In this document: positions 1-64,000 of the stretch, in pieces
How positions within the stretch are numbered: position 1 is the first letter of the stretch
Layout of the letters: each line of letters begins with the position of its first letter
Assembly (NCBI GenBank): GCA_002269645.1
Contig: NIVC01002859.1
Location: 70,616-134,615 of the forward strand
Source of the DNA: Macrostomum lignano
Lineage: Eukaryota
Direction: 5' to 3'
DNA: 64,000 nucleotides
Notes under the pieces: model-generated
Seen by the model: only the letters and a program-made list of their open reading frames with translations
Told to the model about the DNA's origin: nothing
Database searches by the model: none
Position numbers and translations under genes: made by a program

Positions 1-149
1 GTTGCACATGAGGAATATTATAGTATCTCGCGGGAGATTCTCTCTGGTATGGGAGATTCTTGGAGATGAGCGATTCTCTCGAAATAAGGAGATTCTTAGG
101 AATTTGAGACTCTTTTAGATAGGACATTCTGGGGGTGGGAAATTCTCGT

Positions 150-410
150 GGATGGGAAATGCTAGTGAATGAGAAATTCTTGGGGATGGGAAATGCTAGT
201 GAATGAGAAATTCTTGGGGATGGGAAATGCTAGTGAATGAGAAATTCTTGGGGATTGGGAAATGCTAGTGAATGAGAAATTATTGGGGATGGGAAATGCT
301 AGTGAATGAGAAATTCTTGGGGATGGGAAATGCTAGTGAATGAGAAATTTTTGGGGATGGGAAATTCTAGTGAATGAGAAATTCTTGGAGATGGGAAATT
401 CGCGAGGCCA
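150..410. repeat. 34-bp minisatellite (GGGAAATGCTAGTGAATGAGAAATTCTTGGGGAT) in intron 2 of the InR-like gene
   Basis: Consecutive unit starts at 154 and 188; about 7 copies with a degenerate left flank. Confidence 0.9.
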
Positions 411-514
411 GATTCTCCGGGTTGTCAGATCGGCGAAGAATCTCAGAGGGGCAAATGTCGAGTGGGAGATTCTTTGACAATGCAAAACCCGCCAGGACAA
501 TATCCAAGTCCTAC

Positions 515-1128
515 CTCGCCGCAAGATTCGCTGCACAAAGACTGACAATGATCTTGGTTCCAGCAGTGGCCAGGACAATGCGATTTGTACGCCCGTTTAA
601 CAGAGGAACCAATAGTGACCTCGGTGAACTCGCCCGGGCACGGGTTGCTGCACTGCGACTGGTCTTGCAGGTGATTAAAGTGCATTAGAGAGGCGTAGCG
701 AGGCCCGAGTACGCGAGACCAGTGCACCGTGTTGAGGTAGCACAGCATTGGCGAGTTGTCAACGCGGAGGCCGCCAGGGCCGCCAATGTGGCGCAGCCAG
801 GGCAGGCCTATGCTAGTCAGATGCAGCACGTCAAATAGTACAAAGGAATACTCGTCCAGCGTTTTCATGCCCCGAACAACCGACAGCTTAGGGAACAGCT
901 GGTCCAGCGAGGTGAGGCCCGACACCCTGTACAGCAGGACGTATTCGGACACTTCGCGTAGATAAGGAAAATAAACTCGGCCCTTGGGACCGGCAATCTC
1001 CGGCTCTTCTGTGCCGTTTCCCACGTTTAATAAAGAGATCATCAGGTGGCCGTTAATTACTGTGCAGTTGGATGCGGCGCCAATTTGCTCGGAGTCGGTG
1101 TACACGGAGATGGACACGGAGCCGCACA
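515..1128 (-). CDS. InR: Insulin receptor-like RTK, coding exon 2 (L1 domain + start of furin-like Cys-rich region)
   Basis: Motifs CTVINGHL, FPKLSVVRG, LCYLNTVHWS, CWNQDHCQ match INSR/IGF1R L1-CR. Acceptor ...ctgcag|TG at 1129/1128 (phase 1); donor GAG|gtagg at 515/514 (phase 0). Confidence 0.9.
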
Positions 1129-1194
1129 CTGCAGTGTGGAGAGTAAAACAGCTTATTGGAGCATGGCAAATATTTGTGTCTGCTTAATGTCGAG

Positions 1195-1985
1195 AAGGGA
1201 ATGGCTGAAGGGGAATTGGGGGCGGCTGGAGGGAATTGGGGATGGCTGAAAGGAAATTGGGGATGGCTGAAAGGAAATTGGGGATGGCTGAAGGGAAATT
1301 GAGGATGGCTGAAGGGAGTTGAGGATGGCTGAAGGGAAATTGAGGATGGCTGAAGGGAAATTGAGGATGGCTGAAGGGAAATTGAGGATGGCTGAAGGGA
1401 AATTGGGGATGGCTGAAGGGAAATTGAGGATGGCTAAAGGGAAATTGGGGATGGCTGAAGGGAAATTAGGGGCGGCTGAAGGGAATTGGGGATGGCTGAA
1501 GGGAAATTGGGGATGGCTGAAAGGAAATTGGGGATGGCTGAAGGGAAATTGAGGATGGCTGAAGGGAAATTGAGGATGGCTGAAGGGAATTGGGGATGGC
1601 TGAAAGGAAATTGGGGATGGCTAAAGGGAAATTGGGGATGGCTGAAGGGAAATTAGGGGCGGCTGAAGGGAATTGAGGATGGCTGAAGGGAAATTGAGGA
1701 TGGCTGAAGGGAAATTGAGGACGGCTGAAGGGAAATTGGGGATGGCTGAAGGGAAATTGAGGATGGCTGAAGGGAAATTGAGGATGGCTGAAGGGAAATT
1801 GAGGATGGCTGAAGGGAAATTGGGGATGGCTGAAGGGAAATTGAGGATGGCTGAAGGGAAATTGAGGATGGCTGAAGGGAAATTGAGGATGGCTGAAGGG
1901 AAATTGAGGATGGCTGAAGGGAAATTGAGGATGGCTGAAGGGAAATTGAGGATGGCTGAAGGGAAATTGGGATGGCTAAAAGGGA
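1195..1985. repeat. 21-bp minisatellite (GGGAAATTGAGGATGGCTGAA) in InR intron 1
   Basis: Visible tandem array; source of the spurious MAEGKLR ORFs. Confidence 0.95.
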
Positions 1986-2202
1986 ATTACAAATGGCTAA
2001 ATGGAGAATCAGACTGTAAAGTAAAGGGGACTCTGTACTCTAAAGGGGAACTGTAGTTGGCTGTGATAGCTTAAGAGATAGCCGAAGGCGATGGCTGAAG
2101 GATATTGAGGAGAGGAGTTCTGAGGAATCCCAGACAGACGTCTGCATCAAAAAATATCGGTCACTAGTACGCAATCAAACCGAAGCTCCATTAATAACTC
2201 AC

Positions 2203-2302
2203 ACTTGAATCGGTCATGGGCACCGTTGCTAGCAGTCGGCGCTAACAGCACAGCTTGGCAGCACAGCAGCAGAGAGCAGCCCAGTCTCAGACGAAGCCAC
2301 AT
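2203..2302 (-). CDS. InR: Insulin receptor-like gene, coding exon 1 (signal peptide)
   Basis: MWLRLRLGCSLLLCCQAVLLAPTASNGAHDRFK is signal-peptide-like. The exon is 100 nt, followed by a gtgagt donor in phase 1, and joins exon 2 in frame (T|TG = Leu). Confidence 0.8.
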
Positions 2303-3349
2303 CTTTAGACGCGGCAGAAGCCAGCAGGCCAGCTGAATCGGCGCTAAGGGCACAGTATCAGCTTGGCTGAAATATTCGAATCGAATTCAAATTATACGCC
2401 CAGAAAGCTACAAAAAACCAGCGCACTCTCGATTGTATCGAAACTGAGCCCAAGCTTTCTAAGATTTAGGTTTGCTATAACCGCACGATAACAAATAGCT
2501 TACAAGCCTACTGTACCAACGAAACCCGAGGTTGCAGAAGTTGCACTCACTCCCTTGACGAACTGTTCCAAAAAATGCAGAATTCTTCAATCTAAAACTT
2601 AGCTAACGATCCGCCTCTCCTGTCAGCAGACTGGAGTTTTTGATACTGGATAAGACGGAATTAACTGCTGCATTCTTACTTTCAACCTGGCTGTCTGTGT
2701 GGCTATTATATATGCGAGCTCCGCAGCCCAACCTGATTGGATGGCCCCAGAGATATTCGGCTAAGTCTAATCCTATTCGCTCAAGGCGTGCACTTTCTTT
2801 GCCAGTAGCGAGTGCGAGTACCCCCCCCCCCCGACCCGCCCGGCGAAGCTTTCTAGAAATCCCAGTTCGAATGAGGGGCTGGGGAGGAGGCAAATGTCTT
2901 AGGGAGGCAGAAACGCGGCGGAAAACAGTGTCAGCTGACCCACCCGGTCCCATCCGCCCAGCCAGTCCGCAGATCTCCCTCCCGCTTCCTACATACCGTT
3001 ACGGATTAACGAAGGCGAAACCATGAAAATTCGATACTGAAAAGCCATGCAGGCAGCGCTCAAGTACAGGCGCACTAGCGAGTATCATAATGGCAGAGCT
3101 CAAAGACCGAATCCTAAGGGAGGAAGCAAAACGGAAGCAAAACGGCAGTTGCTTTTAGGAACAGGAGATTTCATATCCTCTACAAAAGGCTACAGTTATT
3201 GCTGTCTCCCAGGTACTTCTGATTTAGATTAGTGTAAAATCTTCAGTACATTTGTTCGAGAGAACCAGACTAAGATATGAAATATTTACAATTTGAGACT
3301 ACAAGGATATGAACACTTAGAATCAGATTTCGAAAGTTTAGGATTACTA

Positions 3350-4405
3350 AGTCGTGAGATTTCGATGATGTGAGATTTCGATGATATGAGATTTCGATCA
3401 TGTGAGATTTCGATCATGTGATATTTTGATCAAGTGAGATTTTGATAATGTGAGATTTCGATCTTGTCAGATTTCGATCATGTGAGATTTCGAGCATGTG
3501 ATATTTTGATCAAGTGAGATTTTGATAATGTGAGATTTCGATCATGTAAGATTTTTATCTTGTCAGATTTCGATCAGGTGAGATTTCGATCAGGTGAAAT
3601 TTCGATGATACGAGACTTCGATGATATGAGATTTCGATGATATGAGATTTCGATCTTGTCAGATTTCGATCATGTGAGATTTCGATCTTGTCAGATTTCG
3701 ATCATGTAAGATTTCGATCATGTGAGATATCGATCATGTGAGATATTGATCATGTGAGATTAGATATCGATCATGTGAGATATTGATCATGTGAGATTAG
3801 ATATCGATCATGTGAGATTTCGATATGTTCAGATTTCGATCTTGTCAGATTTCGATCTTGTCAGATTTCGATCTTGTCAGATTTTGATTATGTGAGATAT
3901 CGATCATGTGAGATATTGATTATGTGAGATATCGATCATGTGAGATATTGATCATGTGAGATATTGATCATGTGAGATATTGATTATGTGAGATATTGAT
4001 TATGTGAGATATCGATCATGTGAGATTTCGATATGTTCAGATTTCGATCTTGTCAGATTTCGATCTTGTCAGATTTCGATCTTGTCAGATTTCGATCATG
4101 TGAGTTATCGATCATGTGAGATATTGATTATGTGAGATATCGATCATGTGAGATATTGATCATGTGAGATATCGATCATGTGAGATATCGATCATGTGAG
4201 AAATCGATCAAGTGAGATTTCTATCATGTGAGATATCGATCATGTGAGATATTTATCATGTGAGATATTGATTATGTGAGATATCGATCATGTGAGAAAT
4301 CGATCATGTGAGATATCGATCATGTGAGAAATCGATCAAGTGAGATTTCTATCATGTGAGATATCGATCATGTGAGATATCGATCATGTGAGCTATCGAT
4401 CATAC
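3350..4405. repeat. 16-bp minisatellite (GTGAGATTTCGATCAT and variants)
   Basis: About 1 kb tandem array with GATC/ATCGAT-containing units. Confidence 0.95.
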
Positions 4406-7059
4406 TTTTTCGAAATAAAAGTACTTCATTCGAAATAACTTTCGAATAATTATACGAAATAATTATACTTTTTCAAAATAACTCATTGCCCGTTATAATC
4501 CAAAAGCTGACCATAAAAAGCAGGAAACAAGCAGGTTGTCGGACAGGCAGCTGGGCAATGGATGCAAACCGATAAAGCAGCCCTATACTTAGGGGTGCAA
4601 ATACCAAACTGTTAGGGGATGGCGTGGAACCAGGCAGACTAATAGAGATGGAAAACAAGAGCGGGAGGGGGAGAGAGGTGAGGAACAGAAATTAGGGCAA
4701 GCTTTGCTGGATACCGGGCTTTAAAAAATTGGTTCGACGAACACAGCTCCTGAATTTATCTAAATATAAATATACACATACCCAGCCGCATCACTACCTG
4801 CAGTGGAGTCCGGGAATCAGGGACTCCGGGGGTCGCGGCTGACCCAGTCATTTAGAAAGTGCAAAATAACAACAGGCACACAAGTTGTTTTCCCGTGAAA
4901 AGTACGTTTTCAGCATCAGCGGCAAGCACCTAAATACCTTCACAGACATTATGATGAAATCAACAATCAAAGAATGTACAAGAGAAAAACACAGTATGTA
5001 CAGTATATGTCACTGTCATCCTGAAAGTATCGATTGCAACGAATTAAACAATGCCCTTTGCTAGATTAAAAAAAACTAAAAAATTGTAGTCGAGCATAAC
5101 CTTAATTTTGGGTTAATTTTGTCTAACACATATTTGCTTTTAGCCTACTCTGAGTAGCTTTAGTTTAGGAAATATTTGTAGATAGGCTAGTTAAGGCTAG
5201 ACTAGGCGAAAATTTGCCAAAATATAGGCCTTGGGACTCTTGGCTTGGGACTCTTTCCACCATAGCTATAGATATGGCTTTGGGAAACTATGCATATACA
5301 GGTTTTTAAGAGAACACATACAGAAGCTTCCTATATCTAGATTTCATATCTAATACTGGCCACTCAATAACTAAAAGGACCATTGGAGCCTTCGATTTCA
5401 TGGGTGGATAAGGATAGAAATTAATGACTGTTGCCAGTTTCAAAGCTTTATTGGGGGGGGGCACTAAAGTCCTTAGGGTCAGGGACTGCAACAGAGATTT
5501 TTAGCACTATGCAACATCGTGTGATTTAGCTGGTAGGGGCTAAAGTTAAGATAGATGCAGTCCTTGGTATTCTTCTTGTACAAGTAATAAATTATACATA
5601 CATGTTAATGATAGGTAATAGTAAATAGTATATACTAAAACTATATATGAAATTCCTTCTTAGGTGAAATATTAACTTTTTGTGCAAATTAAATCCATGT
5701 GCATTTTCTAGAAAGGTAACTTTTATAATTCTTTTTTGTTTAGCAGTAGAACTACCAAGAGGGGGGAGAGGTGCAATGCTGATTGGTGCACAGGGGTGCA
5801 CTGAATACATTAGCGCTTATGGAAAAATTCCAAACTTCTGGTAGAAACATCAAATATATTGATGGTCTGGAGGATTGGCAACTTGATTCTTGTTTGAGGT
5901 GCGCAACAAAAAGTTAGCCTATGTTCTTGAATTTTGTCCGCCTGTATTGCTCCATTCTAGTATAGCAAAAAATTATCAGGGGAGGGGAATTTTCCCTTTC
6001 TTGGTAGTTTTATAGGCAGAAAAATGGCTTGGTACTGCTACTAATAAAATGAACCTTAAAATTTTAATATCAATACACTGAATCTTGACCAGGAACAAGT
6101 AAACATTTTTTTCCTTGACTTTTACCACCATTGATTTCAGTTAATAAGAAACAGTGTAATCTGAATAAGTACCCAACTTAGTTGATTTTTTTAGTAAAGT
6201 AGAAGGAATATATACTATGTATACTACTAATAAGTAGAATAACAAATTAGAAGGATACAGAGTAGATCTTGGAAAATATATATAGAATACCAAAGGCTCC
6301 AAACCTCTAATACCAAATACCTCTTATACTTCTAACCCCTAACCTCTACCTCAAATATACCTCTAATACCAAAACCTTTCATCTTAGGAATTCCCAGGAC
6401 TAAAAGAAATATACATGCAATATATATATAACCTAGTAACAATAATATACCACTTAGGCCTATATAAGAATGCTATTAATATAGAATAAGAATGCTAATA
6501 GAATAAAGTAAGAAATACTCAGACCAATACTTAGATATATACTCAACTTAAATTCTAAGACCTAAGGTCAAAAATTAGTATTGTATAATAACCAAGTATT
6601 ATATAATATAACCTTGGTGACAACAGTAAGATAAATTATAGAAGACAGAACAAATACTCCTATTACAACTTTTGTGATAGCAAATAAAATTTTAAATTAG
6701 TAAAACCCTATGATAGCTTTGGTGGCAGCATTGAGATTACTATAAGAGAGTAGAACCAAGAGGCATATTACAAATAGAAGAACTGATGCCATTGGATTTA
6801 TCATTAAAAGTTATAAGAAGTTATAATATATTATTTAATTAGCTATGAATATGGATATATATATATATGAGTCAAACTCCTCCTTTGGAGGAGAAAAGGG
6901 AAGAACTCCCATCACCAGAATTCCATTCCCTGAAATTCTATGCCTTGAACCCCATTTTTCAAATTGTCTCCAAATTCTTTACAAAACCTATCAAATACCA
7001 TAGTCCATATATTGTTTTCCCTGTGCAAAAACTGACTGCCATTGTCCAGACTCAGACTC

Positions 7060-7685
7060 TTGTGTGTCTCCTCTCTCCTTTCTGCACACTCATTGTTACT
7101 CTCTTCTCTCTCCTCTCATCTCTACTCCCTTATTTATCTCTTCTCCATTGTTTTTTGTCTGTACCCTCTCCTGTCTCCTCTCTCCTATCTCTTCTCTTCT
7201 CTCTTCTCTATTTCTCTCTTTTCCCACTCATCTCTTTTATCGTCGCATCTCTCATTTTTCCTCTCCTCATTATTTTCTTCTCTTAACTTTCTCATCTCTG
7301 ATCTTTTATCTCTCACTTCTCTCCCTCTCTCCTTTCTCCTCTCGCTTCTCTCTCCTCTTTACTACTTTATTTATCTCTTCTTCCTGGTCTTTCATCTCTA
7401 CTGTCTCCTGTCTTTTTTCTCCCCTCTTTCCTCATCTCTTCTCTTCTCCTCTCTTCTATTTCTTCTGTATGCTCTTACCCTTACTCTTCTATTCTCTCAT
7501 CTCTCCTGTCTCCCTCTGCTATCCCATATCTCCCCTATTATCTCCTTTCTCCTTTTCTCTCCCCTTCTTTATTCACACCTTACTCCTCTCTTCTCTCCTA
7601 TAGTCCTATCTATTATCTCTAATCTCTCCTCTTTCATATCTACTCTCTTTTCTATTATCTCTCTTTGCTTTTCTCTTTTCTCTGA
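7060..7685. repeat. CT-rich low-complexity polypyrimidine tract
   Basis: Nearly pure C/T on +; produces spurious L/S/F-rich ORFs. Confidence 0.9.
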
Positions 7686-7699
7686 CTGACTGAAGGTGC

Positions 7700-8160
7700 C
7701 AAATCCATAAAAATCCTCTTTGTGAGATAGAAATCTATCAAAATGCTTGTTGTGAAACAGGACTCCATAAAAAATCCTCTTTGCAAAATAGAAATTTTCT
7801 CAGTGAAGCTAAAAACCATTGAAGTCCTTTACATAAAACTGAAAACCATCGAAATCCATCAAACAACAACAACAACAACAAAAAAGTACACTGGATAGTC
7901 TCTAGTGTCACAGGGCACATCTTAAGGCCAGAGTGCAAATATAGGCTGCTCTGCTAGCAGAGTCTGGGTCGCCAGCGTCAGCCAATAAGCAGTTGACAAA
8001 ATCCATTAAAATTCTTTCCATGAAACAGAAATCTATCAAAATCTTCTTTGTGAAACTAAAAGCTATCTAAATTGTCTCTGTGAAACAGAACTTCATCAAA
8101 TTATTTTCATGAAACTGAATTCCATCAAAATCCTCTTTTTTTAATGGCAATCTATCAATA
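7700..8160. repeat. Degenerate tandem repeat (AAATCCATxAAAATCCTCTTTGTGAAAC-like core)
   Basis: The core motif recurs many times with heavy divergence. Confidence 0.6.
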
Positions 8161-10031
8161 TCATCTCTGCCAAGCTGCAATTCATCAATTTTTTATCATA
8201 ATACCCAACATTTCCATGAAATTGCCATTTTCATCAAGACTGCTAAATTGAGATCCAAAAATGCTTTCCATACTTGAAATATTCAAGATGGAGGTGTCAG
8301 TGATTAGGGTTAGAGTTGGGATTAGGGTTAACATTATTTCATTGTTCTTCATTTCATTGCTATCTATAGCCTCTTTACTGGGCATTCACTGTGTACACTA
8401 AGCCCTATTGCTGCCACCCCTAACATGAGAGGTTTTAATTGAATTATATGCAAAACACATGTTAGAAAGTTAAGAGAATAAGTTTTTTTCTTGAATGCTA
8501 TGCTTTTTGTTTTCATGTTTAAAGCAAGAAACTTATATCCCCAAACTTAGTGTTGGAAGCTCTTTCTAGCAATATGTCTTTTCTCTTAAAGTTTAAAACT
8601 TGAAGAAAGCGTTTGAAATTTCCCAATTTTCTGACTGCTTGCCTAAGAGATTTGCAGGTTTGTTCATTGAATTTCACTGTCCAGCTAATACACAGGGCTA
8701 ATAATAAAACCAATTGAATCTTGAAACAGTCCTATCTATTTGTTTACACTATACAGCTATTATGTACACTCAGCCCAAGCCCAACCCCCCTGTTCTGGGG
8801 AATGAACATTAAATTTAATTGCACCCCTAAGACGCGGGGTTTTATTTGGATTGAATGCAGAACATACACACCTACCTTCTCCCAATACACAGGACCCGCA
8901 GGTGGAGGTTGGGGTGATTATTTCAAAAAACAGACTGCCAACCCTTTATTGGAAAGATAGAAGGGCCAAAGAAGGTTAAGAAATCAGTTTTCTGCTTTTT
9001 TTAGGGATCTTAAAATATGAAAATAAAAGATTAAAATAGCCTAAAGCTGATTCCAGAAAATTTGAAGTTTTCCTATATAAGTTTTGATGCTGAATTGGCA
9101 GTATTATGGGAGTTCACTTGCAACATGCATACATACATACATACACACAAAAAATGCAGCAGTTTTAGTATTTAGAAATGAAAGAAGAAAAAAGGTGCCT
9201 CTTTTCTTCATAGTCTAAAATATATTTACATATAAGAATTCTTTGTCCTATATATCTTGCCCTATAAATATAGCATATAACTGCCTAGGACTTTATTTTG
9301 AAAACCAGTCTGTCAAGAAGATAGCAAGTATACACTAGAAGCAAAGGGTTGCAAAAATACATTTGTGCATCAATTTATACTAGAAAAAAACTAAAAACAA
9401 TGTATTTTATATTTAAAATATTTTAATAGTAATTTATGAATGTATTACATTTTTATAATATCATAATTTTCATGAAAATTAATTATACATATACCAATTA
9501 TAACAATTCATTTCTAGTATATAAAATTTTTGGCCATTTTGCTAAATATAAAACCATTTTATTTTGCCTTTTAAAAAAATAACATTTTTTTTACTATAAT
9601 CATAAAAATGGGAAGATATATCCTTGTATCCTTTTCCCCCTAGTTAGTTATACTATTGATAATTAGCAATCTCATAAGTTTAAATATTGTACAATATGAC
9701 AGTTAAAAATTATTCTGTGCATGTTAAATATAAGAACTCTATCCTGGCGGTTGCCATATACATGCATACCTTCACTAATATCCTAGCTAATGCTAGTACC
9801 CATTTTATAGATAGGTAAACTGAAGCAATATACCAGGTTCAACAATAGTTTTTAACCTGTGTATATGTAGGCTTATATTTTATCTCTTTTAGACAATTGA
9901 GCCTTAAAAAATTTTGTTGTCAATTACATATATATTGGTCAACATATTTCAGCAGTGAGCAGCTAAGCTGAGCTCTTTTCATAAAGAAATTCATTAAAGT
10001 CCACTTGATTGACAATTTTAATTTCACCAAA

Positions 10032-10410
10032 ATGTCAATTGAAGCAAAGAGACTATGCTGTTTCATGTAGAAGTTCTTGTCAGGAGAATCATAGAGCTGA
10101 CTAGTGCATGCTACAAGACAGTCTACAACATAAAGAACAAGTTAGAGGAGAATGATGACCTTGTTCCATTTTTGGAATAAGACAATGTGGCCATTGAACT
10201 CACTAGATGCCAACCCACTTGATTACTCTATCTGGCGGTATATGGAAAGTGAGGCCTGTGCTGTCTGTCATCACAATATTAATGAGACAAAGGCTATTGT
10301 CAACAAGGTCTAGGTAAATCTAGATCGAGACTATATCTAAAAAATATGCCAGTCATTTCCACAACAAATTGAAGCCACCATTGCTGCTAGTAGAGGATAT
10401 TTTGACTAAT
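10032..10410 (+). pseudogene. Internally deleted Tc1/mariner-superfamily transposase relic
   Basis: HTH-like RRIIELTSACYKTVYNIKNKL is fused to the C-terminal WPLNSLDANPLDYSIW...KV*VNLDRDYI*KICQSF...GYF (cf. WPPNSPDxNP); stops and frameshifts present. Confidence 0.8.
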
Positions 10411-11939
10411 TTTATTGCCTATAACATGTTTTAATATCTTGTTAAGTTTTATATAATTTGCTTGCTCTACTTTTTTCAAGGTGAAAAAATTTGTACTATA
10501 TGTGTGATGCATAAAACTTTTGTTGAAACTGGTAAAGTTAAGAAGTATCTTGCTTAAAGACACAAATTGTTTTAAATAAGTCAAAAATTAAACTTTAATA
10601 TTGCTTTAATCACTAGGCTTAGATTTTTTATTTTAATCCTAAATTTTAAATAAGCTTCAATCGAAAACATAAATATTATACCATATTTTTTTACTAAAAT
10701 AAATTCCTAGAACTAAAAATAAATAGAATTAGCATCCCCTATTGCAGCCAAAGTCTAAACTGTATTAGACATCCCTTTTCTTTATTAAGCCATGCTAGTG
10801 TGCCAGACTATGCCCACAATGCTAAAGGCTAGTCTACACTAAATATTGTCCACAATATTGGCAATTGGCTACAATAAGGTTGGTTAATAGTCATATATAT
10901 ACTATTTTATCTGCCTCTTTTTTGTCTACAAAAATACATTTAAATCATTTTGTCAAAAGTCTAACTTAGAATAGAATAATGATAAGATAACAAACTCACT
11001 CATTAATAAAAATGATAAACTAACATAATTGATATTTTAATAATAATAATAATAATAATAATAATATTAATAATAATAATAAAGACCACTATTTGTCAAT
11101 CATCTATACTATAAAATAAATAATAGGCCTATAAAAACATTTTTAAAAATCATCTAATCACAAAAACATAGTCATATTGACTTGAAGATATTTTTTCAAT
11201 TGTCTTCAGGACTATTAGATGTCCAAATATTATTTAAAGGTTTATAACATTTTATTTGTTTGTCTAAGATATTGGGAAAACAAAATTACATATGCAAAAA
11301 TGATATCATCACTATAAATGTTTGGATAACTTGCAAATCTAGATTGTAATAAGCAGTAAAGAATATTTTTGTTATGTTCTAATTAACACAGAGAGTTTCT
11401 TTGATTGAAGCTTTTGAGTTCAGAGATACACATCTCGCTCACGATATATTTATAGAGGTGAAACTCCTACTTGCACGTTGCATTGCCAAATCGATACGCA
11501 ATCACCTACACATTCTGGTCTGAGTATAGTATACACCCACGCATTCAATAAGGTCAATAGTTAATTGTCAGTGGTCAGTATTGCGCAAGCATTGTCAATC
11601 AAAACAATTTTAATAATATTTCTAGCAATAAAATTGGTTCTAACAATAGAAACAATAGAAAAATAAGTTTCAAATATATAAAACTAAATTTATTTTCTTT
11701 TTCAGTCACTTAATTTATTGGTTGATAAAAGATTGTAGACAAAGTGACTAGGCTTATGCATCATAAGGTTAGTGGCTATCCTGCAAAATCATTTGTTAAA
11801 TTATTTTCTCAATGGAAATAACTTGCATCTTAACTCTAGAGTTTACAATAATATAAGAAAGTAACATTGAAACAATAGAATGTAAACTAGATGCTGAATT
11901 AGTTTGTTATAGTCATGTCTTTACATACTTCACATATTT

Positions 11940-12720
11940 AGAATAGGTAGCAGTGGAAAACCTAGTATAGAAATTTGCCAAATATGTTCTGCTAGAACTG
12001 TTGCTGCCACAAATACTCCTGTAGGTACAATTCAAATAGTCCATCAGCCATCTCATGCATATGGCAAAACTGGGCCTTGCAGTGCACCCATATCCCCATA
12101 TGCACCCATATGCACCCATAGTTAAAGTGGTAGTTCACAAATATATGGTTTGGCAATTAGTTATAGGCCTGCCAACTATTGGTTATAATCTTTTTTCTAG
12201 GCAGGACATGCTGTTGAATGATAGGCACTAGCATCTCAGCCTAGCAGTCAGGAACAATAAGCATGGCGCAGCAGTTTGAACCCCTCTTAACCATGCCAAG
12301 TACTCAATGGCCATCTCAGTATTGCCCAATGTGTTACTTGCAGTGAAAAAAATTGCTCTCATCTATCTTGACTTCAGTGTTGGGGCCCCCAATTTGTATT
12401 GGGTGGTTTATAAGGTACTGTGCACAAATATCATGACAGAAGTTTGCCCAGTCAACAATAGTATGCCACAAGTCAATCTGGCATTCTTGCATATCTTGCA
12501 GCCTAGTATGCATGGACCATAGATAAACCTGATAAACTTCTTTGCATGGCACAAGTTGCAAGAACAAGCTTACCCATCTAGAAAACATGTACTAACACAA
12601 AGCTATAGCTTCATGGCAGTGCATGATCACCTCCACTATCTCCAAGGCCACCACAATAGCATCTCTGCTCATTGGATATCAGGTGGTATGTTGCTAGCCA
12701 CTGCATGGTAGCTTGCATGT
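11940..12720 (-). pseudogene. Merlin (ISXO2/IS1595-like) DDE transposase relic
   Basis: IVDWANFCHDIC...IGGPNTEVKIDES...GH*VLGMV...PIIQQHVLP..IITNSWQAYN, then C-terminal YLQEYLW; multiple stops. Confidence 0.85.
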
Positions 12721-13328
12721 CAGCTGTCATTGTAGAAATTCTGCAAAATATAACAGTTCCATGTTCATTAGTTCTAATGCTAGGTGAATATATTGAGATG
12801 GTACAATCTACATTAGGGTAGAAGGTTTAGTCATATTGAAGTAAAGAGTACTTAAATCCTAATATTCTCAGTTTAGCAGCTTGTTTCTAACCCCAAGCCT
12901 ATCTCCCTTTAAATGCACAGAGTTGATATTGATGCAATGATTTTGGCCATAGTCATATTTTTAGCATTGCAGTTCATGCCATGCCACTAAAATTTTTGGA
13001 ATTATAAACATACTAATGCACAAATTCAAATGGAAAAATAATTTAACAAACAATTCCGCAAGATAGTTTGGTTAGTATCTATGACAATAAAAAGCTTTAT
13101 GCTTTAAAATTAAACAGCTAGGCACTACCCAATTATCTATAGTTTATATAACCTAGCTAAGCCAAAACCAGAAATTTGCCATATATTTAACACCAAAATT
13201 ATATATAAACATGTTGAGAAAATATAAGTAGGCCCTATTGCTTGACAAAACTAGTAGTATTAAAAAACAATTTTGAAATACATGCAAAGAATAGGCCTAC
13301 TGCATGTTTTTGATATTTTTGTTTCATA

Positions 13329-13734
13329 TAGCAATCCTTTAGTTTCCTGCTCTAAATTATTTAAATCCCAGAGGACCAATAGGCCCGCTACAACATGTTG
13401 GCCAACTATCTGACAGTCATTAGTTGCACTTCCAAGATGCCAACAACCCAGCAGCTCACACAAATACTATAGAAGGAATGTGGGACAACTGCAAAGCCAA
13501 GTTTCGAGCTATGCATGGAACCAGCAAAAATTTGTTCAAAACAGGCCTACCTACACGAGTTCATGTGGCGCGGGGCTTGCCTCCATCAGCACTTCAGCAA
13601 TATCCTCTATTGGATGACACTATTACCCTATGTAGAACACTGTGAATTCTTGCGAAAACTCTGTGAGCTTGTTGGACTTTAAAAGTTCAAAAATGGGTTT
13701 AAATAATTTAGAGTAGGAAACTGAAGGATCACTG
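13329..13734 (+). mobile_element. ~400-bp non-autonomous TIR element containing a Merlin transposase C-terminal fragment
   Basis: About 40-bp imperfect TIRs (13329-13370 and 13694-13734), flanking direct repeat TTTCATA on both sides, internal HTNTIEGMWDNCKAKFRAMHG. Confidence 0.7.
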
Positions 13735-14115
13735 TTTCATACAAATATATCTATAGATTTTAAACTTAGAACTTTTATTTTGTAAAATAATCTCAAAACT
13801 CTATTTATTTAAAGAAGTAGATTAATGGCCTATTATTAAGAATATTAGGCTCAATGATAAGTACAGAATCCATACTTGACCTACTCTTTTTGATAGTCTA
13901 GATAGATGCTGTAGAGACTATTATACTCAGAATATTATTAGCACTATGTATTGGATAGACTTCTTAAGTAACAAAGCAGCTAAAATTATAGTCTGGACTC
14001 GACTATACTATACTTGTTTGAATCTGCTACTCGTTATTTTTTACTGAATTTCTAAAATCTTAAATAGTTAGCATTAATAATTAGCATACATAGAGCTGTA
14101 TCCCTTAAAAAAGCC

Positions 14116-14146
<31 letters not shown>
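14116..14146. repeat. (TAG)n microsatellite
   Basis: About 10 perfect TAG units at the CpG-poor/CpG-rich boundary. Confidence 0.95.
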
Positions 14147-14147
<1 letters not shown>

Positions 14148-14149
14148 AG

Positions 14150-15330
14150 TTGGCTCAGGCAAGAAGCCTGTTTGGCCAGTATATTTCTGTGTATTTAAGA
14201 TATTTTAGCATTAGTTGTTTAATTACGATTAAGTTCAAAAGGTTAAATTTGTTCAAAAGGTTAAATTTTTACACGAGTTACGATATTTGTAAAATTATTA
14301 AGGTATTTGAAAGAGCGTTTTTTGTAAAAAGATCATGTAGTATTTTGCAAGCGCGCAATATTTCAAAGCGTGAAAAACGAACGAAAAATGAACAAAAACG
14401 AACTTCGAAAGAACTTTACGTTTAGCGAATAACGACGATTTAAAATACCGAACAATTTTTTAGTTACCGTTTTAAAATTGCTACTACGTTAAAATTAAAT
14501 TATTATAACAAATACAATACCAAACAGAGTAAAAAACGAAATAACTCAAAAAAATATTTTTTCTGAAAGCAGAAAGTGTACCTTTAAGATACGCGCGCTG
14601 TTAAAAGCGTTTTTTTGTATAAAAATTTTAAGCTGTTTAAATTACAAAAAAATCGCAGCACTTTTTCTTCACTATCGATCTATTTTATGGCTAGACATTA
14701 ATAATAGGGCATAACAGTGTTATTTCTTATTATTTAATATTGTGTGCATCGTGCATTTGGGTTGTGCTTTCTTAAGTTTAATATTTTTGTCTGGCGGAAA
14801 AAGAATGTCTTTCGGAGATCTTAAAACTGAGGGGGCTGTTCAGAAACTTAATGCCTACCTAGCTGACAAAAGCTACATTGAAGGGTAAGAGTAGTCTTTT
14901 GAGTTCAATTCATTTGTTTTTGTTTAAATAAAAATTTTTATTTTATACTTTTGCGTGCAATTTCTTAACTGACAAGACGTTTGATTGCATTTTATTAAAA
15001 AGACCATATCTATACGGGTGCAGCCCATTTCGGCAAAGGAATTTTCGGCAGAAGACGCTTCAACGAAAGTGAATTTTAAGTTTCAATAGATGTACATTTC
15101 GGCGAAAAGATGGGCTACGTATTTATTGCAAATATACCACTTTGGTGATTGAAGCTTTTAATAAATTGTTCATTGCTACAAATTATTTGCAATTAGTAAA
15201 TTTAAAAACTCATGACTTAGCTCGTAGCTATGTTACTAGCAATCTTCGCCCCCCAATGGGGGACATCTTGATAGAACTTCTGTTCTCTACAAGTAAAAAA
15301 ACCCGCCAAATAGAGTCTTCACAAAGACAA
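14150..15330 (+). promoter_or_regulatory. CpG island / promoter region of EF-1-beta
   Basis: Abrupt appearance of many CpGs in AT-rich DNA around exon 1. The pyrimidine run CTTTTTCTTC near 14660 is TOP/TCT-like. Confidence 0.6.
14805..14884 (+). CDS. EEF1B: Elongation factor 1-beta, coding exon 1
   Basis: MSFGDLKTEGAVQKLNAYLADKSYIEG followed by GG|gtaag (phase 2); matches the EF1B N-terminus. Confidence 0.9.
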
Positions 15331-15404
15331 CAGAAAAACTGCTCAAATGAAGCGCAATGCAAAAAGAAAACATCCCAAGACAGCAAACACCCCCCCTCCT
15401 CCCA

Positions 15405-15640
15405 GATAGCAAGCACCCCCAGATAGCAAGCACCCCCAGATAGCAAGCACCCCCAGATAGCAAGCACCCCCAGATAGCAAGCATCCCCAGATAGCAAGCA
15501 CCCCCAGATAGCAAGCACCCCCAGATAGCAAGCACCCCCAGATAGCAAGCACCCCCAGATAGCAAGCACCCCCAGATAGCAAGCACCCCCAGATAGCAAG
15601 CACCCCCAGATAGCAAGCACCCCCAGATAGCAAGCATCCA
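15405..15640. repeat. 17-bp minisatellite (CCCCCAGATAGCAAGCA) in EF1B intron 1
   Basis: About 13 near-perfect units. Confidence 0.95.
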
Positions 15641-15789
15641 ATTGATAGCAAGTATCTATCCTTAAATAGCAAGCATCCAACAGACAAAAAGAATATGGTG
15701 CAACATTTCCTTTTAGCTTTCTAAGGGCTCCTTTATGATTAGCATGATGCTTCTTATTACGTTTGAAAATGTCTCTCCTGTGTTTGAAA

Positions 15790-18250
15790 TGGTGGCTATT
15801 TTATGTTTGAATTGGTGGCTTTTTAATGTTTGGCATGGTGACTCTTTAAGTTTAATGTTCTACATGGTGGCTCTTTAATGTTTGACAATTTATGTTTGTG
15901 CCAGTTTTATGTTTGTCATGGTGGCTCCTTAATGTTAGAAACAGTGGCTCTTTAATGTTTGACATGGAGTCACATATATGTTTCACATGGTGGCTCTTCT
16001 ATGTCTAACTTGGTAGCTCTTTTATGTTTGACATCGTGGCTCGTTAATGTTCGACATGGTGGCTCTTTAACATTCGACATGGTGGCTCTTTAATGTTTGA
16101 CATGGTGGCTCTTTACTGTTTGACAATGTGGCTCTTTAATGTTTGACATGGTGGCTCTTCAACGTTCGACATGGTGGCGCTTTAATGTTCGACATGGTGG
16201 CTCTTTACTGTTTGACATGAAGGCTTTTAAATGTTTAACATGGTGGCTCTTTAATGTTTCACATGATGCTCTTTAATGTTTTAAATGGTGGCTCTTTTAT
16301 GTTTAACATGGTAGCTCTTTAATATTCTTTATGTTATAGCTCTTTCATGTTTGACATGGTGGCTGTTTAATGTTCGAAATGGTGGCTCTTTAATGTTCGA
16401 AATGAAGAAATTCGAAATGGTGGCTCTTTAATGTTCGAAATGGTGGCTCTTTAATGTTCGAAATGGTGGCTCTTTAATGTTTGACACAAAGTCACATATA
16501 TGTTTGACATGGTGGCTCTTAAATGTTTGACATGGTGGCTCTTTATGTTTGACATAGTGGCTCTTTGATGTTCGAAATAGTGGCTCCTTTATGGTCAACA
16601 TGGTGGCTCTTTAATGTTCGAAATGGTGGCTCTTTAATGTTGGAAATGGTGGCTCCTTAATGTTTGACACAAAGTCACATATATGTTTGACATGGTGGCT
16701 CTTAAATGTTTGCCATGGTGGCTCTTTATGTTTGACATGTTAGCTCTTTTATGTTTGACATGGTGGCTCTTTTATGCTTGACATGGTGGCTCTTTAATGT
16801 TCGACATGGTGGTTCTTTAATGTTTGACATGGTGGCTCTTTAATGTTCTACATGGTGGCCCTTTAATGTTCGACATGGTGGCTCTTCTAGGTTTGACATA
16901 ATGGCTCTTTAATTTTTGACATGGTGGCTCTTTAATGTTCGATATGGTGGCTTTTTTATGTTAGACATGGTGGCTCTTTTAGGTTTGACATGATGGCACT
17001 TTTGTGTTTTGACATGGTGGCTCTTCTATGTTTGACATGGTCGCTCTTAAATGGTTGCATGGTGGCTCTTAAATGTTTGACATGGTGGCTTTTAAATCTT
17101 TGACATGGTGGCTTCTAAATGTTTGACATGGTGGCTCTTTTTTGTTCGATATGGTGGCTCTTTTTTGTTCTACACGGTAACTCTTTATGTTTGATACGGT
17201 CGCTTTTTAATGTCTGACATGTTGGCTCTTTTATGTTTGACATGGTGGCTCTTAATTTTTTGACATGGTGGCTCTTTAATGTTCGAAATGGTGGCTCTTT
17301 AATGTTCGACATGGTGGCTCTTTTATGTTCAACATGGTGGCTCGTTAATGTTTGACATGGTGGCTCTTAATTGTTTGACATGGTGGCTCTTTAATGTTTG
17401 ACATGGTGGCTCTTTAATGTTCGACATGGTGGCTCTTTTATGTTCAACATGGTGGCTCTTTAATGTTCTTCATGGTATAGCTCTTTTATGTTAGACATGG
17501 TGGCTCTTTAATGTTCTTCATGGTATAGCTCTTTTATGTTAGACATGGTGGCTCTTTAATGTTTGACATAAAGTCACATATATGTTTGACATGGTGGCTC
17601 TTAAATCTTTTTCTTTAATGTTCAAAATGGTAGCTCTTTAATGTTCGAAATGGTGGCTCTTTAATGTTCAAAATGGTGGCTCTTTATTTTCGACATGGTG
17701 GCTCTTAAATGTTTGACATGGTGGCTCCTAAATGTTTGACATGGTGGCTCTTTAATGTTTAAAATGGTGGCTCTTTTATGTTCAAAATGGTAGCTCTTTA
17801 ATGTTTGAAATGGTGGCTCTTTAATGTTCAAAATGGTGGCTCCTTAATGTTCAACAAAGTGGCTCTTTAATGTTTGACATGGTGGCTCCTAAATGTTTGA
17901 CATGGTGGCTCTTTAATTTTCGAAATGGTGGCTCTTTATTTTCGACATGGTGGCTCTTAAATGTTTGACATTGTGGCTCCTAAATGTTTGACATGGTGGC
18001 TCTTTAATGTTTAAAATGGTGTCTCTTTAATGTTCAAAATGGTAGCTCTTTAATGTTCGAAATGGTGGCTCTTTAATGTTCGAAATGGTGGCTCTTTTAT
18101 GTTCGAAATGGTGGCTCTTTAATGTTCGACATAGTGGCTCTTTAATGTTCCACGTGGTGGCTCTTTAATGTTTGACAAAGAGTCACGTATATGTTTTACA
18201 TGGTGCCCATGTAATGTTTGACATGGTGCCTCTTTTATGTTTGACATTGT
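15790..18250. repeat. 23-bp minisatellite (TTTAATGTTCGACATGGTGGCTC) in EF1B intron 1
   Basis: About 2.5 kb array with many transition variants. Confidence 0.95.
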
Positions 18251-18310
18251 GCTTTTTTATGTTTAGCAGTTTCGTGTTTTCAAGGTGTTTTAATAAAAAA
18301 ATTATTTTTC

Positions 18311-18373
18311 ACTACTAAGATTCGAACCCAGGTCGCTACGTTGGCAGTCCAGTCTGTTCATATATAGGCTATC
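18311..18373 (-). pseudogene. tRNA-derived fragment / SINE head
   Basis: Minus strand reads ...GGACTGCCAACGTAGCGACCTGGGTTCGAATC (B-box; GCC anticodon-like loop); acceptor stem not intact. Confidence 0.5.
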
Positions 18374-18719
18374 TCTTTTCAATTGGAGAACATGAATTGT
18401 GGCCCTTATAATTCAATAGTTACAGCAAGTTGGTTAGAGTAAAAAGTTATGACATAATCAATGTCATTCTCAGTCAGCCAGTATCAGTCTCAATTTAAGT
18501 TAGCAATATGGTTACGCAATTTCAATCAAGTCTTGTGTGCATTTCTTCGGCACTGTTTTCAACTTGTGATGCAATCTTTATCAGAATTGAAATTCTGTCA
18601 GTCAGTTTTTTCTCTATCATTCTTACAATGCATTTCAAGTTGAAAATTTTGCTTGACCTTTGCAAAAAAAGCATGTTTTTCGAATATTTAATCCCTTTAA
18701 CATTGAGCAATTTCTTAGC

Positions 18720-18865
18720 CAAGATGCATGTACCGTCCCAGGAAAATTTCTGATCGAATGGTGCAAGTTTGAAGAAAATCGGTTGAGCCAATTTTTCTGA
18801 AATCTATCGCATACCTACCTACCCACATACATACATACAGACAACTCATTTTTAGTATATACGAT
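18720..18865 (+). mobile_element. Possible DINE/HINE (Helitron-type) non-autonomous element 3' part
   Basis: AAGTTTGAAGAAAATCGGTTGAGCC core, then (CATA)n, then TTTTAGTATATA. A similar layout occurs at about 9040-9180. Confidence 0.35.
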
Positions 18866-21734
18866 GTACATGCAATCTATTGATATGCAGTCGATAGATT
18901 AGGGATGATGACGGTGTGGTTTTTCAGATTAAATCCCAGGCTCCTAAAATTGTACTTTGAAATTGTACTTTGAAAATTTGAGCTAGTCATAGTGTTGTGG
19001 TAGTCTTGGTATATGGCAGTCTTAGTCATGCCCCTAACATAACTACCACCACTGTTAAACAGCTTCTTTTGGTTCTAGGACATTTTGTCAAAAGCCATTT
19101 TTTAAAATAGTCATTTTGTCATTTTGTCAAACTATTGATTAAATAGAGCCTACTATTATTTTTAATTTATGTTAGACCCTAAAACTTTTCTGAGTAATTT
19201 AATGCCCAAGTTAAGATAAAATTTATTTAATGACTTTACTACTTTTTGTTCAAGCAAAGGGTTTCTAAAATGAAAAATTAAGTTTGCAATCAATAACTAT
19301 TGCTTTTGACAAGTTCTATCTTTGGCAAAATAAGGAAATAAGGCTAAAAATAAAGAAAATTGTTTCAGAAGTTCAGGTTGGTTTGTTAGACACAGAAAGA
19401 CAATGTATATCAAATTGCTATGCTTATTACTATTGTTAAAGAAGTGCTGCCACTATTGTAATTTGCATATTATAGAATGTGATTTTCTTAGAGCTTGTTT
19501 AAAGCTAAGATTATTATTAGCCCTATGATAAAAGACTTAAAAGGCTACGGCTTATCAGCTTATTGATGAAAAAATAAATAAGCTTAAGATGTTTATTATT
19601 ATTGAGCTAGATAAATTCGATTAATAAAATATCTAGTTTAAATTAGGCAACATTATACAACTAGACAACTCAGATAGGACCATAGTATATTAACAACTTA
19701 ATAAAACAAGCAAAAGATAGGCAATAAAATAATAAATTAAATTAAAGCAATAGAAAGGGTTGACTAAACAAATGAGCACTAGTACTAAAATACAAGAGAA
19801 GGAGAAGGTCAAACAGAAGGAAAGTTAACATAAGCAATGTCAAAAACCAAAGCTATAAATAACAATTAGAAAGCAGGAAGTAGACCAAGGGGAACAGATG
19901 CTGGACAAGGTGTAGACAAAAAAACAAAGGAACAAAAGAACACTATAGAAATGAAAAGAAAACAAACAAAACCAAATGGAAAATGTACAAAACCAAGAAA
20001 AATTACAGGGAGGCCAGCCTATGAACTGAGATAATGACAAGATTCGTCATAGGGGGCATCTTAGGGTAGATTGGTTAGGCCACCTGGGACAGCAGCCAAA
20101 AATAAAACAAACAATGGTCCTTAAAATTATTAGTCAAATATTGATAAAAAATATTTGTGGTAGCCCCCACTGCTACAAAAGTATAAAAGTAGTATTTCCA
20201 AATTGCACTTTACTTTTTAAAAATTAAAAAATTAAAATATATGGGACTAGACTAGAGAGTAAAGACAGAGTTGTGATAATCAGGAAATACTAAGAAGGAG
20301 ATAATAATTATTGGGTTGCTTGTTCCTAAATTCTTAGAAATATTTTACCTTAGATAACTAAGATAAGGCTCATTCCATATAAGATGGACATATTTGGAAA
20401 ATAGAAAAAAGTCAATATTTTTGCTTGCCACTGCCTGATTAGCCAATTTTTTTACCAAATGTTTTTTATGTGTAACATCTACAATCTAAGAATAAATGAA
20501 TGATAAAATGTTAGATTAGTATGTTATCAAGTGGCAAAAAGTAATTTTTGTAAAAATTTGGACAGTTTTTTAAGCAAAAGACATCATTAAGTTTGTGAAC
20601 CTTTTAAAAACAAATAGAAAGCTTTGGAAGGTTGAAACAAACTATAGATAAAAGTATAGTACTTGCATCATCAGATAAAAGTATTGATGAACAAATAATC
20701 AATTATATTTTTAATATATTGGTACCTCTAAGTTACTGAATTGACAGAACAAAATATGTTACGACCAGAATGTTACGACCATAAGGCTGCCTTTTCTTTT
20801 GTATCTTTGTTGCCTTTTTGAGTTTATATATTCTACAAAAAGAGTATGATTTCTGAAGATGTTCTTAGTCAAATTTTAAAAAATTTATTGCAAAATATCA
20901 AAAATGAAAAATGTTATAAGACTTTTACCTTTTAGTTTCTATCTGTCAAAAATCCTGTCGTTACGACCAGAAGTGCCATTCAAGGTTTAATAGCATCTAT
21001 ATTAATGATGATATCTACATGAAACTCTATAAAAATATTCTTGACAAAAAAATCTTTCATTTAAAATATTGGTTTAGTGTATTCTATTATTAGATTTCAT
21101 TTTATAAGTAAAAATAGCCTGTCATGTTACGACCATAATTATATGGAATTGCCCATAAGCATGTATGCTTCCTTTTCAAAAACTGACCAATTTAATCAAG
21201 GCATCAAATTACAAGCAACTGATCTAGAGTATTTATTCTAGTTTAAATTTAAAATTATGCATGCATCTCTTTATACTATATTGACAAAAAGACTTTGACA
21301 AAAAGGCTCTTAGTAAAAAGATTTTTTATAAAAAATGGCCAGTCATTTGAAGGTGTCCAGTATATACCAAAGACTTTTTTGGACAAAATATTAAGTGTAT
21401 GATAAGTATTGGAATTGTGACTTTGTTATATATGTTGAAATTTCAAAATTATATGACCCTACTTAATATTGCAACAATAAAAGACCTTTCTTGTCTACAT
21501 TCTCATTACCTCTTAACCACTTGCCTTTTTCTTTGAAGTATTCTATCTTTGTTATATACATGCGCAACCTTCAAAATTTGGTCAGCTGTGCAACTTAGTT
21601 TTAACAAAAAATGCAAAATGGTTTTTGACCAAAAATCCAATTTACATGTAAAAGAAACCCTCAAGTAAAATTAATGCAACTTTGGGTAAATGGCAGGAAT
21701 AAATAGCTATTTTCAAATAGCTATGTATAGTAAG

Positions 21735-21910
21735 AAGGCAAAAATCAACATTAAATAAATTTAATTGTACAATGCATTTCACGCAATACTGTGCATCTTC
21801 AGGTTTTATTTTTGAATGAAGGAAATAAAGTTTAAAATAAACCTGAAGATGCACAGTATTGTGCAAAACGCGTCATTCAATTAAATTAATTTAATGTTGA
21901 TTTTTGCCTT
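21735..21910. repeat. Long imperfect palindrome (foldback/MITE-like), ~75-bp arms
   Basis: Arm AAGGCAAAAATCAACATTAAA...ATACTGTGCATCTTCAGGTTT and its reverse complement, separated by about 30 bp. Confidence 0.85.
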
Positions 21911-22337
21911 CCTATTCATCTTACTTGCCAAGCAAGCAACTTTACCTATGTATAGTACATTTTGTATGCCAAATTCAATTATTTAAGGTTCTAGCAAGCA
22001 AAATATATATATTAATCAACTATGAAAAGTTAATGCATGCTAGAAAATAAGAAAATTCTGGCATATAGGACATCTTCCTTACTATGGCATAACCATAGTC
22101 TATGGCATAGGCCTAGGCATTAATGAATGAGTGCAAAAGTTGATTATTATATATTTTGATATAATATGTATAACTATATGGTATAGGTACTGTTACTTTT
22201 GTGGGTATAACATTCATTATCTAGTATCAATTTTAAAAATTCAAAAAGCAGTCTATAGAAAAGATTTGCCACAATCAGTTCATAAAATTTTAATTCACAG
22301 GAAGCTATAGAATGAGAGCTACAATTAAAATTAACAC

Positions 22338-22359
22338 TACTTTTGGAACACCCCTCGTA
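22338..22359 (-). mobile_element. Solitary mariner-type terminal inverted repeat with TA target
   Basis: Minus strand TA|CGAGGGGTGTTCCAAAAGTAG resembles mariner TIRs; the partner end was not found. Confidence 0.5.
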
Positions 22360-24369
22360 TGTCAATATCCATCTAAAAAACCTGCAAAAGTGTTTGGCAA
22401 TGCTAGAATCTCTGAAAGAAACTGCTAAACACTTGGTTTATTCAATTTCTAAACACTTGGTTTATTCAGTTTTTTCAATTGGAAATTCCTCTTTTTGTGA
22501 TTTCTTGGGCAGGTTTTAGGTAGTTTATTGCATTTAGAATCAATCCAATTTGAAGGTTTAAAGTGTGTGTAGGACTTTTTTGCTGATTTTTGTTGCTTAT
22601 TTATTTGGCATGTAATCAGCCAAAGAAATAGCCATATTTTGTAGCAGGCAAGTGGTAAGATCTGCTTATATTGTACATCTAACTTTGTTTAAAAGGATGT
22701 CAATATAAACATATATAGATTTAGGCCTAACTTTATCAATTTAGGCTATTGACTTATACTAGTCTCTTTATTTAGGCTTTAAAGTTTTAGACTTGTACAT
22801 GTTGAATGTACAAAACTTTAAATATACATTTTTGAATATTCAAAGGCTTTTAGATATAAGCAATATGTTGCATCATTTAGCCAATTTGGAATCTTAAGAA
22901 TTTAGCTCTATTTAGCTATATATATAAAGCTATCTTTAGAGTTCTTTCTAGTAGTGGAATAGGTGAAAATTGCCTACTTTGACAATTATAAAAGTTTAAT
23001 AGAACAATTCTTGGAGCTAATAGCCATACATATATATATTAACAAAGTGGCTATCATTGTTGTTTTGCAATTGGTAATTGATAAGGTTATTACTAAATTT
23101 AGAGGTCTACTGATTTGCCTCTTGATAAGGTGATCTAAGGGCAATGGCTCTTTAGTTGATTTGACTAGGATCTGAATGCCAAATCCAATAGATTAAGTTT
23201 CTATTCCAAATATGTTGATTCTAAAATAATATTTTCAAATATATTCTTGAAGACATGTCAAACAGGTTGTTAGCTGTGCCAGAATATATGTATATTCTTT
23301 TATACAATAAATTTAAAGAATATTCTTTATATTGCATTTGTTCTTACCTCTCTAATAACTTTCTATAAATCTTTTATTGTTTGTCTTCCTAGTCATATAG
23401 CAACTAAGGGTTCATTTATACTAAATATTACTAAATAAATAGAAAAGTACACTAAACAAATCCTGTCAGAATTTGGCATACCAACTTTTCAAGAATTTTT
23501 ATTCTATGCCAGACTATTATTTATAACCCTATTTGAAACAAACATCTGAAAAGAATTTGATGCCACTATTAAGTTAAAATATACAAATATACAAACAAAC
23601 TGATCAATGTAAAGATTGATTTTTTGTCTACATAGGATATTGTGTGCATAGCTCCAACCACATTTGTGCTCACATAAAGGTTTTTATAAGCTTCCCTTGA
23701 TAATAATGATAATAATATTCATATAAAAACTAAATAAAAAATAGTAATTGGTAAATTACAATTAAAATAAATATCAAAATGTGTAATTAGGCAATATAGA
23801 CATCTATATCAGTCTAGCAAATTGTTAACCAATAGAGTTTAATATTATAGATTATAAGCTTTTCAGTAGCTGATACAAAGCTATCTACAACTACTAGTTT
23901 TAGCCAGCCCTTGTCTAAGAACAAAGAAAAATTTTTATGACAAAAAATTAGCCCAAACCTTTAATAATATGTGTTTATCTACTATCTCGTTATATACAGT
24001 TTGGTCTAGGCCATTATTTGTATTGTGGTCGAGGTATGCAATCTAGTGTAGATTTTTTAAAAATTGCTTGGTGCTTTAGCAGTGTGTGTGCGTGCTATTT
24101 AATTACTGAGCTAGCCAAGTTTTTGTACTTAACCGTGAAGCATCTGCATATTTCTCTAGGGTTTCAATCTTTAAACTAGGCAATGCAAATCCATGATCAA
24201 TTGGCAAGAGTGGAATGAGAGTTGCCTTCAGCGTCTTAGAATAACAGAGCTTCTTGGCAAATATTGACAGCTTGTCTCTAGGTTAGGTGTTGCCAGGTTG
24301 CCAGACATTTTCCCCACATTCATCACAAAATAAATGTGTCCATTGCTTCACCTGCCGCCATTCGTGCAG

Positions 24370-24613
24370 CTACCAGCCAACTGCAGCCGATGTCGCCGTG
24401 TTCGACGCCCTCTCCGGCGCGCCAAAAGACTCGCTGAATCACGCGCTCCGCTGGTACAAGCACATCGCCTCCTACTCCAAGGCTGAGCGGTCCGGCTTCC
24501 CTGGCGACAAGTCCAAGAACGCCGCGGCGCCTGCCGCCAACGATGACGACGACGACGTTGACCTGTTTGGTAGCGACGATGAGAACGACGCCGAAGCTGA
24601 GCGCATCAAGCAG
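24370..24613 (+). CDS. EEF1B: Elongation factor 1-beta, coding exon 2
   Basis: gcag|C TAC: (G)YQPTAADVAVFDAL...HALRWYKHI...DDDDVDLFGSDDE...ERIKQ|gtgaa; phases match exons 1 and 3. Confidence 0.93.
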
Positions 24614-24669
24614 GTGAAATCTCATTCGGTGTATGTACGCAGCTTAGGCATCTTGCAGACCGTGTCTAG

Positions 24670-25340
24670 GGTACGGGGAGCCTCAAGGATATTGAAGGCC
24701 GTGCTTAGAGTACGGGGAGCTTCAATGATATTGAAGGCCGTGCTTAGAGTACGGGGAGCTTCAATGATATTGAAGGCCGTGCTTAGAGTACTGGGAGCTT
24801 CAATGATATTGAAGGCCGTGCTTAGAGTACGGGGAGCTTCAATGATATTGAAGGCCGTGCTTAGAGTACTGGGAGCTTCAATGATATTGAAGGCCGTGCT
24901 TAGAGTACTGGGAGCTTCAATGATATTGAAGGCCGTGCTTAGAGTACTGGGAGCTTCAATGATATTGAAGGCCGTGCTTAGAGTACTGGGAGCTTCAATG
25001 ATATTGAAGGCCGTGCTTAGAGTACTGGGAGCTTCAAGGATATTGAAGGCCGTGCTTAGAGTACTGGGAGCTTCAATGATATTGAAGGCCGTGCTTAGAG
25101 TACTGGGAGCTTCAATGATATTGAAGGCCGTGCTTAGAGTACTGGGAGCTTCAATGATACTGAAGGCCGTGCTTAAAGTACGGGGAGCTTCAAGGATATT
25201 GAAGGCCGTGCTTAGAGTACTGGGAGCTTCAATGATATTGAAGGCCGTGCTTAGAGTACTGGGAGCTTCAATGATATTGAAGGCCGTGCTTAGAGTACTG
25301 GGAGCTTCAATGATATTGAAGGCCTGGATTAGAGTATTGT
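24670..25340. repeat. 39-bp minisatellite filling EF1B intron 2
   Basis: Unit GAGCTTCAATGATATTGAAGGCCGTGCTTAGAGTACTGG, about 17 copies. Confidence 0.95.
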
Positions 25341-25389
25341 AAGCTTAAAAATCTCAGCGATTTAACGCGTTAACCTTGGCATCCTTCAG

Positions 25390-25707
25390 GAGCGCCTGCA
25401 AGCCTACCAGGAGAAGAAGGCCAAGAAGCCCGCCCTCGTTGCCAAGAGCAGCATCGTGCTAGACGTGAAGCCGTGGGACGATGAGACTGACATGGCGGAG
25501 ATGGAGCGCTGCGTTCGCAGCATCGCCACCGACGGCCTCCTGTGGGGCGCCAGCAAGCTGGTGCCGGTTGGCTACGGCATCAAGAAGCTGCAGATTGGCT
25601 GCGTTGTTGAAGACGACAAAGTTGGCACCGACTTCCTAGAGGAGGAGATCACCAAGTTCGAAGACTTGGTCCAATCTGTGGACGTGGCCGCTTTCCAGAA
25701 GATCTGA
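25390..25707 (+). CDS. EEF1B: Elongation factor 1-beta, coding exon 3 (GEF domain)
   Basis: ttcag|[34 protein letters not shown]...DVAAFQKI*. Spliced CDS is 642 nt (213 aa); AATAAA at 25793. Confidence 0.95.
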
Positions 25708-26572
25708 GCGAGCCACCTTAGCCCTGGGAGACTGTGCGTTTTGTTTTCAAGTTATTCTTTGCAATCTAAAAAATCAAATAATTATTCATAAAAATAAACT
25801 GTCAGCGACCAAATTTATGCGAATGGTGACAGGCCAATCACTGCCAGATTGATGCATGCTGCCGCTTACAGTGGACACGACAGCTTTGTTGGACTTTAAA
25901 ATGGATAAATTTAAGTGCCTATCGATGCGCTTTGGTCTTTTTTGCCTTGTCTTTGCTTTCTTCTGTATTACTAAGAATTCAGGTGAAATATCTAGGTTAG
26001 TTAGAAACAGTAAAAAAAGCGTTTCGGTAATTTTACGCGGCCTACGAAGCCTCTCTATCCGGTTCTTCAGGTCGTTTGAAACTTTACAATAACAATCCGC
26101 CCGTTGAAAAGCGTTACCGTAATCAGAATCATTAAGTGACGCAACTCAGCGATTCTACAGCGACTAGCCAGATACGACTATTCGGCCCCAAAGTCATTAT
26201 CGTAGAAGCGCCCCAGAGTCGCAGACAAGAAAACATCTCAAATTTACTCATAGGTGACTCTTAAGCGGACCGGTCCGATGAAGACGGTCGCGGTAAATTA
26301 AGATTTATGTGACTCCTCTCATCTGACCCTTGAAGTAAAAAAAGTTAGCCGACCCCAATACTACTGAATAAGTAGCTTATGAGTGAACAGAAGAATTTCA
26401 TCCAACCAACAGGGTGATCATTTGCACACGTGTGTACCGCAGTTTTCCGCTCTGGGTTTCTCAATTAACCCTTAGAAATCATTACAGAACAGAGACAATG
26501 CATCCTAATGTCCTTTTTAACCTGTGTTCTTGCAGCACATTGACGTTGTTTTAAAGGTTTTGACAAGAAGTC

Positions 26573-27048
26573 ATGACCTCGGCGGCGACCCCAGACTCGG
26601 CCGCTGCCTCCGTCGACATCAAAGTGGTGCTGCTTGGTCAGCGATACGTTGGCAAGACCGCCCTGATGGAGAGGTTCCTTCACGACCGATTCCTATCAGC
26701 CGATGGCTACCTGACCACCATTGGTGCCGCCTATGGATCTAAGAGACTCATGTTGCAAGCTCCATCGAATAGATCCGTGGTGCTTGGAGTCTGGGACACA
26801 GCGGGCGGGGAGGAATACCACTCACTGACTCGAATCTACTACAGGGGCTCCAGGGCTGCCGTTCTGTGCTACGATGTCACCACCGCCGACAGCTTGGATA
26901 GAGCCAAGTTCTGGGCCGGCGAGCTGGCCAAGCATGAGCCCGACTGTCGGGTGTATCTCTGCGGCTGCAAACTCGACCTGGCCACTGAGGACCCGGCCGC
27001 CCGGACCGTGTCACCTGCCGCCGTCAAAAAGTTTGCTAATGGTGAGCT
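26573..27048 (+). CDS. RAB24: Rab24-like small GTPase, exon 1 (3' boundary 27041 or 27048)
   Basis: GQRYVGKT, TTIGAAY, WDTAGGEEY, GCKLD; TIGAA and the non-Q G3 motif are Rab24 hallmarks. Confidence 0.8.
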
Positions 27049-27062
27049 GTTAGGGCGATCGG

Positions 27063-27258
27063 CTGTGACTCACTTTGCTGATTGAGTTCTTGCCAGTGAC
27101 TCACTTTGCTGATTGGGTTCTTGCCAGTGACTCACTTTGCTGATTGAGTTCTTGCCAGTGACTCACTTTGCTGATTGGGTTCTTGCCAGTGACTCACTTT
27201 GCTGATTGAGTTCTTGTCAGTGACTCACTTTGCTGATTGAGTTCTTGTCAGTGACTCA
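27063..27258. repeat. 31-bp tandem array in the Rab24 intron, overlapping the 3' splice site
   Basis: GTGACTCACTTTGCTGATTGAGTTCTTGCCA x6 plus a partial unit that runs into exon 2. Confidence 0.92.
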
Positions 27259-27435
27259 ATATTCGAAACTTCAAGCAAAACAGGCGAAAATGTTGCCGAA
27301 CTGTTTGCCGCAATTGCCGAAGATTTTGTCCGAGGTTCCTCTGGCGACTCAGCTGCTGAGGCGTCTGGCACAGTTTCGCTAAACAGAAACGCCAACCAGC
27401 AACAACAGCAGCAGAAGAAGCAGTGTGGCTGCTAG
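27252..27435 (+). CDS. RAB24: Rab24-like GTPase, exon 2 (5' boundary 27242 or 27252)
   Basis: IFETSSKTGENVAELFAAIAEDF...QQQKKQCGC*: G5 motif plus CxC prenylation signal. Confidence 0.8.
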
Positions 27436-28229
27436 GCTTACAAATTTACATTAATAATAATTACGCTATGAATAAGCTGTTGACTAATACTTTTATTAGT
27501 TCAATACTCACTTATCCAATGACACGTGGCTTCATCAGCATACTACTCGCTAGTAGGCATGTCGCACATTAATCTATCCGATTGCAACCCCCACGGGCTA
27601 AGAAAAACGAATCAGATTTAAAGGGTTTAAATTGGCACGTCTTTCACAGCTTTAATTGTTGTAAAAAAATTAAATTATTGATTGGAATTTTGCGTCATTA
27701 ATTTTGATTTCATTTGCCAAGTCGGGTTTTATTCTTTTATCCACTATATTTGCTTTCCAGAGTGCCTTAAGCCTTCAAGTTGCGCCTTTGCACCGTCGTT
27801 TTTATCATATTGTGAGATATTGTTTACTTTTTAATCCACTATGCTGATACACTCTATAATCAAAATATACGCTATATACAATTGGCTTTTGTATGCTAAA
27901 ACTTTTTCTTGCTCCGCCTACGTACTTGTAATACTCGTAAGACTATCTATATTTAAACCAGAATTTGTTCAGATTTTTTTCACATTTTATTGGGCCACCG
28001 AACCTACAAAGTATGGGCTAGATGGTTTTAAGAATGTGCTGAACGGTCTTGACATCGGCATCTTAAATTTTAGTATCCTCACATTGAGTCTGAAAGTGTC
28101 GCAATGTCATGAGATCGTGAGCGCCAGTGCAACTTCGCAAATTTCTGTAGTTATGCATCATTTTTAATTAGTCTGCGCGCGTTGTGCAATGCACTGCAGC
28201 CCTCCCATTTAGAATGTCTATGGCCAAGA

Positions 28230-28800
28230 GGCTGGTAGGTGCCCCTGTTTCTTGTTGGGCGCCCCTGTCTCTTGGTTGGCGCCCCTGTCTCTTGGTTGGC
28301 GCCCTGTCTCTTGGTGGCCGCCCCTGTCTCTTGGTGGGCGCCTCTGTCTCTTGGTTGGCGCCCCTGTCTCTTGGTTGGCGCCCCTGTCTCTTGGTTGGCG
28401 CCCCTGTCTCTTGGTTGGCGCCCCTGTCTCTTGGTTGGCGCCCCTGTCTCTTGGTTGGCGCCCCTGTCTTGGTGGCCGCCTCTGTCTCTTGGTGGGCGCC
28501 TCTGTCTCTTGGTTGGCGCCCCTGTCTCTTGGTTGGCGCCCCTGTCTCTTGGTGGCCGCCCCTGTCTCTTGGTGGGCGCCCCTGTCTCTTGGTTGGCGCC
28601 CCTGTCTCTTGGTGGCCGCCCCTGTCTCTTGGTTGGCGCCCCTGTCTCTTGGTTGGCGCCCCTGTCTCTTGGTGGGCGCCCCTGTTTCTTGGTTGGCGCC
28701 CCTGTCTCTTGGTGGGCGCCCCTGTCTCTTGGTTGGCGCCCCTGTCTCTTGGTTGGCGCCCCTGTTTCTTGGTGGGCGCCTCTGTCTCTTGGTGGGAGCC
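28230..28800. repeat. 20-bp minisatellite (TTGGTTGGCGCCCCTGTCTC)
   Basis: About 28 units with the CpG retained. Confidence 0.95.
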
Positions 28801-30401
28801 CCTACCCCTACGTGTCCCCCCCTACAATAATATACATGCGCACTTATATTCTAGGCTGTTGGATACCGTTGTCCAAGAGTTGACAAAAGTTAAGCTATTC
28901 ATGGAGCTGCGTTACATGTGTAGCTATGTCTTATTTAGTGGCAATTTGTGGTGGTTCCACTTGATGTTGACTACTCTAGTTTAGCCCAAGGGCACTAATA
29001 TTCTTATCTCTTGTATCGCTTGATTTCCAAACCAGCTAGCTAGTCTATTATAACTAATAAAAATAGGTCTCCATTTCCTTAAATATGGAACTGAAATTCG
29101 AAGTTTCCAAAAAGGACAAAAATCAGCGGTCGCTGCGTCCCAACCGCATGGACTTGTCCGTACCATTCTGGGGTCACCATTGATGTCTGCCGCCAACTTG
29201 AATCTTTAATTTGATTCTTCAAGGTGCAGAAAATTTTTTGCTTGAGAACTTTGCTAGTGAATGACGGCGCCGGCGTACAATCTGTGATGGCAGGCTTTGT
29301 GCCTAGCTAGTTCCTTAGTTACTAGGGCCTGATATGCATAAGGGATCTCTCGATTGCCAATCAATTCTCGAGGCGTTGCCTCCCAAGGCAGGCCGAATAT
29401 TTTAGTCCCACTTGAGCGCGCGCTGCACTTCTCAAAGCCGGGCCACTTCGTCGGGACGGGGAGCAGATGAGTGGGAAAGTGGGAAGAGTGCTTGGAATTG
29501 GAGTCTCCCTTTAGCAACTGCCTAGCTCTCACTCTCATTTCCCATTCCTTCATTCATCCTCATTCTCTCTCGCTCCTTGACGCTTGCCCGGCGCGTGTGA
29601 TGCAAATAGAGCTCGCCTGAGCATCCGATATATTAAATAACGAATGCGCGAATTGAATCTTGCAATTTTTGGTTGATCATCGGAAGTGATTAAACATAGG
29701 TATGGCACCGCATCTCTTGGCTTGAATTGTGGTAGAACTATTTGAGCACTGGCCCAGTTTTTGTACCTGGGCCGTTATTGCGTGTTCGATAATTTTTTAG
29801 CGAATATTAAGTTGCACAGCACCATTTCATAATGATTTATCACATTGCTTTTGCTCAAACTGTCCCAATTTCTGCCGCCTCATGCAGACGATGCGGGCCA
29901 AGCAACTGGGGGATTCTGGACCACTAGGACTGGCCTCTGGAATGAGGATTAAGCAACCGGCCGGGCGAGGGGGCAGAGTGCCTCTCGCCTGTCCGATTTC
30001 CCTGACGCAGCCTCCTTATAGCGCGCCGCCCGAGGGACCCGCGCCGCTGAAGGGCTGGGCAGCGCTGGCTAGAAACTGCCCCCCCCCATCCAGGGCCAAA
30101 CTCGTCCCCAACTTTTCTGGTCCACAACCAGCCGCGCCTCCCATTTCCCCTGTTCTCTCCGGCCTCCTTCGCCTACTCAGCCTGAGCCTCTGAGTAGCCC
30201 AGGCTTCTCCAGCCGGCCAACCCCCCTGGGGAACACGGCGCTCCTCCCTCCGCTGAGATCCCACCAGTCTGATGAGGGCTTAGAGGAGCAAGCCGGGATA
30301 GCAAACTCTTTCTTCACCCCCGCCCCCATTCCCACTCTTTTAATCCCCCATCTTGTAGTCGTATATATAGTGCTTCCCCAGCCTAGTACTAGCACTCTAA
30401 T

Positions 30402-30402
<1 letters not shown>

Positions 30403-30468
<66 letters not shown>
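30403..30468. repeat. (CT)n microsatellite
   Basis: About 33 perfect units. Confidence 0.97.
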
Positions 30469-30473
<5 letters not shown>

Positions 30474-33132
30474 AGGCGCACACTCTAGGCTGCAAAGAAG
30501 GTAAAACGCTCAGTGTGCGCATTGCGGTTTGGACAGCAGCAGAGCGGAGGTTGGGAGAGGAGGCTGGCAGGGGAGATAAGATGGGGAAGGGGCCTCCATC
30601 CCGCCTTTCCTCTTCCGTATCGACCAAGCGGGGCGGAGGTGGGAGGCGGCGGAGAAGGGGGAGAGAGTAGGAGAGAAGGAATGGACAGGCTGGGCGAGTA
30701 TTGCGGGATAGCAAGGCCCGACGCTCAGGCGCCCCCTCCTCCGGCACGGCCGTCCCATCCCAGCTCCTTCGCTTAGCCTCAAAAGAGTTTTCCAAAACGG
30801 CACTGCAGGCCTTTCCTCCCCCTTTACTCCCCAATCCGGGCAGCCTACTTTAGTCTAAAAAAGCCGGTCGCGCAGGCTAGTTTGCCCCTCCCCCACCACC
30901 CCGGGATTTTCAACTTTATTCAAATAATCAACTTTGTTTTAACCGGTCGTGCTGTCCCCCCCCTCCATTAAATTCCGTGGCATCAAACGACCCGAAGGCA
31001 GAGCAACAGGACGCTTCAAATGTGACCCGTGAGCAGAATAATTGCCAGTCGGACAGTCAAACAGCAAATATTAGAGTTTATAAAAAAGCTCCCGAGAGTC
31101 AGCACTTGGCCAGCTCTGAAAAAGCCACAGGTGAGACAATTTCTTTCTCTGAGATGTTCCTACGCTCATTGCCGCTGGACATAAAAAGTAAAGACTTATT
31201 GACCACAATAATAAGTCACTCCTAAAAACCCCTTCTCTCAAACTCAACTCGACAGCCCTGCTCAATCTGCCCCTCTACGTCGTACTCAAAAACCCTTTAT
31301 CGCTATCGAGCCCAGCTGATCCCAGGCATCGCTTTCATCTTTAATGAGCTTCTACTCCGGCCAGACCTGAAAAGTTGGCCGCAGCATCAAACTTTGCAAC
31401 AAGTTGATGCGGCATCTAGATGGGGAACGGTTTCTCGGCGCATTAGATCTGATGGGATCCGACAAGATCCGCTCCCCCCCCCTAGCCTTCCCGTGGGACT
31501 CAGCCTGTATTGAAGCTTGTAGATGTTGCTAGCAGCATCTGCCTCCCCGAGGCCTCAAAGTTTTCTTTCCACTTCTTTGAGTTCATCTCGGTTGAAAAAG
31601 GCATCAAAACCTGCAGAGCCTTGGTGTTTATATTTACTCGGCGACTATACTCGCCAGTGCTCAACCCCCCGCACAGTTGAGTTCAGTAGACAAAACTATA
31701 AAAGACGAGATATTGGACTGATAAAGACTCGTTCAAATTTCACTTCTAAGATGCCTTCAAATGGGAAGTTGATAGTATTTTTTACATAAATTTTTATGTT
31801 TACTTTGTACTCTGCTTTTACTATACATTAAATGTGTTGCAGACATGGAGCACTGCTGGCTTCGAGAAAGGAAAGTGTTGTATATCACAGACGCTTGGGC
31901 ATAAAGCTCTATAATCTTGCACAGGGGGGGGGGAGATAAGTCTTGGCGTGACAGGAAATAAAGCCAGCCCTCCGATTCTTAAACCCCACCGCAGTGGTCG
32001 AATCAACTTTGCCCGACCTTTGAGTTGTTTTATTTCACCCGCAAGGCAATCAGAACAAAGTGCAACCCCAGTCTAGAATGGACTTGCTGGCCTCACTTTG
32101 GTTTCCCGCCTGTCGGCTCTTGAAGCAGAATGCTACTGCCCAGTCTGGAATGAAGCCTTCATTCGAGATTGCCGTCCACCAACTGCTTCTTCTGCTTCAA
32201 TATGTTCTTTCTCGGTCTCCTCCCTGGTGCGGACTCTCGTCTCTCCCACACTGCCTCTCAAAGCTAGCCAAGAGTAGCCAGAAACAACAGCAGGTAAAAT
32301 TGATTTGCTCCTATTGATTTAACGACACCCGACCCGTCCGCTAGCAGCGCTTTTCCTATAAGCCAGCCCCCCCCCTCATTTTCTGTTGCCGAATTCCTGC
32401 AGGGGAGATGGACCAGGGATTTCTGCACACACGCACAGCCTCGAGCGCCTCGCAAATAGCAGCAATCGAGCTTTGCTGTGCCCGCCCAGCTCCCGGGCTC
32501 AATTAGGGCGGTTCTCACGTCTGCAAGTCTAGCTGTTTGCATTGCTGCTTTCCCTCTCTATCCTGTTGTGTTCCCCTTCGCATTACTGAGGACTGTTTAG
32601 CCGGCTCCTAATTCATTCAGATTGATTGCCATTCTCCACTGTTTGCCTGCGCTGAGCTGCAGTAGATAGGACGGTTAGAAGGGTTTGTTAGAGCAGCAGC
32701 CCATCGCATCCTTCTCGACTCATTCTCATCGCTATGGTTTCTGCTTAAAGATGCACCGTCTGAATCTTACAGTAAGCCGTCCTTGTCGCCGCAGAAATCA
32801 GAAGGGTAAAAACGGCTACTTGAATTGGAAATGACAGCCTGAAACTAAGTGGAGAAAATAGGAAAATTTTATCAGATGTGCTTGAGATATGAGAGATGGA
32901 GCTTTCCAGCTGCACCATCCTGTAAAGCCCAGTCAACATGCTTCTCTCTTGAGACCTACTCGAAATCTGCTTATGAAATGGAGGAAGTTTCGATTTCTAT
33001 TAGAGGGTTCAGACTTCGGATCAGAGGCCCAGGGGCCCAGTGCACCGAGTGCTCCATTGGAATTAAGAATATTTGGAATGGCGCGGCTGGTCTCACTGCC
33101 ACCTTATCTATTCGGTTAGGCCGTCAGTCGCC

Positions 33133-35822
33133 ATGTTCGGCAGTCTATTTGGCGGTGCCAGCAAGCTGCTGGGCTCCGTTGCCGACACCGTTACCATGGC
33201 GGTGACGGGTGATACGCAGCAGCAGCCAAGTCAACAGAACCAGCAAGCAGCTGGTCGAGGGACAGCACCGTCGCAGCAGCAGCAGCAGCCACCGCGTCCG
33301 CAGCAGCCCGCAAACAGCTTCTTTCAGAACCGCGGACCCGGGTCCGGTTTTCAGCAGCAGCAGCAACAGCAACAGCCACGACTTCAACAGCAGCCACAGC
33401 AGCAGCAGCAACAACAGCAGCAAAAGCAAATGCAACACTATCAGAATCAGCCACAACAGCAGTTTCAGCAGCAACAGCAACCACAGACACAGCAGCAAAC
33501 GACGCAGTCGCAGTCACGTCAGCAGCAACAGGTTAATCACCAACAAATTTCAAAACCGCAGCCGCAGCAGCCGCAACAACCCCAACAACCTCATCAGCAG
33601 ACACTGAATCATCAAGCACAGCCACATTATCAGCAGGTCAATCAGCCATTGCCAGAAAATCAGCACCATCGAAGTTCCCAATATCAACAGCAGCAAAACT
33701 CTTCAAGCCAGCCACAGCATCAGCAGAATCCCACGAATCCTCAAGTAAAATCTCAATATCACCAGCAACAGAACCAGCCTTCGTATCAACAGCAGCAGCT
33801 GCAAAACCAATCACATCAACAGCAGCCACAACAGTCACAGCAAGCAGCGCAGTACCAACCCCAGCAACCGCAGCAACAATCAATGAAACAACAACCAATG
33901 CAACAACAACCAATGAAACAACAACCAATGCTGCAACAACCAATGCCGCAACAACCAATGCCGCAAAAACCAATCCCACAACAACCAATGTCGCAACAAC
34001 CAATGCCGCAACAAACAATGCCGCAACAACCAATCCCGCAACAACCAATGCCGCAACAACCAATCCCGCAACAACCAATGCCGCAACAACCAATGCCGCA
34101 ACAACCAATGCCGCAACAAACAATACCGCAACAACCAATGCCGCAACAACCAATGTCGCAACAACCAATGCCGCAACAACCAATGCCGCAGCAGTCGCTG
34201 CCTTCGCAAGCGCAACAGCAGCAGTATCAGCAGCAGTCGTGGCAGCCGTCCCAGCTTCAGCCGCAGCAGCCTCTGCAACATCAGCCACAGTACTATCAAC
34301 AACAGCAGTATCCACAGCAGATGCAACAGCCTCCAGCACCACAGCAGCCACAACAGCCTCCGCCACAGCAGCATCACGATGGTCTCTTTGGAGGCCTGAC
34401 TTCAAAGATCGCTGAGCTCACTCGGAAAGCTTCCTCTCACGGCAATAGTACTGACCACTCAAATCAGCCGCAGCAACAGCAACAGCAGCTAAATCAACAA
34501 AACCAATGGCAACAGCCGCAACCTCCTCAATGGCAGCATTCGTCGATGGCGAACAATCACGGCTACGCTGGTCAGACAGTCAATCAGTTCAGTTTTACGG
34601 CTGGTCAAACTGGACAGCAGCAGAATGCTGCCTGGATGAGTTCCGGCGACTTCGCTAGCGGCTCTGTCGGGTGGCAACAAAACATTCAACAGCCCCAGAC
34701 AGCTACAGGCTACGGCTACGAGTGTGCCCAGGCAGCTGCAGGCTCCGCACCGACATCGCTTTGGTATGGTCAATCGGCTGCGACAAATGCGACTTCAAAT
34801 GAATACTGGCAGCAGCAGCAACCGCAGCCGCCACTGCTAAATGCCGACAGTCAGAGCAGCGAGATCGGCGGGATCTATAGCAGCATTAGTATGACCACCG
34901 ACCCCTACATCAGGGCCGCCATGCGAGGCGAGATGCTTCCCGACGCGCCCTGCTTTACTGGCGGCAACCGGACCGGCGGAAACTCTTCGTCTTCCTACTT
35001 GGAGAGGCTGCTGGCTGGCCACGACAGCCGGAGTCTGGCTCGCCAGTCCACCGACATTCTCGACGATGATGATCCAACGCTGACCGCGGCTGCCCGGCAC
35101 CGGCGCAGCCGATGGTGGCTCGATTCCACCCGGGATGATCCGGCCACAACGTCCGGGCGAGTCCGCGCGGCGAGTCCGGCCGTCATCATTGGCCGACGCG
35201 GTGGATCAATTGGCGGCCGCTACGCCGACGAGTTTGGCTTGGAGGATGCGGACCTTGCCAGACCGGCGTCTGCGTTCCAGCGCTACCGGCCCTGGCGCCA
35301 ACGTCGGGACTGGGAAGACGATCCTGACGCGGTGAGCAGCCCGGCACCGGCTGGGCGAAGCCGCGGCTATAGCAGAAGCCACGGCTACGACCAGGGCCAC
35401 GGCTATGGCTACAGCTTTAGCGAGGCGGAAGGAGAGGCGGAGGCTGACCCGGATACTGAAGCAGATTATCGACGAAGTCATCAACAGCAGCACAGGCGAC
35501 GACGTCGGCACGACTCGGCACAGGCAGCGTTTCTAGTCCGCGGTGGCGGCGGCGGGAGCGGCGGCTATGCCGACGATGACTATTGCGGCGCCACGTACTT
35601 CGTTGGCGGTCGGCACCGAAGAAGCGCGGGCGCTGCGGTCAGATCTGGGGGATTGTACGGCGGAGAGCGCCGGCAGCACCGGCGGAGTCGCGGCGTCGTT
35701 GGAGGCGCATACGACGACGCTCTGGGCGCTGAGCAAGCGGGGGTAGACGATATGAACGACGAGGAAGTCCGCGAGTGTCGGGACTTTATGACTCGATCCG
35801 TTGGGAAAATGTTCAACCAGGG
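33133..35822 (+). CDS. KIAA0513: KIAA0513-like (SBF1/SBF2-domain) protein, exon 1: Q-rich N-terminal extension
   Basis: Open frame from ATG 33133 to ECRDFMTRSVGKMFNQG GG|gtgagt; the last residues match the KIAA0513 helix CRxFMxxYVxKIF. Confidence 0.75.
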
Positions 35823-36127
35823 GTGAGTGAGGCAGTCGGAGACCTATTCGTTTTTAACTCTCTTTACGACTGTTCCAGAGCCACTTGATGGCACGCAAAG
35901 ACATCCTCCTTCAGCATATCTTACTTTCCAGATCTGAGGAAAAACTGTCATTCGACGTTGAAATCTTGATGTAGGAAATGATTTGAAAAATTTCTAACCA
36001 ATCTAAACTCTCGTATTTCAAACCTTCAAACCATGACAATCTTCTATCTACATCTATGCACTGATGTCTTATTCCCCAGCATCCGGATTTGCATTCGTAT
36101 GATTTCAACCCTCATTTTTTATTTTAG

Positions 36128-36176
36128 AAGCAACATCTCCGCAGAGGACAAAGCGAAATTTGGCCAGTACTGCCAG
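36128..36176 (+). CDS. KIAA0513: KIAA0513-like exon 2
   Basis: ttag|A SNISAEDKAKFGQYCQ|gtga (cf. EEKAKFGEYC). Confidence 0.85.
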
Positions 36177-36320
36177 GTGAAATTTTCTCTTTGAAGTTCT
36201 CTTCGATTCTGTTAATACAAAAAGCTTCCATATTTTATGATGTTTACAGTCAGTCTCTCTACCAATCTCTACTCTCACCCGCCAATCTCCAATCCCAAAC
36301 TTCCATTCATCGCTTCGCAG

Positions 36321-36510
36321 AAGCCAACTGGTCGCATTTGGTTCGCCCGATGCGTCGAGGCCCAACGGGGTCGCGCGGAGCGGGTGGAGGAGGACTGCTT
36401 CTTCGCTATCGTGCAGGCTCTTGCCATCGCTCTGTACGAATGCAACGAGGCAGACGACTGGAAGACCGCCTCCACCCTTATGAACATGTGCTTTACCTAC
36501 TACTATTCAA
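36321..36510 (+). CDS. KIAA0513: KIAA0513-like exon 3
   Basis: KPTGRIWFARCVEAQR...ALYECNEADDWKTASTLMNMCFTYY; cgcag acceptor, gtagg donor. Confidence 0.88.
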
Positions 36511-36597
36511 GTAGGTTGAAAGCGCTTTTAATGCGCCTGAAGATTTTCGTTTCTAACTTTCAGAATACTGGCTTTGATATTCTACAAAACTTACCAG

Positions 36598-36751
36598 TTC
36601 AACCGCTCTCTTCCACTCTAGCGACCAACCAGAGCGGCCAGGTCCACAAACTCTATCTCTATAATTTCGTTAAGGATCAGCCAATTTGGCAGTCACTGCG
36701 ATTCTGGAACGCCGCCTTCATCAATTCGATTCACATCGACAAGCAGAGCAG
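36598..36751 (+). CDS. KIAA0513: KIAA0513-like exon 4
   Basis: KLYLYNFVKDQPIWQSLRFWNAAF; accag acceptor, gttag donor. Confidence 0.88.
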
Positions 36752-36894
36752 GTTAGCGTGGGACAAGGAATAGCGGGAACGAGGTGCAGGGATTTGAAAT
36801 GCTAGCCTTAAACTTACTACAGGACATTAGACAGACAGGATGATAGAGGGCATGACATTACAGGTTTAAAGGGGTGAGAGCGTGGATCGATGAG

Positions 36895-37378
36895 GTAATA
36901 ATGGGGAGTGAATGGTAGGAACGGGAGTGAATGGCAGGAATGGAAGTGAATGGCAGGAATGGAAGTGTGAAGGGCAGGAAGAGGAGTGAATGGCAATAAT
37001 GGGAGTGAATGGCAGTAACGGGAGTGAATGGCATGAAATGGAGTGAATGGCAGGAACGGGAGTGAATGGCAAGAACGCGAGAGTGAATGGCAGGAAGGGG
37101 AGTGAATGGCAGGAACGGGGGTGAATGGTAGGAAGGGGAGTGAATGGCAGGAACGGGAGTGAATGGTAGGAAGGGGAGTGAATGGTAGGAAGGGGAGTGA
37201 ATGGTAGGAAGGGGAGTGAATGGTAGGAAGGGGAGTGAATGGTAGAAAGGGGAGTGAATTGTAGGAAGGGGGGTGAATGGTAGGAAGGGGAGTGAATGGC
37301 AGGAACGGGAGTGAATGGTAGGAAGGGGAGTGAATGGCAGGAAGGGAGTGAATGGTAGGAAGGGAGTGAATGTCAGGA
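36895..37378. repeat. 19-bp purine-rich minisatellite (AAGGGGAGTGAATGGTAGG) in KIAA0513 intron 4
   Basis: Visible tandem array with a 19-bp period. Confidence 0.92.
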
Positions 37379-37426
37379 AGGAGCTTAATGAGCCAGATAC
37401 CTCATCCGCATATCCGCACCCACCAG

Positions 37427-37495
37427 GGACGGCTACGAGGTGGTCCGCCGAGACGGTGCGCAGCACACGGGCCACATGACCATGGGCCAGCTCAA
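37427..37495 (+). CDS. KIAA0513: KIAA0513-like exon 5
   Basis: ccag|G DGYEVVRRDGAQHTGHMTMGQL AA|gtgagt (cf. ITFGQL); phases consistent. Confidence 0.8.
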
Positions 37496-37714
37496 GTGAG
37501 TGTCCCAGCTCTCATTTCACTCTTGTTGCCATCACGTGCCCGGGGTAGGGGCTTTCAGTGAAACTCGGCAAGGATTTGCGGGCATATTTTCTCTTAAGTC
37601 TTCAAAAGTGCGACTGGCGGATTTCGGGACTGAGAATCCGCACCGCCATTAAATTGATTACTCCATCGCCTTCTCCTTATGCACGAACTTATGGCATCCG
37701 GATTAGCACTCCCC

Positions 37715-38275
37715 TTTTCTTTCACTTCATCCCTTTCTCCCCTTCCCTCCCCCTCTCCCCTTCCCTCTCTCTCTCCCCTTATCTCCCTCTCTCCCCTTAT
37801 CTCCCTCTCTCCCCTTTCTCTCCCCTTTCTCTCCCCTTTTCTCCCTCTCTCCCCTTCTCTCCCTCTCTCCCCTTCTCTCCCTCTCTCCCTTCTCTCCCTC
37901 TCTCCCCTTCTCTCCCTCTCTCCCCTTCTCTCCCTCTCTCCCCTTTCTCTCCTCTTATCTCCCTCTCTCCCCTTCTCTCCCTCTCTCACCTTATCTCCCT
38001 CTCTCTACTTCTTTCCATCTTCTCTGCCTCTCTCCCCTTATCTCCCTCTCTCCCCTTTCTCTCCCCTTCTCTCCCTCTCTCCCCTTCTCTCCCTCTCTCC
38101 CTTCTCTCCCTCTCTCCCCTTTCTCTCCCTCTCTCTACTTCTCTCCATCTCTCCATCTCTCCCATTCCCTTCCCCCTCCCCCTTTCTCTTTCTCTCCTTT
38201 CTCTCCCCTTCTCTGCATCTCTCCCCTTCTCACCAACTCTCCCCTTCTTTCCCTTCTTTCCTACTCCCATCCCTT
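37715..38275. repeat. ~18-bp polypyrimidine array (CTCTCCCCTTCTCTCCCT) in KIAA0513 intron 5
   Basis: Nearly pure C/T tandem array. Confidence 0.9.
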
Positions 38276-38324
38276 CGCAGTCGCCAATTACGCTGCAAAA
38301 TCGGCTCTCCCATCGCCTTTACAG

Positions 38325-38419
38325 CACCTTCATCAGCAACATGAAGTCGTTCGATCTGAGTCGAGAAATGATTAGAGAATTTGTTCGCAAGCAGTGCGAG
38401 TTCCTCCATCTGCCTTCAG
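38325..38419 (+). CDS. KIAA0513: KIAA0513-like exon 6
   Basis: tacag|C TFISNMKSFDLSREMIREFVRKQCEFLHLPS G|gtatg. Confidence 0.85.
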
Positions 38420-38528
38420 GTATGTTTGTGTTTTTCAAGCTTTTGACTCTCAATATATTTTTCAACTGCTCTTCAGATACGGAAAACCTCATTCAAAATT
38501 TTCGATAAAAAATTGCCTCATTTTGCAG

Positions 38529-38575
38529 ATCAGCGTAAGATGCTTTTACAGGCAGTCGATAAGAAGCCTCTTTAA
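38529..38575 (+). CDS. KIAA0513: KIAA0513-like terminal exon
   Basis: tgcag|DQRKMLLQAVDKKPL* (cf. EQYKLL). Full spliced CDS is 3294 nt, in frame (1097 aa). Confidence 0.7.
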
Positions 38576-38740
38576 GCGAAGCAAAGAAGCAAAGAAATGT
38601 CTGCAAAATTATATTAACTACTAGTTGTATTGCGAATGCCAATTTTTATCCTAATGCTATCCCAAAGTACAGGCACCGCTGTTCTGATACAGGCAGTCAT
38701 ATCAATGTGCAAATCATCATTTTGCTGGGCTGCGTTTCTC

Positions 38741-39177
38741 CAGCCAATCAGAATTCAGGAAACGGGAAGACCAACAACCAGCACCCCAGCAGCCAATTAG
38801 AATTTAGACGATGGGAAGGCCAACAAACCCACCAGAACCCCAGCAGCCAATCAGAATTCAGACGGTAAAAATGCCAACAACCCCGCCAGCAGCCAATTAG
38901 AATTCAGGCAATGAATAGGCTAACAACCCCACCAGCAGCCAATTAGAATTCAGACAATGAGAAGACCAACAACCCCACCAGCAGCCAATTAGAATTCAGA
39001 CAACGAGAAGACCAACAACCCCACCAGCAGCCAATTAGAATTTAGACAATGAGAAGGCCAACAACCCCAGCAGCAGCCAATCCGAATTCAGGCAATGAGA
39101 AGGCCAACAACCCCACCAGCAGCCAATCAGAATTCAGACAATGAGAAGACCAACAACCCCACCAGCAGCCAATCAAA
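38741..39177. repeat. 46-bp minisatellite containing CCAAT in each unit
   Basis: CCAACAACCCCACCAGCAGCCAATTAGAATTCAGACAATGAGAAGA, about 9 copies. Confidence 0.9.
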
Positions 39178-39958
39178 AGTCGGAGCAATGTACTCAGCAT
39201 AGAATTTTTTTCTGTGTCAGTTACCAAGCGACAGGCAGCAACCACCATGCTACCCGACCAGCAAGCACACTGATAACCAATGTTTATAATATATCATACG
39301 GATGCACCAGTAACAATCCCATCAATTACTCCTTACTGCAAGTTCAAGCCGCTCGTTGGTTAAAAAAACAAAAGTATTTAAGGCATGCAAAATTTTAGCA
39401 CATATTTATTATAGTAAATGCTTTCTATCTTGATATTCTTAAATAATAAGAGCAGTTTAAGCCCGTCAATAACACTTGCATAATACTGACATCACTCTAT
39501 TTATTGCTTCCACATTGGCCACGCCTGTTGATAAAGTTGGCCGCAGTTTCATAATAGTACTACATGTAATTTATGGTCATTGCATGACAAATCATACTCG
39601 TAAATCATTGAGAGAGCTTTTCGGCATCAATAACTTCTATCCTAGTTTGCAAAATTTATTTAAAACTGACTGCTGCCAGTAAGATGTTGTAAAGCCGTTT
39701 TCCTCGCAGCTTATCTCTCTCCACATTTAATCCTTTTTTATCTAGCTACCGCAGTTATTTTTGTTGCTAATTTTTCTACTGTTTAATAAATTTTGCGCAT
39801 GCGCCCGTACCATGCTAATTTCATAGGAATTGAGCGGGCCTTTTCAATTAATAATCCAGCTGACTTTTGGATTCCATCTGAGCCTTAGTGACAAAAAGTG
39901 TGCCATGTAAGCGAAACTAAACGATTCGTTGCTCTTTAATAAGTGCAAAATTTTCTGT

Positions 39959-40531
<573 letters not shown>

Positions 40532-42025
40532 GTCATTTATATTCGGCTTTGTTTCTGTCGTGCCGTAGCAATAAAGAGGACTCTTCGGTATAAGAGAGTG
40601 CTTAGTTGAGCACAAGAAAAGAAGCGCGACTTCAAGTGATGGCCAAACCGGCCTTTATATTATTGAGAAACCACCAACGGCACGTGCCCCTATAATATAG
40701 CGCAGTCAACCATTTCTTAACTTTAGCCTAGACACAACGTGCCGCGTGCACGCTACGTACATTGGCAATGAGTAAATATTGCCTACACAACGTAAGCCAG
40801 TGAAAGTCAATGAGCTGAGCCAGGCGGCGCCACAGTTTCATTATTCCACATTAAAGTCATGCCTGGTATCGAGCCCGGGCCCATTGCACGTATGTGAAAA
40901 AACCACAACAAAAAGACAGCGATGTGCTAGCAGCCTGACACGAGCACTACTCCACCATCTGTAAAAATCTGTAAATCCTAAATAATTTTTTCAAGTCTTG
41001 TGGTTTACTCAATTGAAAATACAACAAAATATAACTTTAGTTTGTTCCCATATACTGCAGAATGCAGACAGCTTTGATGCAGACAGTTAACTGTCAACTA
41101 GACCGCTCTGTTTTTAGACCAAAACGTACATGTACTTCAAGCTTCCTCGTATTCGTTTGCCTGACCGCTAGATTCATAACATTTAAACCCCTTAGGACAG
41201 ATAGTCTATGGCTTCCACCCCTCCGGCTCAGGATTTGACTCGAATTCGGCTGAAGGGACAGATCGATCGATAATATTAAAACATCTTTAGAGAAAAGTAG
41301 TCTATGGCTTTTCCCCCCCCACCCCCTAGGGTTGTTAAATAACAGTTTAAAAGAATTAGCCCCGCGCCCCCACTGACACGCCTCCATTGACTAAGCTGCA
41401 AAGGCATCCAAAAGGATTAGACATAAAACACCAGCCAAACTAATCGGTGAGTAAAGGACTTCTGGACTGTTATGTACCAATTATCTAGTGCTAATCATAT
41501 TGTCACAGCATCTCCGAGTGCTGCTCACATATACGCTCGTTATAGAAACTATAGCTACTCCTTACTCTCAAAACTATAGCTTCCAATTATATCTAACGGT
41601 AATTCAAATAATTTTTTCAAGCACTTTTGAAGCAAAGCAACTGTTTTACTTTTCAATCATGATTCATGGCAAATGGCAATTCTATAGAAGGCCATCAGGC
41701 GCGTAGCCAGGATTCACCTCAGAGGGGGGGGGCAGAGACATCAATCCATCTTTTTATTATATGACATGTAAAAAGGGCCATCCTATATAGAATCGTTCGT
41801 TAAATTATTTTTTCGCTTGAATTCGATTCCTTTCTATTATTTGTGTCTAAAATATGAAACAAGTAAACGAATTAAGTTTAACATGTACTGGCAGCTAAAT
41901 TGTTTGTTATAATCAATTGCCACAAACATCACGACACGAGGGTACTATTTGACCGTTAAACAGGGTAATAGTGTGCAACCCAGAAAAGTAAGTTGCCAAA
42001 AACTTTGTGGAAACAGCCGCCTTCA

Positions 42026-43029
42026 GGGGGGTGTTGCATAGAATCGATAAGTCGAAGTTTACAAGTGACAAGTTGACAAGTTACAAGTAAACCGTGAAGT
42101 CCGTTGCATAGACGCTTTACAAACAAGCATTTGACAATTGACAAGTTACAAGTTACAAGTCCCGTTACGAGTGGTTCGTTGCATAGAATGTATAAGTTGA
42201 CAAGTTTTTCTGCTATTCGCGAGTGACAAGTTGCGTAGTAAACTCTGACCCCTCAAGCTTACTTAAAACTTACAAGCTGTCAAAGTCGTTGGCCCAAGTT
42301 TGACTGACTCAGCGTTATGTTCTATGACGAGTTGTCCGATGAGGATTCCGACGCATCTGCGCCCGGCAAAAAGCGACCGCGTACATTCAAGGACGGGATC
42401 AACTTTGACCTCGATGTGGCCTATGGTGATCATCAATCTAGGTTTCGACTTCGCGAGGAACACATTGACGAGCTTTGCACCCTAATTGGAGCTGACCTCG
42501 AACATTCAACGGGTTTTAACTTCGCCCTGACCCCGTTGCAGCAGATCCGAGTTGCGCTCCGTTATCTCGCCACAGGGGCGAATTTCTCTGCGATTGGCGA
42601 CGCTCATGGTGTGCACAAGTCAACTGTGAGTAAGGCTCTGCATCGTTTTGTCTCTTTTCCAAACCTGGTGAAGTTGCCGGAAGATCAAGCCCAGATGCTG
42701 CAGTTGACACACGAGTTCCGAGACAGATGCCATGTGTTGTCGGCTGCATTGACGGCACGCACGTCAGGATACGCAAGCCACACGAGAACCCGGACCAGTT
42801 CATCAACCGTCACGGCTACGCGTCGATCAACGCCATGCTTACTTGCGAATGCGATGCTCGCTACCGTTTTCTGTACGTGTCGGCCAAATGTCCGGGTGCC
42901 GTCAACGACGCCCGGGTGTTTCGTATGAGCTCACTTCAAGATCTGCTTGCCGCGGGTTGGCGCCCGTTCCCCAACGGATATCTCCTCGGTGAGAGCGGCT
43001 ACCCGAATAGAAACTATATACTGTTGTGA
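42026..43029 (+). mobile_element. Truncated PIF/Harbinger element (5' end + frameshifted HARBI1-type transposase)
   Basis: Putative TIR GGGGGGTGTTGCATAGAATC and GACAAGTTACAAGT subterminal repeats. Motifs ALRYLATG, VHKSTVS, GCIDGTHV, KCPGAVNDARVF, GESGY; truncated shortly after GESGY. Confidence 0.85.
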
Positions 43030-43379
43030 GCCCCGTCCTCCGGAGCAACGCCTACAGCTTTAACCTGTCGGGAAGCTGCGACCCCCAGGTTCCCAGTCAG
43101 AGCTCCCGTCCCGCGCCCTAGGGAGAAGCAGAAAAAGGACAGTAACTCGCGAACACGAACTTACACACCGTAGCCGATGCAGTTCACCGTGCACTTTTTA
43201 TGGTAGATCGATGAGTCGTTTTAGTCAATAGCCAACGGAGGCGGACCAACGCGCGCAAGGGAGGAGTCTGCCCTCCAGACAGCGACTATATATTTTTCAT
43301 TGGTCCTACGCGTACATGAATATAACTTAAGAACAAATGTACGGTACAGCAGGGGAGGTGGGGCGGGGTGGCGTGATCG

Positions 43380-43483
43380 GCGTACGCATTGATTATTGAT
43401 TGGAGGGGTGGGGCAGACTGGAGGGTTGGGGCGGGGCAGGAGGGCGAGAAAGGGCACGATTGCACAACATCCTCCCCTCCTTA
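43380..43483 (-). mobile_element. Gypsy-type polypurine tract / 3' LTR start
   Basis: Minus strand TTAAGGAGGGGAGGA|TGTTGTG; the left boundary is approximate. Confidence 0.5.
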
Positions 43484-44364
43484 AAAAAGGCGAGTCACAA
43501 GAACAAAGACTGAATGGAGACAAAGACAGGATTCGATGAGTTGGACAGATACGACGGCGCAATGAGGATAAACGCGAATAATTTATAGCACGACAACGAG
43601 ATTTATGACGGACAGTCTTAGCGTTAGCAACATTCGAATAATGAAAACACGAGTGACGCATATGAAAAATGTACGAGTGTTGAGGAAACGCATTTTGGAC
43701 GATAAATGTTAGAGAAATAAACGCGAAAAATAAAAAAGCAAGAACTTCAGGGTGACAACCGCAACGAAACGAATAAATTGCACCACTGTCTACCGATGTT
43801 ACTTTAACGTTGAAAACTTTCTTGCGACGTAAACGTAAAACAACAGTTTAATAATGTCAAATTGTCAATTGAAAAAAAAACTTGAACCAAAAGGCATGAT
43901 GAAAAATACACTAAAATGAAGTAAATCAGGCCGAATGGGCTGCGCCGGACTCCTGCTCGACTCCAACACGACGGACACCCGACGATTCGCGAGCCGACTC
44001 GACGATTGGTACTCTGGCACCCGAAGTCGCTTGCTGACGCCGAAAACCGGTGATGTCGCTAGGCCTTGGTCATCGCTGTCTGCCACCGTGGCTGCTGAAC
44101 CTCCTTCGTCGGGCTGCACATGCCTCGCCAGCAGAAGTCCTTGTACCGCGACTCTCGGTCGTACTGGAGATGTCCTGAGCGTTGTCACTGGCGCCGCTGA
44201 TGCCTGCTGGAGCTTGCCTGACACCACCGCGATCCCGTCGACTTGTGCCATCCAGCCTCCGGCCGACTTGCTGACGCCGCATCCGCACTCTTGCGGCTCT
44301 TCGCTCACAACAACAACAGCACGTTGCCCCTTCCGTTTTCTGCGCCTTTGCTTCGGCGGTCATG

Positions 44365-44600
44365 CAGTCGTGCAGCACAGCCTGCAACAGTGCGAGCAGC
44401 CGCTCATTGACGCTCTTGCTGAGGCTCAAGCGGGACTCAAGCTCCTTGTCAATGAAGTAAACCTGCCAGCCGTGAGGCAGATCCCTGGCGATTTTCCTTC
44501 AGCGATGTGAGGTGCAGAACGGAACAGAACGGCTCCCCCTTCCAGAGCAAGGCGTGGCAGTGCTGGCATGGCTTGCTCATGCGGCCGAGCTGATGAGCCT
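44365..44600 (-). pseudogene. Helitron RepHel N-terminal fragments
   Basis: LGRMSKPCQHCHALLWKGEPF (Zn-finger-like) and QVYFID...ERLLALLQAVLHD in different frames. Confidence 0.6.
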
Positions 44601-44740
44601 GGGGTTCCGGCATGGCTGAGGCATCGGCTCTCTGGAGGACGGATAAACTCTTTGTTTGATACCAGAATAGACAAAATAAATTAACGATAGGGTTTGAAAT
44701 GATGTACAGTTCGGCATACCCAGCATCATCATCGGAAAAC

Positions 44741-44966
44741 TTAGCAGCTGGGGTGGCAGGCAATGGACCGATACGCCGAGGAAATATCAACTTTGGCCAT
44801 GAAGTGACCTGGCCGAAGAAGACGCACGAAATCCTCGACAGACGCAAAACGCAGCTTGCGGTCGGCGGTGAAACAGTCGTTGAGAGACGCATTATGCGGG
44901 ACGGAGCAGTCGTGAATGAGTCTGACGCCACCAGAAGATTTGCGAATAGCCCCAAGCGGGCTCACC
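44741..44966 (-). pseudogene. DIRS/Ngaro-type reverse transcriptase fragment
   Basis: VSPLGAIRKSSGGVRLIHDCS...SLND...MAKVDISSAYRSI. Confidence 0.85.
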
Positions 44967-45787
44967 AAGGTTTAAGAGAGCTGAGTAGAAAGACAGCAGA
45001 TTTGATTGCTTGCATCTTTCATTTACGCAAACAAAATCGAAATGGCTGACGCAGAGCCAACTACAATGGCAGAAGTTCTGCCTCCTCTATTTAACTACGG
45101 AGCTATGCCGAATGGTGAGATTTCAGGAGTAACATCCGGCGAGTTCGACTTGATTTGCACGTCATTCGATCATGCCCAAGGTCATTAGACAGTCGAGATG
45201 CAGCGAACCGCTATAGATTCTCCGAGAAAAGCTGCTAGAGGCTTTCGCCATCTTCTTGAGTTTATGAAGAGCGTCAGTGAGAAAGCAGGCGGCCTTACTA
45301 AGGTGTACACCGACCGCTGCATATGGTAGGTAGTTTGACCTGTCCACCATATTCATGTGTCTCTGTGAACACATTTGAATCTAGACAAATCAGTTGCCAA
45401 CTTTTCTTAAACTGCAGAGTAACTAGAGCGTGCCACCTGGATGCCTGTGGCCAGACTATCCAGGAGATCTTGCTCATCACTGGGCGAAAGTGTGAGCGAA
45501 CTGTTAAGCGCTACTTATCGAGGCGACGTGATCGCAGTTTGTATAGGGCATCTCTGGCTGTGGATCAGGCGCTGAATCATACAGTTTCCGAAACTAATGT
45601 CAATAAGATCGTTAAGCTAGCTCGTCCAAAATCCAATCACAATAAGCGAGGCTACGATGGAGGAATGTGCGGATGTTTATCAAGAGCCTATCCAGACCGA
45701 CGGCGCACTACGTGTGCAGGCTGCTCCGTCAAAGAAGATGAAAGTGACCATTGGCGGCAGTCGCAATCTGATCGATATTCTTTTTGA
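44967..45787 (+). pseudogene. Crypton-like tyrosine recombinase relic with a 92-bp intron (45326-45417); also at 50598, 56228, 61861
   Basis: FMKSVSEKAGGLTKVYTDRCI tg|gtagg...ctgcag|a VTRACHL...ITGRKCERTVKRY (cf. YTNHCLR...TGH...Y). The upstream EPTT...SGEF segment resembles the N-terminal part. Confidence 0.7.
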
Positions 45788-46255
45788 GTGACGTTTCTGT
45801 GTAGGCCTGGTATTAACTGATTAACATACGATTTCTTTGTTGAACAGTTTTTGATGTTTTTCTAACATAAAAAAATAAAATTTACCCTTTGTTATTGTTT
45901 AAATTGCGTTGCGTGTTAATGTCCAAAATGACATTAACACGCATCCCACGCGCGTGTTATTGTCACCAAAAGTGCATAGCAATGGTCTATGGCCGATCTT
46001 ACAGTTGTATCTAAGTGAGAATATAGCTCGATCGGTATTAAAAATACCTATAAAAATACTTTTATAGGTACTAAGTATAAATAAAGTGTTAATCTCCGAC
46101 TTCTTCGATACGTAACACTGGCGACGATTCCGATAGAACCCCTAGAAACAGATGGAGTGACCCGATGGCTCCAACGCTTCGATGCTACCGTGAAAGTAAA
46201 AAAATGGGCGGAGGATTTGCTAAAGTACGCGTTTGGTTTCCTTTTTGGTTTGGTT

Positions 46256-46960
46256 TGGCGGAACGTTTCGTGCGGACAATTAAGGAGGCCATCAAAGCAA
46301 ACGGACTCAGTCAAGCAGTTATCGATCGCTACCTGTTGTTCTATCGAGCATCTGGTGGGAAGAGCAGAGCATCACCCGCAGAACTGCTGTTCGGCAGAAA
46401 GATCCGAGCACCACTGCTCTCCAATAGGCCAACCTGGGTACCCGGCGAGCATCTAATCTACAAAACCGACCGACGGGCTCAAGAAGCTTCACTAGTTTGC
46501 CCAACGGGTTCAAACATGGCCACTATCAAGGTGGGGCCCGATCTGTACAAGAAGGCCCACCTGGATCAACTCCAGAGGCATAGTCCCATGCAAGTCGATA
46601 GTGAAGCAGCAGAGATCAACACCGAGGCTGACGCAGACCAAGCCGCCGGGGCGCGAGCGTCGGACAGCAGTCAGAACGTCAGCAGAAGCTCCTGTGTCAT
46701 TTCTGAAGACTTACAGCCGCTACCACCACCCCCCGAGGACTGCGGAACACAGCCCTCACAGCAGCATCAACAGCTGCTGACGCCTGGTCGGCTGGAACTG
46801 ACGCCTGAGGAGTTGGGCCCCAGGAGAAGTCGCCGTCTGTGTGGGAAGTCCCGCGTCAACTACAAGGTTAGAATGTGCAAGTTCATTTTGTAAAAGAAGG
46901 GAGGTGTTGCATACTAGCCTTAAGTATAGAGGCAGAGTTTTATTTATTATTATTGCTACG
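46256..46960 (+). pseudogene. Ty3/Gypsy integrase C-terminal fragment + PPT + LTR start (all four copies)
   Basis: AERFVRTIK...YR...SPAELLFGRKIR...RRSRR; PPT AAAAGAAGGGAGG (46892-46904) then TGT. Confidence 0.88.
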
Positions 46961-47169
46961 TACGAATAGCCATGTCGAGCCATAGACTCTAATGAAAAGC
47001 TATGGCTACAGGTCGTGAAGCAATCCAAGTCGATGAGCTTGGGGATAATAAAACGAGAAAGATCAGAGCTGATCATATTTAAGACGAGCCAGACTCGCAT
47101 ACCATCGCTACAATCATCGTGTGTGGCTTCTTCAAGACATAACACTGCGAGATATGCTCTTGCAACCAC

Positions 47170-47782
47170 AGAGTCATTCCTTTGCCCGACATGGTGATAT
47201 CCTCGCTCTGAAGCTGGTTGACAGGCGAAGCTCAGGAACAAAGACTGTCTATCTGTTGGACTCCTCTTCAACAGCTGCCAGCTCTTTAGTTAGCCGGGTA
47301 CTACGCGGTGGTGTGGAGCAGCAGCTGCTGAAGCCCAACTCGGTGTTGCAATATAATCAGAACATGGGAGGTGTGGATCAGATGCAGCCGAGCCTTACAT
47401 CCGCATGTCGCCGAACACATAAATGGTTCGTAAAGCTGGCGGTGTTTCTGCTACAGCAACTGTTTCGCAACTCATGGATTGTGTACCGACATCTAGGTGG
47501 ATCCATGAGCTTTCTCAACTACACTGAAAGGTGTGTAAAGCACTTGATTGAAAGCAGTGGGAATGGTCGATCCAGAGTTAAGCGTCAGGCTCTTCAAGCG
47601 ACATCCATCACCGGCTGGAAAAGCTACCCGCTACCGCGGCACAAGAACGGCCTACCAAGCGTTGCCGAGTTTGTTACCAGCGCAGACTGAAAAAGCGGAC
47701 CGTCTACTTCAGCCAAGGCTGTGACGGTCAGCCTGGGCTTTGCCTGGAGCCGTGTTTCTTTGAGTGGCACTCGACTAACTGA
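47170..47782 (+). pseudogene. piggyBac transposase C-terminal fragment (also 52801-53413, 58431-59043)
   Basis: KPNSVLQYNQNMGGVDQ...RRTHKWFVKL, then a frameshift to the Cys-rich KRCRVCY...GLCLEPCFFEWH*. Confidence 0.9.
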
Positions 47783-47913
47783 TTGCTGGCGTTTTGCTGA
47801 AACTGTAATCGAACTGCTGCTAACATTCTTTTTATTCACTTACATGCAGCTTCATTTGCCCATGAAGGCAACAGAGAGTGCTCGAAGCGATGCAGGCAAA
47901 ATAACTCAGTACT

Positions 47914-48294
47914 GTGGATATTGTTGACCTGACAAGCCAAATCGGACAAGTAAAGGACTTCGTTGCAGGTCAGGCTTCAGTCGTAAAGTCCGCAGGCAGC
48001 CTGTCTACGACCACTTCAAGCGGTGCTTGCGAGTCGCATGCTGAAATCCACCACGGTGACCACAAGCACCAAAGCTCGCATCACTATTGTCGCTACTGTG
48101 GAAAGACCCACGCCGCTGGAAAATGCTCGGCCTTCCGACAGCGGTGCTGCAAATCTAGCAAGCTCGACCATTTCGCTTTCGTATGTCGTTCCACCCGATC
48201 AAAGCCCGTGCACAATGTGGAAGGGACATGGTCCGACACCACTGAGAGACCAAGCAACGACAAGAGCACCGATATTCTACATCGATGTGGATAA
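47914..48294 (+). pseudogene. Gypsy gag zinc-knuckle fragment (also 53545-53925, 59175-59555)
   Basis: CRYCGKTHAAGKCSAFRQRCCKSSKLDHFAFVCRS. Confidence 0.8.
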
Positions 48295-48299
48295 CGTGC

Positions 48300-49031
48300 T
48301 GCAAGTACCTGGTAGTCCAAGAGACTTTTTGGCTCACTATCGGTGTCGTGAGACGCTAGCTGTCCGGATTGCAGCATGGCATACATGATTTTAGCATTGG
48401 CAGAAATCCATTGGCCGACTGTCACAGAGTCTACAGATTTTGGTCTACCGCTCTTGAGATTCTGCTTAGCTGTCTCACCCTGCGCAAGAAGCTCGTCAAC
48501 CTGGCCAGGGGCATCAATGAAGTCGCAAATACGGAGCAGCCGCCCGGATGTAACTCTAGCGTTGCTGGGAGCAAAAATAGCAGCATCAAGTTCACCATCA
48601 TTGGACCACCTATCAGACTCAGCGCAAGCAGACTGGCTCAAAAATTCTGGTAGCTTACCGCGATTATCTGGTGCCTTATCCACCGACCGTCGCAGCTCCG
48701 CCTCTTCTTTCTGCAGCCTTAGCAGTTCAATGCGCCGTCGGGTGAGCTCGATCTCCTCATCCAGAGCCGCGCCACCCAAAGAGGTGCCACCCCCCTTGGA
48801 CCGCCGGCTGCTCCCTCCATCGGACGAGCCGTCAGAATCCCTCGGTGGCTCCCTGTGGGAAGTCCTGTTCGCGGCGTCAGCAGCTAGACGCTCGTTGAGA
48901 ATCGCGTCGCACAGACGAGTACGTAGGGCAGCCTTGCTACCTTTTGCTGGCAATTTGCGCGCTTGCAATGCCGTCTTTAGTTGAGGCACGCTCAGATCGG
49001 TGACTGATTGCAGCTGACTAGAGGTGGCCAT
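48300..49031 (-). pseudogene. SAP-domain DIRS/Ngaro-type gag (ORF1), 3'-truncated (frameshifted in copy 2)
   Basis: LSVPQLKTALQARKLPAKGSKAALRTRL (SAP); LRICDFI...VTVGQWISANAKIM...LLDY. Confidence 0.7.
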
Positions 49032-49238
49032 ATTGATTGTGGCTAAGAAAAAAAATCTGAGCAAACACGAACGCACGGCGAACAAGCGGAGGACCGGACT
49101 AAATATGAAATCAAGCTAGCACCCCGCGACCCCCGCCCCCCGCAGCACACGCCACCCCGCATGCACCCGCCCCAGCCAAGCGAGCCCCTCCCCCGCAGTT
49201 TAAACGCCCTTACCACCAACACAGTGGCAAGGGTAACA

Positions 49239-50552
49239 TTACATTGCATTGCTGATTTGGTCTCGAAGTTGATGGCCTCTCCTTTGTCTTTGCTGTTCCC
49301 GTTGATTGGCGTTGTAATTAACTAGTTCTGGCTCCGGATCATCCCATTCTGCTGCGAGATGCTCAGGAAGATCATCATGAGGATCGTTCTGGGTGCGAGC
49401 GAAATTGTGTAGCTTACAACAGGTCACAATTAATGTTGGTACACGGTCTAGTGGTACGCGTAGGATGCAACCAACGCAGTTGAAACGGCGCTTTAAAATT
49501 CCGAATATCTGCTCGATTCGAACTCTCGTTCGGCTGAGTTCGCGATTGAATATTCTCTGCCGGCCATCTGGGTTTTGATATGGAGTGAGTAGAAAATCGC
49601 AGAGTCGGTATCAAGAATCTCCGACAAGATAGCCCTCCCATTGGGCGTCTAGAAGCGATCCAAAAAGAAAACTGTTGCGAAATATTCTCGAGTCATGGAC
49701 TGAACCAGGCCATTGAGCAGTTATTTCGAGAAAGAAGTATCTCGCATCGCAGACTGCTTGGACTTTAATAGAGTGGTAGTTTTTACGATTAATGAATTCA
49801 TCTGGAAAGTTCTCATTAGATGGCCTTTGAATTCGTACATGCGTACAGTCGATAGCACCGATTACATCTGCCAGTTGACCAATTTGATTAAACCCCGTTG
49901 ACACTCGCTTCCGCTCAACACCTGGCTCTGGATAGCGGATGTTATTCAAGCGGAGATTCAGTATCCTGACCACTCTCCAGTAGCAGCGGGACATGGTGCT
50001 TTGGTCGATACCTCCAAGAGCAAACAGGTTCTGCTGAAAGCTTCCAGTGCCGAGATAAGATAGTGTCAGGCACAGCTGTAGCATGGGAGTCAGGCTTCTG
50101 TTACGCATTGTCGTCCGTTCGAGATCTGTCTCGACAAGCTCCACAAGTGATAGAAGTGATCTAGGTTCGAACCGAAACAGTCTTTTAATTTCAACCTCCG
50201 AGAATTGCTGAAGTGGCTCCAACCGATCACGAAATATGCGTTGTCGATGGAGGTCTCGCTGAACTAAATCTATCGCAACCAAAATATTCATTTCTTTCAA
50301 TCGTCTAAGGGCGAAGGCAATGCAAAATTAGCTATCAAGACAGCTCTAGAGCAGGCTAGGTTTTGTCTAGTCCAGACTAACTAGTCAAAGCTTTTATGCA
50401 TACCAAAGTAAGACTAAACTACCATAGACAGAACTAGGGTTGTTTTGTCTATGCTAGACCGGTCTAAATTTGTGTTTCTGCATACCAAATCCGAGTCCAG
50501 ACTAGCTTTTCAAGACCGGACTACCCTAGACAGAGCTTTCTGCATACGGCTC
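49239..50552 (-). mobile_element. Harbinger element 5' end + full-length 353-codon transposase with one in-frame TGA (ORF 49239-50300; also 54869-55930, 60502-61563)
   Basis: GAIDCTHV, WPGSVHDSRIF, GDS*Y, RIEQIFGILKRRF, CCKLHN all lie in one frame. Putative TIR GAGCCGTATGCAGAAAG ends at 50552. Confidence 0.9.
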
Positions 50553-50597
50553 ATTAACATGCACTGTAGTTTTTTGATCCCATAAAGAGGGAGACAG

Positions 50598-53500
50598 AAG
50601 GTTTAAGAGAGCTGAGTAGAAAGACAGCAGATTTGATTGCTTGCATCTTTCATTTACGCAAACAAAATCGAAATGGCTGACGCAGAGCCAACTACAATGG
50701 CAGAAGTTCTGCCTCCTCTATTTAACTACGGAGCTATGCCGAATGGTGAGATTTCAGGAGTAACATCCGGCGAGTTCGACTTGATTTGCACGTCATTCGA
50801 TCATGCCCAAGGTCATTAGACAGTCGAGATGCAGCGAACCGCTATAGATTCTCCGAGAAAAGCTGCTAGAGGCTTTCGCCATCTTCTTGAGTTTATGAAG
50901 AGCGTCAGTGAGAAAGCAGGCGGCCTTACTAAGGTGTACACCGACCGCTGCATATGGTAGGTAGTTTGACCTGTCCACCATATTCATGTGTCTCTGTGAA
51001 CACATTTGAATCTAGACAAATCAGTTGCCAACTTTTCTTAAACTGCAGAGTAACTAGAGCGTGCCACCTGGATGCCTGTGGCCAGACTATCCAGGAGATC
51101 TTGCTCATCACTGGGCGAAAGTGTGAGCGAACTGTTAAGCGCTACTTATCGAGGCGACGTGATCGCAGTTTGTATAGGGCATCTCTGGCTGTGGATCAGG
51201 CGCTGAATCATACAGTTTCCGAAACTAATGTCAATAAGATCGTTAAGCTAGCTCGTCCAAAATCCAATCACAATAAGCGAGGCTACGATGGAGGAATGTG
51301 CGGATGTTTATCAAGAGCCTATCCAGACCGACGGCGCACTACGTGTGCAGGCTGCTCCGTCAAAGAAGATGAAAGTGACCATTGGCGGCAGTCGCAATCT
51401 GATCGATATTCTTTTTGAGTGACGTTTCTGTGTAGGCCTGGTATTAACTGATTAACATACGATTTCTTTGTTGAACAGTTTTTGATGTTTTTCTAACATA
51501 AAAAAATAAAATTTACCCTTTGTTATTGTTTAAATTGCGTTGCGTGTTAATGTCCAAAATGACATTAACACGCATCCCACGCGCGTGTTATTGTCACCAA
51601 AAGTGCATAGCAATGGTCTATGGCCGATCTTACAGTTGTATCTAAGTGAGAATATAGCTCGATCGGTATTAAAAATACCTATAAAAATACTTTTATAGGT
51701 ACTAAGTATAAATAAAGTGTTAATCTCCGACTTCTTCGATACGTAACACTGGCGACGATTCCGATAGAACCCCTAGAAACAGATGGAGTGACCCGATGGC
51801 TCCAACGCTTCGATGCTACCGTGAAAGTAAAAAAATGGGCGGAGGATTTGCTAAAGTACGCGTTTGGTTTCCTTTTTGGTTTGGTTTGGCGGAACGTTTC
51901 GTGCGGACAATTAAGGAGGCCATCAAAGCAAACGGACTCAGTCAAGCAGTTATCGATCGCTACCTGTTGTTCTATCGAGCATCTGGTGGGAAGAGCAGAG
52001 CATCACCCGCAGAACTGCTGTTCGGCAGAAAGATCCGAGCACCACTGCTCTCCAATAGGCCAACCTGGGTACCCGGCGAGCATCTAATCTACAAAACCGA
52101 CCGACGGGCTCAAGAAGCTTCACTAGTTTGCCCAACGGGTTCAAACATGGCCACTATCAAGGTGGGGCCCGATCTGTACAAGAAGGCCCACCTGGATCAA
52201 CTCCAGAGGCATAGTCCCATGCAAGTCGATAGTGAAGCAGCAGAGATCAACACCGAGGCTGACGCAGACCAAGCCGCCGGGGCGCGAGCGTCGGACAGCA
52301 GTCAGAACGTCAGCAGAAGCTCCTGTGTCATTTCTGAAGACTTACAGCCGCTACCACCACCCCCCGAGGACTGCGGAACACAGCCCTCACAGCAGCATCA
52401 ACAGCTGCTGACGCCTGGTCGGCTGGAACTGACGCCTGAGGAGTTGGGCCCCAGGAGAAGTCGCCGTCTGTGTGGGAAGTCCCGCGTCAACTACAAGGTT
52501 AGAATGTGCAAGTTCATTTTGTAAAAGAAGGGAGGTGTTGCATACTAGCCTTAAGTATAGAGGCAGAGTTTTATTTATTATTATTGCTACGTACGAATAG
52601 CCATGTCGAGCCATAGACTCTAATGAAAAGCTATGGCTACAGGTCGTGAAGCAATCCAAGTCGATGAGCTTGGGGATAATAAAACGAGAAAGATCAGAGC
52701 TGATCATATTTAAGACGAGCCAGACTCGCATACCATCGCTACAATCATCGTGTGTGGCTTCTTCAAGACATAACACTGCGAGATATGCTCTTGCAACCAC
52801 AGAGTCATTCCTTTGCCCGACATGGTGATATCCTCGCTCTGAAGCTGGTTGACAGGCGAAGCTCAGGAACAAAGACTGTCTATCTGTTGGACTCCTCTTC
52901 AACAGCTGCCAGCTCTTTAGTTAGCCGGGTACTACGCGGTGGTGTGGAGCAGCAGCTGCTGAAGCCCAACTCGGTGTTGCAATATAATCAGAACATGGGA
53001 GGTGTGGATCAGATGCAGCCGAGCCTTACATCCGCATGTCGCCGAACACATAAATGGTTCGTAAAGCTGGCGGTGTTTCTGCTACAGCAACTGTTTCGCA
53101 ACTCATGGATTGTGTACCGACATCTAGGTGGATCCATGAGCTTTCTCAACTACACTGAAAGGTGTGTAAAGCACTTGATTGAAAGCAGTGGGAATGGTCG
53201 ATCCAGAGTTAAGCGTCAGGCTCTTCAAGCGACATCCATCACCGGCTGGAAAAGCTACCCGCTACCGCGGCACAAGAACGGCCTACCAAGCGTTGCCGAG
53301 TTTGTTACCAGCGCAGACTGAAAAAGCGGACCGTCTACTTCAGCCAAGGCTGTGACGGTCAGCCTGGGCTTTGCCTGGAGCCGTGTTTCTTTGAGTGGCA
53401 CTCGACTAACTGATTGCTGGCGTTTTGCTGAAACTGTAATCGAACTGCTGCTAACATTCTTTTTATTCACTTACATGCAGCTTCATTTGCCCATGAAGGC

Positions 53501-56227
53501 AACAGAGAGTGCTCGAAGCGATGCAGGCAAAATAACTCAGTACTGTGGATATTGTTGACCTGACAAGCCAAATCGGACAAGTAAAGGACTTCGTTGCAGG
53601 TCAGGCTTCAGTCGTAAAGTCCGCAGGCAGCCTGTCTACGACCACTTCAAGCGGTGCTTGCGAGTCGCATGCTGAAATCCACCACGGTGACCACAAGCAC
53701 CAAAGCTCGCATCACTATTGTCGCTACTGTGGAAAGACCCACGCCGCTGGAAAATGCTCGGCCTTCCGACAGCGGTGCTGCAAATCTAGCAAGCTCGACC
53801 ATTTCGCTTTCGTATGTCGTTCCACCCGATCAAAGCCCGTGCACAATGTGGAAGGGACATGGTCCGACACCACTGAGAGACCAAGCAACGACAAGAGCAC
53901 CGATATTCTACATCGATGTGGATAACGTGCTGCAAGTACCTGGTAGTCCAAGAGACTTTTTGGCTCACTATCGGTGTCGTGAGACGCTAGCTGTCCGGAT
54001 TGCAGCATGGCATACATGATTTTAGCATTGGCAGAAATCCATTGGCCGACTGTCACAGAGTCTACAGATTTTGGTCTACCGCTCTTGAGATTCTGCTTAG
54101 CTGTCTCACCCTGCGCAAGAAGCTCGTCAACCTGGCCAGGGGCATCAATGAAGTCGCAAATACGGAGCAGCCGCCCGGATGTAACTCTAGCGTTGCTGGG
54201 AGCAAAAATAGCAGCATCAAGTTCACCATCATTGGACCACCTATCAGACTCAGCGCAAGCAGACTGGCTCAAAAATTCTGGTAGCTTACCGCGATTATCT
54301 GGTGCCTTATCCACCGACCGTCGCAGCTCCGCCTCTTCTTTCTGCAGCCTTAGCAGTTCAATGCGCCGTCGGGTGAGCTCGATCTCCTCATCCAGAGCCG
54401 CGCCACCCAAAGAGGTGCCACCCCCTTGGACCGCCGGCTGCTCCCTCCATCGGACGAGCCGTCAGAATCCCTCGGTGGCTCCCTGTGGGAAGTCCTGTTC
54501 GCGGCGTCAGCAGCTAGACGCTCGTTGAGAATCGCGTCGCACAGACGAGTACGTAGGGCAGCCTTGCTACCTTTTGCTGGCAATTTGCGCGCTTGCAATG
54601 CCGTCTTTAGTTGAGGCACGCTCAGATCGGTGACTGATTGCAGCTGACTAGAGGTGGCCATATTGATTGTGGCTAAGAAAAAAAATCTGAGCAAACACGA
54701 ACGCACGGCGAACAAGCGGAGGACCGGACTAAATATGAAATCAAGCTAGCACCCCGCGACCCCCGCCCCCCGCAGCACACGCCACCCCGCATGCACCCGC
54801 CCCAGCCAAGCGAGCCCCTCCCCCGCAGTTTAAACGCCCTTACCACCAACACAGTGGCAAGGGTAACATTACATTGCATTGCTGATTTGGTCTCGAAGTT
54901 GATGGCCTCTCCTTTGTCTTTGCTGTTCCCGTTGATTGGCGTTGTAATTAACTAGTTCTGGCTCCGGATCATCCCATTCTGCTGCGAGATGCTCAGGAAG
55001 ATCATCATGAGGATCGTTCTGGGTGCGAGCGAAATTGTGTAGCTTACAACAGGTCACAATTAATGTTGGTACACGGTCTAGTGGTACGCGTAGGATGCAA
55101 CCAACGCAGTTGAAACGGCGCTTTAAAATTCCGAATATCTGCTCGATTCGAACTCTCGTTCGGCTGAGTTCGCGATTGAATATTCTCTGCCGGCCATCTG
55201 GGTTTTGATATGGAGTGAGTAGAAAATCGCAGAGTCGGTATCAAGAATCTCCGACAAGATAGCCCTCCCATTGGGCGTCTAGAAGCGATCCAAAAAGAAA
55301 ACTGTTGCGAAATATTCTCGAGTCATGGACTGAACCAGGCCATTGAGCAGTTATTTCGAGAAAGAAGTATCTCGCATCGCAGACTGCTTGGACTTTAATA
55401 GAGTGGTAGTTTTTACGATTAATGAATTCATCTGGAAAGTTCTCATTAGATGGCCTTTGAATTCGTACATGCGTACAGTCGATAGCACCGATTACATCTG
55501 CCAGTTGACCAATTTGATTAAACCCCGTTGACACTCGCTTCCGCTCAACACCTGGCTCTGGATAGCGGATGTTATTCAAGCGGAGATTCAGTATCCTGAC
55601 CACTCTCCAGTAGCAGCGGGACATGGTGCTTTGGTCGATACCTCCAAGAGCAAACAGGTTCTGCTGAAAGCTTCCAGTGTCGAGATAAGATAGTGTCAGG
55701 CACAGCTGTAGCATGGGAGTCAGGCTTCTGTTACGCATTGTCGTCCGTTCGAGATCTGTCTCGACAAGCTCCACAAGTGATAGAAGTGATCTAGGTTCGA
55801 ACCGAAACAGTCTTTTAATTTCAACCTCCGAGAATTGCTGAAGTGGCTCCAACCGATCACGAAATATGCGTTGTCGATGGAGGTCTCGCTGAACTAAATC
55901 TATCGCAACCAAAATATTCATTTCTTTCAATCGTCTAAGGGCGAAGGCAATGCAAAATTAGCTATCAAGACAGCTCTAGAGCAGGCTAGGTTTTGTCTAG
56001 TCCAGACTAACTAGTCAAAGCTTTTATGCATACCAAAGTAAGACTAAACTACCATAGACAGAACTAGGGTTGTTTTGTCTATGCTAGACCGGTCTAAATT
56101 TGTGTTTCTGCATACCAAATCCGAGTCCAGACTAGCTTTTCAAGACCGGACTACCCTAGACAGAGCTTTCTGCATACGGCTCATTAACATGCACTGTAGT
56201 TTTTTGATCCCATAAAGAGGGAGACAG
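50598..56227. repeat. 5.63-kb tandem unit, copy 2 (5630 bp)
   Basis: Near-identical to copy 1; 1-bp deletion in a C-run near 54420. Confidence 0.97.
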
Positions 56228-59200
56228 AAGGTTTAAGAGAGCTGAGTAGAAAGACAGCAGATTTGATTGCTTGCATCTTTCATTTACGCAAACAAAATCG
56301 AAATGGCTGACGCAGAGCCAACTACAATGGCAGAAGTTCTGCCTCCTCTATTTAACTACGGAGCTATGCCGAATGGTGAGATTTCAGGAGTAACATCCGG
56401 CGAGTTCGACTTGATTTGCACGTCATTCGATCATGCCCAAGGTCATTAGACAGTCGAGATGCAGCGAACCGCTATAGATTCTCCGAGAAAAGCTGCTAGA
56501 GGCTTTCGCCATCTTCTTGAGTTTATGAAGAGCGTCAGTGAGAAAGCAGGCGGCCTTACTAAGGTGTACACCGACCGCTGCATATGGTAGGTAGTTTGAC
56601 CTGTCCACCATATTCATGTGTCTCTGTGAACACATTTGAATCTAGACAAATCAGTTGCCAACTTTTCTTAAACTGCAGAGTAACTAGAGCGTGCCACCTG
56701 GATGCCTGTGGCCAGACTATCCAGGAGATCTTGCTCATCACTGGGCGAAAGTGTGAGCGAACTGTTAAGCGCTACTTATCGAGGCGACGTGATCGCAGTT
56801 TGTATAGGGCATCTCTGGCTGTGGATCAGGCGCTGAATCATACAGTTTCCGAAACTAATGTCAATAAGATCGTTAAGCTAGCTCGTCCAAAATCCAATCA
56901 CAATAAGCGAGGCTACGATGGAGGAATGTGCGGATGTTTATCAAGAGCCTATCCAGACCGACGGCGCACTACGTGTGCAGGCTGCTCCGTCAAAGAAGAT
57001 GAAAGTGACCATTGGCGGCAGTCGCAATCTGATCGATATTCTTTTTGAGTGACGTTTCTGTGTAGGCCTGGTATTAACTGATTAACATACGATTTCTTTG
57101 TTGAACAGTTTTTGATGTTTTTCTAACATAAAAAAATAAAATTTACCCTTTGTTATTGTTTAAATTGCGTTGCGTGTTAATGTCCAAAATGACATTAACA
57201 CGCATCCCACGCGCGTGTTATTGTCACCAAAAGTGCATAGCAATGGTCTATGGCCGATCTTACAGTTGTATCTAAGTGAGAATATAGCTCGATCGGTATT
57301 AAAAATACCTATAAAAATACTTTTATAGGTACTAAGTATAAATAAAGTGTTAATCTCCGACTTCTTCGATACGTAACACTGGCGACGATTCCGATAGAAC
57401 CCCTAGAAACAGATGGAGTGACCCGATGGCTCCAACGCTTCGATGCTACCGTGAAAGTAAAAAAATGGGCGGAGGATTTGCTAAAGTACGCGTTTGGTTT
57501 CCTTTTTGGTTTGGTTTGGCGGAACGTTTCGTGCGGACAATTAAGGAGGCCATCAAAGCAAACGGACTCAGTCAAGCAGTTATCGATCGCTACCTGTTGT
57601 TCTATCGAGCATCTGGTGGGAAGAGCAGAGCATCACCCGCAGAACTGCTGTTCGGCAGAAAGATCCGAGCACCACTGCTCTCCAATAGGCCAACCTGGGT
57701 ACCCGGCGAGCATCTAATCTACAAAACCGACCGACGGGCTCAAGAAGCTTCACTAGTTTGCCCAACGGGTTCAAACATGGCCACTATCAAGGTGGGGCCC
57801 GATCTGTACAAGAAGGCCCACCTGGATCAACTCCAGAGGCATAGTCCCATGCAAGTCGATAGTGAAGCAGCAGAGATCAACACCGAGGCTGACGCAGACC
57901 AAGCCGCCGGGGCGCGAGCGTCGGACAGCAGTCAGAACGTCAGCAGAAGCTCCTGTGTCATTTCTGAAGACTTACAGCCGCTACCACCACCCCCCGAGGA
58001 CTGCGGAACACAGCCCTCACAGCAGCATCAACAGCTGCTGACGCCTGGTCGGCTGGAACTGACGCCTGAGGAGTTGGGCCCCAGGAGAAGTCGCCGTCTG
58101 TGTGGGAAGTCCCGCGTCAACTACAAGGTTAGAATGTGCAAGTTCATTTTGTAAAAGAAGGGAGGTGTTGCATACTAGCCTTAAGTATAGAGGCAGAGTT
58201 TTATTTATTATTATTGCTACGTACGAATAGCCATGTCGAGCCATAGACTCTAATGAAAAGCTATGGCTACAGGTCGTGAAGCAATCCAAGTCGATGAGCT
58301 TGGGGATAATAAAACGAGAAAGATCAGAGCTGATCATATTTAAGACGAGCCAGACTCGCATACCATCGCTACAATCATCGTGTGTGGCTTCTTCAAGACA
58401 TAACACTGCGAGATATGCTCTTGCAACCACAGAGTCATTCCTTTGCCCGACATGGTGATATCCTCGCTCTGAAGCTGGTTGACAGGCGAAGCTCAGGAAC
58501 AAAGACTGTCTATCTGTTGGACTCCTCTTCAACAGCTGCCAGCTCTTTAGTTAGCCGGGTACTACGCGGTGGTGTGGAGCAGCAGCTGCTGAAGCCCAAC
58601 TCGGTGTTGCAATATAATCAGAACATGGGAGGTGTGGATCAGATGCAGCCGAGCCTTACATCCGCATGTCGCCGAACACATAAATGGTTCGTAAAGCTGG
58701 CGGTGTTTCTGCTACAGCAACTGTTTCGCAACTCATGGATTGTGTACCGACATCTAGGTGGATCCATGAGCTTTCTCAACTACACTGAAAGGTGTGTAAA
58801 GCACTTGATTGAAAGCAGTGGGAATGGTCGATCCAGAGTTAAGCGTCAGGCTCTTCAAGCGACATCCATCACCGGCTGGAAAAGCTACCCGCTACCGCGG
58901 CACAAGAACGGCCTACCAAGCGTTGCCGAGTTTGTTACCAGCGCAGACTGAAAAAGCGGACCGTCTACTTCAGCCAAGGCTGTGACGGTCAGCCTGGGCT
59001 TTGCCTGGAGCCGTGTTTCTTTGAGTGGCACTCGACTAACTGATTGCTGGCGTTTTGCTGAAACTGTAATCGAACTGCTGCTAACATTCTTTTTATTCAC
59101 TTACATGCAGCTTCATTTGCCCATGAAGGCAACAGAGAGTGCTCGAAGCGATGCAGGCAAAATAACTCAGTACTGTGGATATTGTTGACCTGACAAGCCA

Positions 59201-61860
59201 AATCGGACAAGTAAAGGACTTCGTTGCAGGTCAGGCTTCAGTCGTAAAGTCCGCAGGCAGCCTGTCTACGACCACTTCAAGCGGTGCTTGCGAGTCGCAT
59301 GCTGAAATCCACCACGGTGACCACAAGCACCAAAGCTCGCATCACTATTGTCGCTACTGTGGAAAGACCCACGCCGCTGGAAAATGCTCGGCCTTCCGAC
59401 AGCGGTGCTGCAAATCTAGCAAGCTCGACCATTTCGCTTTCGTATGTCGTTCCACCCGATCAAAGCCCGTGCACAATGTGGAAGGGACATGGTCCGACAC
59501 CACTGAGAGACCAAGCAACGACAAGAGCACCGATATTCTACATCGATGTGGATAACGTGCTGCAAGTACCTGGTAGTCCAAGAGACTTTTTGGCTCACTA
59601 TCGGTGTCGTGAGACGCTAGCTGTCCGGATTGCAGCATGGCATACATGATTTTAGCATTGGCAGAAATCCATTGGCCGACTGTCACAGAGTCTACAGATT
59701 TTGGTCTACCGCTCTTGAGATTCTGCTTAGCTGTCTCACCCTGCGCAAGAAGCTCGTCAACCTGGCCAGGGGCATCAATGAAGTCGCAAATACGGAGCAG
59801 CCGCCCGGATGTAACTCTAGCGTTGCTGGGAGCAAAAATAGCAGCATCAAGTTCACCATCATTGGACCACCTATCAGACTCAGCGCAAGCAGACTGGCTC
59901 AAAAATTCTGGTAGCTTACCGCGATTATCTGGTGCCTTATCCACCGACCGTCGCAGCTCCGCCTCTTCTTTCTGCAGCCTTAGCAGTTCAATGCGCCGTC
60001 GGGTGAGCTCGATCTCCTCATCCAGAGCCGCGCCACCCAAAGAGGTGCCACCCCCCTTGGACCGCCGGCTGCTCCCTCCATCGGACGAGCCGTCAGAATC
60101 CCTCGGTGGCTCCCTGTGGGAAGTCCTGTTCGCGGCGTCAGCAGCTAGACGCTCGTTGAGAATCGCGTCGCACAGACGAGTACGTAGGGCAGCCTTGCTA
60201 CCTTTTGCTGGCAATTTGCGCGCTTGCAATGCCGTCTTTAGTTGAGGCACGCTCAGATCGGTGACTGATTGCAGCTGACTAGAGGTGGCCATATTGATTG
60301 TGGCTAAGAAAAAAAATCTGAGCAAACACGAACGCACGGCGAACAAGCGGAGGACCGGACTAAATATGAAATCAAGCTAGCACCCCCGCGACCCCCCGCC
60401 CCCCGCAGCACACGCCACCCCGCATGCACCCGCCCCAGCCAAGCGAGCCCCTCCCCCGCAGTTTAAACGCCCTTACCACCAACACAGTGGCAAGGGTAAC
60501 ATTACATTGCATTGCTGATTTGGTCTCGAAGTTGATGGCCTCTCCTTTGTCTTTGCTGTTCCCGTTGATTGGCGTTGTAATTAACTAGTTCTGGCTCCGG
60601 ATCATCCCATTCTGCTGCGAGATGCTCAGGAAGATCATCATGAGGATCGTTCTGGGTGCGAGCGAAATTGTGTAGCTTACAACAGGTCACAATTAATGTT
60701 GGTACACGGTCTAGTGGTACGCGTAGGATGCAACCAACGCAGTTGAAACGGCGCTTTAAAATTCCGAATATCTGCTCGATTCGAACTCTCGTTCGGCTGA
60801 GTTCGCGATTGAATATTCTCTGCCGGCCATCTGGGTTTTGATATGGAGTGAGTAGAAAATCGCAGAGTCGGTATCAAGAATCTCCGACAAGATAGCCCTC
60901 CCATTGGGCGTCTAGAAGCGATCCAAAAAGAAAACTGTTGCGAAATATTCTCGAGTCATGGACTGAACCAGGCCATTGAGCAGTTATTTCGAGAAAGAAG
61001 TATCTCGCATCGCAGACTGCTTGGACTTTAATAGAGTGGTAGTTTTTACGATTAATGAATTCATCTGGAAAGTTCTCATTAGATGGCCTTTGAATTCGTA
61101 CATGCGTACAGTCGATAGCACCGATTACATCTGCCAGTTGACCAATTTGATTAAACCCCGTTGACACTCGCTTCCGCTCAACACCTGGCTCTGGATAGCG
61201 GATGTTATTCAAGCGGAGATTCAGTATCCTGACCACTCTCCAGTAGCAGCGGGACATGGTGCTTTGGTCGATACCTCCAAGAGCAAACAGGTTCTGCTGA
61301 AAGCTTCCAGTGTCGAGATAAGATAGTGTCAGGCACAGCTGTAGCATGGGAGTCAGGCTTCTGTTACGCATTGTCGTCCGTTCGAGATCTGTCTCGACAA
61401 GCTCCACAAGTGATAGAAGTGATCTAGGTTCGAACCGAAACAGTCTTTTAATTTCAACCTCCGAGAATTGCTGAAGTGGCTCCAACCGATCACGAAATAT
61501 GCGTTGTCGATGGAGGTCTCGCTGAACTAAATCTATCGCAACCAAAATATTCATTTCTTTCAATCGTCTAAGGGCGAAGGCAATGCAAAATTAGCTATCA
61601 AGACAGCTCTAGAGCAGGCTAGGTTTTGTCTAGTCCAGACTAACTAGTCAAAGCTTTTATGCATACCAAAGTAAGACTAAACTACCATAGACAGAACTAG
61701 GGTTGTTTTGTCTATGCTAGACCGGTCTAAATTTGTGTTTCTGCATACCAAATCCGAGTCCAGACTAGCTTTTCAAGACCGGACTACCCTAGACAGAGCT
61801 TTCTGCATACGGCTCATTAACATGCACTGTAGTTTTTTGATCCCATAAAGAGGGAGACAG
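56228..61860. repeat. 5.63-kb tandem unit, copy 3 (5633 bp)
   Basis: Near-identical; extra Cs in C-runs near 60385-60400. Confidence 0.97.
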
Positions 61861-64000
61861 AAGGTTTAAGAGAGCTGAGTAGAAAGACAGCAGATTTGAT
61901 TGCTTGCATCTTTCATTTACGCAAACAAAATCGAAATGGCTGACGCAGAGCCAACTACAATGGCAGAAGTTCTGCCTCCTCTATTTAACTACGGAGCTAT
62001 GCCGAATGGTGAGATTTCAGGAGTAACATCCGGCGAGTTCGACTTGATTTGCACGTCATTCGATCATGCCCAAGGTCATTAGACAGTCGAGATGCAGCGA
62101 ACCGCTATAGATTCTCCGAGAAAAGCTGCTAGAGGCTTTCGCCATCTTCTTGAGTTTATGAAGAGCGTCAGTGAGAAAGCAGGCGGCCTTACTAAGGTGT
62201 ACACCGACCGCTGCATATGGTAGGTAGTTTGACCTGTCCACCATATTCATGTGTCTCTGTGAACACATTTGAATCTAGACAAATCAGTTGCCAACTTTTC
62301 TTAAACTGCAGAGTAACTAGAGCGTGCCACCTGGATGCCTGTGGCCAGACTATCCAGGAGATCTTGCTCATCACTGGGCGAAAGTGTGAGCGAACTGTTA
62401 AGCGCTACTTATCGAGGCGACGTGATCGCAGTTTGTATAGGGCATCTCTGGCTGTGGATCAGGCGCTGAATCATACAGTTTCCGAAACTAATGTCAATAA
62501 GATCGTTAAGCTAGCTCGTCCAAAATCCAATCACAATAAGCGAGGCTACGATGGAGGAATGTGCGGATGTTTATCAAGAGCCTATCCAGACCGACGGCGC
62601 ACTACGTGTGCAGGCTGCTCCGTCAAAGAAGATGAAAGTGACCATTGGCGGCAGTCGCAATCTGATCGATATTCTTTTTGAGTGACGTTTCTGTGTAGGC
62701 CTGGTATTAACTGATTAACATACGATTTCTTTGTTGAACAGTTTTTGATGTTTTTCTAACATAAAAAATAAAATTTACCCTTTGCTATTGTTTAAATTGC
62801 GTTGCGTGTTAATGTCCAAAATGACATTAACACGCATCCCACGCGCGTGTTATTGTCACCAAAAGTGCATAGCAATGGTCTATGGCCGATCTTACAGTTG
62901 TATCTAAGTGAGAATATAGCTCGATCGGTATTAAAAATACCTATAAAAATACTTTTATAGGTACTAAGTATAAATAAAGTGTTAATCTCCGACTTCTTCG
63001 ATACGTAACACTGGCGACGATTCCGATAGAACCCCTAGAAACAGATGGAGTGACCCGATGGCTCCAACGCTTCGATGCTACCGTGAAAGTAAAAAAATGG
63101 GCGGAGGATTTGCTAAAGTACGCGTTTGGTTTCCTTTTTGGTTTGGTTTGGCGGAACGTTTCGTGCGGACAATTAAGGAGGCCATCAAAGCAAACGGACT
63201 CAGTCAAGCAGTTATCGATCGCTACCTGTTGTTCTATCGAGCATCTGGTGGGAAGAGCAGAGCATCACCCGCAGAACTGCTGTTCGGCAGAAAGATCCGA
63301 GCACCACTGCTCTCCAATAGGCCAACCTGGGTACCCGGCGAGCATCTAATCTACAAAACCGACCGACGGGCTCAAGAAGCTTCACTAGTTTGCCCAACGG
63401 GTTCAAACATGGCCACTATCAAGGTGGGGCCCGATCTGTACAAGAAGGCCACCTGGATCAACTCCAGAGGCATAGTCCCATGCAAGTCGATAGTGAAGCA
63501 GCAGAGATCAACACCGAGGCTGACGCAGACCAAGCCGCCGGGGCGCGAGCGTCGGACAGCAGTCAGAACGTCAGCAGAAGCTCCTGTGTCATTTCTGAAG
63601 ACTTACAGCCGCTACACACCCCCCGAGGACTGCGGAACACAGCCCTCACAGCAGCATCAACAGCTGCTGACGCCTGGTCGGCTGGAACTGACGCCTGAGG
63701 AGTTGGGCCCCAGGAGAAGTCGCCGTCTGTGTGGGAAGTCCCGCGTCAACTACAAGGTTAGAATGTGCAAGTTCATTTTGTAAAAGAAGGGAGGTGTTGC
63801 ATACTAGCCTTAAGTATAGAGGCAGAGTTTTATTTATTATTATTGCTACGTACGAATAGCCATGTCGAGCCATAGACTCTAATGAAAACGCTATGGCTAC
63901 AGGTCGTGAAGCAATCCAAGTCGATGAGCTTGGGGATAATAAAACGAGAAAGATCAGAGCTGATCATATTTAAGACGAGCCAGACTCGCATACCATCGCT
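61861..64000. repeat. 5.63-kb tandem unit, copy 4 (partial, continues past window end)
   Basis: Same sequence with several 1-bp indels. Confidence 0.95.

What the first reader, a model, noticed from the sequence alone, without database searches (positions are those of the whole stretch)
44967..64000. 5.63-kb megasatellite whose unit is a catalogue of fragments from five TE superfamilies
Each unit concatenates Crypton YR, a short gag-like piece, Gypsy IN+PPT+LTR start, piggyBac, Gypsy gag, DIRS gag and Harbinger with almost no spacer. Every piece is disabled, and no host gene or structural RNA was recognised, yet at least 3.4 near-identical copies are in tandem. This looks like a TE-sequence library amplified as a block: a candidate piRNA/siRNA master locus, or an eccDNA/rolling-circle-derived array. 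The function is inference.
Basis: partly seen in the sequence, partly recalled or inferred. Interest (0 to 1): 0.85.

Follow-up and report, generated by a model that had tools for sequence, protein, structure and literature searches.

The report
Young tandem repeat of transposon debris
A 5.63-kb block of broken transposon pieces has very recently been copied head-to-tail at least 3.4 times in an animal genome; this is a known, usually functionless kind of repeat, and nothing in the sequence points to a dedicated small-RNA "library".

Summary
The tandem array is real. From 44967 to the window end there are 3.38 head-to-tail copies with a period of 5630-5633 bp. They differ at only 11 alignment columns, mostly homopolymer lengths.

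The unit is a patchwork of transposon pieces. Tools confirm three:
- a piggyBac transposase C-terminus (+);
- a 3'-truncated DIRS-like gag with a SAP domain (-);
- a Harbinger 5' end plus a full 350-codon transposase with one in-frame TGA (-).

An LTR-retrotransposon integrase tail and a CCHC knuckle are readable by eye only. The "Crypton YR" could not be confirmed. About 1.9 kb has no assignment at all.

The left flank is the same kind of patchwork, with a second Harbinger fragment and a DIRS RT fragment flush with the array edge. The unit has no terminal repeats, no long inverted repeats, no Rfam or tRNA hit, and its pieces lie on both strands.

Best reading: a young composite macrosatellite made by tandem duplication of a piece of a "transposon graveyard", a kind already described. 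piRNA production, eccDNA origin and assembly artefact remain untested. None is supported by the sequence. Interest is low to moderate.

The parts
44967..64000 (.). Tandem array of 3.38 copies of a 5.63-kb unit: u1 44967-50597, u2 50598-56227, u3 56228-61860, u4 61861-64000 (cut by the window end). Every feature listed below for u1 recurs at +5631 and +11261; those in the first 2.1 kb of the unit also recur at +16894.
   Evidence: >99.8% identity, sharp left edge, 11 variant columns
45302..45560 (+). Unconfirmed.
   Evidence: By eye only. No hit.
46200..46520 (+). Probable C-terminal part of an LTR-retrotransposon integrase ('GLAERFVRTIKEAI...YLLFYRAS..SPAELLFGRKIRAPL'), inside a 266-aa open frame at 46093-46890.
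   Evidence: Direct reading plus general knowledge of integrase motifs. No Pfam, PDB or IMG/VR support.
47163..47770 (+). C-terminal third of a piggyBac transposase: DDE_Tnp_1_7 profile 251-349 at 47163-47477 and zf-Tnp_2 at 47651-47770, in different frames (at least one frameshift). The N-terminal two thirds are absent.
47905..48291 (+). Gag-like open frame with an exact CX2CX4HX4C knuckle (CRYCGKTHAAGKC, about 48088-48126).
   Evidence: Direct reading. Pfam gave no hit.
48295..49031 (-). 3'-truncated gag of a DIRS-like (tyrosine-recombinase) retrotransposon. It has a SAP domain (48900-49001), a coiled coil and the 'GQWISANAKIM' region, and lacks the C-terminal ~115 aa with the CCCH finger. 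The 330-aa ORF 48093-49085 runs on as antisense read-through of the CCHC piece.
   Evidence: Pfam SAP. 13 weak relatives, most with a SAP domain. One of them, P0127, is followed by RVT_1 and Phage_integrase ORFs in Macrostomum lignano. Local phmmer E=6e-11.
49239..50291 (-). Harbinger (PIF/HARBI1-type) transposase CDS: 350 codons, no indels, and a single in-frame TGA at 49611-49613 replacing the G of GDSGY. The stop is present in all three complete copies.
   Evidence: Pfam DDE_Tnp_4 1-158/158, E=6e-35. 85% aa / 83% nt identity over the CDS to P0001. dN/dS 0.10, dS 0.77.
50292..50553 (-). Harbinger 5' subterminal region with three copies of GGTATGCAKAAA and palindromic CTAGTCYGGWCTAG motifs. 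It aligns with L001 up to that contig's first base. No matching 3' terminus exists in the unit, so the element is cut right after its stop codon.
44750..44971 (-). Left flank: a 74-aa DIRS-like reverse-transcriptase fragment (RT aa 103-176 of the M. lignano element, 55% identity). Its truncated N-terminal end lies within ~5 nt of the array's left edge.
   Evidence: E=3e-20 / 4e-21
42317..43035 (+). Left flank: truncated Harbinger transposase of a different family (HTH_23 plus DDE_Tnp_4 positions 1-95/158; 35-58% aa identity to the unit's Harbinger).

Best explanation
This is a young composite macrosatellite. A 5.63-kb segment of ordinary 'transposon graveyard' DNA was duplicated in tandem and then expanded to at least 3.4 copies.

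The segment is a patchwork of truncated pieces from a piggyBac, a DIRS-like element, a Harbinger and probably an LTR retrotransposon. The inferred mechanism is unequal sister-chromatid exchange or replication slippage/template switching, with homogenisation by the same processes.

The order of events is partly shown:
1. The TEs inserted and were truncated.
2. The Harbinger gene acquired its stop codon.
3. The block was then amplified, because the same truncations and the same stop occur in every copy, and the copies differ by <0.2%.

The array is most likely selectively neutral. It has no coding or structural-RNA function of its own. At most it is a passive source of TE-derived transcripts.
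For: - Exact period and >99.8% identity, with copy-specific variants and a more divergent fourth copy.
- All TE pieces are truncated or stopped identically in every copy.
- No LTRs, TIRs or internal repeats at the unit ends, so the unit is not itself a mobile element.
- The flank is the same kind of TE patchwork.
- The region is extremely prone to tandem repetition, with 14 separate minisatellite arrays in the 41 kb to the left.
- No Rfam or tRNA hit.
- The DIRS gag in the unit and the DIRS RT in the flank have the same orientation and the order expected of one disrupted element. This weakly suggests that flank and unit were contiguous before the duplication.
- The kind is described in the literature: composite satDNA monomers from TE graveyards (PMC12628747) and composite elements in T2T-CHM13.
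Against: - The left edge of the array coincides to within ~5 nt with the end of the RT fragment. A random in-situ duplication breakpoint would do that only ~1-2% of the time. Insertion of a pre-formed array or circle would explain it better.
- The right end of the array is outside the window.
- No read-level data are available, so a mis-assembly cannot be excluded.
- Neutrality is a default assumption, not a demonstration.
- Several fragments keep unusually long open frames (205-312 aa). The mosaic is therefore not old debris, and its assembly process is not understood.
Confidence: 0.65

Rival explanations
1. Functional piRNA/siRNA source locus. The block of TE fragments is transcribed and processed into small RNAs, and amplification raised the dosage. 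Precedents from my own knowledge, not tested here, are Su(Ste) on the Drosophila Y and satellite-derived piRNAs in mosquitoes.
For: - TE-fragment-rich content with pieces of at least 3 superfamilies.
- piRNA clusters are known to be enriched in TE relics (PMC12628747).
- The host-gene content of the window looks metazoan (Recep_L_domain, SBF2, EF-1beta), so a PIWI pathway is plausible.
Against: - No small-RNA data are available.
- The TE pieces are on both strands, so the array is not a flamenco-type uni-strand cluster.
- There are no long inverted repeats for hairpin siRNA.
- Identical copies add no sequence diversity.
- The same mosaic continues outside the array.
- No DNA-level copies of these TE families occur elsewhere in the window. 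The closest public Harbinger is only 81% identical in DNA, so no targets are demonstrated.
Confidence: 0.12
2. The array was made outside the chromosome, as a circular 5.63-kb DNA (eccDNA or a recombinase product) amplified by rolling-circle replication. It was then inserted as a concatemer into a DIRS retrotransposon copy.
For: - The DIRS RT fragment is cut within ~5 nt of the array's left edge, as expected if the array interrupts a DIRS copy.
- There is no microhomology and no duplicated flank at the left junction.
Against: - The RT fragment is only 222 bp and is truncated on its other side too, so it may just be one more patch.
- The DIRS gag inside the unit has the orientation and order expected if unit and flank were once one element.
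- No intact recombinase, Rep protein or replication origin is recognisable in the unit.
- The right junction is not visible.
Confidence: 0.1
3. Assembly artefact. A single-copy or differently sized repeat was over-expanded or mis-joined by a long-read assembler.
For: - Most differences between copies are homopolymer-length changes typical of long-read consensus errors.
- The internal junction was not found in an independent public collection.
Against: - Copy-specific substitutions exist: T/C at 62785, C/T at 50050, and a CCAC->CA change at 63615-63616.
- There is a gradient of divergence, with u4 at 7 differences in 2.1 kb against 4 in 5.6 kb among u1-u3.
- The window contains no Ns or gaps.
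- The left junction is clean.
Confidence: 0.1
4. The unit is itself a composite mobile element (Helitron-like, Pack-type or a large TIR element carrying captured fragments) that inserted repeatedly or replicated in tandem.
For: - Fragments of several loci lined up with few recognisable spacers resemble gene-capturing elements.
- The unit contains a nearly intact Harbinger gene with its 5' terminus.
Against: - No TIR, LTR or other repeat links the two ends of the unit.
- The Harbinger 5' terminal sequence has no inverted partner anywhere in the window.
- The unit ends do not match Helitron TC...CTRR termini (direct reading).
- No other copy of any part of the unit occurs in the left 45 kb.
Confidence: 0.03

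Closest known systems
Composite satellite DNA monomers derived from 'TE graveyards' (Satovic-Vuksic, Majcen & Plohl 2025, PMC12628747)
   Same: The monomer shows successive stretches of similarity to several unrelated TE families. It arises by tandemisation of a shuffled, truncated TE-rich segment, and its function is open.
   Different: The unit here is much longer (5.63 kb) and much younger. Its pieces are still readable as proteins, and one carries a complete 350-codon ORF with a single stop. Only 3.4 copies are seen, and the left side lies 7-8 kb from host-gene-like ORFs rather than in obvious heterochromatin.
'Composite elements' of the human T2T-CHM13 assembly (Hoyt et al., bioRxiv 10.1101/2021.07.12.451456), e.g. 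5SRNA_Comp, LMtRNA, TELO-composite
   Same: These are kilobase-scale repeating units built of TEs plus other subunits and found as tandem arrays. They expand and contract by unequal crossing-over with concerted evolution.
   Different: The human composites often include RNA genes, protein-coding annotations or satellite subunits. None was found here. The organism and TE families also differ.
Germline piRNA clusters (e.g. Drosophila flamenco/42AB; Su(Ste) tandem repeats) - comparison from my own knowledge, not tested here
   Same: They are dense collections of dead TE fragments, and some contain tandemly duplicated blocks.
   Different: piRNA clusters are defined by small-RNA output, which cannot be tested here. 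They are usually tens to hundreds of kb of diverse, non-identical fragments, whereas here one 5.6-kb block is repeated. The unit shows no strand bias.
DIRS-like tyrosine-recombinase retrotransposon of Macrostomum lignano (L002; NIVC01002140.1, record positions 109317-113093)
   Same: The unit's SAP-domain ORF and the flank's RT fragment are homologous to this element's gag and RT.
   Different: Only a 3'-truncated gag (about 740 bp) and a 222-bp RT piece are present here. No RNase H or YR of this family was found. Identity is 30-55%, so this is a different family or host.

Membership tests
Composite TE-derived macrosatellite | Head-to-tail copies of a unit of about 1 kb or more with a constant period | tested here: met
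   3.38 copies, period 5630-5633 bp
Composite TE-derived macrosatellite | The unit contains consecutive stretches homologous to several unrelated TE families, none complete or functional | tested here: met
   piggyBac C-terminus, DIRS-like gag and Harbinger with a stop codon. Two or three further pieces are seen by eye only.
Composite TE-derived macrosatellite | It originates from a surrounding TE-fragment-rich region | tested here: met
   The left flank carries a second Harbinger fragment and a DIRS RT fragment. The right flank is outside the window.
Composite TE-derived macrosatellite | Copy number is real and variable among haplotypes or individuals | not testable with these tools
   This needs raw reads or other assemblies. 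The junction was not found in the JGI metagenome contigs.
piRNA cluster | Produces abundant 24-32-nt PIWI-bound RNAs (1U bias, ping-pong or phasing) | not testable with these tools
   No small-RNA data are available
piRNA cluster | Dense in TE fragments | tested here: met
piRNA cluster (uni-strand type) | TE fragments predominantly in one orientation | tested here: not met
   piggyBac and the IN-like and CCHC pieces are on +; the DIRS gag and Harbinger are on -
Hairpin endo-siRNA locus | Long inverted repeat able to form dsRNA | tested here: not met
   The longest inverted repeat in the unit is 31 nt at 74% complementarity
Autonomous or composite mobile element repeated in tandem | Terminal repeats (TIR or LTR) or Helitron termini at the unit ends | tested here: not met
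   Self-BLAST found only a 26-bp palindrome. The Harbinger 5' end has no inverted partner.
Autonomous or composite mobile element repeated in tandem | An intact transposase, recombinase or Rep protein | tested here: not met
   The Harbinger CDS has an in-frame TGA in all copies. The piggyBac piece is only the C-terminal third. No YR was confirmed.
Crypton (claimed component) | Recognisable tyrosine-recombinase domain | tested here: not met
   No hit in the 5.8-billion-protein search, Pfam, PDB or against a DIRS YR. Sensitivity is limited for a degenerate fragment.
eccDNA / rolling-circle-derived array | Both array ends interrupt one pre-existing sequence, and an empty-site allele exists | not testable with these tools
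   The left end abuts a truncated DIRS RT. The right end is outside the window.

The most novel reading that the evidence does not exclude
The array is a dedicated, recently amplified small-RNA (piRNA) source. Alternatively, or in addition, it was seeded by reinsertion of a rolling-circle-amplified 5.63-kb extrachromosomal circle into a DIRS element. In either case the block of still-readable fragments from several TE families was copied as a unit because it is useful for silencing them.
Probability: 0.1. Interest if true: 0.6.

Novelty: new member of a known kind. Interest (0 to 1): 0.22.

Why it matters
If the neutral reading is right, this is one more example of how satellite or macrosatellite DNA is born from transposon debris. 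It is a clean and very young one: the copies are <0.2% diverged, the component pieces are still readable, and one edge can be inspected. Such young arrays are useful for working out the amplification mechanism, in-situ duplication versus reinsertion of a circle.

It would matter more if small-RNA data showed the array is a piRNA source, because that would catch a cluster in the act of expanding by block duplication. Nothing in the sequence argues for that at present.

Tried and rejected
- Homology search of the SAP ORF in the word-indexed 5.8-billion-protein set found nothing. The exhaustive HMMER search was needed to find 13 weak relatives.
- A search with all ORF pieces of 44967-46150 on both strands, looking for the claimed Crypton YR, found nothing. 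Pfam at E<=10, PDB and phmmer against a DIRS YR also found nothing.
- The integrase-like piece got no Pfam, PDB or IMG/VR support. The RT fragment got no PDB hit but was confirmed against L002.
- Exact-protein look-ups meant to identify the source genome or other copies failed for the Q-rich ORF, the Harbinger N-terminal ORF and the SAP ORF.
- Look-ups of P0125 and P0121 gave only short anonymous contigs.
- A literature search for SRR24204725 gave nothing.
- An exact search for the internal junction in the JGI metagenome contigs gave nothing.
- A Harbinger 3' terminus or TIR was searched for and not found.
- I rejected a tandemly amplified functional HARBI1-like gene, because the TGA is present in all three complete copies.
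- I rejected a mobile composite element, because the unit has no terminal structures.
- I rejected a hairpin siRNA locus, because there are no long inverted repeats.
Full report
**1. Observation**

A direct-repeat scan finds families with start-to-start spacing of 5629-5633 bp from 44967 to the window end. Comparing each base with the base 5631 further on shows that the similarity stops abruptly to the left of 44967.

MAFFT alignment of the four units (44967-50597, 50598-56227, 56228-61860, 61861-64000) gives 5634 columns, of which only 11 differ. Eight of these are length changes in A or C runs or adjoining 1-2-bp indels. Two are plain substitutions (T/C at 62785; C/T at 50050). One sits in a small CCAC->CA change. 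The truncated fourth copy carries 7 of the 11 differences in its 2.1 kb.

The array is therefore real in the sequence, far beyond chance, and consists of 3.38 copies. It continues to the window end, so the true copy number is unknown. TRF finds no shorter-period arrays inside it. Rfam (gathering thresholds) and ARAGORN find nothing anywhere in the window.

**2. Anatomy of the unit (coordinates of copy 1)**

*Pieces confirmed by tools*

- **piggyBac.** Six-frame Pfam scans give DDE_Tnp_1_7 profile positions 251-349 of 349 at 47163-47477 (+) and zf-Tnp_2 at 47651-47770 (+), in another frame. This is the C-terminal third of a piggyBac transposase with at least one frameshift.
- **Harbinger.** A complete DDE_Tnp_4 domain (1-158/158, E=6e-35) lies on the minus strand, and a SAP domain lies at 48900-49001 (-).
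  - The Harbinger piece is much more than a fragment. The CDS at 50291-49239 has 350 codons, the same length as its best public relative P0001 (85% aa identity, a Logan contig of SRR24204725).
  - It has no indels and a single in-frame TGA (49611-49613) replacing the G of the GDSGY motif.
  - Differences from P0001's gene fall 35/24/120 on codon positions 1/2/3, with dN/dS = 0.10 and dS = 0.77. The gene was therefore under purifying selection until shortly before it was fixed here.
  - The 262 bp upstream (to 50553) also align with L001, up to that contig's first base. They contain three copies of GGTATGCAKAAA and palindromic CTAG...CTAG motifs, typical of TE subterminal repeats.
  - No inverted partner of this terminus exists in the window, and similarity to L001 stops at the stop codon. 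The element therefore lacks its 3' part.
  - The stop codon is identical in all three complete copies, so amplification came after inactivation.
- **DIRS-like gag.** The SAP-domain ORF (48093-49085, minus strand, 330 aa) is the longest open frame of the unit.
  - The word-indexed protein search found nothing. The exhaustive HMMER search found 13 weak relatives (E=4.5e-7 to 1e-3).
  - Six of the ten scanned with Pfam have an N-terminal SAP domain. Five of the retrieved sequences share its layout: coiled coil, a 'W..GN.rim' region and a C-terminal CCCH-type finger.
- One of them, P0127, lies in Macrostomum lignano assembly GCA_002269645.1. It is followed directly by ORFs with RVT_1 and Phage_integrase domains.
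  - Local phmmer of that gag against all window ORFs gives E=6e-11 for this ORF only.
  - The homology ends at about 48295. The last ~65 codons of the ORF are antisense read-through of the neighbouring piece, and the CCCH finger is missing, so the gag is 3'-truncated.

*Pieces not confirmed by tools*

- An integrase-like tail ('GLAERFVRTIKEAI...SPAELLFGRKIRAPL', about 46200-46520, +) and an exact CX2CX4HX4C knuckle (48088-48126, +) are convincing to the eye as LTR-retrotransposon IN and gag pieces. They got no Pfam, PDB or IMG/VR support.
- The claimed Crypton YR (about 45302-45560, +) got no support from any test.
- About 1.9 kb has no assignable homology: 44967-45300, 45560-46150 (which includes a 400-bp stretch of only 35-38% GC at 45800-46199), 46520-47160, 49032-49238 and 50554-50597.
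- Three superfamilies are thus confirmed, a fourth is probable and a fifth is not confirmed. 'Almost no spacer' cannot be upheld.

**3. Surroundings**

- The left flank is the same kind of patchwork. It holds a truncated Harbinger of a different family at 42317-43035 (+). It also holds a 74-aa DIRS-like RT fragment at 44750-44971 (-), which is 55% identical to RT residues 103-176 of the M. lignano element (E=3e-20).
- There is no DNA-level similarity between the unit and the 45 kb to its left.
- Further left lie host-gene-like ORFs: a Ras-family GTPase at 26573-27085, an EF-1beta exon at about 24.3 kb, an SBF2-like ORF at 36237-36773 and a Recep_L_domain ORF at 443-1129. There are also 14 separate minisatellite arrays.
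- The organism looks like a metazoan, but I could not identify it. The closest named Harbinger relatives (~40% identity) are from molluscs and fishes, and no window protein is on record in the public gene index.

**4. What it is and how it arose**

- The unit has no terminal inverted or direct repeats, no internal repeats beyond a 26-bp palindrome, and no intact transposase. It is therefore not a mobile element repeated in tandem.
- It has no long inverted repeat, so it is not a hairpin siRNA locus.
- Its pieces lie on both strands: the IN-like, piggyBac and CCHC pieces on +, the DIRS gag and Harbinger on -. It does not resemble a uni-strand piRNA cluster.
- Its composition is not distinctive relative to the flank.
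- The simplest account is that a segment of a TE graveyard was tandemly duplicated and expanded very recently, or is kept homogeneous by unequal exchange. The time order is shown: truncations and the Harbinger stop first, amplification afterwards. The mechanism is inferred.
- This kind of repeat has been described explicitly. [quoted passage not shown] The T2T-CHM13 repeat annotation lists 19 'composite elements' built of TEs and subunits, found in tandem arrays, that evolve by unequal crossing-over (bioRxiv 10.1101/2021.07.12.451456).

**5. What remains open**

- *The left edge.* The edge of the array coincides within ~5 nt with the truncated end of the RT fragment. In-situ duplication predicts this only by a ~1-2% coincidence. 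Insertion of a pre-formed concatemer or circle into a DIRS copy would explain it, and predicts the missing RT part at the right end, which is outside the window. Against that, the DIRS gag in the unit and the RT in the flank have the same orientation and the order expected of a single disrupted element, which mildly favours prior contiguity of flank and unit. I cannot decide between these two.
- *Assembly artefact.* This cannot be excluded without reads. The homopolymer differences look like long-read errors, but the copy-specific substitutions and the gradient of divergence argue for distinct real copies.
- *Small-RNA production.* This is untestable here. It is compatible with the content but is not indicated by any specific feature.

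**6. Verdict**

The structural observation is correct and was well spotted. The composition is partly confirmed. The functional interpretation is unsupported speculation. The locus is a new member of a known kind, a composite TE-derived macrosatellite, notable only for its youth and for the good preservation of its pieces.

| Measure | Value |
|---|---|
| Interest | 0.22 |
| Probability of the most novel non-excluded reading (expanding piRNA source and/or circle-derived array) | ~0.1 |
| Interest if that reading is true | ~0.6 |

Noticed in passing
window 139-40532: Exceptionally dense minisatellite landscape with 14 separate arrays. Examples are a 21-bp array at 1201-1986, a 16-bp array at 3354-4403, a 23/46-bp array of 2.5 kb at 15781-18264, a 20-bp array at 28233-28803, a 19-bp array at 36903-37381 and an 8-bp AGACAGAC array at 39959-40532. 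The genome region is very prone to tandem repetition.
   Followed up: partly
window 24287-25342: An ORF with an EF-1beta acidic-region match (Pfam EF-1_beta_acid) runs straight into a 39-bp x 17.5 minisatellite (24653-25336, 96% matches). This is probably an exon followed by an intronic minisatellite.
   Followed up: partly
window 33133-35826 (+): An 897-aa open frame that is extremely Q/P-rich contains a 15-bp coding repeat (33873-34190, 'PMPQQ'-like). It has no Pfam domain and no exact match in the public gene index.
   Followed up: partly
window 443-1129 (-), 26573-27085 (+), 36237-36773 (+): Host-gene-like ORFs: Recep_L_domain (insulin/EGF-receptor type), a Ras-family small GTPase and an SBF2/myotubularin-related piece. 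On its left side the array is within ~8 kb of genes and not in a gene desert.
   Followed up: partly
L002 7001-10777 (Macrostomum lignano NIVC01002140.1): A DIRS-like retrotransposon whose first ORF is a SAP-domain / coiled-coil / C-terminal CCCH-finger protein, followed by RVT_1 and Phage_integrase ORFs. Relatives of this 'SAP gag' occur in anonymous metagenome and SRA contigs. A second partial YR copy lies at L002 14554-15102 (-).
   Followed up: partly
window 49239-50553 (-) and L001: The unit's Harbinger and the Logan contig L001 (SRR24204725) differ mostly at third codon positions (dN/dS 0.10, dS 0.77). Their non-coding 5' subterminal region, however, is about 80% identical, with conserved GGTATGCAKAAA and CTAGTCYGGWCTAG motifs. 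These are candidate transposase-binding sites.
   Followed up: partly
window 44452-44961 (-): A 170-aa open frame in the left flank overlaps the RT fragment in another frame. It contains 'CQHCHALLWKGE', reminiscent of the N-terminal Cys motif of Helitron Rep proteins. It has no Pfam support, so the match is probably chance.
   Followed up: partly
window 45800-46199 (and the same stretch in each copy): An AT-rich stretch (35-38% GC) inside the otherwise ~50% GC unit contains short nested palindromes (45905-45965). It has no homology to anything tested.
   Followed up: no
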